Made by a program: the position numbers and the translations under genes. A stretch of 64,000 nucleotides of DNA from Tricharina praecox (lineage: Eukaryota). The notes beneath the pieces are model-generated. The model did not search any database, was not told the origin of the DNA, and saw only the letters and a list, made by a program, of their open reading frames with translations. Positions 1-64,000 of the stretch are shown in pieces. Numbering within the stretch: position 1 is the first letter of the stretch; the number at the start of each line of letters is the position of its first letter. The stretch is from NCBI RefSeq assembly GCF_024521635.1, contig NW_026250408.1:434001-498000 (forward strand), in the 5' to 3' direction.

Positions 1-346
1 GCGGAAGGCGGTGTTGGTGAGAAATAGTTATGGTCGGTGCTGAGTCTGAAATGGCGAGCCGAGGAGCGGCAGGCGGCTGTAGTGAAGGCGTGGGTTTTCT
101 TGCGCCTCATTCAGGCTGGTGGGTTCTGGTGAGTTGAGATTTGAATCAGGGTGTGAGTGAAGATGCCATTCAGAGTGACTGTTACGGCGTGGAGAGTTTC
201 CAGTAGTGAAGCTTGATAGTGGTGCAGAGTGATTATGCGCGATAAGCGCGGCCCAAGCTTTTGGGTGGAGAAGCAAGATATTGTCTTATTCCCATGCACT
301 CTACACAGCACGAGACTCAGGAAGGCAGCCAGAATAAGATGTTCAA

Positions 347-1177
347 TCACACGTTTCTATATACGGAGCTCATCTGTCGGTCCAAGTTCTTGATCTTCAG
401 CTCCATCTGCTCCCTCCTCTGTTCCAGCTGCCTAATCGCTTCTTCCTCCTGCTCCAACATCTCATCCGTTATGAAATCTTGCTCTTGCTGCGGCGCCGGC
501 TCCTCCTCCTCGGCATCCTCCACACCAGCATTGAGAATATCCAGCTGCTTCCTCTGCGCCTCTACAAGCGCCTCATAGATCACAATAGACTCGGACAACT
601 GCTCAAATCGCTGTCTCGCCGTCGCGATCCGTCTGCTTGCGCCAGGAATATGACTACCCGACCCCCATCGTCAGCCGACACCCTTCCGATCATCTAGATA
701 CCTCCCCTCGACTCCCCACACCTTCAAGGGGTACTTACAAAACACTAACGAGCTTCTCGGCACCCATCAACAGCAATTCCACATCCACGTCCCCCTGCGC
801 TGGATGACCCATAGCGCTACCGTGACCACCCGCGCCTCCGCGACGCAACTGCGCAATCATATCGCCGCCGAGAACGTTTTGCACAGCCGTGTTTTGCCGC
901 TGCTTGCGCTCTGCGGTGCCAGCGCGTGTCGCCGTTGGCATCGTGAATAGCGCGCGCTCTTGTACATCGCTGTCGCGGAGGAGGGAGACGATGTTGGTGG
1001 AGTGGAGGATCGCTATGTATTCTTATCAGCTCCCGTCATTTCGAACCCGGATCAAAGAGTGAGGACTGGACGGCACAGACCATTGGTGAAGATCTTAGGG
1101 GGCGCGAAGTGGAGGGATGTGATGTTGGATGCAGATTGAGAGATCTGCGCAAGGGGCTGCGCGAGGAGCGAATCCAT
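347..1177 (-). CDS. SPC34: DASH/Dam1 complex subunit Spc34 (3 exons)
   Basis: Spliced translation MDSLLAQPLAQISQSASNITSLHFAPPKIFTN|AILHSTNIVSLLRDSDVQERALFTMP...QNTAVQNVLGGD...DVDVELLLMGAEKLVSV|FHIPGASRRI...SESIVIYE. This matches the fungal Spc34 pattern (PPKIFTNA, LIRD.E..ERALF, NTAV..VLGG, VDV..LL.GAEKL). Both introns are GT-AG with CTGAY branch points. Confidence 0.85.
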
Positions 1178-1507
1178 ATCTGTATCGACCCGTGAGGTGG
1201 GGAGGTCGTGGAGTTGCTGTTGTCGACGTCGTCGCGTGGGGTCACATCACATGCATGCAGATCCCACGTCAACGCGGTGCGGCAACGAGTGACTAAGTAA
1301 AGTACCTACATACAAACCGCATGCAAGCGCGTTAATGTGCAAGTTGGCGACCGGTAGATTTCGAGATAGGTTCCTGTGGGCCCACAAGGGTGCTGTATTC
1401 GGCAATTACTCCACATTACTCCAGCCACAGCCACACATGAAAAAAGTATTGGCGTTGTGAAAGAGAGGAAAGCAAATGGCGCATGCGGGTGTGAGTGAGT
1501 CGTCGCG

Positions 1508-1678
1508 CTGACAAAAATAATGTTCTTTCTCTCCGACCATCGCGGCGCCGGCAGGAAAGATTGTTGTGGTCACGCAACAAAACAAACTAATGTTCTCTCT
1601 CTGACAAAAAACCGTCTCCGCGCTGGCAGGAAAGATCGTTGTGGTCGCGCAGCAAAAAATAATAATTGATGTTCTCTC
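1508..1678. repeat. Diverged tandem duplication (~75 bp unit) inside the Mutator-like element
   Basis: GGCAGGAAAGAT(T/C)GTTGTGGTC(A/G)CGCA occurs twice and ATGTTCT(T/C)TC three times. Confidence 0.75.
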
Positions 1679-2071
1679 CTAGCTCCACCACTGGTTTACA
1701 GAGTCCATCAAATTTTCTACAATCTCCTGGTGTTCTGCGTCTACAAAACGGTCTTCTTCTATCATATCATGGACAGCATAAAGCTGTTGGTTAAGACGTT
1801 CCCCTAGTTCGCGTAGCTGAAGAACGATTCCCGTCACAGTGATCGGTTTGTCCACCGTATGATACGCGTAACTTTGATTCGGACCTGACAGAGTCCAGGC
1901 TGCCATTACTGTAATTTCGCCGTTCCTCCGTGTTTACAAGCGTTGAGTTTGGCGTACACTGTACTTACAAGTGGCCGGTACGCGTCGTATTCTTCCTTTG
2001 TCAGAAGAACAGGCGCGTGGAGATTAAACAATTTGTCGCACCAGATCAGTGTTCTGGGGAGTAGGTAGAAG

Positions 2072-2225
2072 CAGTGTTCTACATAGACCAGTCCCGACCA
2101 AACCTGGCAAGGTCTGGTCGGTCGGGATATATCCCGACCAAAAAACAACTTGGCCTGGTCGGGTCGAGCTATATCCCGACCGACCCGTCCGGTCGGCCGA
2201 CCGGTCTGGTCTATGTAGAACACTG
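2072..2225. mobile_element. hAT-type MITE (154 bp), nested in the Mutator-like element
   Basis: Perfect 20-bp TIR: CAGTGTTCTACATAGACCAG (2072-2091) / CTGGTCTATGTAGAACACTG (2206-2225). Perfect 8-bp TSD GGTAGAAG (2064-2071, 2226-2233). Internal CCGAC/GTCGG repeats. Confidence 0.95.
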
Positions 2226-3044
2226 GGTAGAAGTCATGATGAAGTAGTGGCGACAATAGATGGTATCGTGTTTGTTGTAGGTAGTAACGAGGACAAAAGT
2301 TCGAGTATCTGGTGAGAGTTTGTTGGGTGGTACGGGTTTGTTGTGTGGTGAGTGTACAGTAGAGTAGAGTTGCGCGTGCCGTGAGCATTCGCCCACCCTT
2401 TTTCCACGACGCCAATATTTTTTATTTTATTTTTTAATTATTTCTAATGTGTGGCTGAGGCTGAGGTGATTCCGCATAGGGTAGAAATCAACGACCCTTG
2501 TGGGCCCACAGCAACCAATCCCTGGATTTCGGGCGACTGCCCTACAAACACCGAGTATGTATACATAGAAGAGAACGCTTGCTGATCAGGACTGCTGTCC
2601 GTTCGCTTCTAGGTTCCGCTGTATATTTATGTGGAAAGATGCCCATAAGGTTGGAGTCAAATTCGAACCGGTCGGCTGGGATTTAGCTACCATTTTACCG
2701 CCACTTGTATGCACGTTTGGCTTTCATGCATTTACGCGTTCCCCTAGCACGATATAAGAGAATTGTGGTATCGGTCGTCCTGGTAGGTGAATCGTCAATC
2801 ACTCAACTGTGATCCAATACTTTGAAAACAGGTGGGGCTCGAGCGTAACTGCGGGCGAGAGAGGTTGCCAAGATGTCACTCACGTAAAGTTTGTAGAGTC
2901 GGGCTTGTGCGCCAGTCCACACGGGCTGCTTGATTGATCGCGTCGCGTCGAAAGTGGGCGCGCTTCTGCAGGTTGTAACCCCTCCACCTCCCCGAGCTTC
3001 AATACCTACAGAACACAAACACCGCCGAGCACACACCGCCAACA

Positions 3045-6000
3045 ATGGCGCCAAAAAAACGACGACAGGAGTTCACCTCCGACAACGATGAGGAAGACGA
3101 AGATGCTTCCTTCAACTCCGATCGAGAAGATGATGAGGAAGAGCGGTCCACCGCTTCGGTACGATTCCCTTTGCATGACTGTGTAGCAAGATACTAAGTC
3201 TCATTTGTGCTGTTGTAGGCATCGAAACGACCACGTCTCGATATTCCCCGAACTCCTTCTAGCGAAGAAGCGAACCAGAGCGAGGAGGAATCACGCCCTT
3301 CGTCACAGGCCGACGATGACGAGGACTTGGAAGAGGTGTTGACACAGGCTGCTGAGCTACGGAAGAAGAATAATGGAGCCAATGTACTGAGGCCCTGCGT
3401 AGGGAGGTGCGTTCGATTCGTATGCTAACAGTGTCTTAGACCGTAGCGGAAGGAGGCGTCATCAAGCAGGTCATTTGCGAAAATTTTATGGTGAGTCGAC
3501 GCCGAAGATGGAGCTGGTGAGAGGTCGAATGGGTGCTCACATGGAAGTAGTGTCATGATTACTTGGACATTCCACTCGGCCCCTGCATGAACTTCATCAT
3601 TGGTCACAACGGCAGCGGAAAGAGTGCTGTGCTCACGGCACTTACCCTCTGCCTCGGAGGAAAAGTTCTTGCGACAAACCGTGGCACATCACTCAAGAGC
3701 TTCATCAAGGAAGGACGGGGGTAGGTTTGATTCCTCTGATTTGTTTGCGCATACTAATCGATGGTCGATAGCACCGCGAGGGTTACCGTGAAACTGTCGA
3801 ACGGCGGCGATGGCCACAGAGTGGATGCGTATGGTGATGTCATAGTCATCCAGCGAGTATTCAGCCGCGATGGTGGGAGCAGTTACCTTCTTAAGTCGAA
3901 GGCTGGAAAAGTTGTGTCGCGGAAGAGGGAGGAAGTCGACGCGATCACCGATTTTTACGGTTTGCAGGTGGACAACCCAATGACCATCCTTACCCAGGAC
4001 AACGCCCGAGCGTTCTTGAACGAGTCAACAAATGCCCAGAAGTACAAATTCTTCAACCAGGGTGTTCAGCTCGAGCAGTTGGACCAAGACTACTCTCTCA
4101 TTGCAGTCGCCATTAAGAACGCCGAGGCGATGCTTGAGCTCAAGAAGGAGGCCGTGGCAGCCCTCAAAAAGAAACGAGATCAAGCGAAGGAGACGGTCAA
4201 ACAGTTCGATTCGCAAGCCTCGCTGAACCAGAGATACGACGACCTCGTCAACCGGAGTGCTTGGCTTCAAGTCCGAGATCGTAAGGCAGCCCTCAAGGCT
4301 CACGAAGACGTGATGGAGATACACGCCCGGAAGATCGCTGCGGCGGAGAAGGAACGAGATAAGGCTTCAGCCGACTTCGATGCAGCCAATCTTGAACTGG
4401 AAAACATCAAAGCCCAAATCGAGGAGGCGACAACCCTGCTAGAACCGATCGAAGACGAGAAGGCGCAGAAGAAGGAGCAGCTGAGCAACAACAGAAGCGA
4501 GCTGTTAGAGTACCAGGTATTCCTCTATCTTTCAATAATCAATTATCAAAGATATTAATACTCATCTACAGCGCCAACAACGTGAGACGAAGGGAGAGAT
4601 GGTCAAAACGGACAGGAAAATTGCTGAGTGCAAATCAAAAATCCGTTCCGAGGAAGACCGACTAGAAGAGCAAAACGGAGGAAGCAGTACCCGTTTGATG
4701 GATTCAATCAAAGCTTTCCAAGTTGAGGTTGATGACCTGAAATCGCAACGGTCCCAAATCGAAGCAGGACGAGAGGATAGAGGCCTTGACCACCACGCGG
4801 CAGTCCAGGCGAAAAACGAAGCCGAGACTCGGGTCAGTGCCAAACAGAAAGAAATTGACTCCAAGCGCCAATTGTTCGAGCGGCTTGATCGAGCCGGCTC
4901 GGATCCGCTGGGGGGCTTTCACCCTAAGATGAAACATCTGCTGGATGCTATCGATAATGAGCGAGGCTTTCGGGAAAAACCCATTGGTCCGCTCGGGATG
5001 TACATGAGTCTCAAGAAGCCACAATGGTCGAGCATTGTCGAGAAATTCTTCGGGAATAAGGTGAATGGGTTTGTCGTGGCTAGTCATGAGGATGGCAAAT
5101 TGCTGGATAGGGTCATCAAACGTGCCGGGCTTTCGAACGTCCCGTACTTCGTTGTACCACGCGAGAAGATAACCATCGAGGAACCAGCGGCCAATTACGA
5201 CACTATGCTTAGGGTCCTGGATATCAGGAACGAAGCGGTTCGCACCCAGTTGATCATCTTCAGCGGCATCGAACAGGTCGTCCTGATCGAGAACTTGCGC
5301 GAAGCTAATAACGTTATGGCTGCCAGAAGTCCCGAAGACCGTATCTCCAGCTGCTACGCGCTCAATCGCTCAAGGCCTGGCTGGGGCCACAAAGTTGGCG
5401 GTAGTTACGGTGTGATGAGTGTAACACCTATCTCCCCGTGGTCGGGCATGGCTCGAATCAAGTCACAGGGAATGGATCAACGCGAGACTGTTCGAACTAG
5501 TATCAGATACCTGGAGGAGGAATTGCGGGTGTTGCAGTCCGCTGCACATTCAGCAGGAACCGTTGAGGTCGAACGTCGTAGAGCCGTACAGTCAGCAGAG
5601 AGTCGCCGTAAAGAGCTTGTGATTGAGATCCAACGTAAAGAGGAGAAGATTGAGCGTTTGAACAATAAGATCGAAGAGATAGCCGTGGATGGTGAACTCA
5701 ATGTTCTCCAACAGGACCTCAAGGTGGGATCGAGAATTCCCTGGCTAAACATACATATATGCTGAGAAAAGAAATATAGTTGGCCGAGGAGGATAGGGAG
5801 CATGGCGAGAACACCTATCGCGATCTGGAAACGAACATTGCTCGGATGAATGCAGCCCAGGCCGTCATCGAAGGGGAACTCCGAAGCCTTCAGCAAGATT
5901 TGGATCGTGCTACGCAACAGGTCAAGTCAATTCAGGTTCGTATCCCTTCACACTATCTAATGGTTTTCTAAACATCCTGAAGGACGAATACACTCGCATC

Positions 6001-7172
6001 AACGGACGGCGGACGAAAGCCCTATCCAGGAAGAACGATTTGCTGGCCAAACTAGATCAGTTTGAAGCTGTCGAGCAGGAACTCCAAGCTAAGAAAGAGG
6101 AGTTAAATGAGATGCTTCAGGTTCCTCTCCCGCCCCTTTCCATTACTCCTCGAAGAGTTCCGGCCCACTAACTGTAACAGACCCACACCGACCAGGCACA
6201 AGGGGTCTGCGACGAGGTCCCCGTCCCCGACACGGAGACGATGGCAACTTTGGACAAAAAGCTTACGAAAGTCAGAAATGACATCCTTACTTCCGAAAAG
6301 AGGTGAGTTGGCAGTCCAGAGAAGCACGGAAACAGTGTTAATGGCCTCGTAGGATTGGATGCAGCAAAGAGGAAGCAGTCAAGGCACTCCTCAAGTTCCA
6401 GAAAGACTACGAGGCGTCGAAGAATGAGTGGGCCGATAACGATAGACTTCTTGTGGTATGTTGCTTCTGCTTTTGGGAGAAATCATGGCTGATTTGACTG
6501 TAGATGGCAACAAATGTCATGATGGAGCGGAGGCGCCGATGGGAACTCTTCCAGAGTTTCATCAGTATCCGCGCCCGGGCTCAGTTTTCCCATCTAATGT
6601 CGGAGCGAGCTTTCAAGGGTCGTCTTAGGTTGGAGCACAACGAGCGCCCGCCGCAGCTTATCATCGAGGCCGGACCTAGTGGCGAAAAGTCGGGAAAGCG
6701 GGGACCCAAGACTCTGTCTGGCGGTGAACGGTCTTTCTCGACCATCTGTCTTCTGTTGGCTCTCTGGGAGGCAATGGGCTCCCCACTGCGCTGTCTGGAC
6801 GAATTGTGAGTTCTCTCCATGTGCTGTTGGTGCGTTCTGTCGGACTAATGTTTTGGTAGCGACGTGTACATGGACCATATCAACCGAAGTATCAGTGTGG
6901 AGATGATGGTAAGCAGTCTACCACCACGAGATATTGCTTTCCCCGAGATTGACATCCGCACAGCTTAAAGCCGCCGAACGTTCGGCCGGCAAGCAGTTCA
7001 TTCTGATCACTCCGCAGAATATGAACCAGGTGACGAGCACTCGCTGCAAGATCTTCCGGTATGCTGGCCTCACCTCGTTATTCCTTCCGTCTTGGGACAC
7101 CATAACTAACTACTACCTCACAGCCTGAGTGACCCAGAGCGTGATGGACGCCTCCAGACGAGGATCGCCTAG
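3045..7172 (+). CDS. SMC6: Structural maintenance of chromosomes protein 6 (Smc6/Rad18 S. pombe type), multi-exon
   Basis: N-terminal head ENFM|CH...[25 protein letters not shown]...[13 protein letters not shown], then [17 protein letters not shown], a hinge (KPIGPLG), coiled coils, and the C-terminal signature [36 protein letters not shown]...QFILITPQ. Confidence 0.95.
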
Positions 7173-8514
7173 AGTACACTGGATGGCCATGATAGAATAG
7201 AGCATGTCTTGTTTGCTGATGCAATGTGAATTCGGTCAGATGGTGTTTTGTCTGTTTTTTCTGGCGTCTAGTGGTTTTGTGGCATAGATAGTAGTTCATA
7301 GTTCGATGTGTCCCTTTTTCTTACCCTTTCGACACGATGTCTTTTCTTTTTCCTCAGGGTTGACTACTATTTCTTTGGTCTTGGCCCCTTTGGCACTCTA
7401 GCTTCTCGGATTTCAGTGGGAATATGTAGACGCTGCTTCCTAGAGCATAATCACCGTTGCGCCACAACGCCACAACGTAGCTAATACACAAACATAGCCG
7501 GTGGTGCCCATGAAAGAAGCAGACAGTCGGTCGTGATACCGATTTTGGACGTAAACAGAGCAACATCAGCAGCGAGCCGTTGGAGTTGAGAGCAGCATCT
7601 GTGGTTACTCGAAGGTGTGCCCGCTGCCAAGTTTTGCGGTGAGGCGCTGTACGACGGGCACTTGGCCCCTTCCCTTCATTGAGAGAGCCATAGAAAGAGG
7701 CAGCTGGGCCTTTCCTGTCTTGCGCTCGGCTCTCTCGTTCTCACTCACCCTCACTCTCACCTCTCACCCACCAATCCAAACCTCATCATCCCATCCCTCC
7801 ACCGCCAACTACCCTACCCACTACAACCCTCAAACTCCCCCCTCCATCAACCTCTCAACATCACCAACAGCAACAAATAACAACAACAGCAACAGCAACA
7901 ACAAGAAACTCCCTACGAGTTCCTCAATCCGGTACAAGCAACTCCAATATAGCCTTCGACTTCCACCCCCACTTCTGTGGTTTGACGAATCGACAACTCC
8001 TTCCTCGCTCAAAGACAACACTTTTCCTCTTACTTCCCGTTCGTCGACCTCTTCGCTCTCTGTTCCTGTTCCTGCCCTCTCAGCCCCTTCACGCACACGC
8101 CCGAAGAGCATACTCATCTCTCTCCCGCCCGCTACCACTCGACTACTCCTCACCCCCACCCCCGCCAGTCGAGACCGGTCGATCTTTTGTTCTCACACCT
8201 CATCGTTGTAGTCACCCGCTTCTCTGTCCTCCTACGTCGGCGCTAGCAGCAGGTACCGCCTTTGAAAGGGAACTTACACATCTCCATTGCATCAACTCCG
8301 CATCAACCCTACCACTCTCGACAACGTATCACCGCCACTACCACTACCACCACCATATATCCAATCGAACCTCGTCCGCCGAATTCCTCACGAGATTGCC
8401 GGCTCTTTCACGTATCATCAAGTCTCCGTTTTGACGACTCCTACTCGGATCATCCCCACCCTCCGCCTTCCCCGCTTCCCCGGCCTGAACACTTGCAACA
8501 CACGATACCTCCCA

Positions 8515-10304
8515 ATGGCGACCAATCTCGCGGAACAGCTTGAGAATACCTCATTAGGGTTTGTTGTTGACCGCTGTCGATGCTGGAACTTATGCTGAGT
8601 ACCATTGGACGCGCAGGGGTGACGACTGGAAGGCGCAATTGAAGGCTCCTACAAAAGACTTGAGGCCACAGACAGAGGTATCCATGCCACCTCACAATGC
8701 ACAACAAGTGACAGTTTATACTAACGGATTGAAAGGATGTCACCAACACGAAGGGCCTGGAATTCGAGGATCTATACATCAAGCGTGAACTGTTAATGGG
8801 GATTTTCGAGGCTGGTTTCGAAAAGCCCTCGCCTATACAAGAGGAAACTATACCCGTTGCTCTAACTGGCCGAGACATCCTTGCTCGAGCAAAGAACGGC
8901 ACTGGCAAGACTGCTGCATTCGTTATCCCCGCACTAGAACGAGTCAACCCCAAGAGCCCAAAGACCCAAGCTCTGATCCTTGTGCCCACCAGAGAATTGG
9001 CCCTGCAGACGTCGCAGGTTTGCAAGACACTGGGCAAGCACCTGGGCATCAATGTCATGGTCACGACTGGAGGAACAGGATTGAAGGACGACATCATTCG
9101 TCTAAACGAGGCTGTACATATTCTCGTCGGCACACCAGGAAGAATCCTCGATCTTGCCGGTAAAGGCGTCGCCGATTTCACAGAATGCCCCACTTTCATC
9201 ATGGACGAGGCAGACAAGCTGCTGAGTCCCGAGTTCACTCCCATCATCGAACAACTCCTCGCATACTTCCCCAAGGATCGCCAAATCATGCTCTTCAGCG
9301 CTACATTCCCGCTTGTTGTAAAGAGCTTCATGGTAATTGACTGTGCTGCGGTCACTTCCTACTTGGGCTGAGCTGACTGGCAATCGCAGGATAAACACCT
9401 GAGCTCACCTTACGAGATCAACCTCATGGACGAACTTACCCTTCGTGGTGTAACCCAATACTATGCTTTTGTGGAAGAAAAGCAGAAGGTCCATTGTCTC
9501 AATACCCTTTTCTCAAAGGCAAGTTGTGACCCTTTTGGATCTTTCCAGAGAGCTATAGCCTAATTAACTTCTCAAACAGCTACAAATCAACCAATCTATC
9601 ATATTCTGCAATTCGACAAACCGCGTCGAGTTATTGGCCAAAAAGATTACTGAGCTTGGATACTCCTGCTTCTACTCGCACGCAAAGATGTTGCAGAACC
9701 ACCGTAACCGTGTCTTCCACGACTTCCGAAACGGCGTTTGTCGCAACTTGGTCTGCTCCGACCTTCTCACCCGTGGTATCGACATTCAAGCGGTCAACGT
9801 AGTCATCAACTTCGATTTCCCAAAGAATGCCGAGACCTACCTCCATCGTATTGGTCGTTCGGGCCGATTCGGGCATCTGGGTCTGGCCATCAACCTGATC
9901 AACTGGGATGACAGGTACTTGAAGCGCATCCGTACTCTCGGTGACGTAAGAAGCTGACTTTTCTGCAGGTTCAACCTCTACAAGATTGAGCAGGAACTGG
10001 GAACCGAAATTCAACCCATTCCCCCGATCATCGACAAGAGTCTCTATGTTTACGACTCACCAGAAACAATTCCTCGCCCTCCCCCTGCCCCTCAACAGCA
10101 GAATACGCGATCCAACCAGCAGCAGCCCGGTGGTCAGCAACAGCTTCAGCAGTCAAGGAACGGTGGCCAGCAGCCTCCCGCCGGACGATCCAACCAGCAG
10201 AGGCCTCGACAATATCAGCAGCAGGGTAGCAACCAAGGCCAGTATCATTCACAGAACGTCGCGCCCCGGGAGCAGCAGCAGCAGCCTCGGGAGCAGCAGC
10301 AATC

Positions 10305-10350
<46 letters not shown>

Positions 10351-10440
10351 CGCAGACCACCTCGGTTCAACAATCAGCAACAGAGGTCAAACGGCTTCTC
10401 GTCGGCGGATTCTGGAACTGCCCCTCCACGGGGTCAGTAG
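8515..10440 (+). CDS. DHH1: DEAD-box RNA helicase Dhh1/DDX6 with Q-rich C-terminal tail
   Basis: [62 protein letters not shown]. Poly-CAG tract at ~10270-10345. Stop TAG at 10438-10440. Confidence 0.97.
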
Positions 10441-11808
10441 TCCAGATACCATCAGCAAGAAATGGTGGGGAGTGGAGGTGGGCGGGGGGTTGAGGGGAAG
10501 AGGAGGGTGGATACCGGATGTTCTTGGCCGCAAGTGATTCAACATTTTCCCGTTCGACAGTATGTGGATGGTCTGATGGATTACCTGTGCTGATTGCGCT
10601 GTACATTATGTGATTTTCTTTGTGTCTGAGCTTTTACGTCTGGTAATGTTTGGGGACGATGGTCGGTGTGGTTTTTTTTACTTTCTTTTCACTTTGGGTT
10701 TTGTATTAGTTGGGTTCTTTTTTTCTGGGGAATCCGGGTTGGGATTGGCACGACTGCGATGATGGGATTCGGTTGGTAGGCGCATGGAATTTCCGTCACT
10801 TCTGGTTTTCATTTCTTCTTTGTCGGCTCCGGAACTTCGGGCTCAGGCTTCACTTACGCATTGTGGATGGATCGGATTTAGCATTTGTGGGGGGAAGTGG
10901 AAGGGTACGGTGGATGGTTGATAGCAAGTGGAGGAGTTAGTGCTTGCTGTGGATGTTGGGATGGCGCTGTGGATGTTGGGAGGGCGCTGAGGATGTCCGT
11001 TGGATGGACGAGAAGTGTTGGGCGCCATCTTGCTTGCGCACAGATTAAGAGGAGAGTGAGACTCCTTTACCTTGACAGAACTGACTTCAGTGGGTTTATT
11101 CCTGGGCATCAACCTCGGAATCGGCATCATCGACGTTTTTCTGTCCTTTGTCTTATACGACGACCCCTTTACGGACCAAACGGACGGACAGCATTCTTGC
11201 TTTCTCTCCCACATCAATACACGATTTACACCATACACCATACACATACTCATTATTCGAACGATGCGATCACAGACCGGCTTTTCAGTGGGGCATCTTG
11301 TGGCTATGGAATCGATTGGACCTGAAGGGAACAGTTTGCACACAAAATCTATAAAAAAAAGAGGATGGATAGGTGGGACGGAGATGATCTTCTTAGCCTG
11401 CCCTCGGCTTCTGGGATGGAAAGCTCAGGAATTGGATGAGAAGGGAAGAAATAGTTGCAGTGGAGATTGGCCGTCGATGTTGTCTCGTACTTAACTTACC
11501 TTTTCTGCTTCTGTTTCTGTTTTTTGGAGCTTTTTCTGCTGGATGTTGCTTCTTGTATGGGGCTGTAACTAGAGATCTCTGTCAATGCGAAATACCCGTC
11601 TTCCATCTGAATTTTGTTCCTGAATTCCGGGGCTGAGGAGGAAGCGTCCCCGCCATGCCAAGTAGCCGAGCACTGGCTTCATGCAGTCGGATAAGCCTCA
11701 GCCATCATCGACTTTCTTGCCTTGCCGATAACTGAGTTAGATTGATCCATACTTTTGGTGCCTGTCATCTCTCACGACGCCCCACCACGCACACGATCAC
11801 TGCCTAGC

Positions 11809-12842
11809 ATGGCCGCCTCCAAAAGCGAAAAGGTCCACCCCACCCCACCCCACTCCAACCCAGCCACGCACTCTAACCCGCCCAGTAGCCCAGCGTCCTC
11901 CGCTCCCTCCTCGCCGGCGCCACCGCCGGCGCAATCGAGATCAGCATAACGTACCCGTTCGAATTCGCCAAAACTCGCTCACAGCTCAACCGGCGTCTCG
12001 GCGCGGGGGAGAAGCTCCCATGGCCCAAATTCGGGAAAGAGTGGTACGCCGGCTGCACCACCTCGGTCGTGGGCAACAGTGTCAAGGCCGGAGTCCGCTT
12101 CCTGGCGTTCGATGCGTACAAGGAGATGCTGGTCGATGAGGACGGGCATCTGAGCGGTCCGCGTACGGTGCTGGCTGGGTTCGGGGCTGGTGTCACGGAG
12201 AGCGCACTCGCCGTCACCCCGTTCGAGAGTATCAAGACTCAGATGTGAGTTCTCTCTCTTTCTCTCTCGCTCTCTCCCAGGCGGGGGTTTGGGTGAACAC
12301 CCGTGGTAGGTAGGTAGGCTAGGCTGACGAAGAGCTTCAGCATCGACGACCGCAAGCGTGCGCAACCGCGGATGCGTGGCTTCCTGCACGGCTCCGCACT
12401 GATTTTCCGCGAAAAGGGGGTCGCCGGGTTCCTCCAGGGGTTTGTGCCCACCACCGCGCGCCAGGCCGCCAACTCCGCCGTCCGTTTCGGCTCCTACACG
12501 ACTCTGCGGCAGTTCGCGGCGGGGTACACTGCCCCAGGGGAGAAGCTCGGCGGCATGACTACCTTCGGAATCGGTGCTATCGCGGGATTGATCACTGTCT
12601 ACTGCACGCAGCCGTTGGATAGTGTGAAAACCCGCATGCAGAGCATTGAGGCTAAGCAGATGTATAAGAACACGCTGCATTGCGCGGTCAGGCTGTATAA
12701 GGAGGAGGGCGTGAGGGTGTTTTGGAGTGGGGCTACGCCGAGGCTGGCGAGGTTAATGGTGTCCGGCGGGTTGGTCTTTACGTTTTACGAGAAGGCTATT
12801 GAGTTCTTTGACCGCGTGGATCCAGGGAAGAAGTACATCTAG
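11809..12842 (+). CDS. CTP1: Mitochondrial citrate/tricarboxylate carrier (3 exons)
   Basis: Three carrier motifs (TYPFEFAKTR, TPFESIKTQ, TQPLDSVKTRMQ), plus GNSVKAGVRF, RQAANSAVRFGSY and GATPRLARL, typical of Ctp1. Confidence 0.9.
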
Positions 12843-13087
12843 GGGATAGATAGGACTTGGAAGAGGGGATATACCATAGAATAGACAAAAGTTTGAACGG
12901 AATTTGTACTCGATGCTCGAAAGCTCAGGATCCGTGATAACTCGTGATCCACCATTCCATGCTCGAGTCGCTTGTGTAGATAGATAGACGCGAACTGCTA
13001 GTAACTACCACGCATAGAGTATCTAGAGCAACCCACCTAGCTCCAGTCACGTCACCCCACCAACCCCACCAATCCTCACAACCCACC

Positions 13088-13867
13088 ATGCCGCCCCGTC
13101 TCCGTCTCCACGCACCGCGCCTTCCGCAAGCCCGCAGCTTCGTCTCCCACTCGCACCCGACGGCAGCCACAGATGCATACACACCGCTGGAGTCAACGCT
13201 CCTCACCACAGCGCTGACGCACGTTCCCACTTACGGCTTCACGAGCACCAGCCTCCTGCACTCTCTGCGGCGACACGGGTACCCCGACACAAGCCTCGCA
13301 CTGTTCCCACGGGGGGCGTTCTCACTGGTACAATGGCACCTGGTATCTCAGCGGGCGGCCCTCGCTCGCTCCGACACTCCCACCCCCGGATCTCCACCGG
13401 GCATCCGCGACTTGATCGTAGCGCGGCTGCGCGGTAACATCGAGGTCCTGCCGCGCTGGCAGGAGGCCCTCGCGATCATGTCGCTCGGCGAGAATATCCC
13501 CGAGAGCGTCCGCGAGCTCGCAAGGCTCAGCGACGATATCGTTTTCCTGTCGGGTGATACCCATGTCGATACTAGGTGGTACTCGCGCAGGGCGGTGGTC
13601 GCTGCGGTTTACGCTTCCGCTGGTAGGTTTCCCCCGATAGTGCTCTGTGGTTCTGTGGGCTGGGCTGAGTTGACATGTGATGTGGCAGAGCTGTTCATGA
13701 CTACGGATCGGTCGCCCGAGTTTAGGGATACGTGGGAGTTTGTGGACAGACGGCTACGAGATGTGGACGTGGCCACTGGCGTGGCGGAGGGGGTGGTGGG
13801 GTATTTGGGATTCACGGCGAGGGCGGCAATCAATGTGGCGAGGTCGAAGAATGTTCTCGGGTTTTGA
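13088..13867 (+). CDS. COQ9: Ubiquinone biosynthesis protein Coq9 (one intron at ~13623-13688)
   Basis: Arg-rich presequence, ALTHVPTYGFT, RWQEALAIMS, LARLSDDIVFLSGD..VDTRWYSRR, ELFMTTDRSPEFRDTWEFVDRRL. Confidence 0.92.
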   Translation: MPPRLRLHAPRLPQARSFVSHSHPTAATDAYTPLESTLLTTALTHVPTYGFTSTSLLHSLRRHGYPDTSLALFPRGAFSLVQWHLVSQRAALARSDTPTPGSPPGIRDLIVARLRGNIEVLPRWQEALAIMSLGENIPESVRELARLSDDIVFLSGDTHVDTRWYSRRAVVAAVYASAGRFPPIVLCGSVGWAELTCDVAELFMTTDRSPEFRDTWEFVDRRLRDVDVATGVAEGVVGYLGFTARAAINVARSKNVLGF

Positions 13868-14333
13868 GCTGGTATTGGGGCTGTACATATGATGGCGTGG
13901 AATATGAAGACAGGAGAAATGGATTTAACTCTTGCACAGATTGTGTAGGTAGATGCAGCGCCAAAACGATCTCGCAACGCCTTCATTCATTCGTTTGTGA
14001 TCTCGACTCTCGAGATGCGTGCCTACACACGGCCACGGCTATCCAATCAACCGTCAACCGCCAGACAAAAACCCACCACGCAATCCATAGACTCCGCTCC
14101 GATATGCAACTCGACAGATAGAAGAGAGATAATGAAACCAAAATAGCAACAGAAACAGAACGGAGTGCACCTCAATCAAGGTGTAGGCAAAACAGCAAAA
14201 ATATATAGCAGAGTAAATGACACCGCCAGCAAGCAACAAACGAAACCGCAAAGGAAAGGGGGCATTCGAGAAAAATATATCGCCCATAGAGATCCGAAAG
14301 ATCGTCACAAACGGAAACACAACCGTCCATACA

Positions 14334-15667
14334 TCAAGCCAACAACTCCTCCGCAAACCCATCAAGCGGCACAAACCTGAACTTGCCCTTCCACTTCTTC
14401 AAAAACGCCTTATCCCTATAGAACCCGCTCAGGTTCTTCTTCCAGCTGACGAGTTCGACCGTCCATCCCCTTATAAGGCATCTCTCGATGACCCTGAAGA
14501 ATCCTGGACTGTACTCTCCGGCGGCCCCGTCTCCGGAGGCCAACACAATCGTGCCTGGCTTATAATCCAGCACGCTTTCCAATATCTTCAGGTGGCAGAT
14601 CTCGTCTACCGCCTGCTCCACCTTGCGACGCTTGCTCGTCGCCGACTCGGAGCCCGACGAGGCGGATCCTGTGTTCCGCTCTTTCTCGACGCGCTCGAGA
14701 ATACTCGTTTCGTAGGATAGCTCGCGCGCCTCGAGGATCACCGGTGTTATCGGCGAGCTCCCGACGAGGACTTTTTTGGCCGTGGGACGGCCGCGTTCCA
14801 GGATCAAAGATAACCCGTGAAAGCTGAATGGTGGTCGCCGAACGGACTCGTTCTTGCTGAAGCCTCGCAGCTTCTTCATGTGGTCGTAGAAACCGATTAG
14901 AACCTAGTCTCTGTTTCAGTTGTGTCCAATAGCAGGGGATGAGTAGGAGGACTAACGTTACTGTTATCGATAAACACATGTACCCCCCCTTTCACCACCA
15001 CCCCCGTCCCAGTGGGTTTCAGCAGCCCTCCACGATCCTCGGGGAACATGGCCAGGAGCTTCTGTATGATGCTCTTCTTCCTCTGCTCCGATGTGAGAGC
15101 AGGCATTATCATCGGTCGTGACGCATGCTTGACGAAAGCTTTCACGCCGGTGCAGGTCTTGTCGTCCAGCGCAGTTTTCAAGCCCGTGGCAGACGTAAAT
15201 GCGGCTGATGCAGTGTTGATGTCTTCATCCGAGAACCCGACTGCGGACGCGAACGTTACCACGCGTCGCGGCTTGCTGGGCGAGCCCGACGAGCGGAGAA
15301 TGGGGTATTCCGGTTTCGAGGGCGTGAGCGGCGCGAATGTATAGCTGTCGGTGTCGTTATTGGGAGTGCGGTGGCGGGTCGTGAATATAGTCGGCGTGGT
15401 AGAGGGCTCGGAGATTGGTGCGCCAACGCGACTCCCGGCGGTGGCGGCAGGCACGCTCGATCCCAGGAAGTGCCATATCGCGGCGAAATCGCCCAGCTGT
15501 CGGGAGCTGTCCGTGTCCTTGCTCTTCTTGTTGCTCTCGCCACTCGGGACAGGGAATAGCGACTCCTGGTCACAACTGGTGCCCGCGGTGGAGGGTGTTC
15601 TGCTCGAGTTCGGCGGGAGAACCTGCAGCAGGCCTATTACCGGCGATAGATCAAAGCTGGTACTCAT
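14334..15667 (-). CDS. NYN/LabA-like PIN-fold domain protein with low-complexity N-terminus (one intron at ~14904-14978)
   Basis: VHVFIDNSN|VLIGF, EQAVDEICHLKILES, TIVLASGDG..GEYSPGF, GWTVELVSW: the acidic motifs of NYN/DUF88-like PIN nucleases. Confidence 0.8.
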
Positions 15668-17765
15668 GAAAGGGTGTCTGTCCGTCGTGTTATCTCGGTG
15701 TGGAAAGTAGTGGTTCGTCGTTCATCTGAAGTCGTCACCCAGGATGAGAGTGTGACAGAGCTCGAATATGTACTACCTAGCACCGTTGCTGTTGCCCATG
15801 ATAGGCGGGGCTAGGCGAAGTTGAGTAAGCTGGCTTCATGAATGATCACTTGGCGCTCTGGACCACGTAGTCGCGCGGTAACTGGTGGGCCTTGGGAATC
15901 GTTTTTCTCTAGGGGCCGTGAAGACTCTTGAAAAGCAGATCGGTCCGGTGGAGAGAAATGTTGAGACATCCCGTGTTCCGGTGCGGCGTGGTGCGGCGTA
16001 GCGCAGTGGTGGCGCAGTGATGGCACAGTGATGGCCCATATGATCATCCGCTGGTGGCGCCAAAGTGGAGTCCCTTCTCCAGCTCACAATCAATGTTTCT
16101 ATGAACATCCTGTTGTTCTATCCTCTATCTGCAATGTTTCCGGGCATATTGACCATGTAAAGTTTGCATTTGGACATGCCGGAGTTTCAGATCCTGTTTT
16201 TAGGCATCATACTCCGGGAAATTCAGTTCAAACGGCGGACGGCAGGAATACCGGGACCGCGGGGATGTGGCAACTTCGGAGTCCTGAGACGGAAAGTGAT
16301 ACCGACTCGAGTAAGCACCCGCGGAGGCAATTTTGTCTTCGTCCACGATGGGAAATTCTGACCTCATTGAAGCTTAATTTGCACCTGGAGTTTAATTCTC
16401 CATATGTACTCCTACTCCAGCTTTCGCAGGTTTGGGCTTTGAACGGCTACACGGTTTTCGGCGGACAAAAAACCGGCCTTTTCGTTCAATCCAGAGCTTA
16501 TCAAACCTCGCCAAAGGCAATGGATTATGGAAGTCGTGGCAAAAGAGCCACAAGAGCTTTGGCCAGCGCCACACTCGCATGTGCTTTGCTCCTTCGATAC
16601 CCCGCCGGCCACGCCTCATGGAGCTCAGCTGGCTGGCTGGCTGTCGGTTATGGCTAGCTAAACCTACGTCCCTCTTTAGCATAACCGTTCCTCGATAGTT
16701 ACTCCATATGCATTGATCGTCCGGGTTATTGATGTTTGCGTTTATCAAAGTTCAAACGTTTGCGAGATACCTACGGCAGGTATTGGTGTGGATCCAGCGT
16801 CCACCGCCTCGTCGATTCAACGCGCATGTAGGTATTTGCGGATATCCATCCGCGGCTCTCCACGATCGCCTAGGCCATCTGGACTTGTCGGACATGCACA
16901 TCGAGTTCAAGCCGCCGCTCGGAATTTCCACTCTTGGAGTCTAGCCAGCGTCGGTACCGGTGGTACCGTAGGAACCATTGATCTCGATGCTCCCGCAGCT
17001 CCACGCCGTGGGGAAAAACATTACGATCATGATGATTCCTATTATGTGCGACCTTCTCTAGATCATGGGGAATTACACTGCAAACTCCTAGTCCTATCGG
17101 GGAAAACAACTATGGTTTCAACTTCCGATGCCTCCCCCACCACACACTACCGAGTGACATCCCATGAGTTTCCACTATCCGTGATCTCCATCCAGCAACG
17201 TGCACCCCCAACCCTACCTATCGCCAACTCCAAACAACTTCCAAGGCCACTGCTCCACTGCCCCAGCACTCCATGCGGGAGAAAAACGCGCACGGAGAGG
17301 ATCAATCCGTCCCGCATGATCATGATCATCAGCATCGAAAGCGAGCTCGAGAGTCGAGACGGTTGCGGCCGACGACGATCATATACGTCATCGAGATGTC
17401 ATGGATCGTCAAGGCCACCACCACCACCACCACCAACGGACAGCCCTATGTCGAAGTCCGGTATTTTGTACGCTACATACCCCGGACTTTCAGTGTTGCG
17501 GTCGAGATCTGGGGGCAGGACTGGAGTAGAGTAGGGCGGACGCGTGCGTAGAAGCCATATGTGTGGAGGGGGAGAGGGGGATTGTCGATTCCGCCCAATC
17601 GAACGGAATCGTGTGAGTATAAGAAACGCTCATCCCGCTGCTGCTTCTTTGGCTTTTCGTCCAGACACTTTCACATCCACTCTCACATCCCCCACAAACA
17701 TCCACACAAACCCACTCGAAGCCCCCCCCCCCCCCCCCCCCCACAAAAACCACCAGCCCCTCAAA

Positions 17766-18079
17766 ATGTCCGACAACATGCGCAAAGACTTCAGCGACCG
17801 TGCGCAGGAGAAGGTGACGCCCGACTCTTCGAAGAGCACCATGGACAAGGCCAAAGAGAGCGTTACCGACACTGCCGACAGTGCGTCTCTCATACCTGTT
17901 ACCGTTGGGTGAATGCAGTGGGTGGGTGCTGACGCACGATACTTAACTAACTAGGGGCCGCTGGAGAACTCCAGTCCGATAGCTCAAAGAGCACCACCCA
18001 GAAGGGATTCGATAAGTCCCGCCGCGAGAAGGAGTCCATGGCCGATAAGGCGAAGCATGCGATGGGGATGGATAAGTAG
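17766..18079 (+). CDS. HSP12: Heat shock protein Hsp9/Hsp12 family (one intron, 17881-17953)
   Basis: MSDNMRKDFSDRAQEKVTPDSSKSTMDKAKESVTDTADR|AAGELQSDSSKSTTQKGFD...; TATA-like TATAAG at 17618 and AGGGG (STRE-like) motifs upstream. Confidence 0.92.
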
Positions 18080-21000
18080 GAATAACTAGGCTTAGGCTCA
18101 GATTGACGGGTTTCTTTTTTTGGTTTGTTTGCTGTTATTGCACTGAACTTGGAATTTGGGATATGGATCATGAATTATGGAATGTGGGATATGTACGGAA
18201 AGTGAAAATTGATTTTGTTTCCTTAACGATTGGGAATTTGGGAGTGCTGTGAAAGTGAAAGTGAAGATGACATGACCTGCCAAAACCGCTACGGACAGAC
18301 TCCGTGTATGTACGTACGGTAATGGGGTCCGGTATGTATATCATGACTATCCCGGATTACTCACTATTGCGGTCGAAATCCGGGGCTGAACTGGGGCGTG
18401 GGCATGTTGCGTGGAAGCCACAGCGCCTCAAGGTGTCTGTCTGGTTGGGGGCCGGTCGTGTATAAACCATATGATCGGGGGTTATAAATTAGGTATAAGA
18501 TACGAAATATGAAGGTTGGTGGGTTCCCTGATGATCGGGAGTGGAGATATCATGATTCATGGCCGGCAGCTTCCTCTGTTGAGAGCACGGGTCTCTATGT
18601 AGCCAAAATCTGCCATAGATCGGATCTGCTCTACATAGGAGGCAACGCACTGCAAGAAACCCCATACACAGTGTTCGGGGTATCTTTCCGGCAGTGGTTC
18701 AAACCTTTTGTCCACTGATTTTCTTGATTATGTACCTTACCTATGATCCTCTGCAGGCTTATATCCACTGAGTATTTCTACCGCATCTATCATCGGGTAC
18801 TGTTGATAACTTGATAATATGCGTCCTATTGCCTACCAATTCCGGTGTCACTTGTACATACTTTTCTCCGCCCTCTGTCCCTTTGCATTATCGCATACCT
18901 ACGCAACCTTCATGGCTTCTTACTTATGTAGCATTGTCCCTGGCTTCTCACCAGAATATAGGTACAGTACATAATAAGCCTCTTCAGGCCCCCAGCCCCA
19001 GCCCGATTCCCTTTACTATATGAGCAGTCTCCTTTCTCGTCTTTTGTCTTTCTCATCTTTCTCATCTTTCTCGTCTTTCCCGTAGATATCATTGCATCAC
19101 TCAAGTCAACTCAAGTACTTCTCTCTCCCAGTTTCAACTTTCAACAGGTTATGAGCCCGCGCTCGCCGCTCATAGGTGCATAACCTGTTGTTGATACCTA
19201 CTCTGTCTTTCTTGAGACGACACGTGCAGTCGACAGTGGTACTTATGGTTGTCCATTTTGAAATTAGTGCATCGATTGAACAGACTGCAAAATGGATAAC
19301 CATAAGCACCGCTGCCGACTGCACGCTTCGTTCAAGACTTCTGAAAATATCAACAGGTAACGAAGCTGAAGTTGTGGCGAGTGAGATACCATGAATACGC
19401 ATGCCGAACGTAGGTATTTGACCATGGGGAAGTGTTAGTTGTTAGAAAGTACGAATGAATTGCAAGAATCCGAGGCCTCGAGCGGGCATATGTACAAGAA
19501 GGCTATAAGCTGGCCAGTGCCCGCTGCCGTCGTCATAGCCAAGTAACCGCCTACCTATGCAACTACTACGCAACGAATGACTCAATAGGTATTGCAACAT
19601 TGGTTAATTAACCGCCATGCCTACCGGCGTGGAATATGAGAGGGTAACTAAGGCCGTGTTCAGTACTCGTGATCCATTGGTTAATTGAATTGAAAGGTTT
19701 GTTTTTCACGGCCTTCGTTGTCATGGCATGCAACAACTGGCTACATATACCTACCGCGATGGATTCACATACTGCCAGCACTATCTCCATGCCGACCTCG
19801 GAGAAGGCTAAGAACGGAACCCGCGAGGCGAGTCGAGGCGAGTCGAGGCGAAGCGTTGGCAACTTGGCATGTCTCGAACCGACGAGACGGCCACGGTTTC
19901 CAAACGTGAGAGCAACCGCTTCGAGAGGCGGCAGAGGGTTGTCTCGTTGTCTCGCGACGTCCTGCCCGCCTTTTCGAGAGGCAGCACGGGGGTGGGTGAA
20001 GGTGGCCAGCTTGCTGGCTGGTTTTCGAAGACGATGCTTTTGAGTCTTAACGGCAGCATGAGTAGAGGGGTGGGAAGTGGGGCTGCTTGATATCGATGTC
20101 GATATTCCTTATGGCCGTCCCGTGATTTTCCATCTTCGGGTTCCGGTTTTGGCACGGGCATTCACCACGAGTGTGTGTGTACATAGTAAAATCGGATCCA
20201 GAGGGCTCTCGAAGCACAACAGTAACAGAACATTCCCGATATCGATGGCCTGTACCGTAGTGGAGTATATGTAGCGTTTTTGACATTAGGATTCGGCGTA
20301 CGTATGATGAGCATAGGTGGGTAAATAATTGGGTACATATTAGAGTCGAGCTGGTGCACCCGAAGCCCAAATCACAGGAAACGTCCTCGATGTCCTCATG
20401 TATAGGTGGTACTTACCGTTTCCAGCCAAGCCAACTCAATTGCGATTGCGAGCTTTTAACAGGACATGCACAACGTAATTGCATGCAGCGAGTGAGCCGT
20501 GCCGCACCGCAGCGGGTCGTTCGGGACCAGTATGTAAGCATAGTACTTGCCTACATGTTGTGCATTCGCATTTCAACGTGGGGGTCGCCGATGTCGCACA
20601 CGGTGTCACTCGGCATCGGCATGTGAAAGGCAACAATAGCAGTTGGTTATCTATCGGGTTGATCCGTCTGTGTGTCGCTTCCGCTCGCGGTTTGCTCTGT
20701 CCCTCTGATTTGCGTTTCAGGGAGCGAGGCTGTGGGCCCCGAGAACTCGAGAACTCAAGAACATGCTCCAACTCATATGTAGCATGGCTGGGAAGGTTCG
20801 GCTCGCGCGCTGCGGGCGGTCAAAAGCGAATTCCGGTGACTAAAGAGGTGGGCGCTATGCCATTCGCAGAATGGCGAGCAAGAGGCGGGCCCTTTGCCCT
20901 TGTCCTTGTTTCTTTCCGTTCTGCTCCAGCAGACGTCTCAGCCTTGCCGCTCAAACGCTGGCCTGCTCCGTGTCCTGATCTTCATTCTCCCACGGCCAAC

Positions 21001-21662
21001 TTCCTCGTTTGGATGCAGCCGGTCTCTTTTTCCTTTCCTTCCTTTCCTTCCTTTCCCTCTCTCTTTCGATCCCTCCCTCCGTCCCCTCTCCTCCAACCGC
21101 TAACGCTGGACTTTGCAAGCATCAACCGCAGAGGACACGACATCCATATCGATATATCATCACCCACCCCGTCCCGGTCCCCCCCCACCACCCTCAGTGC
21201 TCACCCCACCCCCTCCACCAAAAATAAATAAAGAAAATCCCGAAAGAAGGGACTGACCGACCCGCCTCTCCTTCGCTCTGTCTGCCTGCCGAGAAAGGCG
21301 TGCTGTTTACTCCATCCAGCCTCCCCCCTTCCCCCAAGAAGAAATCATCCACCCTTGCCTGCTTGCCAGCCTCCTATCGTATCGCGGCAAACGTTCAACA
21401 TTTCCTCTGCATCCCATTCGCTCGCTCCTTCCCTCCATCACTCGTCACAAAAAAAAACCACACACACAAGTCCGCACGCGCAACTCACCACCACCACCAC
21501 CAGCACCAGCACCAGCACCACCATAACACTTACAGCACGGATACATAAGGGGGGCTCCGCACCTTGCATATCTACCCGCCCGCTCCCTGACTCTCTCCTC
21601 CGAGTGATTCTCTCTCTCTCTCTCTCTCCTCCTAGCTTCAAAGACAACAGGAGTGAGCTTCT

Positions 21663-24600
21663 ATGGGTCTGCTGCTCCCAACCAATACTTCTTACATCTG
21701 AACCACCACCTCGCTTTTTTTATATATATACATATACATCTACCCTTTGCCCTTCTCAGCAGACAAACCCGGTCCTCACTCCCCCGTACTCTCAGTCAAA
21801 GCTAACCAGCGGCGCTCTGTTGATCGTCATACGCAGACAACGTCAGTGATTCCCACCGTCGTGGAGGTGGAGGTGGAGGAGGCTTCGTAGACGGCGCTCG
21901 TTCGTTCGATAATGTGAGTACTACCGTTCCGAGGAGATGGTTGTCTCGAGTCCATTCATCTTCCCTTCTGTTCTCTTCTCTTCTCTACTTTTTCTTTTTT
22001 CTTCTTTTGCGGTGGAGGGGTGCACTGCGCATTCGATTGCGGGCTTTCCGGTCACACTGAGCATACACATTTTGTGGTGGTGGCGGCGCTGGGCTGTGAC
22101 CTGCGCGCTGAGATATTCCCTCAAACTCCGATCACTGGCACTGGCACTGGCACTATTCCCACGGCGGCAACATTGTTTGGGCTCCGGTCGGAGCTGGGAA
22201 GCATGGCGGGGCAACACCAGCTGGCGAGAGACGGAAAGACGGGGGAGCAGAAGCAAGCAAGCAGACAGAGAGAGCAAGCAGCCAGGACAGCGGAGAACCG
22301 AGATGGCGGAGAGCTCGGAGGAAAGCGAGCAAGACAAGAGATACCCATCACGGGCCACGACTCGCTATCTTTGTTACTACTTCCATCAATACCGATTACC
22401 AACCCTTTCCCGAGCATTCGAGTTTGCGTTGTTTGATTCAATTATCCCATCTTTTTCCTGTCGGCCACACTCTGCACATTGCCCATCTCATCCGCCACGT
22501 CATCTCCATCGTTTCTGCATCGATCAAGCAATCAATCAATCAATCAATCAATTCGTCCGTCGGAGATGGCAGGAGAGATGGATTGGATTGACTGGATTGA
22601 CTGGATTGACTGGATTGATCGTGTCGGACGGATGGCGATGTGACGGTGAGACTCGAGCTCCCCACATTCTTTTTCCCCATCCCTCTGGAGAGGTGTCTGC
22701 CGCAGACGCAGAGTGGAGTACAGCACTCTATCTGTTCTGCTCCGCTTCCTCCCCCATCCGCACCGCACCGCAATCACCTTTTCTCTCCCTGGCTGCAGTT
22801 AATCTACCCATGTATCCGCCTGCCTATCTTCCCCCCTCCAGTGCTATCGAACTTCCGCCACCGGTATTCCCTGCTCGTCCGCCCGCGTGGTGTGTGGTGT
22901 GTGGTGTGTTGTTGTTTTTGTTGTTGGCGATGCTGTTGTTTCGTTTCCGTCCCCTCGCGCCCTCCCCTCCACCCCCACCTTTGCCCATGCGAAAGCGGAA
23001 GGTAGTAGAGTGGTCGGTGCTGTCGCAACCAGCTGGAGATGACCCCAGCCATCGAGCGCCGTCGAGTCGTCCCACCTGCGGACTCGACATTTCCCCTCGT
23101 GCGTATGCGGGAATGCCGGGCAGCAGGAAAAAGGTGTGCTTCTAAGTACTGCTGCACGCGATATCCCTCACGCATCACCATCATTATCACCATCACCATC
23201 TCTATTATCGTCTTTTACTTCACTCAAGACTTGTGGGATTGGTGGGGAACGTATGGATGGGCGATTGAAAGTTGATACTTCATGCCTCTGATTGATGTTG
23301 TCACTCGATCTGCTCGATCCGTATGTTCCTCACGGCACCCTGTCGTTGCCGTGTTGTCGTTGCCGTTGTTGTTGCCGCTTGTTCGTTCGTTCGCATCTCC
23401 TGCTTGCTCGTGCTGTGATGGTTGCTACTGCGGCTGTTGTTGCTGCTGCTCTGTCTGCTTCTGTCTGCCTCGTTCGCGCTGGTTCGACCCTCGTCCGCTC
23501 TTGCCTCGTTTGCCTCGACTGATCGAGGCCGTTGAATAATTGTTCCCCCACACTCGTGTGTGTGTATCTCTGCCCTAGATATGCCACTCCGAGTTGTTTC
23601 GTCGTCTTCTCCCGTCGACATCCCTCCTCTTCTTGTTTCCTTCCCTCTCCCTCCTCTCCCCCCGCCCGTACTCTGTCGTCGAGTGTCTTGCCGTCGTCGC
23701 TTGCTCCCATCACACTCCACTAATCCTCGGCCACTACTTCCTACACTTGCTAAGTCCCGTAATACCCACCCCCCTCCACCCCCCCTCCCCTCCCCACATC
23801 TTTCTATCAATCCCGCCCTCGCCGCTGCTTCTGCTACTGCTGCTGCCTGTCGCCCTGTCACTCTGCCAACCCAACCCCCCCCCCCCCCCCCCCAATACCC
23901 ACACCACATCACACTGTTTCCTACCCCCCAACACACGCACCCTTCCACCACACACACCAACTACCCTTCCCCACCCACCCCCAATCCTAACCCTCTCCCC
24001 ACCCTCCACCCCCCAAGTCCTTCCTCTTCGCTTTTTTAGGCGCCGATCACACCCGCTGATGGACCACCCCTCTTTGACACACTCTCAGCGCGATAGATCC
24101 CGTTCTCCGCGTCGTCGCTCTCCAGATAACTCTCACCATCATCGTGATCGCGCAAGGTCACCTCGCAGCCCTCGCCACTCCCGTCGGAGATCCTACTCAC
24201 CTCGAAGCAGATCAAGAAGTCGGGACGAATACCACAGCAGCAGCAACAGAAGGCGACCGAGTCGCTCACCAGCACCGAGCGGAGGATTAGGTGGTCAAGG
24301 CTTAGGAGGAGCATCATACGCAGGTTCAACTTCCGGCTATCTTGGTGGTTCTGTTTCGGGTGGTGGTGTTGTTGGTGAACCTCGTCGCTCAACGGAAGAT
24401 CGCACTGCAGCAAAGGACGCTATGATGCAGAGTCTTCGTGATAGCTCTCAGCAGGACCGTCGGGTCTACGTCGGAAATCTCTCTTACGATGTCAAGTGGC
24501 ATCACCTCAAGGACTTTATGAGACAGGGTGGGTCAATTCGTTTCTTTTCTCTCTTCGCTGTGCTTTTTCTCTCCTCGCGTTCCGGCGACGTTTCCTGATC

Positions 24601-26415
24601 CTGGTTCCCTTCCGCCTCGTCTCGACGGTGAGCTTCCGTCTTTCGAATCTCGGAGCTCGCAATCGGGTCGGGATGGGATAACACCATGCGTAATGTCTTT
24701 CGCGCTGCGTTCATTCTCCCCGATGGGAACTGTCGCGTGGTTGCATATATTCTCGCTTTTTTCTTTCTTGTTCTTTTCTTCACATGTTATTGCCGATCGA
24801 ATCAATACTAACGAATACTCATCTGTACAGCCGGAGAAGTCCTCTTCGCCGACGTCTTGTTACTGCCGAATGGAATGTCGAAGGTGGGGTCTACGAACGA
24901 TGCTGGGTTTTTCTTTTTTTTGTGGGATTATTGTGGGATGGTGATTGACGGGGCTGGACATGGACGTCCGTGGGATTTGTAGGGATGCGGGCATGTATTC
25001 CTCTTCCCGAGGAGACTCTTTTTGGTTTGACACCTTGCTAACGGTCAACAGGATTGTGGAATATGCCACAAGGGATCAAGCTCAGACTGCCGTTAACACC
25101 CTTAGCAATCAAAGCCTGATGGGCCGGCTCGTCTACGTCCGTGAGGTAGGAGGATCTGCGCCGGCATTGATCTTGCGGAGCAGCTATTGATCAGAGTTCT
25201 AGGACCGCGAGGCCGAGCCACGTTTCAACGGTCAGCCCAACGCCCGTGCGCCTTACGGTGCTCCCGGCGGAGGACCCGGCTTCGGTGCTGGTTACGGAGG
25301 CCCCCCTGGCGGAGGCATGGGCGGAGGCATGGGCGGGGGCATGGGCGGAGGCGTTGGAGGCCGTCAGATTTACGTCTCCAACGTATGTCTCACCGGTTTC
25401 AGGCTGTCTGGGTAACTCGCTGACGCATTACAGCTTCCCTACACTGTCGGGTGGCAGGATCTTAAGGATCTCTTCCGCCAAGCCGGTAAGTTCCCAATGG
25501 ACGACCATCGCACGCATGATATCCTATCTAACATTCTCAATAGGTGCTGTCGTCCGTGCCGATGTTCACATCGGTCCCGACGGTCGTCCCAAGGGTAGCG
25601 GTGTCGTTGCCTTCGAAACCCCCGAGGACGCACGTAATGCTATCGCCCAGTTCAACGGGCACGAATGGCAGGGTCGTCAGTTGGAGGTGAGGGAGGACCG
25701 CTTTGCCGGTGCTGGCGGAGGTGGCGGAGGAGGTTTTGGTGGAAACATGGGCGGAGGACGTGGTGGATTTCCCGGCGGAGGTCGTGGCGGCGGAGGTTTC
25801 GGCGGAGGTTTCGGAGTTCCTCGTGCTGGAGGCTTCGGCGGAGGTCGCGGTGGCTTCGGTGGCTATGGCGGCGGAGGTGGAGGCTTCGGTGGTGCTCGTC
25901 CTGGTGGTTTCGCAGGCCCTACCGACTACAGTGCTCCCACACAATCGGTACCCCCGAACGACTTTACGGATCATGCCAGCAGTGGAGGAGATAGATCCAA
26001 CACTATCTACGTCCGCAACGTGAGTTTGGTCAATCACTCGTCACGGTTGCTTTTCGCTGACGAATAATTTTAGCTTCCCTGGTCTACCAGCAACGAGGAC
26101 CTGGTCGAGCTGTTCAACACCATCGGAAAGGTTGAGCGTGCCGAGATTCAGTACGAACCGAGTGGCCGATCCAGAGGAACCGGTGTCGTACAGTTCGATA
26201 CGGCCGAAAATGCGGAGATCGCTATTAGTGGGTTCAATCCATCCGTGGGTGGACCAGTATAGTTCCGTGTGCTAACCCGTTTACGTGTAGCGAAATTCAC
26301 CGGATACCTTTACGGCGGGCGTCCTCTCGGCCTTAGCTTCGTCCGGTACACCAGCTACGGCGGAGATCCGATGGAGGGCGCCGAGCAGTCCGTTCCCGAC
26401 CACCAGATGGGCTAG
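21663..26415 (+). CDS. GBP2: SR-like three-RRM mRNA-binding protein, Gbp2/Hrb1 (SnxA) family; first two exons predicted
   Basis: RS-rich segment, [48 protein letters not shown] tract and a third RRM ([19 protein letters not shown]). The body from 24089 is secure. Exon 1 (ATGG 21663-21666) and exon 2 (21837-21913) are inferred from splice signals and phase. An alternative in-frame ATG lies at 24059. Confidence 0.85.
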
Positions 26416-27797
26416 TTTTTTTTGACGCATTGGATACGGAGCTGTCTCTTTTACGGGGTTTCTTTGTTTCTCTATCGTTCGGATCTCTTGCTGGTGTTTA
26501 CAGATCTTTCCATCTTTCGATGCTGTGTTGTGTTGCTACTATGGGGGCGATGATTTCATTTTTTCTTTTCATTTTACATTTGTCGTCTTTCCTTTCGAGT
26601 TTGTCAACCTCTCTTTTGAGTTCGCTGTTTGTTCTGCTTTCTGCTTGGTGATGGATGGGGGCGGCCGGTCTAGAGGGGAGGCGAGGAGGATCGGAGACCG
26701 GGAAAAAAGGGTTCTTGCGTTGATGAGAATCGTGACGGAACTGGAACGGCTGGCTGTTATTGTGACGTGCGTTTGCGACTGTTGATGGAAATTCCCTTTG
26801 CTTAGGCTTTTTTACTGATTTCATTCACTCTACCCACCCCGCCCGTTTTCTTGTATGTACTTGATACTTGATCTGTATTGGTACTTACTGGTATTGGTAT
26901 TTACTGGTACTGGTACTTACTGGTACTGGTAGGTACCGCAAGGCAAGCTTTGCATGCAGACCCGGATTAAAGGATTGATGGTTTGAAGGTGCAGAGAAGA
27001 AGGGAGCGAACGGTAATGGTTGAATGGTTGAATGGTTGAATGGGTGGTTTGAGTGATGGTTGAGTGATGGGGGTTGAGTGATGGGGATTCCAAGTGCGGA
27101 GTGGGGTGCGGTGAGGTGACGGTGATGGTGAGTGAGGTGACGGTGAGTGATTGAAGCGAGGCTGTGAGGGAGTGGAGTGATACTGCGGGATGGGTATGGT
27201 AGTGGTGGAGTGGTAGCCTGACACGAGTGATTAGGGTATTGGTGGCATCGAAGTGATGGAGTGGTTGCGCGTGGTGGTGTGGCAGCGTAGTGGCGGGGTG
27301 ATTGTGTGAAGGGCCATGGCAGCTCATTCGGTGGTGGGGGTGGTAGAGTTTATGTGGCGGAGGTGGCGGGGAGGGGAGGGTGAGTGATGACGGGCGGGCT
27401 TGTGAGGCCATGGCGGAGACGGAGGCGGGGAACAAGGTGAGCAGTGCTGAGCTGGCACGCTGGTGCCCGAGCAATAAGGAGCGAGGAGCCTGAAGGTATG
27501 TAGAAGCGGGGCAGGGCATGGGCTGTGCTGTACAGTCACTCCAGAGTCCGCTGGCTGCTTTGTTCACGGTCCACCGGGCTGGCCGCTGTAGTATGCACGG
27601 GCGGGAGTGGCTTGCCATACTGGGCTTCTTTGTTTGTTTCAAGCTTTCTGAGCAAGGTATTTGGAGGAGGGGAGGGGGGGGGGGGGCAGGGGGAGGTAAG
27701 GAGGGTCGGCAGGACATGGCGGATTCGTCGCCGGTTAGTATTGATATTGGTATTGGTATTGGTATTGGTATTCACTATTCACTATTCACGCTAGGAT

Positions 27798-27908
27798 TGA
27801 GGACTGAGGACTGAGGACTGAGGACTGAGGACTGAGGACTGAGGACTGAGGACTGAGGACTGAGGACTGAGGACTGAGGACTGAGGACTGAGGACTGAGG
27901 ACTGAGGA
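27798..27908. repeat. Perfect heptamer tandem repeat (TGAGGAC) x ~16
   Basis: Read directly from the sequence. Confidence 0.98.
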
Positions 27909-28275
27909 GGGCAGTTAGGGCAGTCGACTGTTAATGGATGCTTTTGCTTTGCGTTGGTGCTTGATGAACGGCGGTTGCATGAATGGTGAGAGCGGGCGGT
28001 GGGCATAGGTAATTTGAGTCCGTCTCCCTTATGGATAAGAGCTTTTCAGGAATCAGGAAGAGGATGTTATCGCTACATATGATCATTAATGCTAAATGCT
28101 TTTACTTGTGTGTCTCTGGTCTCCACGGTCTACCTAGAGCGGGTATGCGTGCGTGCCTGCGAGTGCAAGTGCAAGTGCAGATGGAGTGCCTTCGTCGATT
28201 GGCGCCGTATGTATGTACAGTACAAGTACCTATGTACGGACGTCCGATTTCTGGCAGTGGGATCATGGATGGACT

Positions 28276-29223
28276 CAGACCCTCCAACAGTTCGAACTGG
28301 GAACAAACCGGGTTTTCCGTACCCCCCAACTGCTGGGGGGTCGTGAACTGAACCAACTGGCAAACTGAACCAACTACATATCAGGTTTTGGACTGGGAAA
28401 ACTGCTTGGCCCATCAGTTCAGTTCAGTGAGGCTTAAACGTTTGGGCCAAACCCATCGCCACCACCAACCGACCGGATAACCGCCTACAAGGCTACAACC
28501 CGCCACCCAGTCACTACTATTTCCCCAGCAGCCAGTACATAGGACGCCGCCGGTTGACAAGCTCCAGGACTACCTATTGTTCATTGCCCGTCGATTCTCG
28601 AGAGGAATTTTTGAATTTGAAACAGTCCTGCTGCGAATATACCGCGATCGAATGGTGGCTGGAACCGCGCCGGCCAGCAACGACGTCAACTTTCCTAACC
28701 TCAGCCGAATGGCGATTGACATACTGTCTACCTATTCCAGCCATGTCGGCTACCTAAGGTTGAACGGCCGTTCTCCGAGTGCAAGATGATTCTTACTGAT
28801 CACCGATATTCCCTAAGTACATACCGAGAATGTTCAATCTCTGCAGAGTAGGTATCAAGAGGTTCAATCGCCGTACTCCCATCATGGGTAAGTACATAGC
28901 ATCAGAGTAGTAATTCATAGCTAGTACTGTATGTACCCATTCTGTATCGCTTTTTCCGTGAGCATAGGAAACCTACCTACGGTATCTCGCCCACTTTGGC
29001 TGGGCTGGCTGAACTGAACTGGCAGTTCTGCCAGTTTTCCCCGGGAACAACAGCCAGACTTAGATAGATACCTAAACCAACTGGGGAGTTAGAACTGACA
29101 GCCTCTGTTCTATTCCCAGCTGAACCGCGAACAAAATCAACCAGAACTGGACTGTTTAAACCAGTGTTCCAGTGTTCCCATTTCAATTTTCAACCGGCTA
29201 ACTGTTGGAACTGGGAGGGTCTA
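28276..29223 (+). mobile_element. Internally deleted hAT transposon retaining a frameshifted C-terminal dimerisation domain
   Basis: Ends are CAGACCCTCCAACAGTT and AACTGTTGGA(ACTGGG)AGGGTCTA, with many subterminal AACTG/CAGTT repeats. The repaired translation of ~28640-28870 reads AIEWWLEP...FPNLSRMAIDILSIPAMSAKVERPFSECKMILTDHRYSLSTENVQSLQSIK, the hAT dimerisation motif. No 8-bp TSD is visible. Confidence 0.88.
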
Positions 29224-31039
29224 CCTACCTACAAGTGCAAATGTGCAACTGTGCGACTGTGCAAGTGCAGTGGCTACATCGATTGGTTTGATTTGGTGCC
29301 GTACGGTATGTATTGTACAAGTAGAGTATTGCCCGGGCGTCAGATTGCTGACGGTAGAATGGAGTACATACCCAAGTACTTGGACCGTTGGACGTGCAGC
29401 GTGGTACATACGGGTACGGATACGGGCGAGGAGCAGTGAAGTCACGAGTGTGCGATGGTATGTATGTATGGTGATGGTATGTAAGTATGCGGTTCCATAC
29501 CTGTGCTGATGTTTGAAGGTGGAGTATAACAGACACCCAAGGAACACGGATTTGTTCTGATTCCGTATTTAGGCGACCCTGTGCATGAACTTGAATGATA
29601 ACTCGAATAAAAGCGGTAGAGACACCGCATTGATTGTAAACAGCTACGGTACTCAAATCTCCAGTGCTGCCTCCACGCCGGCGAGAGGGGCATCTGCCGA
29701 ACGGTTGCAGAGCATAGCAGTGAGAGACGTCTCCGGGGCGACGCCAGTACTGCCTCCGGAACGAGGCCATTTGCCTCCACAGTAGCGAGAGAGGTCCTTC
29801 GAGACGAAACCATCGCCGCCACGGATACTGCTACACCACCATTGCCGGGATTCTACGCTATCTTCACCGCCCCGTTCGCCTGTTGGGATTCATACCGGTG
29901 TGGTGGAGGGTCCAGCGTTGGGGAGTCCACCGTTGATAGCCAGCACCAGCGGTGGGGGGTCGAGTTGTGCCGTTCGCTGTTATAGCCGTCGGCTTCTGCT
30001 CCCCTCATCCTCTCTTCTTCTTCTTCTTCTTCTTCTTCTTTCATCTCGTCATCATCACCACCATCATCCAGGTAGACGATCAACCCTACCATCTTCTCTT
30101 TTTCTCTGTGTGCGCTTTCTTCCAAAGATCCCGCCTCCGGCCTGGAGTAGTGTTGGCCCACGAACCGCTCGCAAAACCACATCCGCTTCCTCCCGCCAAT
30201 AGAAATCCTCTATCACTTAGTTCCTCCAATACTTCCTCCTCTCGCTGACAGCTCATCATCACTTCCTTCTCTCACCTACAGCTCAGCCACAACCCGCCGC
30301 TGATACTGCACTGTGAATCCCCGCCTCCGCCCCCCTCTCTACTACTCCTAACCATGCCGGCACCATCGCAGATACTGTCTCCCCCTACTACTCCTCTCCC
30401 TCCTGGTCCCTGGTCCCATATGGGGGCGACATCACTTCCTCCTTTCGCTGACAGCTCTTCAATCGCTCCACAAGCCGCCGCAGATACTCTCTCTCTCCAC
30501 CAACTGCACCTTTCCCTGCTTCTATTCCTGCTTCTATTCATGCTTCTATTCTTGCTTCTAGTCCTGCTCTTCAATCTGCAGGCCCCGCAGCTGATACTGT
30601 CTCTCCCCTAGATACTGCTTCTCGCCGACCATCTCACAGCACTGGCTGCACTGTGAAAACTGTCTCCCTAATAGTATGTGCTGATCCTAACCCAGCTGGA
30701 CTACCAATATCTGTTCCTTCCTACTAGTACTCGGCCGCTAGACCCGCCGCGGATAACGTCTCCTCCTACTTCTTTTTCTACCAAGCGAGCAGATAAGTCT
30801 CTGGACCCACCAACGTCGATGCTCCCAACCAACCACATCCGCATACTTCTGCTAACAGGAATCCGCCATCAATTCGTCATCTCGTTGACAGTTCTTTCTC
30901 TCGCAGATATCTCCTCCTCCTCTCGCTGACAGCTCCTTCTCTCACAAACAGCTCATCCGTCACTTCCTTCTCTTGTGGGTTGAGCCTCTTGTAATAAGTA
31001 GAAATTCATTAGAAGATGAATTCATATATAAAGTCACTT

Positions 31040-31480
31040 CGCATGCTAGGTAGTATAGACCTTGCAACTGGGACCTGTATCAATACTCTTTTTTGGAATT
31101 CAGATTTACGTATATACCCATCAAAAACGAGTAGATTACGGGTTGATGTCGGAAGCATCCAGTATTATTTTCTGACACTCGTTTGTGATCATGCGGCGTG
31201 ATGGAAGATATGGGATCAACCCAATATGGCTGCTGTGATTCATTCAACACGGATTGGTTGAAGTAGGGTAGCAACACCAGGCTCACACCGGATTAAATCA
31301 AAAGAATAATACTAAAGACCTCGTGTTGTAATAAAATTTGTGCTTATTGAATTCTTTGAGTTTTATGATCTCGGTGTTTCTTCGGTGTTGATCCGGTGAT
31401 CATCTAGATATAAATTTGTTGAAATCCATCATGGATCCCGTATAGATCCCACAATGATAAAAATAAAGAGTTTCTTGCAA
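31040..31480 (-). pseudogene. Possible highly decayed pogo/Fot1-like DDE transposase fragment
   Basis: AT-rich block. The minus strand gives RNLLVFDGY at 31113-31140 (cf. RLLILDGH in DDE_1 transposases), preceded by weak N..WMN / W..HIF-like and NTEIIK..E-like fragments with stops and frameshifts. Confidence 0.35.
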
Positions 31481-34211
31481 GTGGTATCGAAAATAGATGC
31501 CGAACCTGAACAAATTATAGTTTGTATATGCACCGGATTAATATGAGGTTTAGTCTAAATGCATGAAAAAAACATATTCCGTGTAGACATAGTGTAAATC
31601 CAGTGTCAATTTCTACCAGCTTTTTGGCACAGTACTTACCTACCATCTACCGTAGAAGTCCACAATTCCACAATTCTCAACAATGAAATCAGTCTTCCTG
31701 CTGGGCTTTCCTTTCCTTTATTCACCGCTTACGCTAGAGTACTGCGGGTTGGCAGAGTACGGCACCGGTGTGAACGGTATGAACGGTAAGTACAGTATTT
31801 GCAGGCTGCCGTTGGTTGGCTGGCTGACTGCTGGCTGCCGATGACTGCCGCAGTGCCGCTAGCTGGCTGCCGCTGGCTGGCTGCTCAACCACAGGACTTA
31901 GCAGAAAGGCCTGTGCCTGGCGTAAACATGTCGGTCTGTAGGCGAAAGCCATGCCATCGCCGAGCTAGAAGTCCTGACCGGCGCAATCGCTCGCGGACAG
32001 GAGGACATGAACTATTCACTTGGAGTCTTGGAGACGAGCTTAGACCTCGATCGACTTTCGGTAATCGGTAATCGGCTCAGAAGAGGAACGCATGGGTTTA
32101 TAACGTTTGGTGAGATGGCTAGGTACCTGAGGCTACCGATGTGAAGTTTGAAGTTTGAAGTTTGAACTGGCCTGGCTACAGACAGATAGGTACCGCCGTA
32201 CCGCTGGGCAGGCAGATGTCCGTGCTTTGCTTCTGTACTTGTGGCTGTATAATTGCTGTAGCCGTACGTGTACCGGCACTCTACTTGTAGCTGTGCCTAC
32301 CGATACTCTGCCTACCGAAACTCAACGTCAACGTCACTTCCACTGAACTGCTCCTACCTTGAGGCTTGAGGGGCCTGTGTATGCTTGGTGTTTCCGTAAT
32401 ATTCACCTAGGTGTTGGGTAGCTTCTTGCTTCTGCTGTACCTACTCTGCCCAGTGCCGTACTGTGTCGATTTGAACCCTTCAAGCCCACCAGCGACGTAC
32501 TAGGTAGGTACCTTCCCGCTGCTACGGTATCATACACACGACTTTCGGTTGGTTGATACTTCGTTGACAGCTTGCTCGATTCGAATTTCGAAACCCCATT
32601 GGCAAGTGTCCTATATACCAGATCCATCCTTCGCCGCTGGGGCCGGAGGACGATGTCAAGTGGCAGCTGGGTGGGATTTGCTGTCGTACCTATCGTACGC
32701 TTGGTATGTACTCTGCCTACCGACAAGCAGGCACACTCTCTGGAAGCCGAACAGTGAAATTGACTTGCTGCTGCCGCTGCTGCTGCCGTCGACAAGACGT
32801 TTGCTAGTGCTCGAGCCAGCGACCTACCTATGCGTACGGGAATGAGCAGCCCTTCGAAGTTCTCGCAGCATTCCGAATTCCGAAGCATTTCGCTCGCGGA
32901 CCGGAAGAGTCTGATCCACCACATAGTTCAAAATTCAAACAGTGCGCGCCGCTCGGTCGGAGGTCCAGATGGGGGACAGGACAGGATCGAGTATGTACGT
33001 ATGTACGAGTAACCTGTAGGTATGTACATTTTCCATGGTCCGAACTTCGCACGATACAATTCCACCGAGCTGCTGGTGGGGAGGGAGGGAGTGAAACAAT
33101 CTCAAGCAATGCTGAGGTAGGGCCTCGACTCTCGATTTCTCGGGTCGGATTTATCCCTTTTCTTCCCTTGCATTGGAGCTCCGTTAGAGATCGAGACTTA
33201 AGACTCGAGACTCGAGAGTCGCGTTTTTTCTTTCTTTCTTCCCTTGGGCCTTCGCTTCCGGATATGTGAGTAGGCATACAGTGTCCACACGCATATCTCA
33301 CCCGACTCTCACTTTTTGGTCGATTAAGGGTCGGTTCTGTTCGATTAAGGTCGTCCTGACCAATTAAAGTCGTCATTACCGATTAAGCCATGATTCGCAC
33401 TGGAATGGGATTGGGTTTCGTTCCTTTGGTCCTTCGCATGGAATTTATGGCTGGATGGGTTGTTTCTCTCGTCCTTGCAGGCGGATATTGTAGGCCTTTC
33501 GTTGCCTTGGATTCTGTTCTGTGAGTACGTATGTAGGTGGGGTTTTTGTATGCGATATAATCCCGAATCGCGAATCGCGAATCTCGGGGCTTCAGAAGCT
33601 CAATATAGGTAGAGCTCTATGGCTGGGGATATGATATCACGGCGGTGAGGGGAGGGGTCATCATCCATCCATCGTATGCAGCCACAAAGCCACCATTCGC
33701 CGCATCAGATCTGGTCCCTCGCATGGCGCGTGGGGAATAATAATACATCCAGCGAGCAACCTGGCTAAAGCTTGGTCCAAGGGATCTTGCATTAGGTAGG
33801 CGTATGTAGGCTGGTGCGCCGTGCGGAGCGTTGCTTTTGTTATGTGCGTGCTAGGTTGTTGTTAGGCACGCGTACCGTATTGGCGCGTCGCCGGCCGAAT
33901 CCGTTGAACAACCCACGAAATCGCACAAGTTTCAGTCGCCGCGGCGATATGGACTTTTGAGCTTTTCTTTTCTTAACTCCTCCACCGCTCTTTCACTTCT
34001 TCCCTCCTTCTTTCCTTGCTTCCCATCGTCTTCTCGGTGTATTCTTTCGTTTCCTTTCCTTTACTCCTCCATCACCACCACCACCACCACCACCACCACC
34101 ACCACCACCACCACCACCGTAATTACCACCACTGCTATAGTTACGATCCCCCATTCCCCCACCTCCAGCTGCGTATAGTTCCCTACCCGCTCGCTCGTGC
34201 GGTCCGGCAGC

Positions 34212-37200
34212 ATGGACGACGAGGTAATCGTCATTCCCTCTTCACCCCCCGTGTCCGACGAGGTAATCGCCATTTCCTCTTCTCCGCCGGTGCCCGACCA
34301 GACCAATTCGCCCGAAGAAGCGCCGGACGAGCAATGCAAGTCTTCAGCGGCCGACGACGCTCCTCCGGCGGACACGGCCTCTCCCATCGACAGTGCGTAC
34401 GCAACCAAGGCGCCCGGAACAGCTAGGAACAGTTCCGAAGTCGCCGAAGTCCCCGAAGAGTCAATGGTTGTAGACGGCGCCGAAGACGAAGCCATGGTCA
34501 TTCCCGCGGTGACGTCGAAAAAGCGGAAGAGAGACGACGTCAAGGATGTAGAGGCAGAGGCGGAGGCGGAGACTGAGCCTCGGGCGAAAGGCAGAAGCTT
34601 TAGCCATATCCTGCCGCCTGGCAGTGTAAATCCGATGTCGGTGTATGGGCAGAGGCCGGCGCCGAAGAAGCCGGAGCAACTAATCGTGTCGATGCTTCTT
34701 GTAAGTCTTTGCGCTGCGAGATGGCTTGTGGGTGCTGTGTGCTAACCTTGAATAGGCGCAAGAGAGCAAGAACGGCGTCGACAACGACGATAAAACCTAC
34801 TATGAGTACCGCCTGGAAGATTTTAGCTTCTACACCGGTCGCAGCCATATCAAGCCGAAGGAGGGGGCGAGGGATCCGTATCCTTTCAAATACCCGTGGG
34901 AGATGATCAGACTATCGGCAATGAACATCGTGCCGAACATCGAGTATCTCTATGCCGATGGTTTCCTTGTTGGCGAAGATGGTGTGCGACACTACTTTGA
35001 ACGAATGAAGGTTGACGTGTTGTCCGTTAGCTACCGCGACCCTTTCAAGCCACGTGACATACACGTTCAGTCCTCAATGTGTTCGAATAGCAGAAGTGGT
35101 GACACGAGGCTTCGGGATGTCTGGTACAGGTTAGGAACGCCCTCCAAGGAGTACAAGCCATACTACGAGCCATTTCAATGGTTGGCGCAGTTCGGCCTTC
35201 ATTTCTTCGCATTCGTGGAGTCGCAGATGAGGAAGGGCGACGTCTTACTGCGCGACTTCCGTAATTTCGGCGACTGGATGGAGAGGCAGTTCGATAAGCG
35301 GGGTGACAAGGTCGAGGTGGAGACGTTCTTCTTCGGCTGGTGGAATGCGGTGGGGAGTCGTCGCGACTTCCGGAATGACATCACGACCCACAAAGACTGG
35401 CTTTGGAACCAAGTCTACGCTGTCCACGCCTACCGCCGCTTCGCTGATCTCACGCTTTGGAAGGAGACCAGGACGCTGAATGCCATCGCGCCGGCTTACC
35501 CAGGTCGGCACGAGAACCTCACCGTCGTAACACCGTATGTCTATGAGATTTTCAAGGACATGTACGGACCCCATCTGAAGAAAGTTGTACCAGTCCCGGA
35601 CGTGCCTAAGAAGCTCGCCGGCGTCCTTGTGCATAAGAAGCAGAAGGCGAAGACCAACGAGGTCTACGTCCCACGCGTGGGAGACTGCGTGCAGGTCGCC
35701 GTCGAAGAGAAGGGGACATGGTCCAAGAAGGAGAAAACGAAGAGGAGGAAGGGGGTGAAGGGTGTGGTGGTGGACGACGACGAAAAGGAAGAAGAGGAGT
35801 GGTTTGGGTATGTTACGAAGCTGGAAGGCCGGCAAATTAAAATTGTCTGGCTCTACCGGCCTAAGGACACGATTCTGGATGGGGGCCACTATCCGTACAA
35901 GAACGAGGTATGTTTCCTTTTACACTTTGTTTTCATTGATCCAGACATGAAGCGGTCTCGGCTTGCTGCGCGTCTTCGGCTCGGCGTCAGCTCGAGCCTG
36001 CTCGGTTCGTCGGGTCTTCAACTCGAATGTGTGAGCCGAGTCGGCGCGACTCGGCCAAGACCTTGGGTTGAGCTCGTTCTCGAGTCCACAAAGAATGTAC
36101 CCTAGACCGCTCAGCTCACCGGCGGCTGCGCTCTAACCGACTCTGCTCATGTCCACTCCATCCGTTTGTTTACATCTCGCTGAGACTGAATCTAGCTCTT
36201 CTTCTCGGACCATTGCAATTGCGATGAGGATTCAGATCCGCTGTACGCGAAGAACATCGTCCGCAAGATCTCTGTGGTGTTCAATCCGAAAACCACGGAG
36301 GAAATGGAGTCAGCCGAGTACTTCATTCGGCAGAAGGCGCAGGCGACCGATTGCGCCTTCATTTCGCTTTCGAAGAAGGATCTCGAACTCGGCAACTGCC
36401 AATGCACGGACCCTGACGATGACGACACGATACTTCCCAACCTCTATCACAAGCTCAAGAAGCAGTTTCCTGTAGGATCAACAGTGCTTTACACTCCCGA
36501 AGGCAAGGACGTCAAGTTGCTCGAGCCCGGAGTGGTTTTCGCTCTTGACGACTCGACAATGGGTATCACACTCAGGAAATTGGTCCGCGCGCCGGGGGTG
36601 GTTCCGGGGGCGAAACCCAACCAGCTGTTGTGGACCCAGGAAACTGCCTACTTGCATTGCGGCATCATCGGTAACATCAAGCGTAGATGTTACATCGCTG
36701 TTCTCCGGGACGACGCCAGACCCGAGACACCTTACGATCGCGATGGGATTGGTGAGCTCTTTTACATTTCTGGGGCCCTGGACTCAGAAGGCAATACCAT
36801 CCCTGTGCCCGAGCTTGGTCAGGACGAGTTTCGAGAAGGGTGGAGTCTCACGGATGAGCTCCCTAAAGATAAGCCCGTCCTCAGAGGTATGGACCTGTTC
36901 TGTGGAGGAGGCAATTTCGGACGAGGTCTAGAGGAAGGAGGTGTTGTGCAGATGAAGTGGGCTGTTGATTTCGACAAGAACCCCCTTCACTCGTACAGAG
37001 CCAACCTGAACAATCTGGACGACACGAAACTTTATCTTGGTAGCATCAACAACTACCTTGAGGATGCCATCTGTGGACGATACTCCGAAAAGACAGGTAT
37101 CCCCGGGAAAGACGAGGTGGACTTCATCAGCGCTGGATCCCCCTGCCAAGGGTTCTCACTGGCGAACAACTGCCGGACCAGCTTCGGCGCTCAACGCAAG

Positions 37201-38979
37201 CAGAGTCTGGTGTGTTCCCTAGCCACTGCTATCGATGTGTACCGACCCACGTACGCCATTCTGGAAAACGTGCACGGCATCGCGACTTCACGAATCCGGA
37301 ATGGAAAGCAAGAGAACACGTATACGGAGATGCTCTGTGCGATCGTCGGCATGGGCTACCAGATCCAATCCTTCTTTTGCGACGCCTGGTCCCACGGGAA
37401 CCCCCAGAGCAGGACTCGGCTGATCCTCGCCATCTCCAAGACCGGATACAAGGCCCTTGACCGGCCACCCCGGAGTCACCAGCACAGCCCCAACGCGAAG
37501 TCCCAGGCTTTGTACTCGGCGCCGAACGGGGCACGGTTCGGACGCCGCGAGATCGGCGAGCTGACGCCGTTTCCGTATTTGACTACGGAGGTCGCCTGGG
37601 CACACCTGCCCAATATCGGAAACGGACACGTTGGCCTATCGATTCGCTACCCGGACCACACCTGTGCCGGCGCCAACGACACAACAATAAGATTGCTGAT
37701 GTCCCATGTGCCTCGGTTTATGGCAAACAATTCGTGGCGGGTAGCGATCGACAGTGGTCGTCTCCACCCAGTGCTCCAAACATTCAACCAGGTCGGTGAG
37801 AAGGGGACGGCCGTCAGCAGGACATATAGCAGAGTCTTTAGAAGTGGCCTTTGCCGCACGATCACTACGACGCCGACTCCTCAGTGCTCGAGAACCGGTC
37901 GCTGGATGCATTCGGACGAGAACCGTCTTCTAACGATCCAGGAAGCTAGGATCGCTCAGGGCTATCCGGAAGACGACGTGCTCGCCGGTGCTCCCTCCAA
38001 CAAGCTCCATGTCATAGGAAACTCAGTGGCTCGAGGAGTGTCACTAGCTCTAGGAATCGCTGTTAGAGAAGCCTACCTAGAGAGTTTTATGGATGAGGTG
38101 CATGGTGCGATAAACAATGCGACGGACTGCGACAAAACCGATGGTGTTCTAGAGTTAGAGTTGGCCATCGGAGCCGTCGAACCTGTCGATGTCGACGCCG
38201 CTGCCGCTGCCGAGCAGGCCCTCCAGGCCGATGCACAGAATGATATGGATAAGTGTGTACTTCCATCCATCAGTTCGGACACGGATCCTATGGACCTAGA
38301 CCCTGACGACGCCGTCGCCGAACACACCCAGCCCGCCGAAAATGAGGACCAAGTGCCTGCTGACGACGCCGTCGCCGAAGATATCCAGCCCGCCGAAAAT
38401 GAGGAGCAGCTGCCTGCCGACGACGCCACCGCCGGAGACGTCCAGCACGCCGAAAACGAGGATCAGATTGTTGCCGACGAAGTCAACGGTCATAATGCTG
38501 CTCCTGGCGATGACAGCACCATTCTTTCCGCCGAAAACGAGGAACAGCAGCCGGCCGACGAAGTCAACGGTCATAATTCTGTCTCTCGCGACGACAGCAC
38601 CATGCCTGCCGAGGAAGCTAATGATCATAATTCTGTCTCTGGAGATGGCAGTACCTTATTTGTTGACGAAGCCAACGGTCATACTACCGCCTCTGGCGAC
38701 GACAACACCATGCTTACCAACGACGCCCCCACCAACCACGTCCAGCCCTCTGAAAATTCGGACCAACTACCTACCTACGAAGCCATCCCCCATACTGCCC
38801 CCTCTGCCTCTGGCGACGACAGCATCCTTTCCCTGCGCAACGACGCAGACGAGAGCATGTGGGCCGGCGAGCCGTCGGAGGACACCTTTTTCGGGCGCAA
38901 GGAGTACGGTGGCGGCGATGATGACGAGTTGGATCTTCTCGATGCCGACGGTGAAGATGATGAGGAATTCTCGATCTGA
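34212..38979 (+). CDS. dim-2: DIM-2-type DNA (cytosine-5) methyltransferase with BAH domains (introns 34701-34755 and 35908-36195)
   Basis: BAH region (WFGYV...VWLYRPKDT...YPYKNE|LFFSDHCNC), motif I LRGMDLFCGGGNFGRGLEEGG, catalytic SAGSPCQGFS, ILENV, PQSRTRL, RLLTIQEARIAQGYP, IGNSVAR. Exon phases are consistent. Confidence 0.93.
35942..36155. mobile_element. Degenerate MITE-like insertion in dim-2 intron 2
   Basis: Imperfect inverted ends: CAGACATGAAGCGGTCTCGG versus the reverse complement of the right end, TGGACATGAGCAGAGTCGG. The interior is rich in CTCGG/CCGAG/CTCGA. The intron is 288 bp, whereas most introns here are ~50-80 bp. No clear TSD. Confidence 0.5.
38305..38830 (+). repeat. Coding tandem repeats in the acidic DIM-2 C-terminal tail
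   Basis: Three 57-bp units (DDAVAE..QPAENE.Q.PA) at 38305-38475, followed by several DE.NGH....GDDST-like units. Confidence 0.9.
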
Positions 38980-40207
38980 TCTGATCTGAGTGATGACGAG
39001 ATGAGATGAGACGAGATGAGACGGGGATATGTGAATGTATGTTGTATGAATACGTCTGTTAATTTTTGAGTTTCTTGTAAGGTTTTGCTGTTCTGGTTTT
39101 TTTCTTCTTTTCTGAGGGGATTTCTTTCAGCGTTTTTACGGGGGATCTACTTCGGTTATTCTGGTCTTTTTTTTTGTTTGGTTTTTTTTGACTGGAGTAC
39201 CGCCTGTATTGAAGAGTTCCAGTGTTTCGAGTACCCACCTGGTCCGGTTGCGTGTTGCGAGTGGTTTTTCTGTGTAGATGTTTGATACCATACCCTCTTA
39301 GCTTCTGTTTCTTGGCTTCTGTTTCTTAGCTTTTGTTTTCATTTCTTCATTTCTTCTGTTCTTTTACTTCTTTTTCTTCGATTCTTCAGCTGTACATCTT
39401 CAGGCTAGAGTATTCACCAAGTATTTACGTCGGCGACAATGTTGAAACTTGAATGGAGCGGTGGGATTTCTGGTCACTTTACGGCTCTATCATGTCATCT
39501 GTGTACAATTTCGGGATGCGTCAGTGGGTGTGTAGACGTGGGGTAAACAAGCCACAAGCTACAAGCTAAAGAACAGCCCCATTAGTCCTCTGTTTTACCT
39601 TTACTTTTACTTTTACTTTTAGGGGTATCCCACGCCCGCAACGTGCGCGTGGGCATCCAAACGACCATATGCTTCCTATGTAACTCCCGGCCTGTCCACC
39701 GTCCGGTAATCCCCCGGCGGGCCCGAAACTTATGGTCATGGACTCCCGAGGTGGAAGGTGCTCAACTCAGTCAGCTACATACCAGGTAGATACTCGTAGA
39801 TACTCGTAGGTGCCTACCTAGATATAAGTATGTGCCTAGGTACCGGGTGTGAGAATCTCGAAACACTCTACCTACCTACCTAGTATGTACCGGTACAGGC
39901 CTTGCTGTCAGGAATTCTATATACACGCCTTTTGGCTATCCTTCTAGCTATCGATACGGAGATATGTGCGGATAGGATTGTGGTGGAACTCGGGAGAACT
40001 GTACACTGCATAGAGGAGGAGGGCTGCGTCATGGATATCACTCAACTCTAGTGCTTCGAATCGTAGTGGCATAGCGGTGTTTTCCGCAGCGATATACAGC
40101 CATCATTTCGGCCACTATTTTCCAACAAGTTTCCTCCACCGTCCACGAATTATCTGTCCATTTCTCTGTCTGCAGCCATGCCAACAACTTTCATCCCCCT
40201 TCCCCCA

Positions 40208-41007
40208 CTAAGAAAACTCCTTCCGATCCGTCAACGGAACATACATAACACCATGACTCTTCTTTTTTGTGACCTTTCCCTCTTCATCCTTATCCACCTC
40301 CCAAACCCACTGCCCCGCAGTGCCTCCCCCCTCGCCCTCGCCCCCATCCCCATCACAAACAGGAATAAACAACCTCCCGCCCCTCCCCAGCTGATTGACC
40401 AGCGTGTCCACAACGCCCCACCCATCCGCCGCAGCGCCGACATGAATAGCATCGTACGGGGCCTCGGGCGCATAGCCCTGGCGGCCGTCGGCGGTCACGG
40501 CCTGGATCCGCCCGTCCGACAGCATTGCGGCGGTTGCGGGGGAGCGCCGCAGGTTTGAGGTTGCCAAAGAGGTTAGTTGCGGGATGTGCTCGATGCCGAT
40601 TACTTTGCCGCCCGGGGGCTGGGGGAGGGGGGGGGGTCAGTGGAGGAGTGAGAGAGGGATGGGGAAAGTACGAGAAGATGTCCGATCACAGCAAGAAGAT
40701 ACCCGCTGCCGCAGCCGACGTCGAGGACCCTCACTCCCCTGCCCTCCTTTTCCCCCACCTTCCCCCTTCTCTCGCCAGTTATGTAAGGCAACAGCGCCTC
40801 CAGCGCATAAACATGCATATGCGGCGCGGAGATAGTAGCGTCGTATCCGATGCGCTGCGGGGCGTCGGCGTAGGGCGCGTGCGGACAGAAGTGTGCGCGG
40901 TCGGTGGCGAGCATGGCCGCTGCCAGCGCGCGCGACGTCAGCAGCCCGTTGCGAGACAGGTTGTTGATTAGTTCGCTGTTTGTGTGTCCGGTGGAACGCC
41001 AGGACAT
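40208..41007 (-). CDS. PCM1: Protein-L-isoaspartate O-methyltransferase (one intron, ~40619-40671)
   Basis: MSWRSTGHTNSELINNL, IGYDATISAPHMH, RVLDVGCGSGYL, KVIGIEHIPQL, DGRQGYAPEAPYDAIHVGAAA, GVMYVPLTD. Confidence 0.93.
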
Positions 41008-41621
41008 TTTTGCTGTGGTTATTGTGGTTGTGAAAATGGGAGCTGGGGGGTTGCTGGTGGCGAGAGCTGTCGAGATGTGGAATGTGGAATGTGGGGAAGC
41101 TGTCAAATGTATATACCTATCGTACATACATGACAGACAGACGTCATGCATATGCACGAGTGCGTCCCCAGTCCACTAGGATTGAGGGCGGGGGTGCATG
41201 TGATTGATGGTGGAGTTCAGTGCACACGTTCGGTCTCACTCGGCATGTTCGTGAATACGGTAAATAGCCAGCCCAAAAGATTAGGTACCTTGATATGCAA
41301 CACTCACTGCTCTTGCTCCTGCGCCCGCCCGCCAGGGCCTACCAGCGAGTATTGTTGTTTCTATGGCAAAAGGTCAGGCAAAGCATGTAGACAAAAAGGA
41401 ACGCAAAGAAGAAGAAGAGAGTACACATGAAAGGGAAGAAACACCATGCCAGTAATCCAAATACAAAGCGAAAGGAGAAAAAAAAGGAAAAAGGAAAGAA
41501 AGAAAAGAAAGAAAAGAAAGCCCGTAAGAGAAAAGAATCGGAAGCGAAAGGAAAAATATGTCTACATGCAGGTAGACGATGATGATGACGATGACGACGA
41601 CGATGATACTAACAACGATGC

Positions 41622-42909
41622 TTATACCGCCCTCTCGGGCTGCTCATTCTCCGCGACGACCGCGACACCAAGGCCACGATCGGGACTCGCCAGCACCAAC
41701 TGCTCCATACGGCGAGCTCTCAAGAAGTCACCGACCGCACGGATCAGAATGAACCAACCGACGACCATCAGCACATAACTCAGCCACTCATTCCGCCCCA
41801 AGCTTGTATCTGCCCCCGCCGGATCCGTCGCCGAGTCCGTCGCTCCCTGGAAATTGTAGGCGTTCGGGTCCCCCGGCGAGGTTTCGGGCGGCGGAGAGCC
41901 AGTGGTCGCATCGCCATCGTCCGAACGTCCGCGCATCATGAAGCCAAACTGAACTAGTGTGATTCCGAGCCCAGCGCGGGATCCGTTCTTGGCTGCGTGC
42001 GTCGTGTGCAGGAGGTAGGTGAGGAGGAAACCGACGAGCTGGAACGACATGGAGACTGTTTGTTTGTTACTCTCGATTAGCTATCCATTTCCCCATACTC
42101 TCCCCGTAGAAACTCCTCGGTTCGGGCCCTTACTCAAACAATTCCAGACGAACGCGAAAACCGAGCCGACCGGTAGCCCATCGATGAACACCTCGTCGCT
42201 GGCCATTCCAGGGGTGAGGATCGTCGTCTCCCAGTAAGGAGGTGTAGCGTCAGCCGCAGCCTGCTCGTACGTCTATCACCAGCAGCATCAACATCGTCAG
42301 CCCCGGCCGCTCGCGCACCCCATCTCATCTCATAGAAAACCCCTCATACCGGCGGATGTTCCTCCAACTTCTCACCGACGGTCGGCTTCGCGCTCAAATT
42401 CGCAAAAACACCATCGGTCTGGCCCCCACCGACCCTCCTCCCGGACGGCGCCGCAACATTATACACCGGCCTCATTGTGTTCGTCGCCGCGGTCGCCGCG
42501 GACGACGGCACGAGCGGCTGCGACTCCTGAAAATTCGCATTACTGGCGGAGCGGTTATGGTTTCTCATGTCGTGGTCGGCGTCATCGTCCTCGTCGTCGC
42601 TGGGGGCGTCGAACGAGTCGGCCAGATCCGGATTGTGCTGCGCGATGGCGGGCGAGACGGGGCGCGAGTAGGCGGGCGGAGAGCTCATGATCGATGCTGC
42701 TGGCGGTGAGGAGGTGATGGGTGCGCTCGTGTTTGTGGGAGGAGCTATCACGCCGTGCACGTCGAGATCCTCGTCGTCGGCATGGTCGATCTGTGGGTGG
42801 AAAATGAAATGCGTGCGTCAGCGTCTTCGGTTCGGCAGGCTGGAAGCTCCGACGCAGCTCTCCGACGACGACGACCAATGTCACTCACCCTCTCGTAGCG
42901 GTGGCTCAT
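41622..42909 (-). CDS. BSD2: Metal homeostasis / Rsp5 adaptor Bsd2 (NDFIP family), multi-exon
   Basis: DGVFANLSAKP, HPP|TYEQAAADATPPYWETTI (PY-type motifs), GLPVGSVFAFVWN, SFQLVGFLLTYLLHTTHAAKNGSRAGLGITL. Confidence 0.9.
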
Positions 42910-43671
42910 ACCGAGCGATCGAAGGTTTATTGTTTTTGTTTTGGATTTTCTGTTGACGAGAGGAAAGGCGAAATAAGACCGGGGCGCAGAAGGATTACGG
43001 AAAAAAGAGAAAGGAAGAAAACAAAAAGGTGGGTGTGTCGTGTCGACGGTATCTGGTTGGAAACAGGAGAAGTTGAGGGGCAAAGTCAGGGCGAAGGTGA
43101 TGTCGCGCTTAGCTCAGCGGGTTTGGGGGGAAGACAGCCATTTACCCTTTGGGCGCTGCGCCACAACACCAAGACTCAGGCACGGGTCAATAAGCCGGCC
43201 GGAAACCTTGAAGGACGCGATTCGAGTGAACGCTTGGAATTCATGAGCACTCGGCGACGAAGGAGCAAGAACACCAGAGAATCCCACGCAACAAAAAGAG
43301 AATATAAATAAGAAGTATATCCCACACTGTCTGTCCGACTGACTGGTGTGTCGTCATCTAAATACCAGAAAGAGCCAACACACACACACACACACACACA
43401 CAAGATCCCCTAGAAAGCACCGTAGGAAAACGAAATGAACAGAATTGAAGGAGCAGCAGCAGCCGTTGACACTTATAGAAAGAACCCCTCCCAACACAGT
43501 CAAGAAATCTCGGAACGCCATTCGGAAAAAAAGAAAAGGAAAAGGAAAAGGGACGCAAGGGAAAAGCAACTCTACAAGTACATGTGGCCCGATCAAGAGA
43601 TCCCACGAAGCACGGGTCCACCGACTGTGCTTCGGAAGCCGCAGCAAGCAATGGCCGAAAGGGATGCTCTC

Positions 43672-45273
43672 CTAATGGGGATGAACATCTTTGGACTGTG
43701 CAACAGCAAGGGCATACCTCTCTCGTTCCTCCTTTTCCTTCTCCAGCTTTTCCTTCTCCTTCTTGGTGATCCTCGGCTTACGCGCGGTAGTCGCGGGAGC
43801 TCGAGTCGTCGCAGTACCGCCGCCGCGGCCACCACGGCCGCGACCTCTACCTCTCTTGACGGTACCATCGGCCCTGAAGCCCAAGTTAGTATGAGTAGCA
43901 TAAAAAAGAAAAGAAAAAGGCATGCGGTGCGCCAGCAACATACCTCTCGATCAGAGGCTTCTCTCCCTCGGGAACCAACGGGCCGCTGTACACGAAAAAG
44001 CCATCCTTGGAAGAAGCAGCCTGCTCCTCCCACATCATCTCCGAGTCGTCAATGAAGGGATCCTCCTTGTCGTAGATGTCCTGATATCTCCTCTTTTTGC
44101 GCTGCTTGGAGCTCTCACTGGCAGCTTCTCCGGTTCCTCCCATCTCCACGTTCGACTCAGACTCGGACCCATCCACCGCCATTTCATCTCCACTGTCCAT
44201 CATCATTTTCGCCTTGGCAAGCCTCGGGTTCAATGCCGCCCATCCGTACTTCTCCTCCGCCAATTTGGCAAAGTCGATGTACCTATTCGTTTCTCCCTCG
44301 AGTGGGAAATTTAGGTAGATGTTCGGTACACGAAACTCGTCATCCTGGTTTCCTCCACCCATGCCCGGCAGAGCGTTTCCAAGCAGTCCACCCCCCGATC
44401 CCGCCTGACGAGCCGGCTTCGGAGAAGGAGCCTTCGAACTGTTGGCCGTGGAAGTATTATTATTCGTAGTAGTATTAGTCGTAGTGGCCGCCTTCAACAT
44501 GGGCGAATTTTCGGTCCCTTCCTTCTTGAGCCTCTTGTTGTTGTTGGTACTGCTAGTACTACTATTGTTGCCGTTCGGATCCTCGACGAAATTAGATGTG
44601 GGCTGGGCACCAGACGTCCTAGGCTTCTTGGCCGGCGGGTCAGCATTGATTAAGGAAGCAATTGACGGCGAGGCCGAAGCGCGATGTCCGAATTTCGTCG
44701 AGCCTGCAACGGCGGCGGAGGTGGGAGTGCTATTGTTGCCGGCCGAGGAGCGAGGGATCGGATCAAACGGAGGTTGCAGATGCCCCGATCTGGGAGTGTG
44801 ATTTCCCAAATTTCTATTTTCCGGAGCGCCACCTTCGGAGTCCGAATCAGTGAGTTCGATCACTTCCGCATGGCGAGACGGTAATGCGCGTTGTTGCTGT
44901 TGTTGCTGTAGTAGTTGTTGTTGTGGGGATGAAGCTTCTGTGTTGCGATATCTTTCGTTAGCATCATGTAGCGCAGTCGCGCGAGCGTAGTTTGTGTAGC
45001 GGGAAGGGACGGGGTTGAGTTGGGGTGGGTTGAGTTGGGTTGGGGTGGGATGGGGGTGGAGGGAAGGGTAAACTAAACACCATGAGAAAGATTGTGGTGA
45101 CGCTGGAACGGTGAGGCGTGGCTGGTATTGCTACCACCACCCCCATCGTTGCGCGTCAGGAGTGCGTGGTTGGGACTTCCAATACCGCCATGGACGGCAG
45201 GGGTGTTTGGGGAGCTGGCGTTTGGGTGGTGACGGTGCTTCGCGGACGGGCTACCAAACGAAGCCGAAGACAT
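43672..45273 (-). CDS. HPC2: HIR complex subunit Hpc2 (HUN/HRD domain); 3' end uncertain
   Basis: YIDFAKLAEEKYGWAALNPRLA and YDKEDPFIDDSEMMWEEQAASSKDGFFVYSGPL, followed by KRGRGRGRGG. Confidence 0.85.
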
Positions 45274-46696
45274 CACGGCGTCGGCGTGAGGAAAAGAAAA
45301 AGAAAGAAAGGGAAGGAAGGAAGAAGAAAGAAAGCGTGATAGCCTCTCGTCGGACGGGAGAGTGCTGTTCTCGCTACTCTGCCAGTCTGCACCGGAGATC
45401 AAGCTGCGTGACGAACGAGCGCAACTTCAACTCTGGCGTCGAGCGTGGAGTGTGGAGCGTGGAGCGTGACAGCAAACAATCAGGAGGGAGACGAGGATCT
45501 TGGGAGGGAGCAAAGACGAAGAGTCAAAAGGACCCCGAGAACCGTAGAGACGGTGGCGGTAGTTGGGGATAGGTTGAAGGGCAGAGTGTGGAGGCAGTGG
45601 GGGGACGGGGGGTTGAATATGGGGGGATCGTGATGATGAAGAGTGTAGTTTTCTGGGGGGTGAGGGAGGAAGGAGGAAGAGAGGGAGAGAGGGCGAGATG
45701 GAAGGGGACTTTTCGGTCAAGGGATACGGTGGTGGGTTTTCTTTTAATTTTTAAAGACAAGCAACACAGTTGAGAACTTTCGGCCTCAGCAGCTTTGGAA
45801 CGGGGGGTGGGAAATTGAAAAGGACGGGCACTGGACGGTGGGCGGTGGGCGGTGGACGGTGGCAGGCGAGTCTTGGGAGAGGGAGGCCGGAACTGGGGGG
45901 AGCCAGCACGCAGCTTGCTTTGCTCTCTGCTCATGCTTTGCTTCTTACCTAGGCGGCGGCGGACGATTGATGGGTTAAGGGTGGTGGTGGAAGGTAGTAT
46001 GGGGTGCGGTCAGGTAGGCGGGATCGGAGGAACGGGGATTGTGATATTGCAGAGTGATCCGGTGGTGGGGGAGAGGGGGGTGGGGGATGCGAAGAGGGAG
46101 GCTCGAAGATCAAGCGGAAGGTCCCCAATGAGAGTGTGAAGACCCATTGAAGCTGGAGAACAGCTTCGTGACATGGAGGAATAGCTCATGGAGGGCTGTG
46201 GGGAGGAGGTGGAAAGCAGAGACGACGCCGAGACGCAGGCTGGCCAGCAGATGTGGCGCTGGATATGTCCAAAGGCCTGGGCTTTTCCTCTGTCGGTGGC
46301 TGCAAGACATCATCATCACACGCATCGCTTCTGGAACACGCTGAATGGCCGGTGGATGGATTTTCTCTTCTCCGTCACCGTGGTCGATGTGCGTTCGGCC
46401 TCTGGGCGAGGAGGAAGGGGACGAACAAACGAAGATGAGCTCTGCGATGGTTCACGGTACCTAGAGTACCTACTGGGTGAGTCAGGCCTAAACGAGGCTG
46501 CCGCGGGCAGTGGTAGAGCGAAACAAGGCTGAAACGCGGCATCCAGCATGGAGTGGGGGGAACATGCCAGAGCAGAGGAGAGCATGGTAGAGTAGAGTAG
46601 TGCCTGAGAGCCAAGACCGTGCGAATCCATTGGACGCGCGCACTGCTCGACTCCAGCAAGTCGCCGAAAGCGTCCCCACGGATTGGGGTCCATACG

Positions 46697-46778
46697 TCTC
46701 ATGCCCAGTCTGGGGGTCGGCGTGGTTTCTCGTTTCTCATGCCCAGTCTGGGGGTCGGCGTGGTTTCTCGTTTCTCAT
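46697..46778. repeat. Perfect 38-bp tandem duplication
   Basis: TCTCATGCCCAGTCTGGGGGTCGGCGTGGTTTCTCGTT x2, plus TCTCAT. Confidence 0.95.
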
Positions 46779-48854
46779 TTCTCAAGGCTGAGGGGGTGTG
46801 ATCCTCATGCCCGTCACCAACTTCCCTCCTGCACATCGGCAAGGTTTGTCTGTCGTCAACGAGGCTCCGGCCCATCACATCAGCCAGCAACCCTGTCCGG
46901 CCGTTTAGTGGTCCGTGCGTCGTCGTCCCCCCTTCCCGCCAAGTCTCTTCTGCCGATCCTTGTGCGACCACCTCCCACCTCCCCCCCCCCTCCCCTAAAC
47001 ATTGCCAACCGCTGGCTGCACGGGCTTTTCTAGAACAAAAATCTAAACCCCCCCCCACACACACGCAGGTCGCAGGTCGCAGCTTGAGTTCGATCGATAA
47101 TGCTTTCCCCGCACTCGTCTACTTACCGTACCCCACACTCGCAGAATCTGGTGCCATCGAATCCTCACGTTCTCTATACGCACATGCATACGGTCGACGG
47201 TGACGATGATAGGCGCGCTGGTGGCTGGCGGTTGGTGTCATGTGGTGCCGGTCGTGTGGGCGGGGTTGCCTGGGTCTACCTATCCGGCCTTAGGCAGGTA
47301 CCTGCTTACTTACATACCTGTAGGTGCGCATGGATGTGCCCTCTCTTCGTGATCGAGCCTCGTCCAGCTACATATATATGCAGCATTCCTCCAGGTGCTT
47401 CTGCACAGCCAGCGAGTAGTTGAGGCTGCCTTGCTAGATAGGTGCGGAAACAGGCAACTACCCACCTACCCCGGAACAGCGTGTCCGTGTCGGCCCTCCC
47501 CCCCCTCCCTTCATCGGCTTCGGCCTTGTCTCAACGCCGCTCGCCGTGCATCTACCATCCACGACCATCAGGCTCCGGCTGGATTCAAGCCCGCTGGAAA
47601 CAGCGCCGCCGCCAGCGGCCAGCCTGAGGAACTGCGCTGGCACTACCGCGCGCCGAGTGATACTATGTGCATCGATGGCCTCCAGACTGCGGGGCGCCTT
47701 GCTGTCATCGCCTCATCGCCCATATTGCCTGCCTGCCGGTCGTTGCTGTCTGGTAAATACGTGTTACAGGCGGCATAGGAACGCGGTGACAGGCGCAAAA
47801 GAGGCTTTATCACAAACATGGCGAACCTGTAGGTATCGCAGATCAGTGCCAGCAATACACAACCGCTCTCGATCTTCAGTGTTCAAAGCCCAGACCAGGC
47901 CAAGCAAGCCCTCTAACCCTCCAGCCTTCAGCCTCCAGAAGTCACCCTGCGTATTCGAGCGTGCGCCAAAGCCGAAGCCGAAGTACATGAAACCGACTGC
48001 TGTCGTCCTCGCCGTCTCGACTCTCGAGGATGAGGAGAGGTATGCATATATAGAAACCATCTATCCGCCGAGCTGTAAGTATCCCATTCTATCCCATCTC
48101 ATACCGCACTGGTCCGATGGTGAGTGGTGCTTGGTTTCGTCCGATCATGTGAATACCTTCCCGTATGTCCGTCCGTTTCCCCGGTTTTCTCGTCGTTCCA
48201 CCCTCCGGCATCTGTCGCTCCTGAGTACCGTGTTGCTCGTGCGAGGGTGAAGGAAGGAAGGAAGGAAAGTGAGGAAGGGAAGTGGGTGCAAGTCGCAAGT
48301 CTCCAAAGCCGTAAGTCGCAAGTCCACGGCTCAGAGGGCGGTTCAGAGGCGTGGCAATCCTATTGATACCTACAGGAACTCAATCCCTGATCAGACTTGA
48401 TACACTTCGGCTGCGGCAACGTTACAGTCAATGCAGCCAGGTGTGGATACGACGAGTATCTCCCTAGAGTAGTATAACCTTCGTTCAGTGCGTGGGAATT
48501 CGGGGAGTTACTGGCGCAGATGTAATAGTAGCAACGGAGCACCGCCGGCTTCATGCAAGGAGATCATAGAATATCAACGGCATGAGAGATAGTGAAAAGT
48601 CTTTGCCTGCTCTTTACCGGGTCCAATGTCCATTACGCTTTCAACAGTTGGTAATCGAGTGAAGGGTAGTTACATCCAAAGCAGCAAACGAAGCCAAACA
48701 AAAAACGCCTTTCTCCAAACGAGTGCAAACGACAAACAACTTTTGAAGGAACCCGTAGGTAGCAGCGGACAGACAGACAGACGGACGGACATGCTAGCAG
48801 AAAACGAGGGCCATTCCTTCATTTTCATTTTCCCTAGCCGGACGGTAATCATTC

Positions 48855-49575
48855 TCAGTCAACATCCATGCGGGCGGAGACCTTTTGCTTCTTGTTCTTT
48901 GCGACCTTGACGGGGACCTTGACGAGCTGCACCTCCTCCTCCTCTTCGCTCTCGACCTCGACGTCGCTCTGCATCTCGAGATCCATACCCTCGACGTCCT
49001 TCTCGAGCTTCTCGACGACGGTGCGCTGGCTCGGATGTAGCAGGTGCTGGTTCTCCTCGACGATCTTCCGGTTCGCCGCGCGCTCCTTCTCCTTGTTGCC
49101 GGACATGCGCTGGCGGTAGAACACCCGCTCGCGGCGGCGCCGGATCTCCTCGACCCGCTGCATAGCCGTGAGCGTTTTCGCGACCAGGTCACGGCTGTAC
49201 CGCGTGGGCACGTGGCGGCGTTGGGCGAACGTCAATGTGGTGTCGACGACCATCTCCTTGCCCGCCGCCTTGCGGAAGGCCTTCGTCCACTTCAGTTTAC
49301 GGGGGTTACCTGCGGGATGAGTGATGGTGTTAGCAGAGAAGGAAGGCACAGCGCGAGTGTGCGCACGGAGGGGCAATTTTACGCTTCATCTTGAAGTTCT
49401 TGTGGCATTTCGACCGGCAGAAACGGAACTCTTTGGCATCGTTGCGGACAAAAGTTATTCCCTTGCTTGGGTAGACGGGAGCGCTGCTATGTGGGGGTCA
49501 GTAACGGTTTTCTTCGCAGGTTCTCCTCCGCCTCGCAATGGCGACATACCAGAAGTGGCACGAGAAGATACGCAT
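48855..49575 (-). CDS. RLP24: Ribosome biogenesis protein Rlp24 (L24e family), 3 exons
   Basis: [66 protein letters not shown]. Confidence 0.96.
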
Positions 49576-49903
49576 CGTGTCGGTGCTTGTGGGTCGGTGG
49601 ACGGTGGTGAGATTTGTTGTTGTTGGTCGGAGATGCGCTTAGAGGAGATGAAATGGGCTGCTTCCTTCTGAAGTTCTCTGCTTGACAAAAAGTTTATCGT
49701 TTAGAGTATAATCCAGGTGCCTTGCCATTTGCCGTTAGCGCGGGGGCTTGGCGGCGGCGGCGGGAAATCCCTGGCAGAATCCGGCTGCAACATTTTTCTG
49801 GTAACTGTGAGCAATTCGAAAGATGGCCGATCACTCCTCCGCTCACCCTCACGAACACCACCAACAACAACAAACGAACGAACTCCAGAGCTCCGGATTC
49901 ACT

Positions 49904-50365
49904 ATGTCGACTGTCATTTTGATTGGGTGCGGTGTGGCCGGTGCTGGTATGCTTTCCCGAGCGGCTGGAAAGGTGAGGGCAGGTGGCTAATGTGTGGCGT
50001 GGGTTAGCTATCGCGGGAAGGGTCGGACTACAGGCGTTCAAGCGCTACAAGGCCGGAGCCGGAGGTGCTGTCGGTACGCTCGGGAAGCAGTTCTACAAGG
50101 GCGGATTCGAGAACCGGATGAACAAGCGTGAAGCTGCGTTGATCCTGCAGATGAGGTATGCAACTCCGGGCAGATGGCGGGGGGGTTAGGGAGGAGCCTC
50201 GGGCTGACAGTGGGGTGGCGGGATAGCGAACGGAACTTGACGAAGCCCAACATTCGAAAACGACATCGCGAGCTCATGCTGCTCAATCACCCGGATCGTG
50301 GCGGCAGTCCGTATCTGGCCGGAAAGGTCAACGAGGCAAAGGAGTTCCTGGAAAAGAACTCATAG
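49904..50365 (+). CDS. PAM18: Mitochondrial import motor J-protein Pam18/Tim14, 3 exons
   Basis: [48 protein letters not shown]. Confidence 0.96.
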
Positions 50366-50582
50366 ATGCGGCGGGCGGTGTGTTGCGATGAGAGATGAGT
50401 GTTGTTTTACGATCGATGGGCTGGTGCTCGTGGGGTGTACATTAGTTACTTGGGCGTTTTCTGTCATTTTGGGGCACAGCTTTTCTCAACTCATTGATTG
50501 CTTCGTAGAGTTTCATGAGCATCTTCAAAACCTTCTTCTGGTATCATTCCGTTCTGTAGTAATACACTGTGGCCGCATCGAA

Positions 50583-51633
50583 TCAACTCTTCAACAAAGG
50601 ACCCAGCACCTGCTTAACATCCACCCCTTCCGTCGCCATCCCTTCAATCTCCTTCCACCTCTTCTCCACTTCCTCTGCTCCCTCGACACGGGAAGCACTC
50701 CAATGCGGACTCTTCTCGGCCCTCAACCACTTAAAATCATCTACCTGATCCCACAGATTTTTCGGGTCCTGCTGATCCCCGTACGGATGAAACCGGATAT
50801 CCTCACAGTCCTCGATAATCGGCCTCGAAGTGCAGCGCAGATAGACGTCCACATTCCTAGCATCATGCATCCTGAACTGTCTGCACGCAAAAACCAGGAC
50901 ACTATCCCTCACGCCCGTAAGATGTATCGGGCCGTTAACGGCCTCTCCTAGCAGGAGCAGGGACGCATCGACGTTCTTGACGGCGGCACTCGAGAACCTC
51001 AGCGTCTCGGGGATAGTGATGCCACATCCCCTCAGGCTGCTCAACAGCAGCGACGCGGACGCGGTAGTCGTGGCTCCCGGCGGCCGTATGAACTCGTCGG
51101 ATCGCTCAGTGACAACGACATTTTCCTGCTCGGTGGCGGCCTTCTGCGCCGCGCTCGTGAACTGCGTCGGCGCCCCGGTCTGCCCGAGGTCTACTGCGCC
51201 GCCGATGGTGCCGCTGGTGTTTTTGCTGCGCGACTTGAACGAGAATTTTTGTTTTGGCGCGAGCGAGAGTCGGATGCCCAAGAGCTTGTCGGATAGCGTT
51301 TTGACTTTCTACCGGGCGGAGATTAATACGGCGTGGGGATGCGACGGTGGTTACTTTACTTACCAGGGAGTAGGCGCGTTGGTCGTAGGCGGGAAGGTAG
51401 GTGGACGCATCCTTGAGGACGTCGGTCAGACGGCCGATTCCTGCTAGACACTCGTCGATTATCTGTGGGCGGTCGGTGGCTGAAACTGTGGGGAGAATTT
51501 CGAGGAGAATTTCGAGAGCTATTGGGCTTCGTTAGTGGCGATGGGGATGCTGCGGGAAGCGTGGGGTTATGCCTTTGTATTGCTCGTGGAATATGCTGTG
51601 TACAGCTTCTTTGCTGTCGTTAACAGTACTCAT
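50583..51633 (-). CDS. TBCC: Tubulin-specific chaperone C (cofactor C), 3 exons
   Basis: YLPAYDQRAYS, APKQKFSFKSR, VNGPIHLTGV, CRQFRMHD, SRPIIEDCEDIRFHPY, NLWDQVDDFKWLR. Confidence 0.92.
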
Positions 51634-51906
51634 GGGGCCGGTTGGGTAAAAACGTGGTGCAGACACGCGGGGTTCGGGAGGGGCAACGAGGAAGTTGAGC
51701 TGCAAGGTTACGGAGAGAAGGAAGAAGTTAAGAACGCGAATGGGAACCACGAGGCAAGCAAAGAAAGTGAGAACTCGTGTGAACACTGTAATTGGTCATG
51801 AGAAAACATTTTTAGAAACGCGCCGTTCGAAATGTACAGAGTCCTCTCCCCCCGTGCGGCCCCGGTATCCAAGCCCCGGTATCCAAGCCCGTGATGAGAA
51901 ACCAGT

Positions 51907-52661
51907 CTATCTGCGCTCGACGTTTGTGAAGTCGATGCCATACTTCTCGGTGAGGCGCTCACGTCGTCTATCCTCGTAGCCCGGGCCGTAAATTCCTGTA
52001 TCATTGGTCAGCGGCACAACATCGGAGAAGCGGAACCTGCTGGAAACATACCACGTCCTTCACCAATGTGCTCAATAGCCTCCTCGATGGGTCGTCGGCG
52101 GCTCTTCCTCAGGGCTTCCTTCCGCTCAACCTCGTCGATTCCGGGGTCCCGGAACATCGCTTTAAGGGAGCCACCGCTGTAATCAAACACGCCCAATGTC
52201 ACAGCCAGAGCGGCACCGTATCCAATGACGGAAGGCATCGTGCGGACTAGATAGAAGATCCCGTGAGCCCTCCACTAGAGGCTGTAACAAAGGGATGGGT
52301 AGGCATACATCGGGTTCCGAGGATGGCGCCGGCGACGAAGCCTCCAATGGTAGGGTTCCAGTGATCATCCTTCTCCCTCAAATTGGCTGAGGCGTTGCGC
52401 ACGAACATGAAGGAGCCACCCATAGCAGCTACAACACCCTCAGCATCAACTCTCTGTTTCCTTCAGCGGCATAGCATTAGGCATACCGAAAATCGCGACG
52501 GTACCACCCGTGCGAGTGATAACACCCATGGCTCCAATGTTCTGCTTGGCGAGCGAGTTCTGGACACCGCTCAGGATGCTGCCTATACCGCCCATGATCA
52601 GGGAGCCCTTGACACCCTGTCCGATGGCATCCCGCCGTTCGAAGCCCTTCTCTCCGGCCAT
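51907..52661 (-). CDS. NDUFA11: NADH:ubiquinone oxidoreductase 21.3 kDa subunit (NDUFA11/B14.7, Tim17 family)
   Basis: VQNSLAKQNIGAMGVITRTG, ASANLREKDDHWNPTIGGF, RRRPIEEAIEHIGEGR|GIYGPGYEDRRRERL..KYG. Confidence 0.88.
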
Positions 52662-53261
52662 TATTTTCGTTCGAGGTGGGGGGTGGATGAGTGGAGTGAG
52701 TGGAGGTGGGGATGACGTTCGCACGAGTCTATCTGCTCTGTGCTACATGTGAATGCTGTCAGCAGGCGACTCGATGGATGCGCAGAGACGACGGTCCGAA
52801 GGATTGTCGTTCCAGAGGGGGCTTGCGTTCTCTGTCACTTACCGGTCGGGGTGTCTGTGTGGTCGTGGTAGTAGTAGTACTGGAGCCAGACAAAGAGAGC
52901 CGATTGCTTTGCTGATGAAGCGGATGCGGGAGTGCAGGACGGAAGCGAAGCGGCTCCCACGAATGCATGGTAAGGTTCCCCCACCTAGCAAACCAACCGT
53001 TCAAAGTTACCTGCTACCCCCACAATTACATTTACAACTCTCAACCTTCATCTATAACTACAACCCCAACAACCCAGGGTCTCTCGTCGCGTCCCATTCT
53101 CACCTCCCACAAACTCACCTCAAACATCCTTCCTCGAAATACCACCCTACGAGCTGTGCTCCTTTGATCCCCAACTGTTGAAACTTCGAAGCTACAAGTA
53201 GAGGTCATCTACTATTCTTTACCTTTGCGCCAGTTTGACCGCACCTCAGCCCTCAGCACAT

Positions 53262-56200
53262 ATGGAGGCATACAATAGTGACTCTGGGAGGCCAGGTATG
53301 TGCCTGTATTGTCGTCGGGGGCCTTCAGGCCGAGGGTACCCAGTTTACCGCTTGGTTTCGCAGCTGACCGAGTCGCCTGAATGGCAGGGAAAACACCACC
53401 ACGCTTCATCGCCGACCTGCTGGAGTACGATCCCACCAATCCAGAGCGAAATGTTCTTTGCGATGCGCCGCCATATGTCGACGAGTCTACCGCCGCCAAG
53501 TTGTTATTGCAGCGGCACAGACACAGCCTCTCACTCCGACGAAGCCGGAGTGCCCTTCCACCTCCGCGAGCGAGCGATACGAGTGCACCTTGGACAGTAT
53601 CGTCAATCTGTGAGATCTGTCGAGCGCACATAGACGTCATAGTGGATTCCTCGCAGCCCACTTTGTCCGAGTCCGGTCCCTGCCCTACCAAAGACAATCC
53701 GCTGCATCACTTGCGCTATGAACCCTCGAGATCGTGGCCTGCTGCGCGGGAATCCTTCGGGAAGACACGGTTTGAAGATATCCGGGTCTTCAGCTGCTCG
53801 GCAACGACCTGCCCGACAACCGTCACCGTCATAACCAAGCCTCCTATCCTCGACCTGCAATCTATCAACCTTTTGACAGATAAGTCGGTGCTGAAGCGAC
53901 GAATACAGAAATATGAGGAAGCTCAGGGAGTGAAGAGCAACCAGGACGCTTCGCCGGTAAAGGTTCTGGAGACATTTCAGAAATACCTAAGCAATGTCAT
54001 TGGCGGTGATAAGCGGAAGATTCCGCGGGAGAATGCGCGCTACCAGCTCCATCTTTCTGATGAATGTGCGCCGATTTTGAAGACACTGGGATTTAAGGAT
54101 TTTCAGGATGTACGGTGCCCGTCCAATACGAGTGATGTCGGCTGACCGATAGTAGGGCGATGCACTTTCCTGGGCTCCTCCCACTTTGGAGGAAATAGAC
54201 AACAAGGACGGACCGGTACGCCGGAATCTGGAAGATACGGTAGAAGAAGTCCTCATCTTGATGGACCAACACAGGGAACGGAGAGGTAATGAACCCACGT
54301 TGCACGCAGTATGTATGAAGGTAAACAATGTGTTGATTTGAAACAAGAAACCTACCGCGCAGGCATCGAACGTGCAGACACCATGATCAGGCAGCTCTTG
54401 CGTGGTAATTGTAGGTGATCCCAACCGTCCCACCCGCTCACGAGTCACTCACATGTCATGTGTTCAGATGATTCATACGGAGCATCCCACAGTATCGATC
54501 TCACCAAACCTGAGCACCCGTGAGTCGCCCTTATCCTATGTGCTTGCTTGTCGCTGAACCCTCCTCGCAGCTTTTACGCTGTTCTTGGCATAGTGTCAGA
54601 TGTTGCCGATAAAATAGTCGCCTGGGCGTACCGTCGGCAGCGAGACTGCAATCCTAGCGAAGCAGCCTTCTACTTTGAATGCTTCTCAGTCATCGCACGT
54701 GGCAGATCCAGTGACGATCTCTTACTTGACGCCGCAAAGCTTCAGTCACAGGGAGAATTCACTAGAACGGAACACACTGAAGCATGTTCATCTCTTGGAA
54801 TCGACCCAAAGGAACAAAATGAAGATTTAATTATCGGAATATTTCGTGCTCGTCTTGCCGACGCACCACGACAAGAATCACAGATCAGGAACGCTATGAG
54901 GATTATGGCACGGCAGAGACGGAGCTCTCGACTCGAGTTTGCTGCGCAGAAAGGTTGGTGCATCACTGGCACGTACATACGAATCCTTCATGATGATGAC
55001 TGGTAATTGCTCTTAGCTTTTACGGACCTTAAGGGGGCCTATGCTTGGCTAGATGTTCCGGAAAATATAGATGATCAGTTCCTCATCGTAACATACGATC
55101 TCAGGGTATGTGCTTAAGGTGTTGGTCCCCATCACTTTTTAACAGGTGCCCCAGGTTTCCGACCACCCCGTCGATGAGCCGATCGCAAAAGAAGCCCTGA
55201 AGGCGATTGCCGAAGCTCGGAGGAGTACATTCCTGCTCTCATACATTGAGAAGGGCGGAGCCATCTACGATATGCCTCCGAACATCAACGAAGCATACAC
55301 TAGACTTGGGATCGAGGATCCATCCGTTGTCGATGATGATTTGCTTATCAGCCTCTTCAACTTGCGAGTATGCATCATAAGTTCTTTAGGCTTCGTATGT
55401 CCGTACTGACTCATAGTGTAGTGGGATGATGAACCAAGTAAGATCCAGGACCTCCGCGGCGCGCTACGAGTGATTGGCGAGAACCGAGACAGCCATAAGA
55501 TTAAGGATTTCCTGGACACCGGAAACGCCAACGATCATACGAGAGGCTCTACTTCCTCGCCAGTCGGACTTGAGAACATTGGCAATACCTGTTATCTCAA
55601 CAGTCTACTGCAGTTTTATTTCACTATCAAGCCACTAAGGGAGATGATATTACAGCTGGATCAATATCAAGAGGGGGAGGTCACCGACGAAGTCGTCTCC
55701 CGCAAGCGAGTGGGTGGGCGAAAAGTCACGAAGCAGGAAATTGAACGAGCAAAGAAATGTGAGTGTTTCACTGTGACTGCATATGAACGATGCTGATTAG
55801 TTTTAGTCGTCGGACACCTCCGAACATTATTTGCAGAGCTGATCAAGTCCACTTCTTCTGCTATTTCTCCGGAACGTGATCTTGCCTACCTAGCATTAGT
55901 AAGCTCGAAGGACGAAGCTGAGAGCGAAGAGTCAGCAGTTACAATTGCTGTCACAAACGCGGATGATACAACGGCTAGCACAAACGTGGATGATATGGAC
56001 GTCGACCAGGCTCAGCCCGGGGCTCCAGTCCAGGATGACGACGCGCGGAGTGAAGTCACGCTGGTTAACGATTCTCAAGATGTTGTGTCATCTGAAGACC
56101 AGATGGTAGTGAATCAGGTGCAGAAGGAGGAAAAGGAGAATATGCCTCCTCAAAACGAAGATGCACCGATGGAGCTTATCGATTTATCTGAGCCTCCATC

Positions 56201-57470
56201 GGACGAGGGCATGGAACTGACCGCCGGCGTTCAAACCCTTCCGACTCCGCCCCCCGAGCCAGAGCGCATGCCTCCACCGATCCCTATGCGGCCCAGGGCG
56301 AGGAGAGATACCGTTTCGGACATTAATATGTTCGGTCGCCAGCAGGATGTGACGGAATGCATCGGGAATGTCATGTTCCAGATCGAGGCTGCAATCAAGC
56401 CAGACCGCATCGACGAGAACGGTGAACAGATCGACCTCGTAAAGGAATACTTCTACGGCAAGACGAAGCAAACGCTGGCTTTCCCCAACTCCATGGAGAC
56501 CAGGACCAAGGAGGAGATGTTCTCACACTTGCTCGTGAATGTCTCGGAAGGCGATTGCGATCTGTACACTGCACTAGACAACAGCTTTGACATCGAGCGA
56601 GTAGACCTCGAGGGCCGAGAAGCGACGCGCCATCTCTCAATCAGTCACTTACCTCCTGTGCTCCAGATTCAGGTTCAGCGAGTCCAGTTTGACCGTGAGA
56701 AAGGGGCTGCTTACAAATCGAATGCTCATCTCAGCTTCCCTGAGACTCTCTTCATGGACCGGTACTTGGACAACGACGACGCTGGTCTGATGGCTAGGAG
56801 GGAGGAGACCTGGAACTGGAAGCAAACACTAAAGGAGTTGGTCGAGCGCAAGGCGGAGCTTCTACAAACAACGGTATGTTTACACTAGGATAGTGATAGC
56901 TCGTGATTGATTGCTGACTCATAATAGTTGGCCAACGAGAACAGCTTATCAGTGCTCGACGCCGCGCGTGAGTGGGTGGAAGGAATGCAAGCGAATCTAG
57001 ACACCGACCTGATAGAGGAGATGGACATCCAGCCCAACGTCGTTGAGATGCTTGAGCGTCGCACCGCGGCTGTCCGTCGCGAGGTAGAATCCATCGACCA
57101 GAACATCAAAGAGCTCGAGTCGCGGATCAACCAGCAATTCACCGATCTCCGCAAGCACGGATACCGCATCCATTCGGTCTTCATCCATCGGGGATCGGTA
57201 AGCTTCGGCCATTACTGGATATACATCTATGACTTCCAGAAGCGGCTCTTCAGAAAGTACAACGACCAGTACGTGACGGAAGTCCTGGACGAGGCGGAGG
57301 TGTTCAAGCACTCGGTCGAGCCTGGATCTTCGCCGCCGACACCGTACTTCTTGGGTAAGTTGTCATGTTGACGAGATACCACAATACACCCGCTAACTTT
57401 GTTTCTAGTGTTCGTCCGAGAAACCGAACTCGACATCACCGAGGCGGTGAAGCGCACGATGGAGGGCTAG
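53262..57470 (+). CDS. UBP2: Ubiquitin C-terminal hydrolase Ubp2 (USP family), multi-exon
   Basis: GKTPPRF, Cys box PVGLENIGNTCYLNSLLQFYFTIKPLR, QQDVTECIGNVMFQ, LQIQVQRVQFD, His box HSVFIHRGSVSFGHYWIYIYD...KYND. Confidence 0.93.
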
Positions 57471-60400
57471 ATACCTGCGGGGGAAAGGGGGGGGAGAGGT
57501 GGGGGTTTTGTAGTGATTTCTTGTGCTCCATTTGATATCATCATTTAACAGCGTACAGTCCAAAAGGCGTCTTTTTTAAAAAATTACCCCTCGTGTCTGT
57601 CTGGTTTATTCTGTTAGTGCGCTGTCTACTTAGTTGTGTACAACCAAGTAATTCCTTTGTTTACTCTATGTAATGTAGTGTTTCCGCTTCCATCGATAGG
57701 TACTTACTCTGAGAGGGTTGCTCATGGTCTGGTTTATTGTAGTCGGGGATGGTCATGTATGTTATGATTGGGCGGTGGGCTTCGTAGGTTTCGTGTCTGT
57801 TTGAGGCTTTGAGCTCGGAATGATGCTGTAGGTAATGGCAACGGAAGAGATTCGCAGCCGCGAAGATGTGTTATTTGTGTGAAGGCGGGAGTCTACTACA
57901 CGTGATTACTCTGCACGTCACTTGTGTGCGGAGAGTGACGGCTGGTGCACGAGGTGACCGGACCGGGGGGAGCATGACTTCATGGCTTCAGGCTTTTAGG
58001 ACTTCGTGTGATCTCTAGCGCGAAGCGTCCAAGCGAGCGATACCTTCCTTGTATGTGCCTATGCAAGCCCGTATCGGGCACCCTGACTGTCTGACATACC
58101 GTATCGTGGCGGAGCACGCTTCAAGGGAACGATCCGAAACCGATTTCAGATCCGCCGTGCATCCAATCCAATCCAATCCAATCCGGATCCGAGATTTCAG
58201 TAGAGTAGTTACATAACTGCTCTACATAACTACTATGGAGTCTACATATGATAGGTAGTAGCGGCGGCACACTTCCCAGTTGGGATACGAGGCCGGTTTC
58301 GTGATACGATCACCGCTCGGTCAGGTTTGTAGTGGGAGGGGGAAGGAGGGGGGGGGTTTCTGGATTTGATTTCTTTCCTGAGTTCCTTCCTGGGCCCATG
58401 ACCAGCGGGCACGTCAGAGCGTGGACCAGAGCGTGGACGGTGGAGCAAGGAGAGTGGGGGCGCGGGATTCATGGCACATCTCGCACATGTATGGCATGCA
58501 TGTCTCATATCGTCCGCTCCGCCTCCCGGCCGTCGGGGGTCGGGCTTCGGGGGTCTCGGAGGATTTCTGTGCTCCACCACCAATCGGGGGAGCTAGGATC
58601 GGGGGGCTAGGATCGGGGGAGGTGGGGTCGCGGGAGCTGGGGATCTCTGAGATCTTCGGGGCGCTATGTATGTACTTGGAATCATGATTCACGAGTGAGC
58701 AGTGGTTAGAACTTGGATGGCACGAGTAAGACCTTTTCGATAGTGGGATACGCAGATTTCGAAGGCGCGGATGGATGGCTGGCAGAAAACGCCGAAGAAC
58801 TCCAAGCCAGCCCAGTGCGCACGAGTCCGTACTCTAAGCTCCTGTTCAAGACGTCAACCCACCTGGGTACTTGGAGGACTTACCCCACTGCTCCCAGAAC
58901 CGGCGGGTACTCTAGGCAAGCGGCGGAAGACAAGCAACCACGCCTCACGAGTCTCGGATCCGTGCAAGACTCGCAGGAACTGGGCTTTCCCAGTGCCCAC
59001 CATCTAGCCGCTCATATTGCACCCCGCGGACTCCGCATGAGTCCCCACCGCCATGTCGTCAGTAGCCGCCCGCTCGCTCGCCCGCCCCCCAAAACACCTC
59101 CGTCCCCAAAGCATCCACGCATCCTGATTCCTCGCATCCAACGCCGAGGCAAGAGCAACTGCATCCCGCGCAAACACGAGTTTCGGAGCGCAACACGGCT
59201 CTCTCCCGATCCCGATCCCGTAGGTGTGACCAGTCCGCGCGACAGTTGCCGTAGCAGCATACTTGCCGTAATAGCACACTTACCGGCCGAAGAGACTGTT
59301 TTAACTTTTAAGTTTCAACTTTCAACTTTCGAACCGGCTTGGGAGGATGGAGTGGGGGTGATCACTCGTTGTCACTCGCGGTATAAAACCTCACCCCGAA
59401 CAGGCACCCTCCCCCATCCCCGTTCCCTGCTGAACTGGCAGCTCGCTTTTGTCGCTTCTATCGCTATGGGTAGTATAGTACTAGGTATAGACGAGCTGTA
59501 TGCAATAATACATCTCTCTCTCTCTCTCCGCCTCCCACCCCCCCGCCTCCCACCCCACCCCGGCAGTCCAGCAATCCAGACAATCCACCCCAACGGGTAA
59601 CGTTTCAACTTTCGGAACGGGTAAGTACCTTATCTACAACCGTCAAGTGTCAAGTGCACGGGGCAGTCGGAGCGGGGCAGTCGGGGCGGGGTGGGGAGGA
59701 TTTAGAGTTTGCGGCGAATATATTAGGTTCTTGTGGAAGACAGTTTTTAATGCCGGGGTCCGGGGGAGGGATGGAGGGGAGGAGGGAGGGGATAGTGCCG
59801 CAATTGGAAGTTCTATCAGTGCCGGAAATTTCTTTTTTTCTTTGCTTTTCTTTACTTTTTCGAGAGAGGGGGAGGGAGGAGGAGGAGGGAGAGGGAGAGG
59901 ATACATGGCTCTCCACTTGCTTCACACATAATCTGCCTCTTATGCATACCTGGTACTCTAGCGGACATTCCAAATTCCAGCAGAGCCTTGTTATTCCCGG
60001 AGGGCGTGACTTGTGATCATTTCTGTCTCTGTCTCTGTTTCTGTTGGAAGGGCGGATTCGATTACTAAAACATGACAACAAAGTTGGACCATCGCGAGCT
60101 ACGATAGTTACCGCTCCGCTCCGAAATAGTCTCTCAGCGAATATTTCGGTGCCCTGCCCGCCTCCCCCTCCCCCTCTCCCCGGCGCCTCCCAAATGCTAC
60201 ATACGGTACAGCCCCTACCGGTTTCGGGATAGAGGGACGGAGCGCGGAAAGGTTCTGATGCAAGGGGAGAAAGCTCAAAAAGGTTATTTCGTGCCTTTAT
60301 GCCTCTGTGCCTTTTCCGGCGGGGTCGGAGCGCCGTGCGGAGCTCCGATACCTACCGATACCGATACATACTCTAGGTAAGTATATATCCGGCGCCAGCA

Positions 60401-60585
60401 AGCAGGCCAGGCTGCGCGTCGGCGCCTGCAGCTGGCGCGAAGCTAGAGCATCAGCTCGGGAAGTATGCAGCCTGCGGGCAAGTAAGTTACCGTAGGCTTC
60501 GAGGGTTCCGATGGTCCCCGGTGGTCCCCGGGACGGCCGTGTGTAGAGTATGTGCTCTTACGGTGACGACCGGCCGGCTTTTGCG

Positions 60586-60685
60586 GGATTAGTTGGTTAC
60601 CCCCGAAGTTATTGCCGTAGTTACCGCTGTAGTTAAGCCGGAAGTTGCGCCGTAGTTACCGCCGTAGTTACCGCCGTAGGGGCGC
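60586..60685. repeat. Degenerate 12-bp tandem repeat (GCCGTAGTTACC)
   Basis: GTAGTTACCGCC and variants repeated about 6-7 times. Confidence 0.75.
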
Positions 60686-62182
60686 CGGAAGCTGAATGGA
60701 CACGTCGGGATCATTTTAAATCACTCGGGTGTCACGTGCTTCTGCGAACCGTGGATTGTGGACCGTGGATTGAGTTGTACTAAACGCACGTGTCACAGTG
60801 TAGATACACACTCGAATCGTATTAGTCGTATGTAGAGGATCCCTAGATACCTGCCCGCCGCAGGACAGAGTGACAAGCTACAACCAAGTTCTCGTACCCA
60901 CCTTCACCGCTCATCCAGCAGTCGACGTCCCTGCCCGCAGAGCGGAGTACCGTGGTACTCTATATAGGGCGGACATGAGGCGCAACGCTACCTATAACTA
61001 GCGGTTAAGCTAGATCTCGCAACGCTGAGGCCGACCCTGCTGGGCGTATCCAACCGGCGGGCATTGGATCCGGAGGCGGGCTCATTGGACGAAACCAGCC
61101 AGCAGATACGTACCCATTGCTTTTTCTCGTGTCCTGTGCGGTTGTGGCTTCTCTACCGTACTCTACCTACTGTAGAGCAGAGCAGTTGGTTTCTCTAGGG
61201 ACTGTGGTCTTGTACGGTTGCACCGTCCAGCCGCGGTGGGCTTGGTAAGAATCAAGATATGTAGGTAGGGACGGCTTGATACGAGAGGTCGAATTACTCT
61301 ATCTCCACCACCACAACCACCACCAACTCGTTATGTATGAGAGTAGGTACACGATGTTGCCAAGCTGTCGAACCGACTTCAAAGCGTGCATCTCATCATC
61401 TATGCCAAGAAAATCCCAGACATTGTTGGACGCCCACGCCCACAAACTCTAAGTTCTAACCACGGGCCGGAAGATTTCTTTCGTGTTGGCCTCCTCCTCC
61501 TCTTCTTCTTCCTTTCTTCTTCTTCTTTGCCATTTAGTAGTCGAGGCTCGAGCTGCCAATAATAGGCACCTCTGCGAAATTCAAATTCCGAGCAAAACAC
61601 GAGGTGGCATGCATAAACGAGAAACACGGTAATTATCCTCCTCCCTCGTTAAAAGAAACCGCCGAGAACTTTCTTTTCTTTTCTTTTGCGTCCACCGCAC
61701 TCGGTTCGTGCGCGGTGGTGGGGGTTATACCCGTTTCCGACACTCCGGAACAGCCGTGGGGACTCGCGAGCCCGTTGTTGAGGTTTGAGTTGACACGCAC
61801 TGGCGAGAACTGCTCTTCCCCCCGAGATGAAACTCCACCGAGACCGGAGGCATGGACTCGGAAACTTGGAAACCCGTAGAGCTGCTTGGGTCCCCGGGGG
61901 GATGTTTCGCAGCGGCGTGGCGTCTCAGGATTTGGATTTGGATCCGACAACTCGAAAACTTCCATGTATGTACCTACCGTATATCCAAACACCGGGGAAA
62001 AGGGTCGTGGTCCGATAACCAAGCAACCAAGCAACTGCCTACCCAGATACAAAGTTACCGCCCCCACCACAAACGCAGGGCTCGCGTGAGGGTAGATTAC
62101 TTTCCGTGGAAACAGAGACAGAGGCGTTTCTCTCCGATGAAGATGAAGGTGCGGTCCGTGCATTGTACAATTACCGGGCATA

Positions 62183-62260
62183 TCTCCCATGTCTTCCCTT
62201 CCATGTCTCCCATGTCTCCCATGCTTTCCATGCCTTCCATGTCTTCCCTTCCATGTCTCC
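62183..62260. repeat. Degenerate CCATGTCT(T/C)C minisatellite
   Basis: CCATG recurs 7 times at 9-14 bp spacing. Confidence 0.8.
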
Positions 62261-64000
62261 ACGCTGAGATCTCCTCCACGAACGCTCGGCCGACGTCAAC
62301 GCAACCTTCCACAAGTAGAGATGTGTGTAGTCCCGACCGGTTGGGACCCCCTTTCGAGGCGGACGAGCAGACCGACCTGGAGCGAGCGAGAGCGAATGAG
62401 AGCGAACAAGAGGAGAGCGAATGAGAGCGAATGGAAATACCCGCCAATAGTTGGGGTCCCCGTACGCTACGTACGTGCCGTCTGTGAGTATGTAGAGTAC
62501 GCTGGCACGGGTGGACGCTCCAGAGTATAGGTAGGCTCGGTAGGTGGTAGACTCCTGACTGGTGCGTCGGGGGCGTCGGGACTCGGGAGGCGGGGAGGGG
62601 GCTTGGTGTCCTCGAAAGCCTCGAGCAAGAGCAAGCTCGGCGTCGCTCCGAGAGGGCCATTCCGTACAGTATTCCGTATTCTATATTCCATAGGTATTCC
62701 GTATCCCAGATCCCATTTTCCGTATTCCGTATCCCATTATCCCACTCCTCGATCATCCTACAAATGTTGATCCCCGGATCTTGCTGCCTGGTCCCTGAAC
62801 CTCCATCTTGCCGAAACCTAGGCAGGGCAGGCGGTTGCATCCCGTGCAGGGCTCGACTCACCTCTAGGCCCGGACCTTTGGAGCCGACAGTAGCCGATTT
62901 GACCCTGTGCCGGAGTTCTCCCATGAGCGAGCGGCTCGGGATGTTTGGCTGGGGCCGGCTCAAACTCCCGGAGGCCCGAGGGTGCGGTTGGCAGTGGTGC
63001 GGTGCGGGCTGGTAGTGGTGCGGGCTGGTTGGTTGGTCAGGATTGCTAATTGAGCATCTATCTAGCTGTCGGAACTGGACTGGACTGATTTGGTCAGGTC
63101 AGGGCAGTGGACACGGGGCGCAAGTGGAAAGCTGCAAGCCACACACGCAATACCCCGAAATAGTTAAAATAGTTAGCTAACCGCGCTTCCGTAGTCCCGT
63201 TCCAACTTCAGTCTTCCGTTCCGTGGTTGCTGCTTCTTGAATTCTGAACCCTCAATCCTCGATAGGTTTACATAGCACGTGAGGCTGGTGAGGTCATTAC
63301 GACGGATTGATGGATGACTGGATGGATGGAAGGAAGGAAGGATGGAAGCGGGCACGCGCGGGGTCCGCCCTCCCCTCCCCCAGATGGTGCCGGGGATTGC
63401 GGATTTTACCTACTCGTACGGACTTACCTCCATGCCCACTCGTGTCGGAAAGCAAAGTCGCCGAGCAGCAGGAGCGGTGATCATTAACTCTAGGCTTCGG
63501 GGTTAGGGTTGGGGTTTGAACATCTATGCTTATGCTGCTGCTTCGGCGAGATGGAGATGGAGATGGATCTGGATGGAGATCTTGGAAGATCTTGCCATCC
63601 CTCCCCCCCCCCCCCCCCCTCCCCCCGGTCCTGGCCAGGCCGCTCCACAGATCGCTTCCGCACGAGATAAGACGCATGCTGCGGACGGGATCGAGGTATC
63701 CGACACACACAGCTGCTCGCAAGGGAGCGGGTTCCAGCGGCTCGGACTGGCGGACAGGGTCGTTCGCTGCTCGCTCGCTCGTGAAGCTGGCTGGGTTGAA
63801 GGGTTGTCAGGTTTTCCGAAAGCGGTTCGGGGATGAAGGGCGCGATAGGCTAGTTGCTACTTACCTGGTACTAGTTACTACTGGTTAGTACTGTTCATGG
63901 CTATCACAGGAGTGAAGTTAAAGTAGAACAAACGGTGAATAGAGTACCGTTATGCAGAATAGAGATAGAGACGGAGTTCCTACACAACTCGACACAGCGA

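Follow-up and report, generated by a model that had tools for sequence, protein, structure and literature searches.

Why should consecutive frameshifts in one dead transposase all take the same form, a TA that has become TA plus two nucleotides plus TA? The question is raised by a hAT-family relic that lies within 64,000 nt of the Tricharina praecox assembly (contig NW_026250408.1, positions 434,001 to 498,000). We refer to this whole stretch as the window; coordinates are those of the window and of its forward strand unless noted otherwise. An initial annotation, made from the letters alone, had drawn attention to four such frameshifts and had proposed that they are excision footprints of Tc1/mariner elements. 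We ask here whether the extra bases are insertions, whether the same units occur elsewhere in the window, and what could have produced them.

RESULTS

The frameshifts lie in a dead, multicopy hAT element

The window is eukaryotic and gene-dense. Its GC content is approximately 53% and stays between 0.48 and 0.59 in every 2-kb bin, and AT-rich blocks are absent. Pfam matches were obtained to DASH Spc34, HSP9/12, COQ9, a DEAD-box helicase, and a DNMT1-like cytosine methyltransferase. Matches such as those to DASH Spc34 and HSP9/12 indicate a fungus, probably an ascomycete, whereas a protein atlas returned just generic clusters of DNA methylases. The methyltransferase (34756-38976) is DNMT1/DIM-2-like and combines an RFD-like region with PF00145.

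The frameshifts belong to a dead, nonautonomous hAT-family element at 28276..29223, which is recognizable from its terminal inverted repeats (TIRs), its subterminal inverted repeats (28395-28427 and 29009-29041), a coding part that retains only the C-terminal part of a transposase, and its multiple copies in soil-metagenome runs. The short TIRs expected of the hAT superfamily are present at 28276..28292 on the left and at 29200..29223 on the right. Both were delimited with the help of the loose end behind 29170 in soil-metagenome run X1: the reverse complement of the left TIR forms the right end of other copies, and relative to those copies the right TIR in the window carries a 6-nt internal insertion. 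At the left border, other copies break off at 28276 and continue into unlike letters (seven loose ends or flanks in run X1; agreement, 0.46). The element is multicopy in two soil-metagenome runs, and word depth in such runs reaches ~190 over 28276-29313, compared to ~5 to 10 in most of the flanking unique DNA. No 8-bp target-site duplication was seen, as the 8 nt outside the two ends differ. Instead, a direct repeat of ~160 nt brackets it, the copies of which (28127..28283 and 29218..29375) were paired by local alignment and overlap the first 8 and the last 6 nt of the relic. This repeat looks like the remnant of a tandem duplication of element plus spacer rather than a target-site duplication.

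Just upstream of the relic is a near-perfect heptanucleotide microsatellite, (AGGACTG) x 16.6, at 27793-27908. Two more segments, 31520-31634 and 30231-30943, are multicopy or rearranged, as seen from raised depth, joints, and loose ends in the soil runs, and have no recognizable transposon ends.

The coding remains of the element fall into two parts. The upstream part of the transposase C terminus (28556..28668) has no Pfam match on its own, and its conserved WW is reached only after removal of 4 nt at 28571. The downstream part (28688..28891) is a probable relic of the hAT dimerization domain; it contains the four frameshifts noted initially and can be aligned to a metagenome relative, locus L004 (see below). 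When tested against PF05699, for which the cutoff is 21.4 bits, the window piece 28481-28786 scored 16.9 bits (E value, 0.0057; profile positions 27-48), which is under the cutoff, and four other pieces of the relic gave no Pfam match.

Five of six frameshifts in the relic are of the TA type

Rereading the letters gave exactly the hexamers of the initial annotation, i.e., TACCTA at 28729..28734 and at 28751..28756, TACATA at 28818..28823, and TAGGTA at 28849..28854 (sites 1 to 4). Without editing, 28688-28891 has three stops in the same stretch of frame. Removal of 4 nt at each of the four sites leaves one frame of 68 open codons, extending from 28688 to a double stop and including the peptide that had been quoted, and the sites are then 16, 61, and 25 nt apart. 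A fifth site was overlooked at that time. Removing 4 nt at 28571 brings the upstream segment into frame with the conserved WW, which makes the TACCTA at 28571..28576 a candidate insertion on the basis of frame joining; there is no outgroup over this site, because L004 is internally deleted there. The sixth frameshift (~28657..28690) falls between the WW and FPNL segments, the frames of which differ, and it had rightly been set apart as being of another type, since the stretch contains no TA. The TA type therefore accounts for 5 of 6 frameshifts and is, as had been claimed, the dominant small indel of the relic. In total, the coding part of the relic holds six motifs in 340 nt, representing 6 of its 15 original TA sites. 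A TACATA is also found in the noncoding 5' part of the element (28375..28380), and this unit is missing in some copies.

Replication slippage is one alternative. It would have the units arise as (TACC)n and (TACA)n microsatellites form and expand, with the hexamers as proto-repeats of 1.5 units. In the relic, none of the five inserted tetranucleotides duplicates its neighbors (perfect tandem copies, 0/5), in agreement with what had been noted initially for sites 1 to 4, where at best 3 of the 4 inserted letters match, and the outgroup context is without TACC.

A metagenome relative lacks the inserted bases at all four sites

A pattern scan of public metagenome contigs for hAT copies returned five loci. 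L002 and L003 were rejected as hAT relatives because they proved to be chance matches. L001 and L004 are the same relic in two metagenome samples, and L005 is a third relic. No close copy of the window relic was present among the five scanned loci, L001, L004, and L005 all being distant; identity between L004 and the window relic is 69% over 109 nt.

The initial annotation had proposed that the indels be polarized by comparison with relatives. A frame-blind nucleotide alignment of 28690-28900 with L004 gives L004 a 4-nt gap at each of the four sites, along with one additional, unrelated 1-nt gap. At the positions of the insertions, L004 reads TG at site 2 and TA at the other three. As read by eye, sites 1 and 2 are also 16 nt apart in L004, and the 25-nt distance from site 3 to site 4 is shared by L004 and L005. 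The open frame of L004 matches PF05699 with 26.3 bits (positions 34-58), which is above the cutoff, and this match is unbroken through sites 1 and 2. Because L004 is without the 4 nt at each site and its PF05699 match continues unbroken over sites 1 and 2, all four differences are insertions in the lineage of the window. A word-index search for intact hAT proteins with the L004 frame, directed at longer proteins, yielded none of 560 candidates at an E value of ≤0.01.

Several features of the relatives were observed in passing. L004 2008-2433 (reverse strand), which is identical in the L001 contig, has an N-terminal Cys-pair segment fused directly to the dimerization domain and is an internal-deletion derivative; the Cys-pair segment is possibly BED-finger-like. 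L004 also has 4 occurrences of TACCGTA/TACGGTA, compared to 0.2 expected, in 4 kb. Counts of the hexamers in L004 and L005 say little at 2.3 to 4.0 kb each: TACCTA was seen 1 time and TACATA 2 times, with 0.8 and 0.7 expected in either case.

The same TA-bounded units are in excess throughout the window

TACCTA/TAGGTA (79 seen versus 13.5 expected) and TACATA/TATGTA (78 versus 11.8) are the top two over-represented hexamers of the 64 kb. Dinucleotide-preserving shuffles (n = 100) gave 13.0 ± 3.5 and 11.5 ± 3.2, respectively, and the observed count was reached in 0/100 shuffles for either hexamer. With 6 of 15 TA sites in the relic carrying a motif and an enrichment of 6-fold across the window, a chance origin of the relic motifs is excluded. 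The distance between the two TAs matters: TATA (107 seen versus 96 expected) and TAnTA (107 versus 97) are close to expectation, TAnnTA reaches 284 versus 97.5, and TAnnnTA, pooled, reaches 128 versus 97.5, so that a spacing of 2 nt is the sole spacing enriched as a class. The letters between the TAs form a closed set. The TAnnTA excess consists almost wholly of the CC/GG and CA/TG words, with no other standing out, and among TAnnnTA words just CTC/GAG (TACTCTA/TAGAGTA, 25 seen versus 3.7 expected) and CCG/CGG (TACCGTA/TACGGTA, 17 versus 3.2) do so. The element termini that the initial annotation predicted, CC(G), CA(G), and CTC, agree with the enriched heptamers.

The total load is 199 motifs per 2,498 TA sites in the 64 kb, and roughly one TA in ten has been hit. 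In the 14 one-kb bins that have at least 5 motifs, 13 to 45% of the original TA sites carry one. Motif density is 0.95/kb in Pfam-supported frames (13 in 13,748 nt) and 3.7/kb elsewhere (186 in 50,252 nt). This ~4-fold lower density in Pfam-supported frames is what frameshifting insertions would show. Neighboring motifs are of the same kind in 59 of 198 cases, compared to 65.7 expected; the four kinds are randomly intermixed, with no indication that families hopped locally. We saw no extended shared sequence context around the motifs. Isolated TACCTA motifs have C at -1 in 23/58 and at +1 in 21/58 and G in 11 and 10, and both hexamers are depleted of T at -1 and of A at +1. The TACCTA flanks are not reverse-complement symmetric, and simple footprint models do not predict such a bias.

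Most motifs are isolated (58/79 for TACCTA/TAGGTA and 62/78 for TACATA/TATGTA), and the others (21/79 and 16/78) overlap another motif. By a rough estimate, such a proportion of compound motifs (21 to 27%) is of the order expected if new hits strike TA sites randomly. The overlaps could also be read in favor of slippage, as could the enrichment of C beside TACCTA and the status of (TAGG)n and (ACCT)n as the top tetranucleotide repeats, mainly nongenic, in the part of a Neurospora crassa survey that was available (PMC2257937). However, not one of the 64 TRF rows in the window has an array of a TACC or TACA unit, most motifs are single, and slippage leaves both the 5-nt kinds and the requirement for TA unexplained. 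Taking these points together with the lack of tandem copies in the relic, we consider slippage quite improbable as the source of the motifs.

Substitution or selection, rather than insertion, could also enrich particular words. RIP-like changes of TG or CA to TA, splice words (GTATGT and GTAGGT), or a regulatory motif might be responsible, in which case the relic would be coincidental. GTATGT is a fungal splice-site word and to that extent speaks for this alternative. So does one occurrence of a motif in the 3' part of the DNMT1/DIM-2-like gene: TACCTACCTA at 38768-77 lines up with repeat units of equal length, and since the alignment with these other units, read by eye, is of equal length, this example arose by substitutions. 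Against this alternative, insertions are seen directly in the relic and in the repeats that bracket it. Moreover, TA-creating changes should raise all TAnnTA words and not two of them. The two strand forms are equally common (single-strand counts, 44 TACCTA versus 35 TAGGTA and 34 TACATA versus 44 TATGTA), and we estimate that a few dozen introns would cover only a handful of the 157 hexamers. An origin of the excess in substitution or selection is therefore, in our judgment, highly improbable.

RIP was considered separately as a cause of the relic lesions and was rejected, as the lesions are 4-nt length changes and there are no AT-rich blocks. The tandem repeats that include TACCTACCTA have units of 54, 57, and 81 nt and span 38303-38773.

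Another element of the window deserves description. A palindromic miniature inverted-repeat element (MITE) of 162 nt occupies 2068-2229; its 20-nt TIRs begin with CAGTG, and it is flanked by a clean 8-bp duplication, GGTAGAAG. The CAGTG TIRs and the clean 8-bp target duplication mark this MITE as hAT type. Each of its arms contains a TACATA, and these make up 2 of the 78 TACATA/TATGTA matches. The MITE sits inside a 27-nt inverted repeat (1365-1391 and 2494-2520) that is 93% complementary, with ~1.1 kb between its arms.

Copies of the element differ in their units at the same TA

Other copies of the hAT element (in runs X1, X2, and X4) differ from the window at several of the sites. At site 3, the sequence of an X2 loose end (4 records) is the one expected without the 4 nt, and in an X4 contig the same TA has a unit of 5 nt (TATCATA). 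At site 4, X2 copies read TACCTA, the complementary form of the TAGGTA in the window. The same TA has thus received units recurrently. Among the indels listed, 4 nt are left out at 28378, within the TACATA at 28375, in at least 2 X1 contigs and at least 2 X2 contigs. One X1 contig, again among the indels listed, leaves out 4 nt at 28723 and at 28747; these omissions lie 6 and 4 nt from the starts of insertions 1 and 2 and are likely to correspond to them, although the listing does not show which letters are missing. Six contigs have A>T at 28723 among the variants listed. Because a single X1 contig lacks 4 nt near sites 1 and 2 and six contigs have A>T, these two insertions probably predate the spread of the subfamily. 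The initial annotation had envisaged four independent hits on the window copy. Insertion at TA is borne out, and the state of site 3 varies among copies, but sites 1 and 2 are probably older than the subfamily spread and would then not be hits on this particular copy. Of the possible states of a site, empty and differently scarred ones are seen among paralogous copies, and no filled site was seen.

The bracketing direct repeat provides a further comparison between copies. Its two copies contain 4 and 3 TA-bounded units within ~70 nt, of all four enriched kinds and differing between the copies. Collapsing these units lowers the number of gap events in the alignment from 4 to 2 and the number of mismatches from 16 to 11, a gain matched by 2 of 300 random unit sets. 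In unique DNA of the soil strains, both indels outside the relic (30122 and 31619) are 1-nt changes, among the 12 of 61 variants listed; stretches that lack cover in runs X3 and X4 are uninformative.

DISCUSSION

Accumulated excision footprints as the preferred explanation

The best explanation of the four frameshifts and of the candidate at 28571 is that they are local cases of a process that acts on all weakly constrained DNA of the window. As for the nature of this process, we favor, at odds only slightly better than even (a probability of about 0.55), that the motifs are accumulated excision footprints of the Tc1/mariner/pogo type. Two hallmarks of such footprints are present. The TA target is duplicated, as judged from the single TA in L004 at 3 of 4 sites (TG at one), and the 2 or 3 nucleotides between the TAs are fixed and come as complementary pairs (CC/GG, CA/TG, CTC/GAG, and CCG/CGG). 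We infer from these motifs that transposons were once present at the sites.

The footprint model can be outlined as follows. Three or more families of TA-targeting cut-and-paste transposons, bearing CA, CC(G), and CTC at their termini, would have inserted and imprecisely excised repeatedly. Their transposases would cut the nontransferred strand within the element, 2 or 3 nt from its end, so that the donor site keeps both TA copies plus 2 or 3 terminal nucleotides, and end joining would then fix one of the two complementary forms. The net change would be from TA to TA plus CC/GG or CA/TG plus TA and, less often, to TA plus CTC/GAG or CCG/CGG plus TA. The CCG/CGG pair may reflect the annealing of two 3-nt overhangs that are mismatched at their center. 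Since each scar adds a new TA, scars would become compound and could seed repeats of the (TACC)n type. The load is very high, yet the restored frame is stop free over 68 codons, and so the rate of insertion per TA must far exceed the rate of substitution.

Tc1/mariner excision had been the cause proposed initially, and of that proposal, the TA-targeted insertion process stands, with ~200 motifs in the window. As to a donor, the searches yielded neither an element with these termini nor a filled site, and hAT was the only type of transposase relic seen. A search of the 64-kb window for elements with matching termini returned 7 TA-flanked inverted-repeat pairs, none of them convincing. No Tc1/mariner/pogo domain was found in any of the 133 window frames of ≥122 aa or in the 150 of 235 frames of 62 to 121 aa that were searched in motif-rich regions, a selection that leaves aside 85 others there and 213 frames elsewhere. 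The lack of a donor counts against footprints, as do the very high load, the uniformity of the scars compared to those of rice (see below), the random intermixing of the four kinds, the asymmetry of the TACCTA flanks, and the 1-nt size of both indels listed for unique DNA between the soil strains.

Some of these same points would be accommodated by a process that is independent of transposons. DNA might be cut, or stall, at TA, and repair might duplicate the TA and add a strongly biased short filler beginning with C. Possible agents would be a nuclease specific for TA, a transposase that has been domesticated, or an end-joining polymerase whose preference is fixed. With such a process, no donor element need be found in the window, the extreme saturation (as much as 45% of the TA sites in a 1-kb bin) would have a ready source, the random mixture of four insert kinds would represent different outcomes of a single reaction, and the C bias in the flanks on the CC-bearing strand would suggest an effect of repair or of context. 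We know of no process that cuts TA and adds such filler, however, and untemplated addition is not expected to yield a closed set of four inserts with their exact complements, whereas fixed transposon termini would. We therefore regard a transposon-independent origin as rather unlikely.

A broader proposition can be formulated on this basis, and we put it forward as doubtful. TA-directed insertion, whether acting without a transposon or through a transposase with almost no resident copies, would be the dominant mutation of neutral DNA in this lineage, proceeding faster than substitutions at up to at least one-third of TA sites, frameshifting mobile elements, and providing the unrecognized source of the (TAGG)n/(ACCT)n repeats that typify Neurospora-like genomes.

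Implications

If the motifs are excision scars, then excisions recorded in the genome would number in the tens of thousands, as extrapolated from ~3 motifs/kb, although the elements responsible are now scarce or lost, and earlier transposon activity could be deciphered and dated with no need for the transposons. Small noncoding insertions would derive chiefly from footprints rather than from slippage, and common fungal tetranucleotide repeats would acquire a concrete origin. Excision scars would also inactivate other mobile elements. If the motifs are not scars, they would represent sequence-specific insertional mutagenesis by an unfamiliar mechanism. In either case, models of indels, alignment of fungal intergenic DNA, and discovery of promoter motifs must allow for TA insertions; TACCTA/TAGGTA and TACATA/TATGTA could otherwise be mistaken for regulatory words.

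Comparison with known systems

Single Tc1/mariner footprints are textbook knowledge, and Fot1 and impala leave scars of 4 and 5 nt. We take the TACATA/TATGTA pair to be identical to the Tc1 footprint of Caenorhabditis elegans. The window motifs resemble the footprints of Tc1 and Sleeping Beauty in their TA target, in the retention of the TAs with 2 or 3 nt between them, and in the occurrence of two complementary forms. They differ in scale: the footprints of Tc1 and Sleeping Beauty are single events at places where the element is seen, whereas the window has ~200 motifs of four kinds in 64 kb, and no element was found in it. The accessible part of one report likewise describes end joining after Tc1/mariner excision as keeping both TAs with 2 or 3 nt of the element between them, in both complementary forms (PMC2874221).

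Tc1/mariner/pogo elements of filamentous ascomycetes include Fot1, impala, Pot2, Flipper, and Tan1/Vader, according to the portion of the source that could be seen (PMC13728883). These elements duplicate TA as the presumed donors would, and none of them was found in the window. The literature, supplements aside, yielded no description of genome-wide TA+NN+TA insertions in a fungus, and in the literature we found no genome segment in which Tc1/mariner-like footprints are the top two hexamers and the main frameshifting lesion.

A catalogue of excision sites of DNA transposons in rice treats excision scars as a genome-wide class of indels, as we do here. In the part of it that was available, 8 of 94 sites are perfect and the remainder have deletions or filler (PMC4423477); in contrast with those sites, the scars in the window show uniformity and a far higher density. 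In Neurospora crassa, the (TAGG)n/(ACCT)n repeats share with TACCTA/TAGGTA the same 4-nt unit and a nongenic location. There they form arrays, the origin of which is not stated in the accessible part of the survey (PMC2257937), and in the window the units are single. The parallel is suggestive, and the window motifs may be linked to these common repeats of Neurospora.

Follow-up and report, generated by a model that had tools for sequence, protein, structure and literature searches.

The genome sampled comprises 38.4 Mb in 104 contigs, and the window analyzed here is a stretch of 64,000 nucleotides (nt) within one of them. Its genes contain introns and probably come from a filamentous ascomycete, and domain matches confirm a C5 DNA methyltransferase, a mitochondrial carrier and an L24e-like protein. 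The C5 cytosine methyltransferase gene is large (34208-38979; PF00145, DUF7893). The window also holds the relic of a hAT element of which the genome contains 26 or more copies, one subfamily having an internal insert of about 200 bp. Pieces of another dispersed low-complexity repeat, common to the loci L021, L022, L054 and L077, lie at 30013-30973, and short degenerate tandem arrays of TA-containing 4-6-nt and 12-nt units are found at 26876-26935, 27736-27770 and 60591-60694.

The features of interest are chains in which TA dinucleotides alternate with short spacers. The original prediction had singled out seven such stretches, and all seven are present as it described them. Two had been placed approximately: the chain cited at about 28205-28237 spans exactly 28208-28236, and the intron chain cited at about 12305-12317 spans 12307-12321, directly upstream of a branch-site-like motif in the carrier-gene intron.

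Table 1. TA-spacer-TA chains of the window and the hAT relic, with the state of the same sites in other hAT copies
Feature	Position	Strand	Consensus site in hAT	Remarks
TA-GG-TA-GG-TA-GGC-TA	12307..12321	.		in intron (about 12245-12340) of mitochondrial carrier gene (PF00153)
TA-TG-TA-CG-TA-CGG-TA	18307..18321	.		mixed chain
Mixed chain	28208..28236	.		immediately left of hAT relic
Decayed non-autonomous hAT element	28276..29223	+		terminal repeats; 8-bp target duplications in several paralogs; PF05699 remnant
TA-CC-TA	28571..28576	+	282	single TA in most paralogs, CA or GG in other copies
TA-CC-TA	28729..28734	+	404	inside hAT frame; GG, TG or GA in other copies
TA-CC-TA	28751..28756	+	422	majority has TG (TG to TA, then insertion)
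TA-CA-TA	28818..28823	+	485	single TA in paralogs, CG or TCA in others
TA-CC-TA-CGG-TA	28974..28984	+		single TA in paralogs: two stacked unlike insertions
TA-CC-TA-CC-TA	29222..29231	+		right tip of hAT relic; paralogs end TG
Three CC units, then G, TG, CCGG	39869..39895	.		chain
TA-GAG-TA-GAG-TA	46588..46599	.		
TA-CCG-TA-CTC-TA-CC-TA-CTG-TA	61154..61174	.		mixed chain; single copy in genome

Frequency and arrangement of the words

We counted TA-spacer-TA words against an order-2 Markov background after splitting the window into 40,330 nt of non-coding and 23,670 nt of genic DNA; genic intervals were drawn by hand, and introns were counted as genic. In non-coding DNA, TA-CC/GG-TA occurred 70 times against 11.5 expected, TA-CA/TG-TA 72 times against 15.7, TA-CTC/GAG-TA 24 times against 3.6 and TA-CCG/CGG-TA 16 times against 4.0, with 9, 6, 1 and 1 occurrences, respectively, in genic DNA. 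The enrichment is genome-wide. In a non-random sample of 664 kb, made up of the window and 60 stretches of 10 kb spaced over ten contigs, six spacer classes stood 3-7 times over the Markov expectation: CA/TG (876 observed, 206 expected), CC/GG (681, 167), AC/GT (268, 74), CTC/GAG (318, 45), CCG/CGG (204, 55) and TCA/TGA (129, 43). GA/TC (339, 159), CT/AG (189, 110) and CTA/TAG (86, 31) words were also in excess; CAG/CTG (61, 49) and CG (113, 91) were near background. The count therefore bears out, in window and sample alike, the enrichment in non-coding DNA that had been judged by eye. The proposed vocabulary was right for CC/GG, CA/TG, CTC/GAG and CCG/CGG but not for CAG/CTG and CG, which hardly rise above background, and it overlooked AC/GT, TCA/TGA, CTA/TAG and GA/TC.

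When all words of the form XY-NN-XY were ranked, the top three were TA-flanked, and TA-CTC-TA came first among all XY-NNN-XY words. In the same 664 kb, TA recurred 2.04-fold at +4 and 1.23-fold at +5; none of eight other dinucleotides tested exceeded 1.18 at +4. The excess words total 2,200, or 3.3 per kb, from which we estimate by extrapolation some 127,000 words in the genome, making up 1.4% of its DNA and 8% of its TA dinucleotides, some slippage products included.

The chains are mostly mixed, as had been proposed: 532 of 700 adjacent pairs of core words in the 664 kb were heterotypic. It had further been suggested that each new TA serves as a target, so that the process feeds itself. If a new TA is as good as an old one, core words should follow core words as often as they occur at neighboring TAs. 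The two frequencies are 0.168 and 0.160 (TAs 9-60 nt away), so self-feeding occurs at the plain local rate. For the bulk of the words the suggestion thus holds at that rate and not above it, a clear preference for existing words being seen only with 3-nt spacers and with the ends of MITEs, described below. Extra stacking of 2-nt words was looked for and did not appear: one followed another at 0.129, compared with 0.166 at nearby TAs.

Homotypic adjacent pairs numbered 168, against 111 under independence, and this excess we attribute to slippage. Perfect unit duplication fits 189 of the 681 CC words and 245 of the 876 CA words. Of the 29 tetranucleotide arrays that contain TA, 25 are ACAT (15) or ACCT (10), in support of the suggestion that such words could seed (TAGG)n/(TACA)n microsatellites; among pentanucleotide arrays, ACTCT ranks second in frequency. 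AGCC, ATCC, AAGC and AAGG arrays outnumber those of ACAT and ACCT.

The reverse-complement pairing of the spacers had been taken as a sign of left and right element ends. In word counts this pairing proves nothing, because it is automatic on double-stranded DNA, and only paralogs compared at the same site can count. As for order within chains, spacers starting with C are rarely followed by spacers ending in G (CC-GG 2, CC-TG 4, CA-GG 4), and the reverse order is commoner (GG-CA 15, TG-CC 15).

Insertions at single TAs in repeats and related loci

The hAT relic provides a neutral recorder of insertions. Thirty loci were returned, four that overlapped another were dropped, and the remaining 26 copies were aligned, with their majority sequence as the reference. 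Against it the copies show 240 insertions and 136 deletions, and an anchoring filter retains 165 of the former and 83 of the latter. The anchored insertions have size peaks at 4 nt (59) and 5 nt (22), whereas the anchored deletions are most often a single nucleotide long (21). A single shared TA-TC-TA polymorphism accounts for ten of the 4-nt "deletions". Among the 81 insertions of 4-5 nt, 63 are non-tandem, and 32 of these 63 turn a TA into TA-spacer-TA, with duplication of the TA and a net gain at that site. The next-best dinucleotide accounts for 5 of the 63, and simulated nulls give shares of 0.9% for random insertion and 4.8% for tandem duplication followed by one substitution. With nine exact tandem copies added, insertions of the TA form number 41; they are rare at 5 nt (5 of 22).

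Collapsing shared events leaves 32 distinct combinations of site and spacer. Their spectrum (CC/GG 12, CA/TG 9, CG 2, CTC/GAG 2, TCA/TGA 2, singles 5) agrees with that of the genome-wide words. In 29 of the 32 the inserted bases, two or three and fixed, are unlike both slippage templates and so are not copied from the flanks. Moreover, one and the same TA can receive different spacers: site 404 bears CC, GG, TG or GA depending on the copy, site 282 bears CC, CA or GG, and another TA bears GG, TG, GT or TA. Both CC and its reverse complement GG occur at consensus sites 282, 404 and 567, as left- and right-end forms at the same site. Fold-back of the flank, as in a hAT-type hairpin with P nucleotides, would fit GA at site 404, but CC, GG and TG at that site cannot all be obtained in this way. 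Eight of the 41 TA-form insertions lie where the majority sequence has CA or TG, which implies that substitution supplies new TA targets. In total there are 33 events at 692 aligned TA sites, or 0.05 per TA, with shared events counted per copy, and the same copies carry substitutions at 8.1% of sites.

Other repeats gave the same picture. With hAT sequence masked, they yielded 525 distinct indels, which are unpolarized; 21 of 56 non-tandem 4-nt indels had the TA form, compared with at most three for any other dinucleotide, and the spacers of the TA-form indels included CC/GG 11 times and CA/TG 5 times. At 5 nt, 1 of 19 non-tandem indels (1 of 24 5-nt events) had this form. In hAT copies and other repeats alike, then, the words start from a single TA, which an insertion duplicates while adding a non-templated spacer, as the original prediction required. 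Reads from four public runs aligned to 28001-48000 comprised long pieces near-identical to the window (X1) and spliced matches (X5), and the read-derived indels there, among the matches listed, came mostly from paralogs of the hAT relic.

Comparison of orthologous sequence, in which stepwise gains of this kind had been anticipated, gave a divided answer. Among 80 metagenome loci, L182-L186 are five near relatives from another fungus, 96.6-98.6% identical, and they do segregate TA-form indels: 13 of 19 rows of non-tandem 4-5-nt indels, or 9 of 12 after repeated placements were removed by hand. Their spacers are AGG/CCT (3), GAA/TTC (2), CAG/CTG (2), TG (1) and CT (1), and one site has three alleles, namely a single TA, CAG and TTC. 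In other close pairs the TA form was seen in 0 of 13 4-5-nt indels (L171/L174), 0 of 2 (L245/L248), 0 of 1 (the L220 group) and 0 of 2 (L169 and the window). The last is a comparison with an orthologous contig that is 76% identical over 8.8 kb and offers just those two anchored 4-5-nt indels; 0 of 27 words in the window and 0 of 28 in L169 are identical between the two, many of them lying in poorly aligned DNA. Across 32 metagenome loci of at least 9 kb, the excess of CC, CA and CTC words was mostly weak or absent, so the intensity observed in this genome is not general. The exceptions were a clear excess of CA and CC in L180 and L173, and of CCG in L174. The process is not unique to this fungus; its vocabulary and intensity are lineage-specific.

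Resident elements inserted at TA

DDE/DDD transposase domains of the relevant superfamily are present, as judged from domain matches: at least four to PF03184 (DDE_1) and at least four to PF13358 (DDE_3), together with Tc3- and Tc5-type helix-turn-helix matches (PF01498, PF03221). Only L001 carries its transposase gene (DDE_1) within TA-flanked terminal repeats, which end CTG; this 3-kb pogo-type element (L001:390-3443, PF03184) has a GAG-ended element nested in it, along with a CAG-ended MITE of 100 bp. L002, L003, L005, L006 and L007 have long open frames for pogo-like or Tc1-like transposases with no terminal repeats nearby, and they may be domesticated.

TA-flanked MITEs fall into family A, which ends CAG (30 ends), family B, which ends CTG (36 ends), and family D, which ends GAG (8 ends), and there are further single elements with ends GAG, CAG and, at L008, CTA. 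These MITEs often sit on the words described above: a second TA lies at -4 from the target TA in 19 of 30 cases for A, 18 of 36 for B and 3 of 8 for D, against a background of 11-12.5%. Indeed, at L113:1372-1652 (G000:C12 near 597,000), an A and a B element occupy the two TAs of a single TA-CC-TA (L113/L147), in agreement with the earlier proposal that different TA-inserting families visit the same scar. When every word was scored from both ends, words with 3-nt spacers shared this flank bias (CTC 0.25, CCG 0.23, TCA 0.23 and CAG 0.21, vs 0.11), and words with 2-nt spacers hardly did (CC 0.12, CA 0.14 and AC 0.10, vs 0.11). Since the flank bias of families A and B is missing from CC and CA words, these families are not the makers of the bulk; for the same reason family A was rejected as the source of CA/TG words. 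Because the bias is carried by the 3-nt words and hardly by the 2-nt words, the donors appear to fall into two classes, one that prefers existing scars and leaves 3 nt and another that is unselective, leaves 2 nt and lies behind the bulk.

The original prediction also held that the spacers should match the terminal bases of resident elements, and the match obtained is partial. The class leaving 3 nt could be matched to resident ends for GAG/CTC, CAG/CTG and CTA/TAG, and the ends CAG, CTG, GAG and CTA together fit the spacers CA/TG, CT/AG, CAG/CTG, GA/TC, CTC/GAG and CTA/TAG. The scan for terminal repeats, which covered about 1.1 Mb (about 3% of the genome), found no element ending CC/GG, AC/GT or TCA/TGA, and a search for a CGG-ended family gave one CGG-tipped end in a single copy. 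The most numerous MITE families (A and B) end CAG/CTG, although CAG/CTG spacers are barely enriched. Fot1-like elements end AC, and Tc2 ends CCG.

In another fungus, L193 carries a 526-bp TA-flanked element with CCCC ends that is missing from L196-L198, where the site is near-empty; such ends therefore exist. Two long-palindromic TA-flanked MITEs with CCCC ends, both absent from the near-identical L196-L198, lie at L193:9092-9621 and 16310-16833. The CCCC-ended element had no match in the Tricharina praecox genome, and the accessible portions of five papers (PMC7325037, PMC2836289, PMC3227409, PMC13728883, PMC3660474) contain no end sequences that would settle CC/GG. At the site of a B element in L073, other copies bear GG/CC and not CTG. 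A further element, at L112:1013-2553, has GGG-type ends and a probable TAA/TTA target; we take it to resemble PIF/Harbinger.

Origin of the words

Tc1/mariner elements insert at TA and duplicate it, and repair by end joining after their departure leaves a footprint between the TAs (PMC2874221); footprints of 2-4 bp are described (PMC7913693), and the typical somatic scar of Tc1 is +4 (PMC13148408), according to the available parts of these papers. We consider it probable (about 0.8) that the words are footprints accumulated through the excision of TA-inserting transposons of the IS630-Tc1-mariner group, including Tc1-like, pogo/Fot1-like and mariner-like elements and MITEs. An element would insert at a TA, duplicating it, and on departure would be cut at both ends, 2 or 3 bases into the element. 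End joining would then retain the 2-3 bases of one end between the TAs, giving +4 (TA-xx-TA) or +5 (TA-xxx-TA) in either orientation. The second TA of the scar would be targeted about as often as its neighbors, and more often by families that prefer a TA four bases out, so that mixed chains would grow; slippage might then extend some of them into ACAT, ACCT and ACTCT arrays. By this account the chain at 61154-61174, which has no paralog to polarize the site, would consist of four stacked scars grown from one ancestral TA, and that at 39869-39895 is probably a scar seed lengthened by slippage. Excision as the maker of the insertions, the assignment of families to spacers and the scale of the process are what we infer from these data. 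The words behave as Tc1/mariner footprints in every feature that could be tested, although their membership of that class is provisional, since they match resident ends in part and none of the loci was seen to be occupied in one copy and scarred with the same element's end in another.

The main alternative, though an unlikely one, is that a host or domesticated nuclease or repair process, for example a DDE enzyme or an end-joining polymerase, makes a 2-nt stagger at TA and adds a stereotyped 2-3 nt, no element ever having been present. It would explain why there are orders of magnitude more scars than visible elements and why donors of CC/GG, AC/GT and TCA/TGA did not appear in the 1.1 Mb scanned, and several of the transposase-like genes without terminal repeats do look domesticated. 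However, the spacers form several discrete 2- and 3-nt classes with unlike flank preferences, the vocabulary differs in another fungus (L182-L186) and it partly equals the ends of resident TA elements. One enzyme is not easily the source of so varied a vocabulary, and the literature searched gave no such process.

Replication slippage of TA-containing 4-5-nt units, blurred by later point mutation, is very improbable as an explanation of the whole. It has in its favor the exact tandem copies among the hAT insertions, the words that fit perfect unit duplication, the homotypic excess and the fact that 16 of the 32 distinct hAT events are one base off a slippage template. Nevertheless, the share of TA-form insertions among the non-tandem ones is far from the 4.8% that duplication plus one substitution would give, a single TA can carry unlike spacers and no other dinucleotide does likewise. 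Arrays of AGCC and ATCC are commoner than those of ACAT and ACCT, yet their dinucleotides show no +4 peak. Pure slippage was accordingly rejected, 32 of the 41 TA-form insertions not being copies of the adjacent unit: as sole cause it is largely refuted by the hAT indels, and it is better regarded as a secondary amplifier.

We give little credence to the idea that selection maintains the words as protein-binding or regulatory sites. Their restriction to non-coding DNA would suit such sites, but they include private insertions that lie inside dead repeats and disrupt a transposase frame, and on this ground the reading was rejected; the lack of words shared with L169 points the same way, weakly, given the poor alignment. 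Least credible of all is the creation of TA-rich words through substitution by RIP or methylation-driven deamination, for which one might cite the C5 DNA methyltransferase gene and the insertions at majority CA or TG; the events, though, are insertions, the non-coding DNA of the window is depleted in TpA (0.78) where an excess would be expected, and C-to-T rates in the hAT copies (CpG 0.080, CpA 0.058, CpC 0.045, CpT 0.043) show no dominance of CpA, so RIP was rejected as the cause. Decay in the genome's repeats is mild and CpG-biased, and they bear no RIP signature.

Taken as excision footprints, the words resemble the +4 scars of Tc1 and the 2-3-nt scars of Sleeping Beauty and ZB in their duplicated TA, two or three fixed bases, gains of +4 or +5 and use of either orientation (PMC2874221, PMC7913693, PMC13148408). 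Those scars, in the parts of the sources available, belong to known active elements at marked sites, whereas the ones described here are natural and genome-wide, at about 3 per kb and in at least nine spacer classes, for several of which no donor was found. In intron 4 of the Triticeae beta-amylase gene, Stowaway elements have repeatedly inserted at and left one TA (PMC1925063), and there too distinct footprints share a site and elements lie in or beside an older footprint. As far as the accessible text goes, that case concerns a single plant locus; here the footprints are the dominant signature of short words and 4-nt indels in a fungal genome. A genome-wide survey in rice likewise read DNA-transposon excisions comparatively as a source of variation, but called them from polymorphic elements and, in the part available, reports mostly messy excisions with deletions and fillers, 8 of 94 being perfect (PMC4423477); the scars here are uniform and can be counted without the element. 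Footprints themselves are thus known, and what is new is their scale, about 3 per kb. The literature searched, mostly without subscription journals and supplements, held no report of footprints dominating the word or indel spectrum of a fungal genome.

In Neurospora crassa, no tetranucleotide repeats are commoner than (TAGG)n and (ACCT)n, which are mostly non-genic (PMC2257937). They are homopolymers of the CC/GG scar unit and may be linked to footprints, an origin not given in the available part of that paper. More broadly, and tentatively, it is a real possibility that the commonest short insertion in this genome, and variably in other filamentous fungi, is a transposon scar; that each TA is targeted at about half the per-site substitution rate and 8% of TAs were made in this way; that the spacers are a lineage-specific fossil record of families with no remaining copy (or, for CC/GG, the work of an undescribed TA-scarring enzyme); and that this is how (TAGG)n/(ACCT)n and (ACAT)n microsatellites are born in ascomycetes.

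Copy number says little about the movement of cut-and-paste elements, because they leave. A uniform, countable scar supplies a number for that movement, here 0.05 scars per TA compared with 0.08 substitutions per site. By extrapolation there are about 127,000 scars and, at most, a few hundred evident elements, so that the genome appears to preserve an extensive record of earlier transposon traffic though few such elements remain. One practical warning is that scar words will resemble regulatory motifs in motif scans. Overall, these data would give a class of fungal microsatellites a concrete origin, and historical transposition rates and extinct families would become measurable from short-word and indel spectra alone.
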